Positions 1-64,000 of a stretch of 64,000 nucleotides of DNA are shown in pieces. Every line of letters begins with the position of its first letter. Position 1 is the first letter of the stretch. A model generated the notes under the pieces. The model ran no database searches. It saw only the letters and a program-made list of their open reading frames with translations, and was not told the origin of the DNA. This DNA is from Macrostomum lignano (lineage: Eukaryota). Made by a program: the position numbers and the translations under genes. Where the stretch lies: NCBI GenBank assembly GCA_002269645.1, contig NIVC01000245.1:693989-757988 (forward strand). The letters are read 5' to 3'.

Positions 1-59
1 GGGGATTTCTGAGATGTCAAAGCTTAAGAGAGAATTACTGAGGTGTCAAGGCTTGCGCC

Positions 60-2760
60 GGCATTGCTGAGATGTCAAGTCTTTGGGGGGGATTCTATGG
101 ATTAGGGATTCTTTTCATGAGGGCTGCTTCTAATGGATATCTTTAGATAGGCGATTCATTGCGAAATTCCGTCGATGGGGGATTCTTTAGATGAAGGATT
201 CTTTCGATAAAGGGATCCTTTGGATATGGGATTATTTGGACGGGGATTCTTTAGATGAGGGGATTCTTTGGCCTAGGATTCTATTGATGGGGGATTATTT
301 GGATGGGAGATTCTTTGGATTCTTTTGATGGGGATTTTGATGGGGATTCTGTGGATGGGGATTATTTGGAGTCGGATTATTTGGATTATTTGGACAGGGT
401 TCTTTAAATGAGGGGATTCTTTGGCCAATGATTCTTTTGATGGAGGTTTATTTGGATGAGAGAATCTTTGCATTATTTTGATCGGGATTCTGTGGATGGG
501 GATTGTTTGGATTGGGATTCTTTGGAGGGGGATTCTTTGGATTTGGATGGATGGGGTGATTTTTCGGATAGGGATGCATAGGGGGATTCCTTGAATATGG
601 GATTCATTGGATGGGGAATTCTTCGGATCGGGGATTCTATCGGAGGGGGTTCTTTCGATGGGGATTCTCTGCATGTAAGATTCTATTGATGGGCAATTCT
701 TTAGATAGGAGGATTCCTTGAATGGGGAATTTTTCGGATCGGGGATCTTATCGATGGGAGGTTTTTGGATTAGAGGTTTTTGCATGTGAGATTCTTTGTA
801 CGAGTATCGTGGACGCTATGGGTGGTGGATGGGGGCCGTAGCCCAGCGGTAGCACAGCTGCTCTGGTGTGCCAGCGACCCAGGCTCGATTCCAAGTGCAG
901 TCACATTAATTTGGGGCTGAATTGGAATCTCGGCTTCGCTCCGCTCGTGCAATTAACGGCCTTGAGAGCCAACCCCCCCCCCCCCAAGGCACAGTAAAGT
1001 GTACATGCCTAACGATAATATAAAGTTAGGGCCGCTGTACACTCCTGTGTGAGTGTGTGCCTGCGTACGTATCCGCGCGCTTGTATGCCTGCTCAGGGGA
1101 GTCGGCGGAATGGGCAGCAATGCCTCTCGCCGGTTGTGTTCCTATGTTCCTATGTCGCTTAAAGTTCGCCAGGGTGCACACAACCCCCTGCCTTTAATAA
1201 AAAATAGGTGGTGTGGTGATTCTTTGGATGGGGGATTCCTTAGATGGGAGATTCAGTTTGGTGAAATTTTATTGCGTGGGAAAACTGTGTTTGGAGTTTG
1301 GACGAAAAGCCCATAGGGGGTTGGAATTGGCTAACTGAGGAAATTGTTTCACTAATCTTGCTGGGGGTACTTTCTATAAGGGAATGCTTCCTATAAGAAG
1401 GACGCTTGCTCTTAGGGGATGCTTGCTCGGAGGAGAATTCTAAAATGTCAAGATTAACAAGGGGAATTATTGAGATACATGTATAAAATCTTGCCTAGGG
1501 GAATTAATGAGATGTTAAGGCTTAAGAGGGACTTGCTGAGATACCAAGGCTTGTTGGGGGGGGTAATTGCTGAGATGTCAAGTTTTAGGGATAAACTGCT
1601 GAGATGTCAAATCGTGTCGGGGAATTGCTGAGATGCCAAGGCTTAAGAGGGACTTGTTCAGATGTCAAAGCTTGGGTGGAATTGCCAAGATGTCAAGGCT
1701 CAAGAGGGAGTTCCTGAGATGTCAAGTCTTGGGAAGGAGAATTACTCAGATGTCAAGGCTTGGGGGAATTTCTGAGATGTCAAGGCTTGGGGGGAATTGC
1801 TGAGATGTGAAGGCTTAAGAAGGAATTGCTGAGGTGTCAAGTCTTGGGGAGGGGAATCGCTTAGATGCCAAGGCTTTGGACGGGGAAAAATCGGTAAGAT
1901 GTCAAGGCTTGCGCCGGAATTGCTGAGATGTCAATGCTTGGGGTAAATTTCTGAGGTGTCGAGTCTTGGGGGGGATTTCTATGAATTGATGATTCTTTGG
2001 GTGAGGGATGCTTCTAATGGATATCTTTGGATAGGTGATTCATTGGGGAATTCCTCCGATAGGGCATTGCTTCGATGGAGGGTTATTTTTAATGGGGGAT
2101 TATTTAGTCACAGGGGCAGCGGAGCCTAATATTTTTGAGGGGGCACCGGGCACAGGGCAAGGGGGAGCACAGGTACCTTTGTAACTGCTAATTAGGGCCT
2201 AAAAATCTGAAAAGCACTAAAAATTATCGCGTGGACTCATTTTCTGGGGGGGGGGCACGTGCCCCCGGTGCCGCAAGCTCCCGCCGCCCATGTATTTAGA
2301 TGAAGGATTCTTTAGATGCGGGTTATTTTGACGGGGGTTCTTTACGAGTAGATGAAGCATTCTATTGATAGGGGGATTATTTAGAGGGGAGATCTATGGA
2401 TTATTTGGATGGGGATTCTGTGGATGGGGATTGTGATGTGAATTATTTGGGGGAGGAATCATTGGATATGGATGGATGGGGGATTCTTTAGATAGCAATG
2501 AATGGGGAAATTTTTTTGATAGGGATGGAGGGGGAATTATTTGGATGGGTATTCTTTCGATAGGGGGCTTCTGGGGCTTCTGTAGACGGGGGATTTCTTG
2601 AATAGGGGATTCATTGGATGGGGAATTCTTCAGATGGGAGGATTCCTTGAATGGGGAATTCTTCGGATCGGTGATTCTATCGATGGGGTTCTTTGCATTG
2701 GGGATTTTGCGGATGGGGAAATCTGTGGTTGGAGTTTGGACGGAAAGCCCCAACGGGGGT
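60..2760. repeat. Degenerate low-complexity repeat region (GGGGATTCTTT/GGAT-type units, plus GAATTGCTGAGATGTCAAGGCTT-type units at about 1440-1975)
   Basis: Short units recur with variation throughout; the ORFs here are only repetitive IPI/PPS peptides. Boundaries approximate. Confidence 0.8.
831..1203 (+). mobile_element. tRNA-derived SINE, copy 1
   Basis: A-box-like TAGCCCAGCGG (839-849), B-box-like GGCTCGATTCC (882-892), A-rich tail. Body is clearly homologous to a second copy at 31165-31446. Confidence 0.8.
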
Positions 2761-3394
2761 TGGAATTGGCTAGTCCAATATACTAAAAATGGTCTGTCTG
2801 TGTCTATCTATCTATCTATGTGATCGATTAGAGAAAAAATGGCTGGACCGATTTTGTTCGAACTTGCACTGTTCGATCAGAAATTTTCCCGTGACTGTAC
2901 AGGCTAAGAAATTGCTCGATGCTAAAGGCATTAAATATTCGAAAAACATGCTTTTTTGCAAAGGTCAAGCAAACTTTTCGACTTGAAATGCATTGTAAGA
3001 ATGCTAGAGAAAAAACTGACTGGTTGAATTCTGATTCTGAAATAGATTGCATCATAACTGAATTGTAACTCCGACTTGAATTGAAAATGCAGTTTGGAAG
3101 CGTAGCACCAGACTTGATTTAAATTGCGTAACCATGCATATTGTTAACTGATACTGACTGACTGAGAAATTGATTATGTCATAACTGCTTCGTGTGATTT
3201 ACTCTATGCTTGGATTTTAAAGTGTTGAATTATATAAGTGCAAAATTTGATGTTATCAAAACGATGAGAGCTAGCCTAGAGGTGAACAAACTGAACTGCT
3301 AAATGCAGCAACGATGGTTCGAATTTTCATAGAGTATAATTTTTTTAATTAAAGCTTTTCAACGTCAGGAAAACTAAAAGACTTTTTAAAAAGA

Positions 3395-5585
3395 AGCGTC
3401 ATGTAATGAATCATAGAAGCGTCATGTAAACAATCATAGAAGCGTCATGTAAACAATCATAGAAGCGTCATGTAAAAAATCATAGAAGCGTCATTTAAAA
3501 ATCATAGAAGCGTCATGTAAACAATCATACAAGCGTCATGTAAACAATCATAGAAGCGTCATGTAAAAAATCATAGAAGCGTCATGTAAACAATCATAGA
3601 AGCGTCATGTATACAATCATAGAAGCGTCATGTAAAAAATCATAGAAGCGTCATGTAAAAAATCATAGAAGCGTCATGTAAAAAATCATAGAAGCGTCAT
3701 GTAAAAAATCATAGAAGCGTCATGTAAACAATCATGGAAGCGTCATTTAAAAAATCATAAAAGCGTCATTTAAAAAATCATAGAAGCGTCATGTAATGAA
3801 TCATAGAAGCGTCATATAAACAATCATAGAAGCGTCATGTAAACAATCATAGAAGCGTCATGTAAACAATCATAGAAGCGTCATGTAAACAATCATAGAA
3901 GCGTCATGTAAACAATCATAGAAGCGTCATGTAAACAATCATAGAAGCGTCATGTATACAATCATAGAAGCGCCATGTAAAAAATCAAAGAAGCGTCATG
4001 TAAACAATCATAGAAGCGTCATGAAAACAATCATAGAAGCGCCATGTAAAAAATCATAGAAGCGTCATGTAAACAATCATAGAAGCGTCATGAAAACAAT
4101 CATAGAAGCGTCATGTAAAAAATCGTAGCAGCGTCATGTAAAAAATCATAGAAGCGTCATGTAAAAAGTCATAGAAGCGTCATGTAAAAAATCATAGAAG
4201 CGTCATGTAAACAATCATGGAAGCGTCATTTAAAAAATCATAAAAGCGTCATTTAAAAAATCATAGAAGCGTCATGTAATGAATCATAGAAGCGTCATAT
4301 AAACAATCATAGAAGCGTCATATTAAAATCATAGTAGCGTCATATAAACAATCATAGAAGCGTCATGTAAACAATCATAGAAGCGTCATATAAACAATCA
4401 TAGAAGCGTCATGTAAACAATCATAGAAGCGTCATGTAAACAATCATAGAAGCGTCATGTAAACAATCATAGAAGCGTCATGTATACAATCATAGAAGCG
4501 CCATGTAAAAAATCATAGAAGCGTCATGTAAACAATCATAGAAGCGTCATGAAAGCAATCATAGAAGCGCCATGTAAAAAATCAAAGAAGCGTCATGTAA
4601 ACAATCATAGAAGCGTCATGAAAACAATCATAGAAGCGTCATGTAAAAAATCGTAGCAGCGTCATGTAAAAAATCATTGAAGCGTCATGTAAACAATCAT
4701 AGAAGCGTCATGTAAGAAATCATAGAAGCGTCATGTATACAATCATAGAAGCGTCATGTAAAAAATCATAGAAGCGTCATGTAAAAAATCATAGAAGCGT
4801 CATGTAAACAATCATAGAAGCGTCATGTAAACAATCATAGAAGCGTCATGTAAACAATCATAGAAGCGTCATGTAAAAAATCATAGAAGCGTCATGTAAA
4901 CAATCATAGAAGCGTCATGTAAACAATCATAGAAGCGTCATGAAAACAATCATAGAAGCGCCATGTAAAAAATCGTAGAAGCGTTATATAAAAATCATAA
5001 AAGCGTCATTTTTGAAAAATCATAGAAGCGTCATGTAAAAAATTGTAGCAGCGTCATGTAAAAAATCATAGAAGCGTCATGTAAACAATTATAGAAGCGT
5101 CATGTAAAAAATCATAGAAGCGTCATTTAGAAATTATAGAAGCGTCATGTAAACAATCATAGAAGCGTCATGTAAAAAATCATAGAAGCGTCATGTAAAC
5201 AATCATAGAAGCGTCATGTAAACAATCATAGAAGCGTCATTTAAAAATCATAGAAGCGTCATGTAAACAATCATAGAAGCGTCATGTAAACAATCATAGA
5301 AGCGTCATGTAAAAAATCGTAGAAGCGTCATTTAAAAATCATAGAAGCGTCATGTAAACAATCATAGAAGCGTCATGTAAACAATCATAGAAGCGCCATG
5401 TAAACAATCATAGAAGCGTCATGTAAACAATCATAGAAGCGTCATGTAAAAAATCATAGAAGCGTCATTTAAAAATCATAGAAGCGTCATGTAAACAATC
5501 ATAGAAGCGTCATGTAAAAAACTAATGAAAGTGTCTTTTAAAAAATTAAGAAGCATCATGGTAGAATAAAAGAAGCGTCATGTCA
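3395..5585. repeat. 23-bp minisatellite (GTCATGTAAACAATCATAGAAGC)n
   Basis: Roughly 95 direct tandem units with no unique spacers. Confidence 0.97.
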
Positions 5586-5639
5586 GACATGAAGGGTGTC
5601 ATGTAAAAATTAAATGCAGCTATAATGCTGTGCTGGGGA

Positions 5640-6640
5640 GAAAAAAACTGAGACATAAAGGCTCTCAGAGAATAACTGAGATTACGGGAGGGGGGGTTTC
5701 TGAGATGTCAAAGCAAAAGTCAGAAGCTACTTCAAAGTTCATGTACTTTACTCATTTTTTATTGCATTCTTTGTTGGCTCGCCACGGGGGGCGCTGATAG
5801 AAGAAGAGTCATGTAAAAAATAAAAGTAGCACTACAAGCGTATGTATACATAAAAGAAAAGTCATGTTCAAGTTAAAAGATTCATTTGGGAATTGCTACG
5901 ATGTCAAAGCTTGGTGGAAATCGTTATAGTGCTTGATTCTTAAAGAAGGAATCACTAAAATGTCAAGGCTTAGGGGAGAAGAATTGCTGAGATTTCAAGG
6001 CTTTAGGTTGGGTTAAAGTTAGGTTTAGGTCAGGTGTGGGTTGAGGGTTATATTTTATCGGGTTTCAAGGTTAACAGAATAACAGGGGATTTTTTAGATT
6101 TCAAGGTTTATGGGGGCCATCGCTGACATGTTAAGGCTTACGGGGGGAATAGCTGAGATGTCAAGGCTCACGGGGGTATAAATGAGATTTCAAGGCTAAA
6201 GTCAGAAGCTACATGTAGTTTATTGAAAACTTTTTATTACATTATTTGATGCCTCCTCAGGGGAGGGATCGCTGATAAAAAAAGTGTAATGTAAAAAATA
6301 AAAGAAGCTTCATGTCGAAGTTAAGATATTCATTTGGGAATCCCTACGATGTCGAGGCTTGCAGGGAATCGCTATAATGCTGTAGTAGTGCTATTATGAC
6401 TCTTAGAGAGAATTACTGAAATTTCAATGCTTTAGGGTTAGGTTAAGGTTAGGGTTAGGGTTAGGGTTAGGCTAGGGTTAGGGTTAGAAGGTTGACAGAT
6501 ATTTTTAGATTTCCAAGGCTTATTGGGGGCATTGCTGAGATGTCAAGGGGGGAAGTTGATATGTTAAAGCTTGTGGGGGGATTATTGACATGTCAAGGCT
6601 TACAAGGTTTGACAGGAGATTTTTTAAGATTTCAAGGATA
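5640..6640. repeat. Degenerate GCTGAGATGTCAAGGCTT repeat block containing two related sub-blocks and TTAGGG-like tracts
   Basis: Same motif as 1440-1975. AGTCAGAAGCTAC...TTCATTTGGGAAT...GATGTC occurs at about 5715-5910 and again at about 6200-6365. Confidence 0.7.
6432..6487 (+). repeat. Interstitial telomere-like (TTAGGG)n tract, degenerate
   Basis: TTAGGGTTAGGTTAAGGTTAGGGTTAGGGGTTAGGGTTAGGCTAGGGTTAGGGTTAG. Similar degenerate tracts at about 6003-6050 and 28555-28640. Confidence 0.75.
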
Positions 6641-7311
6641 TATATGTAGCTTATTAAAAAAACGTGTATTGCATTTCTTTGGCTCCCCAACGGGGGGCGT
6701 AGATTGCTAGTAGAATCTAAGGCTATATTTTTCTAAAATGTTCACACTTAATTCCAATTTGATGTACATGGATAAAAATATTACAATATAACTTCAGGAG
6801 GGCTACGGCTACTCTGATGCAACGCTTCGGCAACATCGTTCTACAACGCCAGAGCTGACGGCAATTCTGCATGCCCATTCCACACTGACTCCTAAGCACA
6901 GACAAGCGCGCCAATACTGTACCCAGGCACGGATGCACTGATACACACACTCGCAACAGAATGTACCGCGTCACCGACTTTCTAATCATCTGGCATGTAC
7001 ATTCTCTGTGACTTGGGGGCTGGCCCTCATGGGTGCGAAGCACACAACATCCTCCTGGCTTCAAAAGGTTAACTAGATTTCAAAACAACGCTAAGATCAC
7101 ATTGAACACATTTTCCAATAAGAAATTGTTTAAGTTATGTTGTAATGGAATTAGTTTCGAATTCATGTAAAACATGCGCTGTACGTGTTGCTAAAAAGCG
7201 ATTTTAGAGTACCAAATAAAATACCTATGATCTATTGGCGATACGTAGGCCATTTGGATTTGTTTAACTTATTCAAAATCGAGATCGCGCTGCGCAATGT
7301 AAATGCTTCCT

Positions 7312-7612
7312 AAATATCAGATTTACATATCAGATCGAAAGTTAGACGACGTCTCCAGCACGTATTTTCTAGGACATAGAAACGACCTTTTAAACGAATC
7401 GAATTCATTTATGATCCTTGAAGATGCAATTGATTCAGCAAAAATGGTTAATAAATAATTATAGAAGCATATAATTAGTCCAATATTTAGTAGAAACAAT
7501 TAGCTTCTTGGAGGATCATAAATGAATTGGATTCGTCTGAAGGACGTTCCTACGACCTAAAAAATACGTGTTCGAGACGTTTAACTTTCGGTTGGATTTG
7601 TAAATTTGTTAT
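7312..7612. mobile_element. Degenerate foldback/MITE-like inverted repeat (arms about 120 bp)
   Basis: About 7312-7432 is the imperfect reverse complement of about 7497-7612 (GAATTCATTTATGATCCT / AGGATCATAAATGAATT). Confidence 0.65.
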
Positions 7613-8011
7613 ACGGGCTCAGCTTTGAAGTATCAAATTTATTGTCTCGTTTCTCATACGTCATATGTAGTTTCTAGTGCATGAGAGGGAGACATTCCTG
7701 CTCTACTGCAATGCGTCATAATTCACGATAAAAGTTAAAAAACTTTGAACCAAAGTGCGAAAAATTGAAAATTTACGAGGGGTGTTGCAAAAGTTTCTGG
7801 ATTTCCTTTAGGCAAATTTCTCAACGCAATGATAACAAGGGAAATTTCTGGGTAATATTCTAAAACGATTGGTCAAAAGCAGTAAAGGAACACATTATTA
7901 TGTTTTATTAGTGTCAAGCGTAACAAAAAGCAACAATTTAAAACACGTTGCAATCAATCAGTGTCCCTTCATCATAAATCAATGTACCAAAGTTCCAGCT
8001 GCCATCGATCC

Positions 8012-8296
8012 CTACCAATCACTATCACTGTCACTGATGTCGTTCTTTCTGTCTGGCCCGGCACTGTTGCACTCCACATATTCACCGTTAAATGCCATAC
8101 ACTTCAGATAGCGTTCGATCAGATTGTCAAACCCAGCCTTCCAGAAGCTGGAGTCCAGCTGGTGCAGCGATGCGTTAGCGGCGTCAATGACCTCCTGACG
8201 TGTCGTGAAAACTTGCCCACGCATTGGCAACTTTATTGGACCGAAGAGATGGAAGTCGGCAATCGCGAGGTCGGGGCTGTAGGCTGGGTGACTTAG
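8012..8296 (-). pseudogene. Mariner transposase, C-terminal part
   Basis: Reads SHPAYSPDLAIADFHLFGPIK...RYLKCMAFNGEYVE (mariner YSPDL motif and third catalytic Asp). Confidence 0.9.
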
Positions 8297-9372
8297 TGTA
8301 GAGTGTTCTACCTCCCGTAAGAAGACATAAAAGTGTTAATGTACTACTCACACATTTTATTTAGTAGTAAATTGAAGAGCATGAATAAAGGTATGCTTTG
8401 AACTATAAGTATATTCGGACTAACCAATAGGAAGAGAGAGACCTCGAGCATGCTAATTTTAGAAATCACCCAATCACGTGCGACCAACAACTGTCAATTC
8501 AAACCCCACCTTCAAGTCATCATTTTGTTTGCACTCGGGTTGCACCCGGATGAACCAATCAAAGTCTACCAGCTACGGTAACCAATCATGCGCTTTTACA
8601 GTAGACTAGTTGCGCAACTTTCTACCCTGTCATGCTTGACAGCCACCGAATCGTGACCCTTTGACATTTGCGAAGACAGTGATGTACGACCTCGAGAGAG
8701 GTCTGAACGCCTATAAATACAAGTGGTCCGGAACGGACCCGGAGCCAGAAAATCTCCAAGGGAGAGAAGCTCCGAAGAGGAAGCTCTAGTGAAGCCTTCC
8801 TGAAGAAACTCGCGTCGTGGACGAGTTCTTGCGGTAAGCCTTACTCATTTGCGCCCGTTGGTTGAGACGTCTCGCTCAAGTCTATTGAGACTTGAGTTTA
8901 TTTGAGTCTGCTGAGACTCTTGAGTCTGTTTAGACTCCACTGGTTGCAGTCTCCAGAAGGACTGCCCCTGATAGATCTTAGAAGACTATCAGTGGTTTCC
9001 GGAGCCATACCTAGAGTGCATAGAGGCACTACTAGAAGGAGTAGGCTTATATTAAACCGCAGTTTGGCGCAGGGATCCCCATTGTTAATTTGGAAGCTTC
9101 CGATTGGTCCGAACTACAGATACCGGCCGGCAAGAAGTCAAGAGGACAAAGGAGATAACGGACCAGATCAACTGTTACCAGGTGCCTAAACTTCCTGAAG
9201 GACAGGAAAGTTACTGATCGCGATACTACGGACGAGGATTATTACGAGAGCTCTCATTTAAGGACTCAAAGGTAATTGAATACCTTCATTTGATTACTGG
9301 GTTGCCTAGCTACAGAGCTAGAAGTGATTGTTCCTTGATTACAGTTGAGGACTGGTAATAAGGAACACATCA
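8297..9372 (+). repeat. 5' LTR (1076 bp)
   Basis: TGTAGAGTG...ACACATCA. Matches 17927-19002 at a constant offset of 9630; one mismatch found by eye (8837 A vs 18467 G). Confidence 0.97.
8712..8719 (+). promoter_or_regulatory. Candidate LTR TATA box
   Basis: TATAAATA in the expected U3 position; motif only. Confidence 0.55.
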
Positions 9373-9374
9373 AT

Positions 9375-9392
9375 TGGTGATCTCGCCCTCTC
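9375..9392 (+). promoter_or_regulatory. Primer-binding site (TGGTGATCTCGCC...)
   Basis: TGG starts 2 nt after the LTR end. TGGTGA resembles a tRNA-Trp-type PBS, but the tRNA identity is not established. Confidence 0.7.
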
Positions 9393-10068
9393 GGCACTAC
9401 TCAAACTTTTGAGCAATAGCCTGGCCAAGCTATTGTAAAGTGACGAAAGAGCGACTTAATTAATTTTGCGCGCACGTGTTAGAGGTAACACTTTTCGACA
9501 CTTTTCGATTTTTGTACGATTTGAAACTCGAGTAAAAGCTTAGGTATACAGGCTTGAGTACCTGTCAATTTTGAGTAACGTTTGAGCACGCGTGTTAAAT
9601 TTTTGTTTTTATCGAGCTCGAGCAAGAGTAAACCTTAAACAAAACCGAAAACAACGTCCGGTACACTGAAAACAAACCGAAAAATAATCAATACACACTA
9701 AAACAAAACCGAAATTAAAAACACTTGACGAAAGCTAAAACAAACCGAAATTTGATAAAACGTGACAAGGCACGTCACGAAGACAAGAAAGGCCTTTGAA
9801 AAAAGCAAGAAGCAGCTGCACTTCAAGCACTTTAAAGATACACTTTGCGGGACGCCGCATAAGTGCGAAAATCAGCCAGCGAATAAGAGGTCAGAAAAAG
9901 CAGCCAAAAGCCGAATTCCGCTCAAGGTCAGACATAACAAATTGAGGTGTCAAAAGCACCGCAAGACAATCAGTTACAACCGAAGTTTATTTCGAAAGAA
10001 ACACCACACTGGAAGATCCATTACAAATCGACCCAGACCTAGAGCTACCGTTCTATCCCATCAACAAC

Positions 10069-11529
10069 ATGGCGCGGCGCAATCCAACGGTGCACAGAGA
10101 TATCAAAGAGACAGTTGGCACCTTTTCTATGGAAAAAGACTTTAACACCTTTGTTGATCATTTTGACCTGGTATGTAGGGAATACAACCTACAAAATCCA
10201 GAAAAAGCGCAACTGTTGCCACCACTCCTCCAAGGCACTGCACGAGAGATTTATGGTAAACTAGATGCGGCAACACAGCAAAACTACCCAGCATTAATCA
10301 TTCAACTGCGCGCGCATTTCAACCGCTGTGGCACAAACAGATCAGTGCTACTGCACAAGTTGCATAACAGAAGGATGCAGCCAACCGAATCCTTCCTGAC
10401 CTTTGTGGACGACATCCGTCAGATAATTAAGGCACTGCATCAGCCAACACTGCCAGCTGCAGACCAACCACCTCTGGGTGCGGCAGAATTAGCCGCTAGA
10501 GAGCGACAGCGATTGATGGATCGCGAACAAAATCTGATTCTGCACGTAATAAACAATGCACAGCCGTCACTCCGAGATAGACTTCTACGCGAAAACATTG
10601 AAACCGAGGAAGACCTTTTACGGTGCGGAATGCAGTGGGAAGCAAGCGCTCCACTAATGACAACCGGCAACACAGAAGTGCAGAAACTGACACAGCAACT
10701 AAACAAACTGATGCAACATCAAACAGCCGTTATCGCCGAACAAAAAAGACGAAATGAACGAGCCCAAGCCAGATGCTATTACTGTGGACGAGAAGGACAC
10801 TACCAAATACATTGTCCTCATCGGTCAACAAGAAATGACATGCAGCGACAGCCATTCAACAGAAGGAAGCCGCAAAAACCATGGCAACAACATCAAAATT
10901 GGCAGCAGCAAAACACGAAACGCTTCGGAAACAATGGCTACAGACCGCGAAACACCAGATACATGCCCAAGCAACCAACGCAAGCGATGCAACGATATGC
11001 AAACGCCATCACGTACACACCGGAAAGCGAACAGCAAGAGCAGCAAGTCTTCACGATAGACGACTTAGAAATGGACTTCACTATCAATGAAATCGACTGG
11101 CTCGATGCGGAGAGCAGCGAAAAGACAAAAAACATCAGCATGGTCGAAATGAAAGAAACTAACATTGACAGCGAAGAAGAAAAGACAGAAGTGAGCACAG
11201 AAAAAACATTGTCAAGCGACATCAGTGAAAGAAAAGAAGAAACAAACAAAGGCAACGACAAAGAACTGGCAACGAAGGATGACAACGAAAGAAGCAACGA
11301 CGGAAATACAGAGATGGAAGAAGAACAGCAAGAAGAAAGCAGCGATCACGATTATGAGATGCAGAATGACGCTGATGACAACCAAGCCGCCGACAAAGAA
11401 CATGAAGACGGAAGGCACAAAGGAATGGAAGAAAGAAATCTAAGCTCCGACAGCGATCAATGCTACGAGATCCGCTATAAACGAAATGGTGAAGCCTACA
11501 TCAAACGGTCGACTACAAGGCCGAAGTGA
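10069..11529 (+). CDS. gag: Gag (capsid region, CCHC zinc knuckle) followed by an acidic low-complexity linker
   Basis: CYYCGREGHYQIHC (CX2CX4HX4C) at 10774-10815, retrotransposon-Gag-like N-terminal region, and an E/D-rich C-terminal segment that continues in another frame at 11526-11765. Confidence 0.9.
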   Translation: MARRNPTVHRDIKETVGTFSMEKDFNTFVDHFDLVCREYNLQNPEKAQLLPPLLQGTAREIYGKLDAATQQNYPALIIQLRAHFNRCGTNRSVLLHKLHNRRMQPTESFLTFVDDIRQIIKALHQPTLPAADQPPLGAAELAARERQRLMDREQNLILHVINNAQPSLRDRLLRENIETEEDLLRCGMQWEASAPLMTTGNTEVQKLTQQLNKLMQHQTAVIAEQKRRNERAQARCYYCGREGHYQIHCPHRSTRNDMQRQPFNRRKPQKPWQQHQNWQQQNTKRFGNNGYRPRNTRYMPKQPTQAMQRYANAITYTPESEQQEQQVFTIDDLEMDFTINEIDWLDAESSEKTKNISMVEMKETNIDSEEEKTEVSTEKTLSSDISERKEETNKGNDKELATKDDNERSNDGNTEMEEEQQEESSDHDYEMQNDADDNQAADKEHEDGRHKGMEERNLSSDSDQCYEIRYKRNGEAYIKRSTTRPK

Positions 11530-11734
11530 GGTACCGCAGACAATGGAGTGACACAACTACAACATCGGAAGAAAGCAAGGAAGAAAATGATGAAGACGAC
11601 AAGCAGCGGAACGAATCGGATGCCTTGCGCTCGGAAACGCCAATGGAACAAGAGGAAGAATACGATGCGGACGTAGAAGATAACGAATGGCAGCCGCAGC
11701 CAATGCCAGCAAAGACAACGGCAACGTTCAGAAA

Positions 11735-13650
11735 ATGGCGATCTGGATATTCTGGATCATCATAATACTACTGACGGCAGTAGTCACCAAAGCAACAGCA
11801 ATGGAAAACCAATGATATGTCCAACGGATGCGCATATCCAACCGATGATCTACAAGATACCAACCGACATCAAATGCAGCTACTTCAAGACAAATCAGAC
11901 GAAGCCAAAGAAGATCACAATTGATCTCTACAAAGCTAACATCAAGAAGCATCGACAACTCGGAATAGTGTGCTTTAGAGACAAGCACCTAGTGGAAAAA
12001 GTTTGGCGAGGACAATGGAACAGAATTCGATTTTGGCAACACGAACTACATGTGTCGCACGCTGAATGTCTACAATGGAACCAAACACTGTTCTCAAAGG
12101 ATGGTCAGCTAGAACCGGATGAGAAAGTGGGGGAGGCACAACTTTACCGAACGAAAACTCAGCAAACGGACGATATGTACACTTTTCGGAAGCATGGACT
12201 AACTACATGACACGAAACAGTTACCTAATCAGGAATATTCCATTCTACCACAATCCTTTTGAAAAAATGGAGTCGCTACAACTGCAATTAAGTGACTGCC
12301 GATACAGCAAAGGATGGTGTCCAACGCCGATACTGCGGAATGAGGAACTATACAGCTTACCGTTGAGTCCAACATATCATCAAGACTATCGATGGCAAAT
12401 AATACGCAGAGGCGACTCACGATATGAAGAACCATCTAAGTCACGACAATACTTCTTCGCGTGGGAAGTTGAGCCGGAAATTGACTGCAAGCTTCAAAAG
12501 TATCACACAGTTGAAGGAGGTCTACTGTCAAACACGTTTTTGGCAAAGTCAGGAGACTTGGCACTGACGTTTCAAAAGAAACCAGTCGAGCAAAAACTGA
12601 AATGCAAGGATACAGACAAGACACTATTCATCTCGGAACAAGAGATACCAGTCTACGTAAAAGAAGACGACAAACAAACCTTTCTGGCGATCATCAACGG
12701 AACGTATCAACAGCAGGAACAACAGAACAGACGACGACGAGACATCGAACGTCCCAAACTGGTGTCAAACCGACTACTGTCAGCAAAGATAACGGCTTTG
12801 GATCACAATCTACACAACCAGTTAAACCACTTGCATCGAACACTGGTCCAGCTAACTTGCAAAATGCACGCAATCAACTTAAATTATGCCAGACAAAACT
12901 ACTATGTCAACCCTACGATGACTTTTCGTAAAATCACCGGAATGACGAACGTTTTGGCAGTTCCAATATACGAGCATCTGTTGATATACAAGTGCACGCC
13001 GATACAGCACTTTAACATCTTGCCGTCGAACACGTCAACAACCTGCTACGACAAGCCAAGGATTGAAGCGTTCTACGAAGGAAAACGAATTCAGGATTCT
13101 TGGACACGGTACACAACATCATAGTTGGCACCGCAATACCGAGACCCTGCACCACGGCAGCAAACTACTATCAACTGGACAATGCACTACACGTCATCAA
13201 AACAACTGGAACGACAGCAAACATCACAGAACCGGAAGTAATCGTCGACGAAAACTACGACATGGAGGATTTGAAAATCCGATTCAACAGAACGAAGTAT
13301 ACGCCATTCGCCGATATCCAACTTGACGAGATAACACCAGGATGGACGATCAACGACTTCTTGCAAGCGTTCATCACCCAACGCAAGATGATTCACCAGC
13401 TGTTCACAAGAAAGGACAAAGGAACCGGGACAGGAAGATTTCCCGTCCTTGTTTCAATGGACAGCGCCATCAAATCATTTTGGACAAACAGCTTCTGGGA
13501 GCTGCTCAATGGAAGAGGCAGTCTCTATCAAGGATTCATCTTCTACGGTGCTTGCATTGTGTGGATTGTCACGGCAATCTTCATCATTTCGTCGATCGTA
13601 CGGTGCTTCAGTCAAACTTGTCCAAGAGCTAAGAAGACAGTTAATGCCAT
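11735..13650 (+). CDS. env: Envelope-like glycoprotein, herpesvirus gB/class III fusogen-like (split over four frames)
   Basis: Signal-like MAIWIFWIIIILLTAVVTKATA (11735-11800), Cys-containing ectodomain with N-x-S/T sites, furin-type RRRR (12729-12740), a gB-like C-x17-NP...V-x-A...C...CY-x2-P segment, and TM GFIFYGACIVWIVTAIFIISSIV (13532-13600). The fold assignment is from motif memory. Confidence 0.75.
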
Positions 13651-13849
13651 AATGCAAAGAACGACAACGGAAGGCGACAACAGTTTAGAACTAACAGAAA
13701 CTGCACATCGTGAGGTTCAAGGGCAACCGACACTAGCAACGCGGCTATATCCATCGATTCCGACAACACCAACGGCACCAAGAATACAACCACCCAACTA
13801 TCAAGCAGAACAGCAAGACCCAAAATGGCCAGAGAACTACGTATGTACT

Positions 13850-16800
13850 CTACACGCCGAAATTGGCAAAGCCATGGCTCAAGTGGTAATCAACAATCTA
13901 CCATGTCGAGCGCTACTCGACTCCGGCAGCTCCATCACAGTTATATCAAAACAACTGTGCAACAAGCTACGACTTGCTCTACGGCCAGCAACAATCGCAG
14001 TTGCAGGAGCAGGAGGACATTCGCTAAACATTCTGGGAAAAGCCGACATTGATTTAAGAATCGCTAATAAACACTTGACAGTTCCAACGTACGTCATCGA
14101 CAGACTCCCAAACCAGGACGTTATTGTTGGCATCGACACGTTCAAGCAGCTTCGACTACCATTGACCTTCGACTTCAATAAGCAAACGTTCAAGATCGAC
14201 TCGGTAGAACAACCATTGATCAACCAGATCCGAGTACTACCAAAAGTAACATTGCAACAAGATGTCATCATCCAACCGGAGAGCGCCTGCTGGATAAAGG
14301 CAAAGGCAACTAACGCAACGGAGGAAGCAATGATATTCGACCCAAACAGAAGAGTCACGGCTAAACACCAAATTATGATGCCTACGGCACTAGTACTGGT
14401 TGCAAAAGATAAACAGCTGCCAGTACAAATATTCAACCCGAACACAGAAACGGTTCATCTACGACAAGGAATGTGCATCGGTCATCTCAACACCCAAGCA
14501 TCGGTTATGCTGATTGAGCAAGCGACTCCACGACTAACAGAGGAAGAATTTCAAAAGAAGATCAATTTGGATGACAGCCCGATTACGGAACAGCAAAAGA
14601 GGAAAGTTCGACAGCTGTTGTGGAAGTACAACGACGCTTTCTGCCACCATGACTACGACATCGGACGAGCCAAGGACATCAAACAGGAAATCAAACTTCT
14701 GCCGCACACGGAACCAATTCAGTGCAAACCGTACCCGATCGCCAAGCATCTGCAACAGCACTTCGATGAGATTATCGACAAAATGCTGAAACACGGCATC
14801 ATCAGCAAAGCCATTTCAGCATACTCATCACCATGTCTCTTGGTACAAAAGAAGGAGACTAACGAAAGACGACTCGTATGTGACTTCAGACTGCTGAACA
14901 AGTACATACCGACGGATCAGCAAAGCCTACCGAAGATCTCCGAACTACTAGCAAAGCTCAACACGGCAAAATTGTTCACAGTGTTCGACCTACGTCATGG
15001 ATTTTGGCAAATTGAAATCGAGAAAGAGTCACGACAGTACACGGCTTTCAAAACCTACAATGGACAAGTATACGAGTACAATCGATCGCCGATGGGACTC
15101 AGCAACAGCCCAGCAACGATGAGCCGACTAACAGCATACATGCTTGCAGGATGCACGAACCTGTTGCACTATGTTGACGACATCTTGGCCTACGGAGAAG
15201 ACTTCGAACGACTCTATGAAGCGACGGAGAAGGCCCTCGCGCTTATCAACGACAAGGTCTTAAGCTACAACCAACTAAATGCAAATTCTTCCGAGACAAC
15301 GTGCGTTACCTGGGACATCAGGTGACAGCCAAAGGAATTTCACCGGACCCAGACAACGTGGATAAAGTGAAAAAGTTTCCTACGCCAACTAGCAAAACGA
15401 AGGTCCAATCATTTCTTGGACTTGCGCAATACTTCCGAAAGTTCTTACCCAACTTCGCGAAGACAGCAAAGCCGCTGTACGACCTGCTCAAGTTCGACAA
15501 ATGGAAGCAGGAGAATTGGACACAAAAGCAACAAGAAAGTTTTGACGAAATCAAACGACAGCTGACATCAGACGCACTGCTACAGCATCCGGACTTCGAC
15601 AAACCCTTCATCATCGAGACAGACGCCTCAGGAACGGGACTCGGAGCAGTCCTACTACAGGAAACTGAAGACAAAAAGGAACGACCTATAGCCTACGTCA
15701 GTCGAGCACTTAAACCGAATGAGACAAAATGGTCAGCTACGGAACGAGAACTACTAGGAGTTCTGTTCGCCCTACGACAGTTTCACTACTACATCTATGG
15801 ATCTCCATTACAGACGATAGTACGCACAGATCATGCACCGCTGACCTACGTCGTAACTACAAAAGGACAAACAAACAACCGACTCATCAGGATGACACTC
15901 AAGATCCAGGACTACAACTACAAGCTCGTCTACAAACCAGGAATTACTAACAAGGCCGCGGACGCCCTGTCAAGAGCCTACGAAGTCAACGCCATTCATC
16001 CAATCCCTAACATCAAGGAATTGGTGGATGAGACTGAACACGACAACTTCTACATAGCAGTTAAAAACAACGACAAGGACATCAAGCTCAGCCCCGTGGA
16101 ACGAAAATTCCTGCGCAAGCAGCGACAACATTTAACAATCAACAAGTCACGACTCTACTGGATGAGTGACAACAAACCTAAAATCTACATGCCATATTCG
16201 TTTAGGCAGGCAATTCTCAACGAGCTGCACGACAACCCACTCGCTGGACACCTGTCGGCAGCCAAAACCATTGCAAGAGTGGAGCAATACTACTTTTGGC
16301 CAAGCATGCATGGCGACATCAAGCAGTATTGCAACAACTGCCACTCATGCGCAGCATCAAAGACAGGACGACGACAAAAACCACAGCTACAATCGATACC
16401 AAAGTCAACAACTATGGACTGTCTCAGCATCGACATCACCGGACCGCTGCCACCGAGCTGTCTCCATGGCATAGCCTACACCTACATCCTAACAGCCTTG
16501 GACATTTTCTCAAAGTTTGCTATTGCCATACCAATACCGGACATCACAGCTCAGACAGTGGCAATGGGTTTCTTCAACGACATCATCTGCAAGTACGGTA
16601 CGCCAAAGAACCTCACATCGGACAATGGATCGCAGTTTACGTCTCAACTCTTTCAGCAAGTGGTGAAGATCCTCAACATCACGCAGATCTACACATCGAC
16701 CTACAATCCGAAGGCGAACATGGTTGAAAGGTTTCACCGCAACCTACACGAGATGATTACACACTTCGCGCATCAACAACCGGACGACTGGATCATCTAT

Positions 16801-17382
16801 CTGCAAGCAGTAACAATGGCCTACAACAGCGCTATTCATCGATCAACGGACAATACGCCATTCTTTCTAATGTTTGGGCGAGACTTCCAGCCGCCAAACC
16901 TATTGGCACAGCAACTACTACCATCGCAATATGTGGAAGTCCCGACGTCCATTCAAAAGTTCGTCACGCAACTACACCTCGCATGGAAAGTAGCCAAGCA
17001 CAACATCGACAATCAGGTGGCTCTAACCACCGGCACCGACACGAGATCGACAACTCTGACAGCCGGCGACATCGTCTACCTGCACTATCCGCCGCAACAG
17101 ACGCACAAACACGCACAGAAGTACAAAGGACCATATCGAGTGGTCCAACTAACGTCATCGACAACGGCACGCCTGGCCAATGTGCAAGATCCTCATCAGC
17201 ACCAATTCTACGTGCACATTCATCGACTAAAAAAGATCAACACTGACACGACAACGTTTTTACCGTCACTAGACAACGCTGATCGCACGCGTTCGGCGAA
17301 CCGCCACATCGCAACAAAACACGAGGAGACACAAACATCAACCGAGAATCAGCAACATGGCTACAATCTGCGACCTCGTTAA
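13850..17382 (+). CDS. pol: Pol: aspartic protease, RT, RNase H, integrase (one -1 break near 15255)
   Basis: LLDSGS (Asp at 13919), RT motifs RLVCDFRLLN, DLRHGFWQI and YVDD (15170-15181), RNase H ETDASGTGLGAVL, integrase HHCC, IDITGP, SDNGSQF, VERFH and C-terminal KGPY. Confidence 0.95.
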
Positions 17383-17493
17383 GTTGCGAAAACAACCCGT
17401 GTAGAGACCGGGTCAGAATAGCTCTACAGCTTCGCAAGCTTGTCGTAAGAGGCGACTAATCTGAGCGACTTCAAACTTCAAGCGACGACGACA

Positions 17494-17787
17494 ATGGGCA
17501 ACGCACTGTCCAAACAGGCGCCCCAACTACAGCAACTCTATGAATGCCCAATATGTTTAACTGATGACTTGGCTGTCAAGCCACCAATTATTTGTGAAAA
17601 CAGACATCGCATATGCGGACAATGTTTAAGCGACTCACATTATATTCAGCTCTGGCAGAATTGCCCGATAGGTAGAAGAGTTTGCGGCAGTGCGCCTATT
17701 GTTAGTCTTGGCGCACATGTCAATACTGTAACCAAAAACATTTCATTTGCATGCGTATACTTACCTTTAAATAACTTTTATAACTAA
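17494..17787 (+). CDS. Accessory ORF: RING-finger (Siah/SINA-like) protein with an N-myristoylation motif
   Basis: Starts MGNALSK; CPIC-x12-C-x3-H-x2-C-x2-C-x12-CPIG (last Cys absent, GGT instead of TGT). Lies between the pol stop and the PPT, inside the element. Confidence 0.7.
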   Translation: MGNALSKQAPQLQQLYECPICLTDDLAVKPPIICENRHRICGQCLSDSHYIQLWQNCPIGRRVCGSAPIVSLGAHVNTVTKNISFACVYLPLNNFYN

Positions 17788-17926
17788 CGCTCTTAACTAC
17801 CCATTACTAAATACCTGTAACACTTGTGACAAAAGATTTTTATAAAGACATGCTCGTACTTTTTATGCGTTTCAATCCTCTATAATTTAAAACTCGGGAC
17901 GAGTTTTTTGTAAACATGGGAGATTT

Positions 17927-19002
17927 TGTAGAGTGTTCTACCTCCCGTAAGAAGACATAAAAGTGTTAATGTACTACTCACACATTTTATTTAGTAGTAA
18001 ATTGAAGAGCATGAATAAAGGTATGCTTTGAACTATAAGTATATTCGGACTAACCAATAGGAAGAGAGAGACCTCGAGCATGCTAATTTTAGAAATCACC
18101 CAATCACGTGCGACCAACAACTGTCAATTCAAACCCCACCTTCAAGTCATCATTTTGTTTGCACTCGGGTTGCACCCGGATGAACCAATCAAAGTCTACC
18201 AGCTACGGTAACCAATCATGCGCTTTTACAGTAGACTAGTTGCGCAACTTTCTACCCTGTCATGCTTGACAGCCACCGAATCGTGACCCTTTGACATTTG
18301 CGAAGACAGTGATGTACGACCTCGAGAGAGGTCTGAACGCCTATAAATACAAGTGGTCCGGAACGGACCCGGAGCCAGAAAATCTCCAAGGGAGAGAAGC
18401 TCCGAAGAGGAAGCTCTAGTGAAGCCTTCCTGAAGAAACTCGCGTCGTGGACGAGTTCTTGCGGTAGGCCTTACTCATTTGCGCCCGTTGGTTGAGACGT
18501 CTCGCTCAAGTCTATTGAGACTTGAGTTTATTTGAGTCTGCTGAGACTCTTGAGTCTGTTTAGACTCCACTGGTTGCAGTCTCCAGAAGGACTGCCCCTG
18601 ATAGATCTTAGAAGACTATCAGTGGTTTCCGGAGCCATACCTAGAGTGCATAGAGGCACTACTAGAAGGAGTAGGCTTATATTAAACCGCAGTTTGGCGC
18701 AGGGATCCCCATTGTTAATTTGGAAGCTTCCGATTGGTCCGAACTACAGATACCGGCCGGCAAGAAGTCAAGAGGACAAAGGAGATAACGGACCAGATCA
18801 ACTGTTACCAGGTGCCTAAACTTCCTGAAGGACAGGAAAGTTACTGATCGCGATACTACGGACGAGGATTATTACGAGAGCTCTCATTTAAGGACTCAAA
18901 GGTAATTGAATACCTTCATTTGATTACTGGGTTGCCTAGCTACAGAGCTAGAAGTGATTGTTCCTTGATTACAGTTGAGGACTGGTAATAAGGAACACAT
19001 CA
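17927..19002 (+). repeat. 3' LTR (1076 bp)
   Basis: Direct repeat of 8297-9372, preceded by a short purine tract (GGGAGA, 17918-17923). Confidence 0.97.
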
Positions 19003-19849
19003 TTAGCTGACGAAAGCCCAGCTCTTCCACCTTGGCGCGAGTGCGAGCAGCGGCATGCGGACGCGCGTTGTCCCAAAGGATGAACGGCTTCTGACGCATG
19101 ATTCGGCGCTTGGATAGAAAGGCAGCACGCAGTTGCTCGAGCTGGTTAATCACATAGTCGGCATTGATTGTCTGGCCCTGCGGCAGGTAGTCGACGAGTA
19201 GCATGCCTCGCGCATTGAACCACACTGCACATGATGTTCTGGGTCCAGGCCGACTTCATGGCCTTTGTGTGTGGGTGCCGTCCCTTTGGCCCCCACTGCA
19301 TCGACTGCTGCTTTGTCAGTGGATTAAACATTGCAGCGGCGTCTCGTCCATTGTGATTACAAGCTCCTTGAACTTCTCATCACCAAGCTCGTTCCAGACA
19401 GCCCAGTTGTCTGCCGAACATCGCACCCGTGCTTTTTTGTGTTCTTCTGTCAGCTCTCGTGGCACCCACTTAGCGCAAATCTTCGACCAGCCGTGGCGTT
19501 ATAGAATGCGACTCACAGACAAGCAGTGAACGCCGCACACACTCTCCACTTCACGCACACATGCAGATGGGTTTGCCTCCAAATATTGGAGCACGGCAGC
19601 CGCATTGTTGTCACCTGTGCTGGAACGCGGACGGCCAGAGCGAGCAGCATCAGCGACGCTTGTTTGACCATCAGTAGCAAGTCAATGGTGGGCAAACACC
19701 TGTGTGCGACCCAACGCATAATCACCGAAAGAAGTGCAAACTTCGTTAAAAGTCTGCGTTGGTGTCTTACCCATGTGCTGACATGCCATAATAAAGCAAC
19801 GTTGACTTTCTTTCGAATCAAAATCTGAGTGATTTTTTGGTCGGCTCAT
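19003..19849 (-). pseudogene. Mariner transposase, N-terminal part (frameshifted)
   Basis: Starts MSRPKN; contains CAKWVPRELT (WVPHEL motif), VITMDET (first Asp) and ILWDNARPH (second Asp). Joined across the TTAG TSD it reads FRQL-SHPAYSPDL, with 34 residues between the second and third Asp. Confidence 0.9.
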
Positions 19850-20297
19850 TCTCCGAGTGAAATCGTGTGAAATAACATAGACCCTCAGGCTTAACTTGGC
19901 TCTAATGTAGGCTGTGTTTGTCCTAGTCATGCAAAATTTTAGCCTGGCACGTATTAATAACCAAATAGTTTATGGATGAAAGCTCATCCAAATCTGATAA
20001 GAATTGTGCTTTAGGAAACACTAGTCCGGAAACTTTAGAAAATTTGAAAGAAAAAATATTTCTGGGAGACAGATAAATGTATTCGCATCCAATTGGTCCT
20101 TTTATAACTACTTAGCATTATTAGTAGTATAAATGCATTTTTCAACTGTTCAAAGAAGATTTTCGTGCTGAAACTCACCAAGTCATCTTCATGCTGTGAC
20201 AATTTTGTATGACTACTACTTTTCTTTTGTTGATGAGTCGTGCAGCTGTCTATCAGGATTATGAAGTAGTATTGGTTTTGTCAGCCTAACTGAGAAT

Positions 20298-20546
20298 AAA
20301 GCCATCCAAAGTGAAAATCCTGCCTACGCTGACTGCGAAGGGCCTGGCTGCGTGCAGCCTTAGTCTATGGGCCATAGACTATAAAGGACAAGCAAAGTGA
20401 TAAAAAGCCATCCAATGTGAGAATCGATTGGTCTTTTAAAACTTTGCTTGTCCTTTATAGTCTATGGCTCATAGACTAGGCTGAACGCAGCTAGGCCCTT
20501 CGTATTCAGCGTAGGAAGGATTCTCACATTGGATGGCTTTTATCAC
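20298..20546. repeat. Compound inverted repeat (MITE-like)
   Basis: 20298-20400 is the imperfect reverse complement of 20441-20540, and 20383-20425 also pairs with 20519-20560. Confidence 0.7.
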
Positions 20547-21284
20547 TTTGCTTGTCCTTTATTGTCTATATAGAGCCAGCACAAAGCCAAGAGCGACAAG
20601 CGACAAACCAAGGAGGGAAATTCAAAGCGTGTGAATATAGTCGTGTGAAACTTGAATATTAAGGATTAAAGCAAAATAGTGGAAAACTTAATCTTATTAA
20701 CAAGTCAACCAGTACATGCAGAAATATAATTAAGTAGAAAAAATAAATACCAATAATTACTTTGCAAAGACTTTCAAAAAGACAGAACACTGAGAGATGT
20801 ACAAGAACTCAAGCCGTAACAATACAGTCCTTGATTAATGCAGCCCTTTAAGTAAATAAAATTATTTCAGAGCGAGGCGAGCTGTATTAAAAGTTAAATA
20901 ATGCTAATGGTACGCTAATAGGCCTGTAAATTATTTCGCTCATGCAAAACAGAAGTGCATATTCATGCAAATATGAGCTAGAAGAAGCTGTACTCCGCAA
21001 TGGTACTGCTTCCTGAATAGAGGCAAATATTTGGCTTAGGTATGTTTGCTTTTAGCTGCCTAAGCACTAATGTATTTGAGCCAATGTCAACGTCTGCTGT
21101 GTATTTAACACTCTTGGCTTTGAAGTATTTGACATTTGAGTGACGTAGCATTCCTATAACTGAGTGAAATTCTTCATTTATTGACTTATGGCATCATCAT
21201 AATAACTAAATACATGTAGCTACAGCGATATGTTTGTGTTAATGTTTACCAAATTGCGCTCGAAGTAATTCCTTTGTCTGCAAC

Positions 21285-23010
21285 CTAGCTTTGCAACCAA
21301 AGTTCATGTCTCAAAGTTGAGTTTCGTCCCTTCATTAACTTTCGTTGATCGATAGCCGAAGTCGCAGCCGAGCTGCAGGCGATCAGACAGTCGTGAAGGA
21401 GTTCAACAGCTTCCAGCATGGTCAGCAGCGAGCAGCCAAGGTACAGACCGAGTAATCCACCTGTGTCAGCAATCAGGTCGATAAAACTATACGACTTCTC
21501 AATGAGAACTGCTGAGCCGAGACTCTTGCCGGTGTACACTCGAATTCGCATCATTTGGTCTTGCAAGTAATTCGAGCCGACAACTATATTGCGGGTGGTC
21601 AAGTTATTCAGCAAGCTATTGGTTATGTTCAAGACTTCATCATAGCCAGGAAAGTGCGCAGCGGGATTTTCTAGCCTTTTCTCCTGAACGCGATACTGAA
21701 ACCCGGCTAGAAGGTCGCGCTGAAAAGCGGAAAAGACTCGTGGCCAGTTGCTAAACGAGTAGGCGTACTTGAAACGGTCCGTCTGACAAGGCCGAAGTTT
21801 GGCGCAGTATTGATGAATGGCATTCTGATAATTCCAATATAAAGCTGGGTTGTTTTCTTTGAAAAACTGTTCAGCCGACGCCTGACCTGTGAGAACGCGG
21901 CTGGCATTCGAGCAGCTTCGAGCGTGGATAAACTTCCGATCGCGAGGTAACAGGTGACTCACACAGCCGCTTTGCTGCATCATGAGCTGGTTACTTCGTT
22001 CGGCCCGACAAAGGTACTCGCTAAATGCATAGGCCGTCTCGGTGTGATCGTACGGACTGATGATGCGACTGGGCTCAGGGCTACTCGAGCACTGCATTCC
22101 TTTGCCAGAATGAGCCTCTCATCTCGAGGTCGATTCGATAGTCTTTTCCAGCGCTGAGCTGAATCATGGACTCGGAGTCCGGATAGTGACCAGGTCGAAC
22201 GAAATAAAGGTTTACACCAGATGCAGTCTCGGGTTTAATGCCATTCTCAAAGTCCCATGAAAGAAAGCTCAGCTTTGATGTGTTTATTGTTGCAATCGGC
22301 AGTAGTGACGATTTTTTTGGGAATTCAAAAAATGCACCATCCAAAAATAGTGTCATCTCTAAATAGCTGCCCTGATTGCTCAGCTCTGGTCGCTGCGATG
22401 GCGTGGGCACCAGGCGAATGCAGTTAAGGTCCCTAAAGCTGTGAAACGGTATTTCCCCAACTGGTGCTTTTGGCGAGCCGTTCAAGATCAGCATGAAAAG
22501 AAACTGCTTCATATGATGACCCAGTTTGTCGCTTATAAGGCGAAATGGCATTGTGGATAGAAGAATGCTTGCCAACCTGGCTGCATCAAAAAAATTTTTA
22601 GGTGACCCACCAAAGGCTAAAGTAAGACTTTTGACATAGCTGTTTATTTCGGCTGTGCTGTTGGGATCCAGGATGTACGGATAACTCCCTGACATGATGG
22701 CATTGTTGCAGATGACCAGATCGGGGAACTCGAACTCCACCGAGTTCTGCTGCAGCGTGGTGGTCTCTGGCTGCTCGTTGTAGGTTTTGATGAAGCTCTG
22801 CACCTGTGTGACAAAGCCGGTGAGGCAGAGCGCGAAGCCGACAAGCCAGATGACCTTGACGTAGATCGGACGGGACCCCACGAGTCTTCCGAGGCCGTGA
22901 GCCGTGGTGTCGCTCAGCCATGAGTGCACAGGGTGCGATAGAATCTCCTTGATTCCTTTCCGTTGACAGCCTGGATTCGTTGATTCGACAACTTGCTGTT
23001 CTTCTGTCAT
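21285..23010 (-). CDS. DEG/ENaC (amiloride-sensitive channel family) subunit, copy A; intronless, with an apparent frameshift near 22110
   Basis: TTAHG pre-TM1 motif, TM1, FPDLVICN, Cys-rich region, IADTGGLLGLYLGCSLLTMLE (TM2 with GxS filter). The break equals two 1-nt homopolymer deletions relative to copy B. Start codon uncertain. Confidence 0.9.
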
Positions 23011-25119
23011 CGTGAGTCTGGAATGCTGATGTTCCAATTTTTTGATGATGTTCCAATGCTTGGGCTATACGAGATCTGGTTGCAGTTGCAATTGAGACTA
23101 AAGGCATGTTTTTGCGAATGATAGATACAGCTGAGGTTTCGTACACTGAAGTTCGTATCCAATTATCGTGGGGATTAAAAGTCTTGGTATTGTCACTGGA
23201 ATTCTATGATTTTTTAATTTTCACTATCAAATATTGTCAAGAATTTTCAAGCTTACCTTATTTAAATGTTATCCTATCTTCGTATACAACGCTGGTGATA
23301 AATTTTTTTTTAAGTTCTGTGGTTTGAGCGGGTTCAAGTTAAACCGTCACTTGCTATTTAATACTCTCTTTTTGCCATCATCACGAATGTTTGTCAGCGA
23401 TTGTGAGCTAATGGAATGACAAACAATAGATTATTAAACAGTTGAATATCAGGCATAAAGCATGTGCGAGTGACTTATTGACACTAGCAGCTTCTCTAGA
23501 CTGCAATTAGTTAGCAGACTATCAGACCTGATCAGACCTGAAGCTATTCGACCTATCTTGTCTGTACTTATCCCTCTGTAAATTTGCATGGGAGTTATGA
23601 TATGTTTAATCAAGCTAGTGTTGACTTGGGAAGTCGTTGACCTCATCAATTCGACTATATCAAATTGCAATGCTAATGCCGTTCACAACACAGTAGCCAG
23701 CCAGTTGCCTTTTATTGAAACAGATCAAATTTATTACTTCAGTGTCATAATTTCCAAAGTAAGGACTGTAATTAACACGTAGCTTGTATTCCTCAAAAAT
23801 GGATGACTATGAGAAATAGCTATCCATGGAGAAATGAAATGGAGGAGGACACTACGCTCTGTTTTCTTAGAAATGAGAGGATGGCCGGTAGAGTCGTTGC
23901 ATGGAGTTTCGGCCATAAACAATTCGAGTATTATTTGCAAATAATCGAGCAAAAAATCCAACGTTTCGTGAGCTGACTAAATGCACCAGCGATACGACAG
24001 ATATTCGTTCGTTTCCGGGCCTGTGTTATCGCGTTATCGTGTGTAATTGAAGCCGCCGGTTACTCTCTGACTTACTGTACTATTAACAGTGTATTATCTG
24101 CCTCTAATTTATTCCTTAAAAGGGCACGCTCTAAGTGGTCAATTAAGTCCAAAACTGTCGAAAAAATTTTCACGCTTTTGTCTGATTTTAAACAACTCAA
24201 CAACCTCCAGCTTTTATTTCCAAGAAACTTGAGTGTGGTGTCCTTCTACTTGAGTTGTCCATGTAGCGATCATCAGCTTCTGAACTTTTTATGGATTTTA
24301 TTGACAAGTTTATCTTGAAGAAAGAGTTTAGAACAGTTTAAGTTTTGCCTAAACTTTTAAAGCAATTTCTCAGACAAAACATTTGCCCACGGAAAAGTAT
24401 GACTAATGGAAATAGAGAGTTCAATTTATGATTTTCTCATTGCACTGTTGTATGCATTTGGATACTTTTGATGGTAATATTACCGATATCAATCCAGTTC
24501 TCTATGGCGCTGCGTGTAATAAAAACACCTGTCAGTCTGTTCAAACAATTAGTATGAACAATTATAGACTTCAGAAATAGCTAGTAAGCTAGTCTTGGGT
24601 GAATAAAAAACGGTTTATTATTTTTTTCGGCTTTAATTCCGCTACTGACGGGAACGACAGTCATTATTATAAACTGAAAAATAATTGCTGAAAACCGAAT
24701 AAGAAAGGGTAAAAGTACAAGAGGGTAGAATGGTGTAAGAGCAGAAATTCAATTAGTGGGCAAAACGTGAAGAGGTGCATTGTAAAGTATTGCGCCGATA
24801 TTTTGGGCAAAAGATCGATTGATTAGTAAAATTAATTAAAACAGTAAAATAAGCAAGGGATCTTGATTCTAATCAAGAATCAAAATTACAACTTCGAATG
24901 TTTTATCAGTTCCAATAATTTGTTGACTAAATGGGCTTGAACACTATTGAATTCTTGTACATGCAAAGAACAGACAGTAAACAACAAAAAATAAAGATAT
25001 TCTGAATTTTTGTTTCCTTAAAATCGATTCGGCTACGTGATTTGGCAAATTATAGCTTAATAACAGTAAACAACATTATATAGAATTACTGAATCAGTAT
25101 TGTTACACCTGGACAAACC

Positions 25120-26923
25120 CTAAACTTCTAGGTCAGTCACACTCACATTCGCATCGTCGTCTTGCTGATGACGCTCGGCCGCAGCTCTGTCCGTCGTGTC
25201 ACTCTCCATCTCATCGGACTGTCTCCCACTGTTAGCAAAATTTCTTCCATTGAGGGCCGTTGATGCGGTCGAGAAGCAGGCGAGCAGGCAGTCGTGAAGG
25301 AGTTCAACAGCTTCCAGCATGGTCAGCAGCGAGCAGCCAAGGTACAGACCGAGTAATCCACCTGTGTCAGCAATCAGGTTGATCAAATCGTAGGCCTTTT
25401 CAATCTGAACCGCTGAACCAAAGCTTTTCACAGTGTGCAGCCGTATACGCATCAGCTGGTCATGCATGTAACCCGAACCGATAACTATGTTGTGCGTGGT
25501 CAGGTTATTTAGCATTGAGGTAGCTATATTGCTCAAGTCATCGTAACCAGGAAATTTACACCAGGAAAAGTGCTCCTTTTTAGCTGAACTAACGTCTGAA
25601 AGTGTTCAATAATTTCGTGCTGAAATGACGATAGAATGCGGGGCCAGTCGCTGAAAGAGTAGGTGTACTTGAAAATGTCAGTCTGACAGGGTCTTCGCTG
25701 GGTGCAGAACTGCTGAATCAACTTCTGGTCCAGATTCGTACTAAAATAAGCCCCTCTTTCTATTTCACTAAAAAACTGACCGACTGACACCTGACCACTG
25801 AAAACTCGACTGGCGTTCATGCAGTTGCTGGTGTTGATAAACTTCCGATCGCGAGGTAACAGGTGACTCACACAGCCGCTTTGCTGCATCAGGAGCTGGT
25901 TACTTCGTTCAGCCCGACAAAGGTACTCGCTGAATGCATAGGCCGTCTCGGTGTTATCGAACGGACTGATGATGTGACTGGGCTCAGGGCTACTCGAGCA
26001 CTGCATTCCTTTGCCCAGAATGAGCCTCTCAATCTCGAGGTCGATTCGATAGTCTTTTCCAGCGCTGAGCTGAATCATAGACTCGGAGTCCGGATAGTGA
26101 CCAGGTCGAACGAAGTAAACATTGACTCCGGCTCCAGAAACTAAGTTAATGCCATTCTGAAAATCCCAGGCGAGAAAGTTTATTCCAGTTGAGTTTGCGA
26201 TCGGAATGGGGAGCAGTGAGGAGTTCTTGGGGAAGTCAAAGAATGTCCCATCCAAGAAGAGACCGACTTCCAGGTAACTGCCCTCAGTGCTCAGGATTTT
26301 TCTCTGGTCTGTAGTGGGCTCAATGCGAATGCAGTTTAGCTCCGATGGACTGTAAAACTTTTTTGCTGGAACGATGTCCCTGTGAAGACCGTTAAGAATT
26401 GTCAAGAAGAGAAACTGCAACAGCTGATGACCCATGGCCTGACTAACCAGTCGGTAAGGCATGGTTGCCAGAAGGGTCTTGGCTAGAATGCCAGTATACA
26501 ATTGATTTGGTGGCACGCCCATCATCCCGATGAGCTGAGTGACATAGCTGTTTATTTCGGCTGTGTTGTTCGGGTCTAGAATGTACGGATAACTGCCCGA
26601 CATGATGGCATTGTTGCAGATGACCAGATCGGGGAACTCGAACTCCACCGAGTTCTGCTGCAGCGTGGTGGTCTCTGGCTGCTCGTTGAAGGTTTTGATG
26701 AAGCTCTGCACCTGTGTAACAAAGCCGGTAAGGCAGAGCGCGAAGCCGACAAGCCAGATGACCTTGACGTAGATCGGACGGGACCCCACAAGTCTTCCGA
26801 GGCCGTGAGCCGTGGTGTCGCTCAGCCATGAGTGCACAGGCTGCGCCAGAAGTACTCGGAGTTGTTCGCTGGTCTGTTTTGATTCTTTTCGGTGAAATTT
26901 TCATCAGAATTTTCCTGCTTCAT
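25120..26923 (-). CDS. DEG/ENaC subunit, copy B; intronless, with apparent frameshifts near 26870 and 25550
   Basis: Same motifs as copy A; tandem paralog 3.9 kb away. ATG at 26923 inferred. Confidence 0.9.
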
Positions 26924-27479
26924 ATCGATTGAAAGCCAGATGATTTCAATGAAAATTTTGGGAAATGCGCGAGATTTATCTTGTCTATTCCTGCAGTGTC
27001 TTTTCCAATGGCGCTCCTCGGATTAGCTAGCTACATGTATATATTTATTGGGCTTCGTTAGTTCTCAAGGTTGCCCTAAAGAGCTTCTTGGCAAAAGACA
27101 AAGAATTAAATATTGTTCTTGGGACTGTCAGGGAAGAGCCTTTAAGTACCTTGCTTTCTTTCTTAATTCTACTTCTTCCCTATGTTTGCATTTCTGAATG
27201 CAGCTAGCTCTGTTGCTCACGGCCTTCGCTTTGTTAAACAAAAGAATTCATGCATTGCAGCTGTGTAGCTGTCTACAGACGTCTTCTAACGACAGACTTT
27301 TCATAATGCTGTTGTTTGTTAGCGGTATGGTTTTGAATGTCAAATAAGGGAATAAAAATACGTGATTTCTTTGAGTCTTTGTCTGTCAGTCAATAATTTT
27401 GTTTCTCTGATATCAGGTGGGTATATAAATGCATAATCACTTATAACAACCACAGTTTTTGCTACGAGTATGAACGTTT

Positions 27480-30230
27480 ATATTTAATAATACAATTTAT
27501 CATATAGAGCCGGACGTAAAAAATACACTACGTGCATGACGATTGATACGGAGTGCCATTTTTTGGAGGATCTTGCCGTCAATAGCATGTTCGTTGGCCA
27601 GCAGAAGCTGCGCTTCTCTTCTGATTTGAAGTTTAAAGGGCCTGTCAACTTAAGCTCACAAAGTGGAGTCCTTAATTACCTACTTGCTTGTTCTCTCCTA
27701 TCCCAATTCCAAATTTCGTCACTTTTTTTGCCAAACCCAGCTTCCTGGCTCCGAGTCCGGGCTTTATGAACTTAAGCTGACAGGCGATTCTGAGCCAACC
27801 TACATGACGGACACCCGGCTATGGTTCGGTGCAGCGGCATCTGTCAGCAGCTTCTTCCAGCCCTCCAGTTCATGATGCTCAGGCGCAAGTTCTGCAACTT
27901 CACAGCTTTGCATGAACGATTTTGACTTTCCTGGGTCGTTGACTGATTGCCGGCACTTTTCTCATTGTCAACCGGCAACAGTGCGTCGAGCCGACAGCAT
28001 CTAGTTCAACACTAAGTCCGGGCTCATGAGCTTGTCAAGTGCCGTCGAAGAGTTGCAAATTTTCATCAACCAGTTTGCATCAACCAGACAAAATGTTATT
28101 TTTTAAAATGAAGGCACAAAAACTATATGCATTTTTGTATTTTCCAATCTTCTGAACTCTTTAGAAAGCTTATATTCTAAAGACGATGCAGCATTTAGTG
28201 CAGCTCAAAAGTTGGTGACTGGGGTGCTGGCGCAGTTCTTCTCTTTTGCTAGCGGCTCTTGCCAGTTATCGTTCTTCTGCTCGCGATTTCTGCTTTGGCT
28301 TTGGCTAAGGCTTTGTACACTCCATCCTGCTTTCGCCAGCTCTTTGTCGTGTTCATTGTTCTGCTCTTTGTTGGGTGGAGGCTGATGGCAAGCAGCTTAC
28401 ATGTGCTGTCATTTTCTGAGGTGAACATCGGAACTTCTGTGCGATTTGTTTTTCTAGCAATATTCGATGTGATGAGTGTGCAGCACATTTTATACGAGCA
28501 TATAATGAAAAACTGAGATATTGTCATTTGACGGCCGGAAATCAACTGCCGACGATTTAGGTTAGTGTTAGGGTTAGAGTTTACGTTAGGGTCGTGGATT
28601 AAGCTAGGTTTAATAGTAGAGTTAGGTTTAGGGTTATGACTATAGATGGCAGTCAAGTTGCCGCAGTCCTATGTCATCAATAGTCAGGTTTCTAGCAACA
28701 GGTATAGGCTGGAGCACATCGCTTGTGATCTTGTGAAGTCACAAGGAGTGCAACGTAATACTGCACTGGCTTACAGTTACGGGTAGTAACAATAAAGCAT
28801 TTTTAATTACCAGGAAAATGGTTAACTATTGACTGTTGAGGCAAAAGTTTACCTGTGCACTTGGCTCTACCATGATGTCCTCTGTTTGAACAATTGGAAT
28901 ATTAAGAGCGTAATAGATGCACCTGTAATAACTAATATAGTTTGCCAAGTGAGGTGCGAGCAAATGGTTAGTCTGGTTAAACTTGTAACCGAATGATTCT
29001 TTGTCTGTGTTCGAAGCAAATTCAGCGTCAGTCAATAAGAAACTTAAGAGTGTCACCCCTGGTAAGTCTGGCCAGGTAATTTTAGAAACAAGAACTGCTA
29101 GAAATCTTGCAATACTTTTAAATCTTTCTGTGTAGTCCTGGCAGCTAATTTTTGTTATAATGCATAGAAAATTGATTGATTGATTATTCTTTCTAAGAAT
29201 TACAAACGATATCATAACTAACTGGCCGACAAAGAACCATGTTGCTAATTCAGAGAACTGTATTCTACTCGTGCTCAGGCCTCTGGGTATTTCCTAGACA
29301 ACTTGAAGTACAGCGCCTGTTTAAAAAGCATCCTAACAACCTCATTTACCAATAAAAATTCACAAACAAGACAAAGACAAAGCAAGACAAATTGTCGCAA
29401 AAATATTTGTCGTCAAAAGCTCTGACGCCACTATAGTACCTCGTAAGGCTGTCTGTGTTTACATCTGTGCAGTCTCGCGTCTTTAGCTCCCTTATCCCAA
29501 ATCCAAATGCCTCGCTACTCTACTGCTTTCTACTAAAAGAATCATTTTGACTTTCAAATTTGCGTCATCATTGCGGACTCATTTTCTGTCAATTCTCCAA
29601 GAAGCAGATGTGATGGAAATTCACTCTTCTTTTCTATCTATTGCCCTACACATTGTGCTGCGGTGTCGCACAGGGAGATCCGATGGTGCCGATGTCCGCA
29701 GCGCGGTCTCCCTCCGGAGAGTCCAGAAAGTGGATGGTCGCTCGCCCAGTAGTGCATAGATGGCGGACGAGCTGGCAGAAATTCTCGGACCTGAAAACAT
29801 CGGAGAGTACGCTCGTAATTAAACAGCTTTCAGCGAAGCGATGCCATGGCAAAACAGCCACGGCCTGAAAGGGCCCATGATTACTGCCTGATGTCCTTGC
29901 GGTTGAGTCCAAGCAGGGCCCTGCGGAGGGCGGGGGAAGGACAGGGGACAGCCGCGCGGGATTGCCGGCAGTCTGGGGCAAGGAGAGGTGGAAGCCACCT
30001 ACTGGTTGATCCGAGTGGTGAAAACGGTGGTGGGGGTGGGGCCACGGCGACCAGTAAAAGACTCGGTCGAGCCAGCCTTGGCCAGGCGATAGGCCAACTT
30101 TTACCGTAGCCCCAGCTCCTATAGAAGCCCGGGGACATTCTATAGGAGCTTCAGGAGGACAATTCGTACCTTAGGGACACGTCGTGCTCGGCTCGTAGCA
30201 TTAAGGCTCGTAGCATTCTCTCGAAAGTCA
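27480..30230 (-). other. Possible exons of an unidentified gene
   Basis: Open, coding-like stretches (29646-29920, 28850-29180, 28250-28500, 27760-28050) with some GT/AG junctions (donor-like AG|GTACGA near 30170, CAG|GTAAAC near 28850). No recognisable domain. Confidence 0.3.
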
Positions 30231-30635
30231 AGTTTGGCGTGTTGCTAATTGCTAATAAAAGTAAATGTTGCGTGTAATAGAGTGTACTCAACACTAGGAC
30301 AGTTCAGTTAGTGCATAATAAAATTGATGCTTCGTGATTTTATACAGACTGCCATTGTATTTTTACTGCATCCACTTTTTGGAGGTGTAAAAAGTGATAT
30401 TTGTAGAGCTTTATAAGTCAAAAGCGCCAATACATTGTAGTTCTATAAAAATATTTTATTTGAAAATTATTTGACAAAGCCAAAGAGATCAAATTAGTCT
30501 GTGACATGTGCAATTTGGCAAACTATTGAGCCATTTCGATTTAAATACTCGAAATTTTAATTTGAAAATTAATGCACTTTGACAACAAGTCCGGCAAACT
30601 TGATTACAAAATATAGTTTGTTATAATCAGTCAAA

Positions 30636-33600
30636 TTAATCAACGGCAAAATGCTTTCGAAACAAATCCGGGTGATGAACGCGGAACTGATTCAGTCTAT
30701 CCTGCCTGGCTTGCTCATTGCTGCCAGCCTCCTCTAGCAGACGCTGCATCAAATCAACCAGAGCAGCTTCCGTTGTTGTTCGACTCGTCTGTTGAGCCTC
30801 TTCCGTTCTGAGCAGATTTCCTGGCTGCTCCTGCGACTGCGCCTGTTTGGGCATCAGCGTCAAGCGTTGCTGCCGCTTCCGAAGTCGCGACAGCAGCTTG
30901 GCGCGCTGGTAAATGTCCATGGGCAGGCGGAACAGCCGGCTCCAGTTGCCCAGAGCCAAGCTGAACAAGCAGCGAACTCGCTGACGCCACTGCCGGATGC
31001 TGGATGATGCAGCTGCTGAGCGATCCTTTGGGTGTGGGTTTTTTGAGGGTTGGAAAATGATTAATTGATTTAAATAAGCGATGTCAGATCGACTGTAGCA
31101 TCGATGCCTGCAGAATCGTTATTTGTCAGTGCTTCACGACATCGTGAAAAATCTCCAAACACGAGGGGGCGTTGACCCAGTGGTCTAGTCGCGGCTCTCT
31201 GATGTACCAGCGGCCCAGGCTCGATTTCAAGTGCAGTCACATTAATTTGGAACTGAATTAGAATCTCGGCTTGGCTCTGCTCGTGCAACTAACGCCCTTA
31301 AGAGGGCCAACCCTCAAGGCGCTTGTGTGCCTGCTCAGGGGAGTCGGTGGAATGGACAGTGATGCCTCTAGTCGGTTGTGTGACAATGTCGCTTAAAGGG
31401 CGCCAGGGTGCACACAGCCCTTGCCCTTGAACACTAACAAACTAAACCTCGCGACTTCAGCAACTCTTTATTCATTCAACAGAAAAGAGGTTTTACCGCA
31501 TTCTCGTGTCGCAGCTGTTGCCAAGCCCAGCCGTGTCGAGAGTCGGCTAGAAGCAGCTCGGCAAGCTGATTCAGCAAGTGCTGCTGTTGCTGATCCTGAT
31601 CCTGATGATCCTGATGACAGCAGCATTCCACGTAAGCTAGCAGGTTCTCAGACAGTTGACGGTGCCGAAGACTAAGCAGACAGAATGCCATTTGCAGTAC
31701 CCGACAGAAAAACTCGGATTCTTCGCTGGTTGACAGCGGTGGCGGTGACGGCTGGACCAGTAGCGCTGCGAAGACGTGACGCAGCTTCGACCAGCCGAGA
31801 GGATCCGGCAGCCGACCCAGCAAATTAATTAACCGCTGCAGCGTCAGAGGATGCCTGCTGGGCGAGTTGCGTCCGCCGCCAGTTGCTTGCAAGTCGTGAG
31901 AGAGTTGGCTGGCCAAAAATTCGCGAAACTTCGGCATTGACGATGAGTTCGACGGAATGGACGCTGTCGGAAACATTAACGACTGGCAGCGGCGTTGCTG
32001 CTGAGGTGGAACTGAGGCGTGCTGCTGAAGGTCTAGGAAGCTTGACGTTGCGCAGCGAGAGCCACGTCGAGGTGACGCCGGTTTAGTGGCAGAATCCGAC
32101 TGAAGCTCTTCAATGTGAGCCAGCTCGTCAATCACTGGCAGGTCAATCAGGCGTAGCAGACGCTGCAGGCACAAATGATGGATGCACTCGTCCAGGTAGG
32201 AGGTGGCGTTCGATGGATCGTGGCAAGTGTAGAGCTCATCTAAAAGGATGCAACAGTATAGCTCCCTGAAATTCCTTCATCTACTTAATCAACAGTGTTT
32301 ATTAGTTCTGCAATTTAGTTCCCTTGGATTTTCAAGCAATCCAAGCACTGATACCGAATTTACGAATACTTTATTTCGTAACCAACATTTAAGCCATCTC
32401 CAGACAGTCACCAACACGTCAGACAGCCACCAACACATTAATCACGATTCCCGTTGAAAGTAAAACTCAATACTGAGCACTAAATACTCGTACCTCTCAA
32501 AGTGATCTCAAGGGCCGAAATCGATGCATCGCCTCGACCATCCGTCTGTTCGATGAAGCCTTTCGGCCTCGATATCTCAGCGAAGCCGCCTCCTCCATCT
32601 TTGCGTCGTTTTTCCACTGGAGAATCGTCGCCTCGGTATTGGTTGTGCTGTGACGAATCGACTGACTCGATGTCAACCTTCGCTGCGCCAGAAACGACTT
32701 GTTCTTCTTCATCAACGACGTGCTCTTCGTCGAGTTGTTCGTCAAGCTCGAGTTCAAGGCCTCGGCCAGTGCCAGCCAGGCAGGAGGCGGAGCGGACGTG
32801 CTGCAGTCGGCTGGACAGTCGGCTGGGGGCGCCGCGAAGCAGCCCGCGCACCGCCTGGCCACCGCCGGTCAGCAATCGGCGGAGCAGCTTTTTGGGAGAG
32901 GGAAAAACGATTCGACAGAAATTCTCGGATTTTACTACTACTGTTAGTAACTGTTAGGGAGCTTTAAAACAAAAAGCTTAGCGTCTCTCCAAAGAGTTGG
33001 GCGTCCCTCTAATGAGTTTGGCGCCCCTCTAATGAGTTTTGGCACCCCTCTAATGAGTTTGGCGCCCTTCTAATGAGTTTGGCACCCCTCTAATGAGTTT
33101 GGCGCCCCTCTAATGAGTTTGGCGCCCTTCCAATGAGTTTGGCACCCCTCTATTGAGTTTGGCGCCCCTCTAATAAGTTTGGCGCCCCTCTAATGAGTTT
33201 GGCGCCCCTCTAATGAGTTTGGCGCCCCTCTAATAAGTTTGGCGTCCCTCTATTGAGTTTGGCGCCCCTCTAATAAGTTTGGCGCCCCTCTAATGAGTTT
33301 GGCGCCCCTCTAATGTGTTTGGCGTCGCTCTAATGAGTTTGGCGCCCTTCTAATGAATTTGGCACCCCTCTAATGAGTTTGGCACTCCTCTAATGAGTTT
33401 GGCACCTCTCTAATGAGTTTGGCACCTCTCTAATGAGTTTGGCGCCCCTATGAAGAGTTTGGCGCCCCTCAAATAAGTTTGGCACCTCTCTAAGAACTTT
33501 AACGCCCCAAAGGGCATTACCTTGACCTGTTTTAGCCGAAGCCCAGATGCATAATTTTTGTGTTGCATGTCGAATTTCTGTCCAGAATCAGCCTCAGCAG

Positions 33601-35096
33601 TCGAGCCAACTTCAACAAACGGCTGTACAGAAGGACTCGAAGTGTTCAGCCGATAAAACCTGTTGCTTTTGGCTTCAAATTTGGTAGAATTTGAGCTGCC
33701 GCCGCAGGAGAGGAGGGTGCCGGAGTCCAATAGGCCTTGACAGACAGACTGAGCTCGAGAGTGACTGTCCGTCTGGCTGACTGATGCTGACGCTTCAGAC
33801 GATGTCAGTTGAAGGTATTCAATAGCAGCAGTGTGCAGCTGCTTGCCTGAACGTTTCAGATCAGTTTGAATTGAGGGAAACAGGCAGCCAAGGAGCTGCT
33901 TCCACTGGCGAGTGGCTCTGAACTGCTGCTGGCTTCCTGTGGATGAAGGACGACGGTTTTAATAACTGCAATATGTATCGGCTTCCCCAGTGTCAGCTGT
34001 TAGTGTTAGATAGGAATGTGTCAGCTGTTAGATAGCAATGTGTCAGCTGTTAGATAGCAATGTGTCAGCTGTTAGATAGGAATGTGTCAGCTGTTAGTGT
34101 TAGATAGGAATGTGTCAGCTGTTAGAAAGGAATGTGTCAGCTGTTAGATAGCAATGTGTCAGCTGTTAGATAGGAATGTGTCAGCTGTTAGATAGGAATG
34201 TGTCAGCTGTTAGATAGCAATGTGTCAGCTGTTAGATAGCAATGTGTCAGCTGTTAGATAGCAATGTGTCAGCTGTTACATAGCAATGTGTCAGCTGTTA
34301 GATAGCAATGTGTCAGCTGTTAGATATCAATGTGTCAGCTGTTAGATAGGAATTTGTCAGCTGTTAGATAGCAATGTGTCAGCTGTTAGATAGGAATGTG
34401 TCAGCTGTTAGATAGGAATGTGTCAGTTGTTAGATAGCAATGTGTCAGCTGTTAGATAGCAATGTGTCAGCTGTTAGATAGCAATGTGTCAGCTGTTAGA
34501 AAGCAATGTGTCAGCTGTTACATAGCAATGTGTCAGCTGTTAGATAGCAATGTGTCAGCTGTTAGATATCAATGTGTCAGCTGTTAGATAGGAATTTGTC
34601 AGCTGTTAGATAGCAATGTGTCAGCTGTTAGATAGGAATGTGTCAGCTGTTAGATAGGAATGTGTCAGTTGTTAGATAGCAATGTGTCAGCTGTTAGATA
34701 GCAATGTGTCAGCTGTTAGATAGCAATGTGTCAGCTGTTAGAAAGCAATGTGTCAGCTGTTACATAGCAATGTGTCAGCTGTTAGATAGCAATGTGTCAG
34801 CTGTTAGATATCAATGTGTCAGCTGTTAGATAGGAATTTGTCAGCTGTTAGATAGCAATGCGCAGCTGTTAGATAGGAATGTGTCAGTTGTTAGGCAGCA
34901 AAACCAATTTACACAGGTATTTATTCTCATAAAATAATGTTACCTGTTCGACCTGTTACATGTTAGATGTTGAGATAATTGTAAACTGACAGAAATCCCA
35001 ATGAAAGGAGAAAATTCACTCACGAAGTCCTGAACTGGGTGCCTCGGAGGAGGCATTGTAAGAGGCTTCAAAATCAGTCTGTCCGATTGTGAACAT
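30636..35096 (-). CDS. DEP-domain protein, DEPDC7/DEPDC1 (LET-99) family; about 5 exons
   Basis: Exon 35024-35096 joins in phase to the exon starting at 33936. FRATRQW and SVCQGLLD...FYRL (DEP-like), LQRLLRLIDLPVIDEL and terminal QFRVHHPDLFRKHF resemble DEPDC7 as I recall it. Some internal junctions are uncertain or frameshifted. Confidence 0.7.
31165..31446 (+). mobile_element. tRNA-derived SINE, copy 2 (intronic, antisense to the DEPDC7-like gene)
   Basis: TTGACCCAGTGG A-box-like and GGCTCGATTTC B-box-like motifs; homologous to 831-1203. Confidence 0.8.
32990..33500. repeat. 20-bp minisatellite (GAGTTTGGCGCCCCTCTAAT)n, intronic
   Basis: Direct tandem units. Confidence 0.95.
34000..34890. 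repeat. 22-bp minisatellite (TGTCAGCTGTTAGATAGCAATG)n, intronic
   Basis: Direct tandem units with a higher-order repeat of variant units. Confidence 0.95.
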
Positions 35097-35574
35097 TTTT
35101 TTAAATATTTTGAATGTGAAATTATTTAATGTGAAATTAGACAGGGCGAGGCTTTTATAACGACTGGGCATGGGTCAGGGAGGGTTGTACAATTTATCAT
35201 GCAACAAAAGCGATAGTTTTTTAATTGGATGCACGATGGACTCGCCTCATAAACCATTTGGTCAGTTGTTCTATCGATGTACATATGGATATGTACAATT
35301 GAGGTGTGTACAGCATGATCTACATTGTAACGAAGATGGTTTTAAAAGCTAAGTAGTTGTGCAAGTGACTTGTAACTTTCTTCTATTGTACCTTTTTGAT
35401 GTATTCTAATTGATTAACTCTAATTAAAAGGAAGTAGTTATATTTAATTAGAAAAAGTAATTACCTTTAATTAAAGAGAAGTAATTACCATCAGTTAAAG
35501 AAAAGTAATTACCTTTAATGAGAGAGGAGTAATTACGGTAAATTAGAGAAGAGAATTAATTAATTAAAAAAGCG

Positions 35575-35905
35575 AGGAGGAGTCACCTGTTAGACAAAGA
35601 GAAAACACCTATTAGACACACAAGAGACACTTGTTAAACAGAGAGGAGACACCTGTTAGACACAGAGGAGTCACCTGTTAGACACAGATGAGTCACCTGT
35701 TAGACACACAGGAGTCACCTGTTAGACACAGAGGAGTCACCTGTTAGACACACAGGAGTCACCTGTTAGACACAGATGAGTCACCTGTTAGACACAGATG
35801 AGTCACCTGTTAGACACACAGGAGTCACCTGTTAGACACAGATGAGTCACCTGTTAGACACAGAGGAGTCACCTGTTAGACGCAGAGTAGACACCTGTTA
35901 GACAC
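35575..35905. repeat. 22-bp minisatellite (AGTCACCTGTTAGACACAGAGG)n
   Basis: Direct tandem units. Confidence 0.93.
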
Positions 35906-36358
35906 AGAAACTTGTAAAACTGACTTCTTGGATATTCTAAATATTTTTTAGTTCCCTGTAAATCCCTGGTAAACAAGAGGCCTGATAATTATGAAAGAAA
36001 CATCGATAATAACTCATTTCTTACAGGTCTCGGAGGTCACGGATACCATAAAAATCGATAGAAGAAAACAAGCAAAAAATCGCTTGCACAATTGCAACTT
36101 GATTTCGGTTGAATTTATTTCTGCTTTTAACAACCCGCCACGTCCCGTGAATAAGTACCTAATGACACTCTAATAGTACGTACCCCATGGGATTAGAAAT
36201 TACGAGCGTAGGAGCTCTTACTCCCACTCGATCGGTATAAAGTACGAATCGAAAAATCCGTAATTTTCAATCAGTCGATTTTCTCAACACAACTACAGCC
36301 GAAAATGTCGATTTTTCAACGTTTGCGAATTTTACAAACAATTTTTTATTTTTACAGC

Positions 36359-38250
36359 CTGGCTACTCTACTTGTTAGTAGTAGTGCAAACATTTACGCC
36401 GGGAAATATGAGTATCGAGAGAGCAAGAATTAATTGCTCATCGGTGAATTATCAGAGCCGATCTTGTATGTTGTATCTGCTCAGAAGTCAGCAGAATGGG
36501 CAGAGTTGCCGTCAGTCAGCGCTTATTCTTTATTCTCACATAGAATTAATCTAAGAACACCCAGTTACTCCAGCTGCATCTTTGACTATTTAACTGTCGA
36601 CCCGCTGGGCCTGAGGCTGTGCGGTCAGACGGTTCCGAGACCTCTGACTGTACCAGGTGGCCGATTCCAACTGAGCTTTCGAGCCTTATTCAAAAATGGC
36701 AATGGTGCTGAACGTCCGGTATGAAATGGGAATCCTTTTTTTAGTTTTCTATACGATACTACTATGAGTATTTTAATTGAAAAAAACCGTAAAATCTAAA
36801 AATAAAGAATTTTGTGATTTTACTTTAAGCGCCAATGACTGTAAAAATGTTATTATAATATCAGTGTTAAAGACTACTAGTTCTAATACTCAAGGACAAC
36901 TAATTAAAATGTTCAAGGACTACTACATGTAATTTAAATGGTCAGGCACTACTAATTTTTAACTCACAGCCTCCGACATCAAAGTCACCATTGCCAACGC
37001 AGCACCCAAGCACCTGCGGCATTTCGGCTGTAGGCGATTATCTGTTTCTTAGAAAACCAATATTTAAAAAAGTGCCAAAAGCAAACAGCGCCGACAATAC
37101 AATTGTGGGCGGGCAGCCGTCCGGCCGGAACAGATGGCCTTGGATGGTCAGCCTGAAGTACCTGGGCTCAGAGCGGTGCGGCGCCACCCTCATCACTGAC
37201 CGGCACGTCCGGCACTGCCGGTCACTGCTTCAAGGATTTGTGAGCTGCACATTACGTCTAAGAATTTCTTTGATACTAATCCGCCCTCTCCCTCACCGAA
37301 AATCCGCCCTCTCCCTTACCGAAAATCCGCCCTCTCCCTCACCGAAAATCCGCTCTCTCCCTCACCGAAAATCCGCTCTCTCCCTCACCGAAAATCCGCT
37401 CTCTCCCTCACCGAAAATCCGCTCTCTCCCTCACCGAAATCCACCCCTCCTTCACCGAAAATCCGCTCTCTCCCTCACCGAAAATCCGCTCTCTTCTGTT
37501 CACTAATTCGCCCTCTCCTGTTCACTAATCCGCCCTCTCCTGTTTACTAATCCGCTCTCTCCTGTTCACTAATTTGCCCTCTCCTGTTCACTAATCCGCC
37601 CTCTCCTGTTTACTAATCCGCTCTCTCCTGTTTACTAATCCGCTCTCTCCTGTTCACTAATCCGCTCTCTCCTGTTCACTAATCCGCTCTCTCCTATTTA
37701 CTAATCCGCTCTCTCCTGTTTACTAATCCGCTCTCTCCTGTTTACTAATCCGCTCTCTCCTGTTCACTAATCCGCCCTCTCCTGTTTACTAATCCGCTCT
37801 CTCCTGTTTACTAATCCGCTCTCTCCTGTTCACTAATCCGCTCTCTCCTGTTTACTAATCCGCTCTCTACTCCAATCCGCTCTCTACTCCAATCCGCTCT
37901 CTACTCCAATCCGCTCTCTACTCCAATCCGCTCTCTACTCCAATCCGCTCTCTATTCCAATCCGCTCTCTACTCCAATCCGCTCTCTATTCCAATCCGCT
38001 CTCTACTCCAATCCGCTCTCTACTCCAATCCGCTCTCTACTCCAATCCGCTCTTTACTCCAATCCGCTCTCTACTCCAATCAAGTTTCTTCTATCTATAA
38101 TCTTTTTAAGGCATTTTATCTAGGCAAACAAAATCGCGCCAACTTAAATCTTGAAATCCAATTTCAGCCGCCAAAGTTTTCGGAGTCTACGCCAGAGCTG
38201 ACGGAGAGATCAAACGCTGGATTGAATTGGTGACTGGGCGTCCCCTGTGA
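36359..38250 (+). pseudogene. CUB-like plus trypsin-family serine protease, copy 1 (incomplete or disrupted)
   Basis: CIFDYLTV...RLCGQ (CUB-like); IVGG...WPWMVSL...CGATLI with an indel at the TAxHC motif; last exon 38168-38250 reads GVYARADGEIKRWI. No exons for the catalytic Asp or Ser are visible. Confidence 0.7.
37262..38080. repeat. Compound minisatellite (23-, 22- and 17-bp units sharing AATCCGCTCTCT)
   Basis: Three successive tandem arrays with a common core. Confidence 0.93.
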
Positions 38251-38539
38251 ACTCGCTGAATAATATTAGCCATGCTCTTACTGTGCTACTAGTCAGTAAG
38301 CTATTGAAAAAAATCAAATAAAGTTTTGATTGTTCCTGAGATAAACAATAGCTCTATTAATTGTTAATGATTTATTTTTTCATATGTTCCAATTCTTTTC
38401 CCTATTTTTCATCTGTAATAGCAAGAAAATGATATTTTAAAGCATTAAAGTACATTTGATTTTATGAGCTGAAGTACTGTAAAAATAAAATATACAAATT
38501 TAGCTTCATTCCTGTCATTCTCTTTTTGTTGCTCTCTTG

Positions 38540-39600
38540 ACTCTCTCACACTTTTCCTGTCACTCTCTTCCCGGTCCTCTTTTCCCGTCACCGTCCTTAT
38601 CGTCACTCTCTTTCCGTCACTCTCTTCCCGTCACTCTCTTCCCGGTCCTCTTTTCCCGTCACCGTCCTTGTCGTCACTCCCTTTCCGTCACTCTCTTCCC
38701 GTCACTCTTTTCCCGTCACTCTCTTCCCGTCACTCTTTTCCCGTCGCACTCTTTCCGTCACACTCTTCCCGTGCCTCTCTTCCCGTCACCGTCCTTATCG
38801 TCACTCTCTTTCCGTCACTCTCTTCCCGTCACTCTCTTCCCGGTCCTCTTTTCCCGTCACCGTCCTTGTCGTCACTCCCTTTCCGTCACTCTCTTCCCGT
38901 CACTCTTTTCCCGTCACTCTCTTCCCGTCACTCTTTTCCCGTCGCACTCTTTCCGTCACACTCTTCCCGTGCCTCTCTTCCCGTCACTCTCTTCCCGTCA
39001 CTCTCTTCCCGTCACTCTCTTCCCGTCACTCTCTTCCCGTCACTCTCTTCCCGTCACTCTCTTCCTGTCACTCTCTTCCCGTCACTCTCTTCCCGTCACT
39101 CTCTTCCCGTCACTCTCTTCCCGTCACTCTCTTCCCGTCACTCTCTTCCCGGTCCTCTTTTCCCGTCACCGTCCTTGTCGTCACTCTCTTCCCGTCACTC
39201 TCTTCCTGTCACTCTCTTCCCGTCACTCTCTTCCCGTCACTCTCTTCCCGTCACTCTCTTCCCGTCACTCTCTTCCCGTCACTCTCTTCCCGGTCCTCTT
39301 TTCCCGTCACCGTCCTTGTCGTCACTCTCTTCCCGTCACTCTCTTCCCTTCACTCTTTTCCCGTCACTCTCTTCCCGTCACTCTTTACCCATCACTCTCT
39401 TCCCGTCACTCTCTTCCCGTCACACTCTTCCCGTCACTCTCTTCCCGTCACTCTCTTCCCTTCACACTCTTTCCTTCACACTCTTCCCGTCACTTTACCT
39501 GTCACTATCTTCCTGGCACTCTCTTCCTTTCACGCATTACCTGTCACTCTCATTCACTCTCATCCTGTCCCTCTCACTCTCTCCAGCTGTCATCCTGCCT
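38540..39600. repeat. 14-bp pyrimidine-rich minisatellite (TTCCCGTCACTCTC)n
   Basis: Direct tandem units; accounts for the repetitive ORFs at 38537 and 38668. Confidence 0.95.
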
Positions 39601-40617
39601 CTGAAAATTGGAGCCCTCAGGTTCGGGCAGGAACAGGGCCAATATTTGATCATTTTTCATTAGCAGCTCGGCTTGAATAATTTTACCCTTGCGAGTCAAC
39701 TGAAGGCGTCGCACAAACGAATGCACTTTGCTCAAGTAGCTGCAGTCGGTTCTCATATGGTTGAAGTACTTGAACAAGCAGTTGGATTGGAAGTCTCTAC
39801 CATAGACAGCCGTGAGGAACTGGTCCGGCTGGTTGGGCGCCGGCAGTAAGTACGGGCCGAACGGACGAACTCGCAAAGGATAAACGTAGTCAATGGGAAA
39901 CTTCCGCGGAGCTTCCTGTCTGTCATAAACGCGTCCTTTCACTCTGCCGAAAAAGAAGTCCACAATTGTTTTGCACTGTTTTCTCGCGCTGAGATTTTGG
40001 CCAACTAATCCGCATAGGATGCCCAACTGCCAATGCTGGTTTGTCAGTTCGGTGTCTATGAAGTTGAACTGCTCCGATTTGGACAGATTTACCAAGAATT
40101 GACGAACTAATGGCTTCTGATTATACTGAATCATAAAATCGATGTCGGCGTCCCAGGGGATGAAGCCGAGGTGTCGCCAGGATCCCAGCAAGCTGCCGCC
40201 AGCTAGAAACAGTTCGAGGCCCATCTGGCTGAAGTTCGAGTGCAACTGATGCACAATGCGATAGATATGACTCTGCTCATCGGTGCTCAACAGACTCAAC
40301 CGGTGTAGTTCCATGGCTGTAGGATTTTTCACTGCATCACTGCCGATTAGTTTTTGCAGACAGGCCGCACCGACTGACTTCGGTTTGCTCAGCCTAACAT
40401 AGATCGGCGCTGACAGATGGAGAACAGAGTCTTCTATACGAAATTTCAATAGCAAATCACTGAGACACAATGCGCTCGAGGCCAAAACGCTATGGGAGTC
40501 TTGAGATTGTGTCCTTGAGCTGCTTCTCAGAGTGAAAACTATCGAGAAGGCAAAACAGACGGCAGCCAATAAGAAATACGAATTAGCCCGACGTCTGTTT
40601 GGCAGTTTACTCAGCAT
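39574..40617 (-). CDS. LicD/fukutin-family nucleotidyltransferase-fold protein, type II membrane, intronless (347 aa)
   Basis: N-terminal TM (YFLLAAVCFAFSIVFTL) and LAGGSLLGSWRHLGFIPWDADIDF, matching the LicD GTLLG-x-RH-x-GFIPWDxDxD signature. Confidence 0.85.
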   Translation of the reverse strand: MLSKLPNRRRANSYFLLAAVCFAFSIVFTLRSSSRTQSQDSHSVLASSALCLSDLLLKFRIEDSVLHLSAPIYVRLSKPKSVGAACLQKLIGSDAVKNPTAMELHRLSLLSTDEQSHIYRIVHQLHSNFSQMGLELFLAGGSLLGSWRHLGFIPWDADIDFMIQYNQKPLVRQFLVNLSKSEQFNFIDTELTNQHWQLGILCGLVGQNLSARKQCKTIVDFFFGRVKGRVYDRQEAPRKFPIDYVYPLRVRPFGPYLLPAPNQPDQFLTAVYGRDFQSNCLFKYFNHMRTDCSYLSKVHSFVRRLQLTRKGKIIQAELLMKNDQILALFLPEPEGSNFQRQDDSWRE

Positions 40618-41004
40618 TCTGCGGTTTCTTGCAAATCTACTTTGGTGTCATTTTTTAATCAATCCACTCGCAAATGTTTCTGGCATCGCAATGTCACTAA
40701 TAGTCTTACAGTGAAAATGACAAAGGGAAGGCCTTTTCAGGGCGCAGTCACTTCCATGGTCTTTCCAGACAGTTGCTGTTTTGATGCGGTTGACGGGATC
40801 TGCTCGAGCAATGGGAAAAATGTGTTGCTACAGATGTAGACTGCGTTGAGAAGGCTGCCTTGCTTCCCAATACAAAATTTGTTTTTATAGAAACAAAACA
40901 ATCGCCTTTTATCATCGTATATTCGTTTCATGGTTCATTTCTGTTTGTCTTTACCGTCTCGTGATCTAAGATTTGAAGATATTTTGTCTTGAACAAACTT
41001 AGTA

Positions 41005-41555
41005 TCTTAGTGCCTTAGAGTCTTAGTGCCTTAGTGTCTTAGTGACTTAGTATCTTATTGTCTAAGTGTCTCAGTGACTTGGTGTCTTAGTGTCTTATTG
41101 TCTCAGTGACTTAGTATCTTATTGTCTAAGTGTCTCAGTGACTTGGTGTCTTAGTGTCTTATTGTCTCAGTGACTTTATAGTATCTTAGTGTCCTAGTGC
41201 CTTAGTGTGTTATTGACTTAATGTCTTAGTGACTTTTTATCTTAGTGTCTTAGTGTCTCAATGACTTAGTGTCTTAGTGACTTTTTATCTTAGTGTCTTA
41301 ATGTTTCAATGACTTAGTGTCTTAGTATCTTACTGCATTACTGATTTAGTATCTTAGTGTCTTAGTTACTTTATGTCTTAGTGTCTTAGCCTCTTAGTGA
41401 CTTAGTGTCTTAGCCTCTTAGTGACTTAGTGTCTTAGCCTCTTAGTGACTTAGTGTCTTAGCCTCTTAGTGACTTAGTGTCTTAGCCTCTTCGTGACTTA
41501 GTGTCTTAGCCTCTTAGTGACTTATTGTCTTAGCCTTTTAGTGACTTAGTGTCTT
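41005..41555. repeat. TTAGTG-core satellite (8-bp and 24-bp periodicity)
   Basis: TTAGTGTC and TTAGTGTCTTAGCCTCTTAGTGAC units. Confidence 0.9.
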
Positions 41556-42097
41556 TAGCGTCTTATTTAGTATTTTGGCCCCGCGATGACATCAGCAGTG
41601 GTTACTATAGACTTACTATAAGACACCTAAGCAATCTGAGTCAAGCTAACTATAGACATAAAATACCTCAAGTCACTTACCGTTTTAAAGTCACTTCAGC
41701 TACATGCATTTCAGACCAAGACCAGCAAATTTTGTTGATTAAGGTGCAAAATGCACTTTATTATATCAAGCAATAAAGTAAAATTAGCATATTTTAAACC
41801 CCATTAGCTATATTTAATTCTTAAATTAAATATTACAACTTTAGAGACTAGATTTTAACAGATGTTATAACTTTGACAACAAGTCTACAAATTTTGTGCA
41901 TTAACAAGCATAGCTAAGCCAGCAACAACCGACTGTAACAGTTTTGAATTTGGCACACAGAACGCGATCTGTAGTGACGCCTTCGATCAACGGAGAGTTG
42001 CCAATTTACCCCTGCAGTGTTTACAATCAAGTTTATAATTCTGATTATCTGCAAATGTAGCTACAGCTTACTTTTAATAAGTCAACAAATCTGCGTC

Positions 42098-42915
42098 TAC
42101 TAAGTCACTAATGCACTAAGCCACTAATGCACTAAGTCACTAATGTACTAAGCCACTAATACACTAAGTTACTAATGCACTAAGCCACTAATACACTAAG
42201 TCACTAATGCACTAAGTCACTAATGCACTAAGCCACTAATGCACTAAGTCACTAATGCACTAAGTCACTAATGCACTAAGCCACTAATGTACTAAGCTAT
42301 TAATGTACTAAGTCACTAATGCACTAAGCCACTAATGCACTAAGTAACTAATGCACTAATGCACTAAGCCACTAATACACTAAGTCACTAATGCACTAAG
42401 CCACTAATACACTAAGTCACTAATGCACCAAGTAACTAATTCACTAATGCACTAAGCCACTAATACACTAAGTCACTAATGCACTAAGTCACTAATGCAC
42501 TAAGCCACTAATGCACTAAGTCACTAATGCACTAAGTCACTAATGCACAAAGTCACTAATGCACTAAGTCACTAATGCACTAAGTCACTAATGCACAAAG
42601 TCACTAATGCACTAAGTCACTAATGTACTAAGCCACTAATGTACTAAGCCACTAATGTACTTAGCCACTAATGCACTTAGCCACTAATGCACTAAGCCAC
42701 TAATGCACTAAGCCACTAATGCACTAAGCCACTAATGTACTAAGCCACTAATGTACTTAGCCACTAATGCACTAAGCCACTAATGCACTAAGCCACTAAT
42801 GTACTAAGCCACTAATGCACTAAGCCACTAATGCACTAAGCTACTAATGTACTAAGTCACTAATGCACTAAGCCACTAAAAGTCACTAATACACTAATGC
42901 ACTAAGTCACTAATG
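42098..42915. repeat. 16-bp satellite (CACTAATGCACTAAGY)n, i.e. TTAGTG core on the minus strand
   Basis: Direct tandem units, opposite in orientation to the 41005-41555 array. Confidence 0.93.
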
Positions 42916-43435
42916 AAAGAGAACACCTGAAGGCAAAAATCACTATACGATTTTCATGTCCTTAGGTAACCCGCCATTGATTTTAACATTTTCTAACAAA
43001 AAAGCTACCGCAAAGTTCCATTTAAGGTCACCATGAATGCTATCTAAGGTTAAAAAAATTGCAGCAAAAATCAGTGAAAACAGTGTCAATTATGAACCAG
43101 ACTTGTTTGCGTGGTTACCCGTTGACTACCGCATTCCTTATATGGTCTTTGGGTAGGAGCAGCTGTCAATGAGCCGGCTAATTACCGCTAGGCTTGTTCC
43201 CGTACGGATATTAGTACCTTATCAAATCCTGACGAACTCCTCAGGGAATTGATCCAATTTCCTGTTTGCCTGTCTATATTAACCCTGAGTATGAGCATTG
43301 GGATATTGCTACTGATCGAGAGTGGAGAGTGAACTTTTTAGGAATTTGAGTTCGGGACCATCCAAAGCGTGCTTTCCGTCATGATTGTGAGTTCAATTTC
43401 TGGCATGTTATCTGAGTACTACATGTAACATATTA

Positions 43436-43825
<390 letters not shown>

Positions 43826-44548
43826 TTTTGAAACTTAAGGATTAACTATACATTTTCAAGCAAAATGTAAGTGTAATCCGCAGGCAAACAAGCAAAACTT
43901 ACGGATTATCCAATGTACTTTCTACTGGAACCAGAAGCCGGTAGAAAATGTGCAGAAATTTCTGTGTTGCTTATTTTATAAGAATATAACTAAGTATAGC
44001 TTTTGTCGTGCTATGTGGAACGGCCCGTGAAGTTCTATGGTAGAAAGCGTTTGAATTCACTGGAGAAAGCAAGCCATATAGGTGCAAGTCAGCTTGTCAT
44101 GCGAGCCAATAAAGGTTCTGATTCAAACGCTTGGCCATAAAACTCTACAGGCGGTTCCGTTTTACATGCCAAATGTTCCACACAGCAAGAAAAAATTTGA
44201 GGCTAAAAAACTTTAAATGCTATTTTTATTATTAAACTACTATATGTAATTCCCAAATGAAATTTACAACTAAACTGTTTGGAATTACATCTGATACATG
44301 TAGAATATTATTGATTTTCATTTTTTCAGCCAATCTCAGTCCAGAAAAGCTTGCGTGCACTTTTTATCGGATTAATCTACCTGAATTGCATCAGCAACGA
44401 TGGACTCTCCGTCAGCGCTCGGTTCATCAATCGTCCATTAATGCGAGCAGCTACTTGTAGTAGTAATGCCAGGGCTTCAAATAATGCCGATTGCGCTGAG
44501 GTGAGTGATGCTTGTTACTTGTAAAATATATTTGACAAAGTCAGCGCA

Positions 44549-44778
44549 AGAGGCTCTTTAGCACCAGGGGCTCTTTAGCACCAGGGGCTCTTTAGCACCA
44601 GGGGCTCTTTAGCACCAGGGGCGCCAGCACCAGGGGCGCCAGCACCAGGGGCGCCAGCACCAGGGGCGCCAGCACCAGGGGCGCCAGCACCAGGGGCGCC
44701 AGCACCAGGGGCGCCAGCACCAGGGGCGCCAGCACCAGGGGCGCCAGCACCAGGGGCGCCAGCACCAGGGGCGCCAGC
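44549..44778. repeat. 15-bp GC-rich minisatellite (GCACCAGGGGCGCCA)n, intronic
   Basis: Direct tandem units. Confidence 0.95.
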
Positions 44779-44871
44779 AGTACAGCTAGCATTACTAATA
44801 TTTATTGTTAATGTTACCACTTCGTCATGCTAACGAGTAGTCAAATTGCTTAGAATTAAAAACTATTCCAG

Positions 44872-49256
<4,385 letters not shown>

Positions 49257-50094
49257 CGGAAATTGCAATCAATTGTTTGTTTTACTGATCGATGATTTCA
49301 AGCATGATTCAAGCATCGGTGTTGGGTATTGTTTAAATTAACAAAAGAAACCAATAAATAGAGTCAATTAAAACATTTATTGAGTCTGGGCGGTAAAAAA
49401 ACACCAATAACAACATTCGACTTCTGTCTATACTCAGCCACGTAGTGTATATTTGTTAAATCTAGACATTTCAAACTCGATATTTATGCTCACTAAAGCT
49501 TCTGGATTATATTTTATAAAAACACACCGAGACAACTATGAATTGACCTCTTTATTTGCTGATTAAAAAATCAAAAGGGAATCATGAATACAATTTAATA
49601 TTATACATCAAAATCGTAAGCTACTTTTAGCTCGTGGTTAAAACATTTATTGATAGAATTACAATTATCAGCAGAATTGGAATGACTGCCTACTGAATAG
49701 TAATATGACTTGGTTAGATATGAAACAGAAAAGATATTGCACTACATGAACCTACAGCAACGGCTTAACTACAGAATTTAAACAATGAAAAAAAGTGATT
49801 GATGAAACATTAGCTGAATAATATCTTACAAAATGATTAAGATACAAAACTACAGTATTGAGACTCGAATAAATTTGAAAAAATAACAGAAACAAATTAG
49901 CAAAACAATAATTACATCTCATAGTAACAGCAGAACTTGGGCCAGTAGAAATTTGCGTCGCTTTTTAAAGAAACGCAAATTACAAACTTTTAGCGCACCA
50001 ATTTAAACTGCGACTTCTTGGATAATTCTAACCAACTTTTAGAGGAAAATCTTAGTTTGAAAGGATTTTTTAAAGCATTTTAGGTGCGGTTTTT

Positions 50095-50725
50095 GGGTAG
50101 TTTATGAGCGATTGTTAGGATAGCTTATGAGCGATTATTAGGGTATTTTATGAGCGATTATTAGGGTATTTTATGAGCGATTATTAGGGTATTTTATGAG
50201 CGATTATTAGGGTATTTTATGAGCGATTATTAGGGTATTTTATGAGCGATTATTAGGGTATTTTATGAGCGATTGTTAGGAAAGTTTATGGCCGATTATT
50301 AGGATAGTTTATGAACGATTATTAGGGCAGTTTATGACCGATAATTAGGATAGTTTATGAGCAATTATGAGGGCAGTTTATGACCGATAATTAGGATAGT
50401 TTATGAGCAATTATGAGGGTACTCCATGAGCGATTATTAGGGTAGTTTATGAGCGATTATTAGGTCAGTTTGTGACCGCTTATTAGGATAGTTTATGAGA
50501 GATTATTAGGATTATGGCAGTTTATGACCAATTATTAGGATAGGCCTAGTTTATGACCGATTATTAGGGCAGTTTATGACGGATTATTAGGGCAGTTTAT
50601 GAGCGATTATGAGGTTACTCCATGAGCGATTATTAGGGTAGTTTATAACGGATTATTAGGGTAGTTATAACGGATTATTAGGGTAGTTTATGAGCGATTA
50701 TTAGTGTAGTTTATGAGCGATTATC
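50095..50725. repeat. 23-bp minisatellite containing TTAGGG (TTAGGGTATTTTATGAGCGATTA)n
   Basis: Direct tandem units between the convergent 3' ends of the protease and ARL8 genes. Confidence 0.92.
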
Positions 50726-50902
50726 AAGGTCTTCGGGCCATTTTTACATTAGGTGTTTAGAGGCTAATTCTTCTGTTACTAATTACCGGTGAAAATAGAT
50801 ATTACAAAAACGGGATAATAAAAACAACAGTGTATAACTTTTGAAGTCAGATTTGTTATAATCCTGGCCCAAATCAATTGAGTAAGAGACAGATTTGACC
50901 AT

Positions 50903-53900
50903 CTACTTCCCGGATGAGGATGCGGCTGAGCCAGTGGACTTGCTGTGCTGAATTAGCCACTGCAGGGTGATGTCTGCAATTCAGTAAAAATAATTATTTT
51001 ATGCAAAAATACTGTGGAGGTCATATACGCAAAGTGAAGATACATGTAAAGAGAGGAGATACGTAAGAGGGTAAAAAGGGGAGATAATGATGGAGGGTAA
51101 AAAGGGGGAGATATGGGAGAGGGTAAGGAGGGGGGTATGGGAGAGGGTAAAGAGGGGGAATATGAGAGAGGGTAAAGAGGGGAGATATGAGAGAGGGTAA
51201 AGAGGGGACATATGGGAGAGGGTAAAGAGGGGACATATTGGAGAGGGTAAAGAGGGGAGATATGGGAGAGGATAAAGAGGGGACATATGGGAGAGGGTAA
51301 AGAGGGGACATATGGGAGAGGGTAAAGAGGGGGGATATGAGAGAGGGTAGAGGGGGATATAGGAGAGGATAAAGAGGGGAAGTATTTGACACGGTAGAAG
51401 GGAGACATAGGAGGATAGAGCGGGAGATAGGGGAGAGGGCAAAGAGGGGAGAGTAAAGGTCATTATTTTGCTTTTAAGCTTGACAAGCAGATCCCAAGGG
51501 ATTTCAAGTCATAGATCACTATTGAGACGCAGAAGTCAATGCAAAGCCTGGTAAATCAGTCACAATAGCAAGCATACTCACCAATATTCTCCTTCTCTTT
51601 GCAGCTAATAGAATAGCAGCAGACCTCTCGATCAGTGATATTAGTCAGGCTCAATCGTTCAATTAATTCTCGTTCGTCTAGAGCGGAATCCAGGTCTCGT
51701 TTATTGCCCAACACTAGCACTGGGATGCCCTGCAGTTGCGGCTTGTCCAACAGATTATGCAGCTCATTTCTGGCCGCTTCCAACTTATCCCTATCAGCGG
51801 CGTCCACCATGTAGACAATGGCGTTGACGCCGCGGCAGTAGCGCTCCCACATGCTGCGAAAGCGAGGCTGGCCACCAATATCCCACAGCTTGATGGTGAC
51901 GCTGCCTTTGGTGATTTTGCGCATGTTGAACCCAACAGTTGGTATCATGTCCTCCGTGAATTGGCCAGACTGTGTAGCAATGGTGTAAGGAAATCGATAT
52001 TATTATCTGGCCTTGTTGGAACAACATTGAATGGTAGACACCCCCCTTTTGAATGGCCTAGGTTTTAGAGTCCTATTTTCTACAACTTCAATGGGTCAGC
52101 TTGATTGACTGATGCCAGCTTGGCATACACAAGGCCACATGTGGCCTACCAAGCCTCTCTATCTGGCAACAAAACAAGTCTAGAAATAACCAAGATATAT
52201 AACAATGATAACATAAAACAAAATAAGGCTATTTCTATAATCCTTTGCAGTTATACCACCTAGGATCAAAGTTTGTTTGAATACTTGCATATTTGACAAG
52301 CAATCTATATAACTATATATATATATATTTAATAAAAAACTATTATTTAAAGTTCATATTTATAAAAGTATCAGTAGTATTATCAGTATTGATTGACTAT
52401 AGTAGTATTATCCATAAAAATGAAGTTTTTAAAAACTCTTAAATAGCATATGAACTTTTAAAAAGAATAGGTGTGTGTAACTATTGCAACATTTGCCTTC
52501 TATATTTAGCAAAGGCAAAGTTTTAAAGTTTTGGTAAGCATAAGTTGGTAGGCCTATGCTAAAAATGGAATTCTTTCATTTTATGATCCCCATTCCTAGG
52601 CACTTTCATTATATGATCCCCATGTAAAAGATGCAGTCAAAGAATAGAAACCAGACGAAACAGTATCCATGAGTCAAAGGCACTACATTAAGGCAATTTC
52701 AACTGATGTCTATTTGAAGTGGAGTTCAACCAAAATGAGGCAATCAAACAAAGCCACGACAAGATTCTTGGCAAGAGAGAGAAGTCTCTATATTCACTTT
52801 TGTTATACGGTCATTTAAATGGAGGAAATGTATACAAAGGGATCGGATAATGAAATTTGGGCTTTTCATCTATTTTGTAATACAATCCCCCAAGTCAAAA
52901 ATTTGTTTGCAAGGGATCGCATATCAAAAATGAAATCAAGGTATTGCACTTATAGATGAAGTAAATATAGTTCATACAATATCTAATAATTCCACACCTG
53001 ACCCCCCTCCCCCTCACTTTTGTTTTGCAATCCCTTTACAGTACATACATTGTTTCACACTGTCTAAAAACACTGTTTAAAAAGAAAAGGGAGGGACGCC
53101 AAAAAATCACAACTTACTTTTGTGGAATCTCTATCAGGTAGCCTAGACAAGGGTTTAGACATGGTACACAATCCCCTGCAAACAAATTTTAAACTTGGGG
53201 CATTGTATTACAAAATTGATGAAAAGCCCAAGCTTTGTTATCCGATCCTTTTCCATACATTTTATCTATTTGAATGATCATATAACGAAAGTGAATATAG
53301 AGACATCCTTACTCTTGCCAAGAATTCTGGCTTATAATTAATTAGGGTCATCATGCTTCAAATATACTCCACTGAAATGCAAACAAGACTCCTATCTTTT
53401 ACATAGGGGATTGTATAACGAAAGTGACATGTTCTGTAAGACAAATGTAAGGGGATAGTAAAACGAAAAAAGAATGCCCTAAAAATTTACTTGAGCTTAA
53501 GGTGGTATACCAAAATGGTAGATCAAACTAGTTAAATTATTTACTAATATGCTAAACATTTTAGGTTTACCAATAACTTACCAAAGCATGGAACTATATT
53601 ATATATAAATAATAAATACAAAAGTATATATCTAATCAAATAATAACAAAAAATCAATTAAAAACAATTAAATGTAGGCCTATATTTTAAACTAGGCCAA
53701 AACTAAAATAAAAGCTGCCTTGAATAAATTATTCCTAAACAATATTTATTATAGCTTTTATATACTAGGCCTAGGGGCTTAGTCAAGGAGTTGTCTATAC
53801 TTTGGATTATGTATTAGTATATGCCAAGTTTTAGGCCAGAAAAATGATGAGACCTCATTTGTATGCCAGGTTTGTGTACCAATACAAAAAAATTTCCATT

Positions 53901-54181
53901 GACACAATATATTTAATATTACTGTCATATATGCTAGGATATACCTTTCATATATGCTAAAAATGGTAAGTACCCTTGTTTTTTGCCGGGAAATCCTGGC
54001 ATACATGTTGCCTTCCAAACAATGGGGGGGCATCAAATATAAGAAAGATTTGACTTACAGCAATAACATTCACAAATGTTGTTTTTCCTGAATTTTGCAA
54101 GCCAACAAGAGTAAGTTCCATTTCTTCTTTCCAAAACAAACTTTTAATCCAGTCTAGAATTCTCTGAACAAGTGCAAACAT
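50903..54181 (-). CDS. ARL8: ADP-ribosylation factor-like 8 small GTPase; exons 54059-54181, 51582-51969, 50903-50973
   Basis: [75 protein letters not shown]. Junctions are GT-AG and in phase. Confidence 0.97.
51050..51450. repeat. 25-bp purine-rich minisatellite (GGGAGAGGGTAAAGAGGGGACATAT)n in ARL8 intron 2
   Basis: Direct degenerate tandem units. Confidence 0.9.
52763..53326. mobile_element. Foldback/MITE-like inverted repeat in ARL8 intron 1 (arms about 160 bp)
   Basis: 52763-52920 is the imperfect reverse complement of 53168-53326. No TSD resolved. Confidence 0.65.
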
Positions 54182-55719
54182 TGTTAAAACAGGCGGATAT
54201 GCGTAGTAGTTGAGATAAAAATTCAGAATTGAAGTAGATCAGACTTGATCTGAATTAGTCAATCAATTATATTAACTATTAAAGTTGAAGTGTAGGTCTA
54301 GCAGAAAGTACTAGGCCCACTACTACTACAGAACAGAGACCTACAATAGAAAATTTCAAGTAAGGTCCTACACACCGAAGGAAATTTTTGAACTGAAGAA
54401 TGGCTAATGCAGTTCTATAGTAGTATAGAGTCGGCCTATTATTAACTATCAAAAGGAAAAAACTAAATATTAAAGTTTAACTTGAAGGCTAGCTTTATGC
54501 TTAAAGGCCAAACTTTTCAAGTCTTCTGCAGCACGTCTGTGATTTGCTTAACAAGCTGTTCAGTGTATGGTCTCTCTCTTTTTACACCTTCGTCTCATCT
54601 TACACCACGACCGCATTACACAGTTCTTGTAAAGTTGAGATCAGCTGACGGCTTAAAACGATATAATACGCGTACATGTATTTCCGGTTTTTAACACTTT
54701 TTAAAAGCAGCAGGTGGCCAGCGGTAAGCAACAGACCTACAGAATTTTAACGAAGCTCGGTTCTTGTGCAAAGTGGTTATTTAGAAAATAAATAAGTAAG
54801 CTAATATTAGCATTTGTTTCCTAAAAGCTCTAAATTTGTCGGTACTAATTAAGGTCACGATGTTATAGATAAAACAAAGTCACAATATTTAAATCAGCCT
54901 AATAGGATACTCATAAATTTAGGCGACCTAACTATCTATTTTTAACAAAGCTTATAATAAATAGGTTTTTTTAGTTTTATTATTTAAAATATAAAAATCA
55001 GTTAACAGGAAATACGTAGGAAAACAGAACTTTGAGACGATTGGGTTGACGGTGTTTTGCACTGAATTCGGCTAGCTAGGCCTACGCCGCGTTCGACTGC
55101 AGTTGAAGAAGCCTATGATTTTTACTCGAAAGCAAATTGATTAATTATTTGTTTTTACATATCTTAAAGCTGCAAGCAAGACCTTATTCTATTACTATAT
55201 CTACATAGTAATGACGATCATTTTTTGATAGGAAATCGTCACAGCACAAACTTGAAAAAAATTGTATTGACGTATTTCTATTTTAATAAATTATTCAATA
55301 TTATGTGTAATTGCTGTAAATGCTCATCTAAAGCTGTGCCAGCTGTTGTGGCTTGGTCTATTCTGATTGTCTTCACTGTATTATATTTTGTATTTGTGTA
55401 AGTTCCTTGACATTATATTCATTATATCTTGTTATTACTTATTGATATAGGTGTAGGCTTTTATCATATCAACAAAGATGATAGCCTATTATATAACACT
55501 TTAACATCCAGTAAGAATAGAGTTTTAATTCTAATCATCACTTGAACAGTATTTTTTAAGTGATAGTTATTCTGATTCTGATTCTCTGAATCTTATTAGA
55601 TGATTTACGATGCTAATGTGGCAATTTGAGTTGAAAAAGGCGTCAAGGTTGCGCACTTTGCCCTTGATGGCCAGAAGCATAAAACCATTTTTAACGGAAA
55701 CTTCAGGATTGTCTGACTG

Positions 55720-56295
55720 CCAGTGTGCGGATCATGTACCCGTGTATGCCGGAAAAAATTCGGGCGTCAAGGACTTTGTACGCCAGTGTACGCCAAAAAC
55801 AAAAAGTTGCACTAAAATGTACACCAAAAATTCCTAAAAAAGGTCATTCGGTTTTCACGAGTAGAGTTTTCTAAGAAAGGCTTTCGTATGAAAAGTGTTT
55901 TTAAAATATTACGAATATTTTCAATTTAAACAAAGCTAAATTATACCTACAAAAAAGATGATGCAAAATTAATACTCTTAGCAAAAAATTACACTAATTT
56001 TATTTATTATTAATTTAAAAGAAGCTAAAATTTTATCACTGACGATATTAATTTTCCTTTACTTTACTTAAAAATGTTAATTTACATTACAATTTTCATG
56101 CATGGCATGAATTTATTCACCAAAATTTGAACGCCAAAAAAGTATATGTGGCTGTGTTACTTGTGTACGCCAATAGTCTACGCCAACAAAGTGCGCTAGG
56201 GGTTGTGTACGCCAATTGTGTACGCCAAGGACTTAGGGTGGCCGTTTTGTACGCCGGAAAAGTTCCGGCGTACATGCATACCATCCGCAACCTGG
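55720..56295. mobile_element. Non-autonomous hAT-like element
   Basis: Termini CCAGTGTGCGGAT / ATCCGCAACCTGG, 8-bp direct flanks TCTGACTG (55712-55719 and 56296-56303), and repeated subterminal GTACGCCA motifs. Confidence 0.75.
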
Positions 56296-56402
56296 TCTGA
56301 CTGTAAATAAATTTTTTTATTGATAATACAAGTTTGAACAGGTTCTACAAAAGGATAATTAGCTTTAACAAAATTTAAAAGCTGATAATCACTTAATAAA
56401 AT

Positions 56403-57065
56403 GGCAGTGCTTATCCCCACGGTACCGTAGGAATAATTTCTGTCTTATCCCAACGGTACCGTGCGAATAATTTTCTGCTTATCCGCATGGCACACTGAGG
56501 AGATAGCTGCCCTATCTTCTACATATGCCGTGCGAATAATTTTCTGCTTATCCGCACGGCACACTGACAAGATAGTTGCCCTACACGTCCTCTGTTTTAT
56601 TCCCTCTGCTTTACTAGCTGCCCTATCTGCTACATATATATGCTATGCTGTGCGTGAATAGTTTATAGCTTATTGAAAGGGAATTTGAACTGAGGATACT
56701 AAGAAGCTGTTGATCTTGATGTAAAAACTCGAATAAGTTCTAGACTAGTATATGCATGTGTAAAAGCGTGTTATTCTGCTTTACTGATACCCTTCTGTAT
56801 ACTTATTCAACAATAATTCAACAAAGTTGTTATACTGCACTCAAATCGTATGTACTAAACTTCCCACACGGCATATATAGAAGATAAGGCAGCTATCTTG
56901 TCAGTGTGCCGTGCGGATAAGCAGAAAATTATTCCCATGGCATATGTAGAAGATAGGGCAGCTATCTCCTCAGTGTGCCATGCGGATAAGCAGAAAATTA
57001 TTTGCACGGTACCGTTGGAATAAGACAGAAATTATTCCTACGGTACCGTGGGGATAAGCACTGCC
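56403..57065. mobile_element. Non-autonomous MULE/foldback-type element with TIRs of about 179 bp
   Basis: GGCAGTGCTTATCCCC...GGGGATAAGCACTGCC, internally repetitive TIRs, and a 9-bp TSD TAATAAAAT (56394-56402 and 57066-57074). Confidence 0.88.
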
Positions 57066-58836
57066 TAATAAAATATCAAAACAAGTGTTAAAAAAGGAAT
57101 CAAAGTCCAAAAAGTTACTAGTTGATTCTATAATATCAGTTGAAATATTATTTTATTTTAAAAACTGAGTAGCCATAACATTATACAAGTTACTAAAGGT
57201 TGAAATAATTCCTATACATTGTCAGTCAAGAAAAGACTAAGTCTATTAGGTAAACAATGCAGATCTCTACTAGAAAGAAAAAACTTAATTATATCAAGTA
57301 CAAGCTTTTCCTTTAGAGCCTCTTTTAGTTCAGAAGAACTTTGATCAATGAAGCCATAAGCTCCCTTCATGATTTCATCATTTTTAGTTGATATGTCATC
57401 ATAATCATTTGTTGCATCACTTTTTTCATTAATAGACCTTGGAAAGTTGGGGTCTATTAAGAAATTAATTTTGCCAGAAATGTCATCTAGTTTGTCTTCA
57501 ATTGAAAAAATGGCAGTCTCTTCAGCTACATAAGGCTTGTTATGGAATCTTAATAAATGCTTAAGTATACCCGCTTTAGTTGAACTACTTAAATTGCAAT
57601 TTTGAATGGGACAAGTAAACCTGTTTGCTAATTGAAGCTTTTCTAGACAAGGGGTGTACTTTGAATGGTGGACAAAACCTGACATTTGCTCAAATGTTTT
57701 CCCATATTTACAAGGAAACATTCTTAAAAAAATCAAAGCAAAATGGATTCTTACAAGGCTAAATTTAAGCAAAAAAATTTCTGGGGCCATGTTAATTTAT
57801 ACTGTAGACCTAGCAGACCTAGTTTACAAAGATTTAGAATAAGGCTATTATTATAAGACAAAGACCAAGACAATAAACTAAAAAAGCAGACACAATAATA
57901 ATTAGACAATAATATGTTCAATTACAAAGAATAAAAATAAAATGAAGCACAAGAAAAGGTAAGGCTCAAGGGCAAGAATTGAATAAATACTGTGATCTAG
58001 GCCTATGTTAAGAAGTAAGTAGTCTATAAATATATACAAATATAAAAATATATACACAAGTCGCAATGTTGTTAGGGCCTAATTTCAGTAGTCTGGGTCA
58101 ATAGTTAATGCAGTCAATAGTTAATGCAGAAGTTCTTGCAATTTGCAAAGAAACTAAGCAAAGCACAAGAGCAGAGCATATGCTGAGTTGAGCAGTAAAT
58201 GCGATGTAACACTTGAAAATGATTTTAGTAGTTTGATCAGATAAAAGTCAACACAAATTAAATCGCAAGTACATTAACAAATTTGTAAAGTAAATTTTAT
58301 TTTCAGCAAGTTTTTTGCTTTTTGACTGCATTTTTTTGAGAATATTATAAAGTTTTATGCCCATAGTGGTTAACTTTGTATTCTTTTTGCAGTTCATTGT
58401 GAGTTTCTTTGTAAATTTAAGATTAGAACGTACTGTTGAATTATTTACTCTCGGCCACATATTATTTTTGATGCTATATATTCATTGTACATGGTTAAAG
58501 TGTTACATTACACGTTGCACTCATTAAAAACAAATATTTTTACTTAGCTATGGCCTTTTGTGAGAAAAAATTTCGCTTTAGTAAAATAGTTATCTTCGGC
58601 CACTTTTTCTAAAATGCATCTGGCCACTTCCTCGGCCACATATTTTTTACAGTGTAGCGTTTGGACATTATATGCTAGCATACTTTCGAAGACTGTCAAA
58701 AAAATGTTCATTACATCCCAAATTGTTAACTTTACTTCTTCTACAACCTTAATAGTCATAACTCTGTAGAATTATCTCAAAAAAGTGTCCCTGATTCGCT
58801 TTCAATACTTCTTCTGCTTTAGATACCGGCTTACTA

Positions 58837-61106
58837 TACCATTTTACCCTCGCTTTTGAACAAATTCTGTTTCACTTTAGACAGTCAGAACTTCAGTTTA
58901 GACACTTTTAGACTGGAGCCCCGAATCTACATTCACTATCGACAAACTCCGTTTCAGTATCGATAGCTAAGCTTTGTAGTGCTACACTTCTATCTATTTA
59001 CATAGGCAAGTAAGGAAATGCACATCCAGATCTAGGTGAAACTCCCTTTCACTTTCAACAAATGCCACTTCTCCTTAAACAGTCTATAGTCTAAGCTGCT
59101 GAAACTCCGTTTCCCTTTAGTCAACCAACATTCAAGATAGACAAGATACATTCACTTTAGACATTAAATCACATGGGAGGTGTGCAAAGGTTTATTAAGC
59201 ATGTTCATGGAAATTTCCAAGGATAAAAACTTTCATTGTAACGGAAGATGGCGTGCAACAAGGATTTTTTATCAATAAACAGTTAGTTTGGCTGCCTAAT
59301 TTAAAAGGCATTTGAGAATTCAGGACTTCCGAAAAATGTTTGTTTAACAGCGTCGTGATTAAAACGGCAAAGCCAGCAGAAGCAAAGCGATAATTCAGCG
59401 ATAGGTTCTGATTTTCATTAGCCATCAATTGGCTGAGATGCCAAGCACTGTGGCAGATACCTGAAGCAATGGCTGAGCCACCATGATACCTTCTCTGGAA
59501 TGATGCAGTCGGTGGTGCCGTCCATCTCACGGAGTAGAATGTCTCGGTGGTACGCCGCCAGGCTGCGACCAGCAAGCTGCTGCTCGGTCGGCCTGATGAA
59601 GGAATCTTGGATCGTTAACAGTTGATGCTTCAGAGCCGCCTTCCAGCATGATATTGCATTCTCAACTGGGGTGAGAAATGGACTGTAGGGTGGCAGTCGT
59701 CTCACTTCCACAGCGTCTTTGACCTTGTAGCTTTTGGCGTCATTGTGGCTGTTGACATTGTCTATAACAACACTGATGCTGCTGTCCGGAAACACGCTGT
59801 GGAATTTGGCAATTGTGAGAAACTCGCCAAATCTCTCCTTTGTCATGCCGCTGTCGTATGACTGGAAGTGCACGATTCCAGCAGCCAGGCTTACTGCCAA
59901 GCAGACAGTGATGCGCTGTCCCTTCTGTCCAGAAACCTGTCAGTACACGCGCTGTCCACAAAGAGATCGTCCATAGGATCGCCGCATCCATGTGTTGAAG
60001 CCAAACTCATCAATAAAGATCTTCTCTGTGTCAGATGCTTCGGGCAAGCACATCCACTAAGCAAATTGCTCACAAGCGACTACAACCCTTGGCGAGTTGC
60101 GCTCAGCTAGAAGATCTCGTGCCAGCTTCGTTGTGAACAGTGCACCGTCGAGTTTTATGCTCAGTGTCTTTTCTGAGACCTGCTGCTTCTCAGGAAAAGC
60201 TTGTCTGAGCATGGTGTTCATCTCTTTCAGAGTTAGCAATGGATTCTGCTCCACGATTGCGCACAAATATTCTTGCATCTCACCATCCCACTTCACGTTC
60301 TTGGCTCCGCCGCATGAAAGCTTTTTCACTCATCCACTCCTCACAATGGAATATGCGTTCATTCTCTTGATGCCAAGTTGAGAGGCCAATAGGATAAAAT
60401 CTTCGCCCTTCTGGTAAGCGGAGAGAAGTCGCTGCCTGTCATGGTTGCTCACTGGCTGTCGCTGTTACACTGGAGCCTCCTCTTCAAAGTTGCTTTCACT
60501 TTCGTCTTCATAACCAGGCTCCTCTTCTAGGTGCAAATCTTCACTGTCCTCCATCTTTTTCAGGGCTTGCTTTAGCAAATATCTTTAGCAAATAGGCTTC
60601 AGTGTTTTAAGCGAAGGGAGAGTAGGCTGAGACTGGTTCAGAAGTTCGGAAGGTCTGGCTGGCAACCCTGCCACCCCACATTGTTCAAAGGGGCGAAAAG
60701 GGTGTCTTAAAATGTATCTATGGTCAAAACCCCTCTTTCAGCCAACACTAGGTGTAAACAAATGACGCATCTAATAATCTGTCTAAAGTGAATGTATATT
60801 GTCTATCTTGAATGTTGGTTGACTAAAGGGAAACGGAGTTTCAGCAGCTTAGACCATAGACTGTTTAAGGAGAAGTGGCGTTTGTCGAAAGTGAAAGGGA
60901 GTTTCGCCTAGATCTGGATGTGCATTTCCTTACTTGCCTATGTAAATAGATAGAAGTGTAGCACTACAAAGCTTAGCTATCGATATTGAAACGGAGTTTG
61001 TCGATAGTGAATGTAGATTCGGGGCTCCAGTCTAAAAGTGTCTAAACTGAAGTTCCGACTGTCTAAAGTGAAACGGAATTTGTTCAAAAGCAAAGGTAAA
61101 ATGGTG
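58837..61106 (-). mobile_element. Tc1/IS630-like DNA transposon with 327-bp IR/DR-type TIRs
   Basis: 58837-59163 is the reverse complement of 60780-61106. TA on both flanks (58835-58836 and 61107-61108). TTCACTTTAGACA occurs near the outer end and at the inner end of the TIR. Confidence 0.92.
59418..60554 (-). pseudogene. Tc1/IS630-family DDE transposase (in-frame stop and frameshifts)
   Basis: HTH-like IVEQNPLLTLKEM, IFIDEFGFN, VVIDNVNSH, LPPYSPFLTPVE. Confidence 0.88.
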
Positions 61107-64000
61107 TAAATGCATTAGATATGATTTGTACAGAGCATTACCCCGTAACTGTGACAGAAGTGTTGGCTATTTTTGGAAATAGTGATATTGCATATTTAAA
61201 TACGTTTCTAAATCGCATTGGTGGAATTCAAAGCAGCTATGTATCAGTGCCCAGGAAAAGTCTGTCACCCATAGGATTGGTACGTAGGCTTGCCTAAACC
61301 GTGACATCATGTTGACGATATGATGGCGCAGAACATGCAAGAAATGTGCTATTGATGCGACAGAATGTCTGTTTGTAATGCAGTCTGCTATTGAGACAGA
61401 TTTCACGCGGTCGGTAGCTGTTGTTACAATAGAGTACAGGAATACGCGTCTGGTATAATCCACTTTTTTAATTATCGATCCAGTGGCATTAATATGAAGA
61501 ACATTAAGCACATTTTCCTATATTAGGTCGATTAAATATTGCAGTTGGTAACTAGAGTACAAAACGACATGCAGGGGATCAATGTAGCGCTCTCTAACTA
61601 TTCCCGGCAAGTACTCGTGTGGGTATTCTTCTTGTAGAGCAGTCTGCATAATGAGTAATTCCATATTAATGTCCTTATGTAGTAATTTCACCTCATTTAC
61701 CTTTTTGGCTATTCTTTCCATTACAAATTTCAATTTGCATGAGTCAAAGTTTCTGCTCAAGTTGTGACGCATGTGCTGATCTTCATTGGACAGCTTTCGA
61801 AGTGCTCTAGACACCCCATGCTCTGCAACAAGTTTTGTGAAATTTTCTTCCTCATCCTTTGTTATTCTTCTAAAAGTTGATGATTCGGCTTTTGAGTGGT
61901 CAAAGAGACCTCGTCCAATAACGTGCCACTCCTAGCATTCTTGCAATTGGGGTTCTTCCTTCATTACAAAAGTAAGCTCTCTCTTGCATCCCTGCATCTT
62001 GCACGCAGCCCTTACTGTCCAGAAATTTGTAAATTTTTTTCTAGATTCAACCGCACTAATATGACAGTAACCTCTCATGCGCAGGCAACAAGACGATACA
62101 GATCTCAATGATTTGCAGAGAGCTTCATTTAGTGCTGGCTTCGAAAAAACATACTTGGAATTACATGTATTGATTCGTAAATTAATCTTTCTTATAGTGT
62201 TAATTGATATTGTCACTGTTGCTGTCACTTCATTCCTTGAGGAGCAGTCCATAACAAGTTGCCCTTCAGGAGTCCCTTCAAGAGTCCCTTCAGGAGTCCC
62301 TTCAGGAGTCCCTTCAGGACTTCCAGCTCTTTCATTGTTGGTTGCCTAGCCAGCTGCTGGCTGGGCTTCAGCATGGCCACTGGTTGGCTGATATTCAGTG
62401 GAGCTATGAGGTCTAAAAGAATTGCTGTTCTGTTGGAAACAAGACTCATCTTCATGAGGAGGTTTCCTAGGCGAACATCGGGTTCTACATGTAGATGTGG
62501 CTTTCCAAAGCCAATTCCACATAGTCATATGATTTCTTAAGTTATTTCTCATTCCCAGTCACGAGCATAAAAACAAAAAATTGGATCTCGATTTCGGTAA
62601 TCTTTAGGAATGGAGTGCACCTTCCTTGCCCGAGAGATGGCATCGTCAATCTGGGAAGTAAGTCAACAGTAGTAAGCCATAATTTAGCACTCCAAATTAC
62701 ATTGCAAAACCTACATGTACATACAAGGACCACTGTAAAAAAAGGACTCAACACTCACAAACCATGTAAAAATTTTGAAGGCTGATTTTCAGTTTGATGC
62801 TGCCTCTTCAGATACAGACATTATGAAGATTTTTTAACTACATTAGCAGCTGAATTTTTAAAGAACATTGGCCATTGGCTGACGTTACCACCCAGTTTAG
62901 TGATGCTTGCCACTTACAAAGATTTTTGTACTTTCCTCTGATAGTGCAGTGATACAGCTAATGCTTTTTGTATATTGTATGAGTTTGCATCTCTACAGCT
63001 CACTTCTGCTGGCTGATTTCTTCTGTGATACATTGTGATGAGAGGTTCTCAGTAGGCGATTAAATAGACCAAAACAGCAGGTATGATAGCCCCCATAACA
63101 CAGTCTGCATATCTGCACATACTGCCTATACAGATGATATGGACACGCACGTGGTAAAATGTAGAAAAATCATTAAGTAAAGGTTTATAGGCAAATTTTT
63201 AACACAATTATGGCATATTGCACAAGGTGTTGTACTTGAAAATCTTGAATATCTGGTGCTTGTAGCCATTTATTGAAAAAAAGTTAATAGAAAAAATTAC
63301 ATCTATGCATGTAATTACATGTACAACATGCATCAAAAATGAGCAAAGCAATAAGCATGAATAAAGCACAAATTTATGTGATTGCACACAAATGGCACAC
63401 TGGTAGTTAGACACAAAGCCTGTGGAAAATCAGCCTTCAAAAATTTTTCTGTAGTTCGGGAATGCCAAGTCCTTCTTCTACACTACAGTGGTCCTTGCCT
63501 ATATAGCCATACGTAGACGTCAGTCTCTCACAAACCAAAAAAAATAAATGCTTACTTCCTTGGAGGGAAACTCGTTGAGATGGTGACCAGGAACAAAGCC
63601 AAAAATGCATATTGACAACCTCATGCCAAAAAAAAACTGTCAGATGAATTAAGTACCAAACATCTAGAGTGCTTATTGTACTCTTGCCAATATAAGATAC
63701 AAGTAGAGATGTAGAGATATTGTAGTCAGAGAGACAATTCATCTATTATTATCAAAATGAGCTTGTTAGTCAGCAGAGACAATTCATCTATATTATCAAA
63801 AATGAGCTTGTTTAGTGAGAAAGATTATATACCAAAACAGGGTGCAGGCATATTCTGTGTTAGGCCTCTTGCGTAATGTGTACATAGCAAAATGACAACA
63901 AATGTACATAAAGAAAAACTGCCTCCTGTATAGTTGTTAATATTGCTGATAGAGATCTGCCTAAAGTAAAGTGCTTCAGATCGGTAGAAGGCAAATACAA

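Follow-up and report, generated by a model that had tools for sequence, protein, structure and literature searches.

To understand why a retrotransposon of the flatworm Macrostomum lignano carries three classes of viral late-domain motif between its Env anchor and its protease, we analysed a 64,000-nucleotide stretch of this genome (the window), the element within it and the relatives of that element. The 19-codon stretch LYPSIPTTPTAPRIQPPNY, encoded at window positions 13745-13801 (+), contains LYPSI (13745-13759), PTAP (13769-13780) and PPNY (13790-13801), all on the forward strand. By their form these are a putative ALIX-type YPx[LI] motif, a putative TSG101-type motif and a putative NEDD4-WW-type PPxY motif, and they match the late-domain patterns P[TS]AP, YPXnL and PPxY, with Ile in LYPSI in place of the canonical final Leu. 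The R with which the initial annotation opened its string lies at 13742, just outside this interval. That annotation had placed the three motifs within 19 residues between the Env transmembrane segment and the protease, and both the coordinates and the reading frame bear this out: the anchor, the motifs and the protease LLDSG (13913-13927) share one open frame of 752 codons, which opens in the last part of the Env ectodomain and continues through the anchor into protease and reverse transcriptase (RT). The cluster starts 52 residues past the anchor and stops 37 residues ahead of LLDSG, within a predicted cytosolic tail, or Env-protease linker, of 76 amino acids (13601-13828, +). The annotation was also right that Gag has no such cluster; Gag holds only a lone YPAL (approximately 10285-10296), which is not preceded by a hydrophobic residue and which the next lineage does not have.

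The element that carries the cluster is a Ty3/gypsy LTR retrotransposon at 8297-19002. Its 5' LTR (8297-9372, +; 1,076 nt, TG...CA) is preceded by a TTAG target-site duplication at 8293-8296, and its 3' LTR (17927-19002, +) is followed by the same duplication at 19003-19006. The two LTRs differ at 1 of 1,076 nt, so the insertion is very young. The Gag piece (10069-11529, +) comprises a capsid-like region, a CCHC knuckle and a long acidic spacer and includes the lone YPAL already mentioned, and its first Met is followed by Ala, which leaves it with no Gly2 myristoylation signal. Env (11677-13531, +) has an internal signal or first hydrophobic segment, a gB-type (class III) ectodomain and an RRRR furin-type site, and ends in a membrane anchor (13532-13588, +; 19-residue mean hydropathy 2.4). 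A Trp-Pro pair (13826-13831, +), kept in nine of nine lineages and lying 29-36 residues ahead of the catalytic motif in all of them, is what we take to be the N-terminal cut site of the protease, on the model of aromatic-Pro retroviral sites. Pol (13829-17382, +) follows in Ty3/gypsy order as protease, RT, RNase H and integrase, with one frame break in the window copy. The primer-binding site (PBS; 9375-9386, +) is the reverse complement of the PBS given for Platyhelminthes_Rhabditophora_Mlig_errantivirus_2 in the supplement of PMC13524379. We found no tRNA genes in the window.

Frame shifts split the window copy into five or more pieces, the breaks falling at the Gag-Env junction, in Env and in RT; the Env frame, broken here, is open in other copies. 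An uninterrupted frame of 2,538 residues was found at 4 of 150 scored matches, and diverged lineages have uninterrupted frames of 2,458-2,866 residues. Such copies encode, in a single chain, Gag with its CCHC knuckle, the first hydrophobic segment and the ectodomain with its furin-type site, followed by the anchor, the linker and Pol. In uninterrupted copies Gag, Env and Pol are thus one polyprotein, and before cleavage the motifs are part of the entire precursor. Env lies between Gag and Pol and is flanked by hydrophobic segments on both sides, the arrangement that marks GAG-ENV-POL elements. An Env profile built from 45 sequences matched Epstein-Barr virus (EBV) gB (E = 1.5e-15), and a predicted model of a natural Env copy (pLDDT 77) matched herpes simplex virus (HSV)-1 gB in Foldseek (E = 3.3e-21); over the whole chain, TM-scores were low, at 0.23-0.34 among the matches shown. 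On these comparisons and this predicted fold, the Env ectodomain is gB-like, that is, class III.

We considered whether the cluster could have arisen by chance in a Pro-rich linker, or could be conserved as RNA rather than as protein. Short motifs are common in Pro-rich sequence, and PPxY has a roughly 2.5% chance of occurring in any one tail. When the five natural frame pieces of the element were shuffled in 80-residue blocks, a three-motif cluster appeared in 1 of 20,000 shuffles, with loose motif definitions and a cluster span of up to 25 residues. Shuffling a 30-residue Pro-rich patch alone produced such a cluster 37 times in 500,000, and shuffling the 76-residue tail produced none in 200,000.

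Variation among copies bears on the same question. Within lineage A, to which the window element belongs, we compared tail sequences that form 21 distinct haplotypes at the nucleotide level, drawn from 62 locus records at about 40 distinct places (counted by hand). Seven of 69 lineage-A locus records had been left out for a frame break in the tail, five of which still contain all three motifs, and L020 was unmatched. None of the 10 motif-defining positions varied, against 35 of the 66 other tail positions (Fisher p = 0.0012), so that the motifs are kept against a variable linker, the outcome on which the initial annotation had staked its reading. Seven synonymous variants occur within the ten motif codons. 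The wildcard positions, by contrast with the motif-defining ones, are variable in the protein: x is N, T, I or G in PPxY and S or L in YPxI, and the residue leading the latter is L or M. Because synonymous variants are present and wildcards vary, the constraint acts on the protein motif and not on an RNA signal. This pattern of substitution indicates that LYPSI, PTAP and PPNY are under protein-level selection in lineage A.

Protein searches of the genome identified nine Env-bearing lineages in three deep clades, between which RT is 37-44% identical and the tails are approximately 20-35% alike; lineage H was grouped with F and G because their tails are 45-51% identical. An RT tree restricted to in-genome sequences separated the Env-bearing lineages from env-less elements with support of 96/96, subject to long-branch warnings. 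Three of its 24 rows, which did not have the whole RT stretch, were left out, and row L102_H was ignored because its RT comes from an env-less element that is nested. An env-less Gypsy pol at L102:7779-8849 lies in or beside the lineage-H element and is apparently nested. P[TS]AP occurred in eight of nine lineage tails, where 0.24 would be expected, and [LIMV]YPx[LI] occurred in seven of nine, where 0.04 would be; neither count was attained in any of 100,000 joint shuffles. The first position of the latter pattern was widened to [LIMV] after the data had been seen; with [LM] only, four of nine lineages have it. These shuffle counts overstate independence, because the lineages share ancestry and amount to three deep comparisons rather than nine. 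Across the remaining 16,712 residues outside the tails, P[TS]AP occurred once and [LIMV]YPx[LI] not at all.

The motifs are arranged differently from lineage to lineage. YPxI precedes PTAP in lineage A, and PTAP or PSAP precedes YPx[LI] in B, E, G and H; C and D have PSAP only, F has LYPKI only and one B1 copy has PNAP. Every tail motif lies within 40 residues of the Trp-Pro pair. PPxY was found in the tail of lineage A alone, one of nine, which is the level expected by chance. The conservation across family members that the initial annotation proposed as a check therefore holds for P[TS]AP and YPx[LI], in eight and seven of the nine lineages, and fails for tail PPxY. Taken together, the shuffle tests, the enrichment across lineages and, as described below, in remote relatives, and the synonymous changes within motif codons have already largely refuted the chance or RNA reading for PTAP and YPx[LI], and we regard it as scarcely credible; in its favour is the PPxY motif, unenriched across the nine lineages.

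PPxY also occurs on the N-terminal side of the first hydrophobic segment in B1, B2 and C, where lineage E has a second PSAP. In other lineages the spacer that leads from the zinc knuckle to that segment has PPxY, YPPI or PSAP, at L114 residue 590, L064 residue 121, L066 residues 495-518 and L074 residue 580. These spacer motifs suggest that both predicted cytosolic flanks of Env are able to carry motifs. As controls we used 17 env-less loci of the genome, in 16 of which a protease motif was found (L085 had no protease match). In the 1,500 nt upstream of that motif, PTAP or YPx[LI] was found in 0 of the 16 loci; PPxY was present in some frame 870-1,115 nt upstream in three controls. The proposal in the initial annotation that ESCRT function had moved to Env from Gag is not borne out by these comparisons: the 16 env-less controls have neither PTAP nor YPx[LI] in those 1,500 nt, and other lineages have PPxY or PSAP in the Gag-Env spacer.

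To look beyond this genome, we used a search of 1.84 billion proteins, of whose 218 hits the best 150 were analysed. Among these 150, 76 hits from outside the family matched the Env profile; 27 had no detected anchor or a short tail and were dropped, leaving 49 tails, and five own-family hits were excluded. At least one motif was present in 15 of the 49 tails from the best 150 of 218 hits, against 1.58 expected (P[TS]AP in 5, YPx[LI]-type in 5, PPxY in 8), and none of the three in the other 34. Three tails of this set had two motifs (0.02 expected), and 0 of 3,000 shuffles reached the motif counts. Restricting the first position of YPx[LI] to [LM] left two of the 49 tails (again from the best 150 of 218), which are 60% alike in Env. 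A first pass over the same best 150 hits had found a motif in 12 of 43 tails, and in that first-pass set the ectodomain and Pol control regions showed no significant motif enrichment. A species label was found on 2 of 19 remote motif-bearing proteins looked up, both from nematodes. A word-indexed homolog search returned only two same-family proteins, and a public protein that is 94% identical is labelled Macrostomum lignano.

These data also bear on whether the tyrosine motif might instead be an AP-2 endocytosis signal (YxxPhi), with the prolines forming an SH3-type ligand or a flexible linker that aids dimerisation or release of the protease, and no involvement of ESCRT. YxxPhi signals are frequent in viral glycoprotein tails, YPSI fits the pattern, and the motifs always lie within 40 residues of the Trp-Pro pair that precedes the protease. 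However, Pro occupies the position after Tyr in all seven in-genome lineages that have the motif, and in the 49 remote tails (best 150 of 218 hits) neither non-Pro YxxPhi (21 versus 19.7 expected) nor dileucine (6 versus 4.6 expected) was enriched. Permuted decoy tetrapeptides occurred 0-2 times each in the 43 first-pass tails (best 150 of 218 hits), compared with 5 for P[TS]AP and 6 for PPxY. The env-less controls, which have the same type of protease, do not have the motifs either. We consider this explanation improbable.

The reading that we favour, and judge to be probably correct, is that the motifs are late domains of a membrane-anchored polyprotein, through which TSG101, ALIX and a NEDD4-type ligase are recruited so that enveloped particles can be pinched off. 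Late domains are position-independent and often combined (PMC7995964). With two hydrophobic segments, the ectodomain would be luminal, and Gag before it, like the linker and Pol after it, would be cytosolic; hydropathy and the in-frame Pol thus predict that the linker motifs lie on the cytosolic side of Env. The cytosolic placement made in the initial annotation therefore stands as a prediction for a gB-type Env, with the amendment that until cleavage the motifs sit on the whole Gag-Env-Pol precursor and not on Env alone. With no myristoylation signal on Gag, it would fall to Env itself to keep the precursor at the membrane. Clustering precursors would display PTAP to the TSG101 UEV domain, LYPSI to the ALIX V domain and PPNY to WW domains at the bud neck, and the displayed motifs would bring in ESCRT-III and VPS4, either at the plasma membrane or for budding into endosomes. 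Cleavage by the protease at Trp-Pro would follow, and the motifs would remain within the particle as the last part of the Env tail. In this way the linker would be a functional counterpart of human immunodeficiency virus (HIV) p6, which also lies just ahead of the protease. In HIV, delayed ESCRT recruitment lets the protease free the enzymes before budding is complete, according to PMC4900648; this effect suggests why redundant motifs might be retained next to the protease in a precursor whose every chain includes Pol.

The same motifs could instead bind ESCRT or NEDD4 factors for the traffic of Env, either sorting it into multivesicular bodies (MVBs) and exosomes or sending it to lysosomes and so keeping the fusogen off the cell surface. 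The conservation results fit this equally well, and there are precedents in the available text of two sources: the P(S/T)AP motif of the E-cadherin tail leads to extracellular vesicles through TSG101 with no virion involved (PMC9511404), and HSV gB is ubiquitylated and sorted to MVB membranes (PMC7995964). On the other hand, Env is here in one chain with Gag and Pol, so that sorting would carry capsid and enzymes along unless the chain were cut first, and PTAP and YPx[LI] repeatedly occur together, whichever comes first, as is the pattern of viral late domains. This trafficking role is the main rival to the favoured reading, and we think it unlikely.

If the motifs do act as late domains in particle scission, they may reflect a wider strategy, which we put forward only tentatively, in which the Gag-Env-Pol elements of flatworms and nematodes bud matrix-free: a gB-type fusogen would thread the polyprotein through the membrane, and swappable late domains in its tail would call ESCRT. 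This would be the first sequence evidence of ESCRT-made enveloped particles in non-insect errantiviruses, and the late domains would have arisen independently of those in retroviral Gag. Enveloped budding of non-insect env-bearing Ty3/gypsy elements has so far been argued mostly from intact Env genes; selected motifs on the predicted cytosolic side of Env would be independent evidence for an enveloped stage and name host proteins to test. They also suggest how an element with neither a matrix domain nor a myristoylated Gag might reach and leave the membrane.

The type of element itself is already known. The accessible text of PMC13524379 describes GAG-ENV-POL errantiviruses with a gB-type Env from nematodes, bryozoans and flatworms, and these include an element from the same species, Mlig_errantivirus_2, whose 12-nt PBS is identical to that of the window element. 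Both those errantiviruses and the window element have the Ty3/gypsy Pol order, a gB-type Env between Gag and Pol and many near-identical copies. The LTR span given there for Mlig_errantivirus_2 is approximately 865 nt, compared with 1,076 nt in the window element, a difference that suggests the same family or a sister subfamily, as judged from listed features rather than from sequence. Nematode Gag-Env-Pol elements were reported by Sacco et al. 2022, as cited in the accessible text of PMC13524379. Burro, a group of giant gypsy-like planarian elements, likewise has gag, env and pol, in that order and in the same frame, within a single ORF but differs in its giant size and other accessory domains, a likeness drawn from its description in the available portion of PMC6431247, which says nothing on late domains.

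The motif combination has its closest counterparts in retroviral Gag. According to the accessible text of PMC8402826 and PMC7995964, murine leukaemia virus (MLV) Gag (PSAP, LYPAL, PPPY), HIV-1 p6 (PTAP, YPXnL) and HERV-K combine the same motif classes, and all three late domains occur together in the Gag of MLV and HERV-K (PMC8402826). The p6 motifs, like those of the window element, stand just before the protease. Retroviral motifs, however, are in soluble Gag, whereas those of the window element, known from sequence alone, follow a membrane anchor in a non-retroviral Gag-Env-Pol chain. Precedents for late domains outside Gag or matrix are two viral membrane proteins, bluetongue virus NS3 (PSAP and PPxY; PMC7995964) and classical swine fever virus (CSFV) E2 (YPXnL; PMC11980558); these belong to unrelated viruses, have one or two motif classes and are not part of a capsid-fusogen-polymerase polyprotein. 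In foamy viruses, Env supplies the membrane targeting that is missing from Gag and has a type II leader peptide (PMC7828637), but it is Gag that carries their late domain (PSAP; PMC8402826), and their Env is a protein of its own. A 2012 review gave ESCRT use by errantiviruses as unknown in its available text (PMC3383448), and the main text of PMC13524379 contains no occurrence of 'late domain', 'ESCRT', 'PPxY', 'cytoplasmic', 'tail' or 'budding'. In the literature searched, which lay outside subscription journals, we met no account of late domains placed between Env and the protease in Gag-Env-Pol elements, and the placement of the motifs is apparently undescribed there.

The genome encodes candidates for the host domains that the favoured late-domain reading calls for. 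A TSG101 UEV domain is found at three places; its pocket keeps Y68, N69, V89, T92 and M95, and relative to human it has His for Tyr63 and Val for Phe142. An ALIX V domain is present with the equivalent of F676 kept. The residue numbers of both pockets are those that we take to be the standard ones. WW domains gave 87 matches in the genome. A predicted complex of the host UEV with a 37-residue piece of the tail, modelled on its own, scored 0.19 against a mark of 0.34 and was counted neither for nor against binding.

A 99-nt in-frame GT...AG stretch at 13710-13808 spans all three motifs, and the public gene model P0001 omits precisely the 33-residue block that holds them, in agreement with 13710-13808. 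Contigs from 4 of 24 runs (three guessed to be RNA and one of unknown type) showed no joint at 13710-13808 or across Env, and one contig continues through the motifs to 13815. None of the runs is recorded as RNA, and expression was given no weight as evidence. Splicing out of the motif block is therefore unsupported by the contigs of these four runs rather than excluded, since contigs drop rare forms.

RING proteins are encoded by one or two accessory ORFs that lie downstream of pol and ahead of the 3' LTR. That of the window copy (17494-17787, +) is short; in some other copies a double-RING protein of approximately 220 residues is encoded, as seen in lineages A and B (L082:8545-9210, L064:8549-9214 and L114:8600-9920). 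None was found by pattern in the stretches examined of lineages C-H. Pfam RING matches were weak to moderate, and the nearest Atlas clusters were viral RING proteins, a weak likeness (0.90-0.91). The first accessory ORF of lineage A starts with MGNALSK, a Gly2/Ser6 myristoylation-type sequence, and by its sequence the double-RING protein is possibly a membrane-bound E3 ligase.

Elsewhere in the window, the element sits inside sequence whose frames, at 8012-8335 (-) and 18896-19529, seem to resemble a mariner-type transposase, and a frame at 21285-22118 (-) seems to resemble a degenerin/ENaC channel in its C-terminal part. Numerous minisatellite arrays, whose repeat units measure 8, 9, 14, 21, 22 and 23 nt, occur at approximately 3300-5000, 33900-34900 and 38500-49000.
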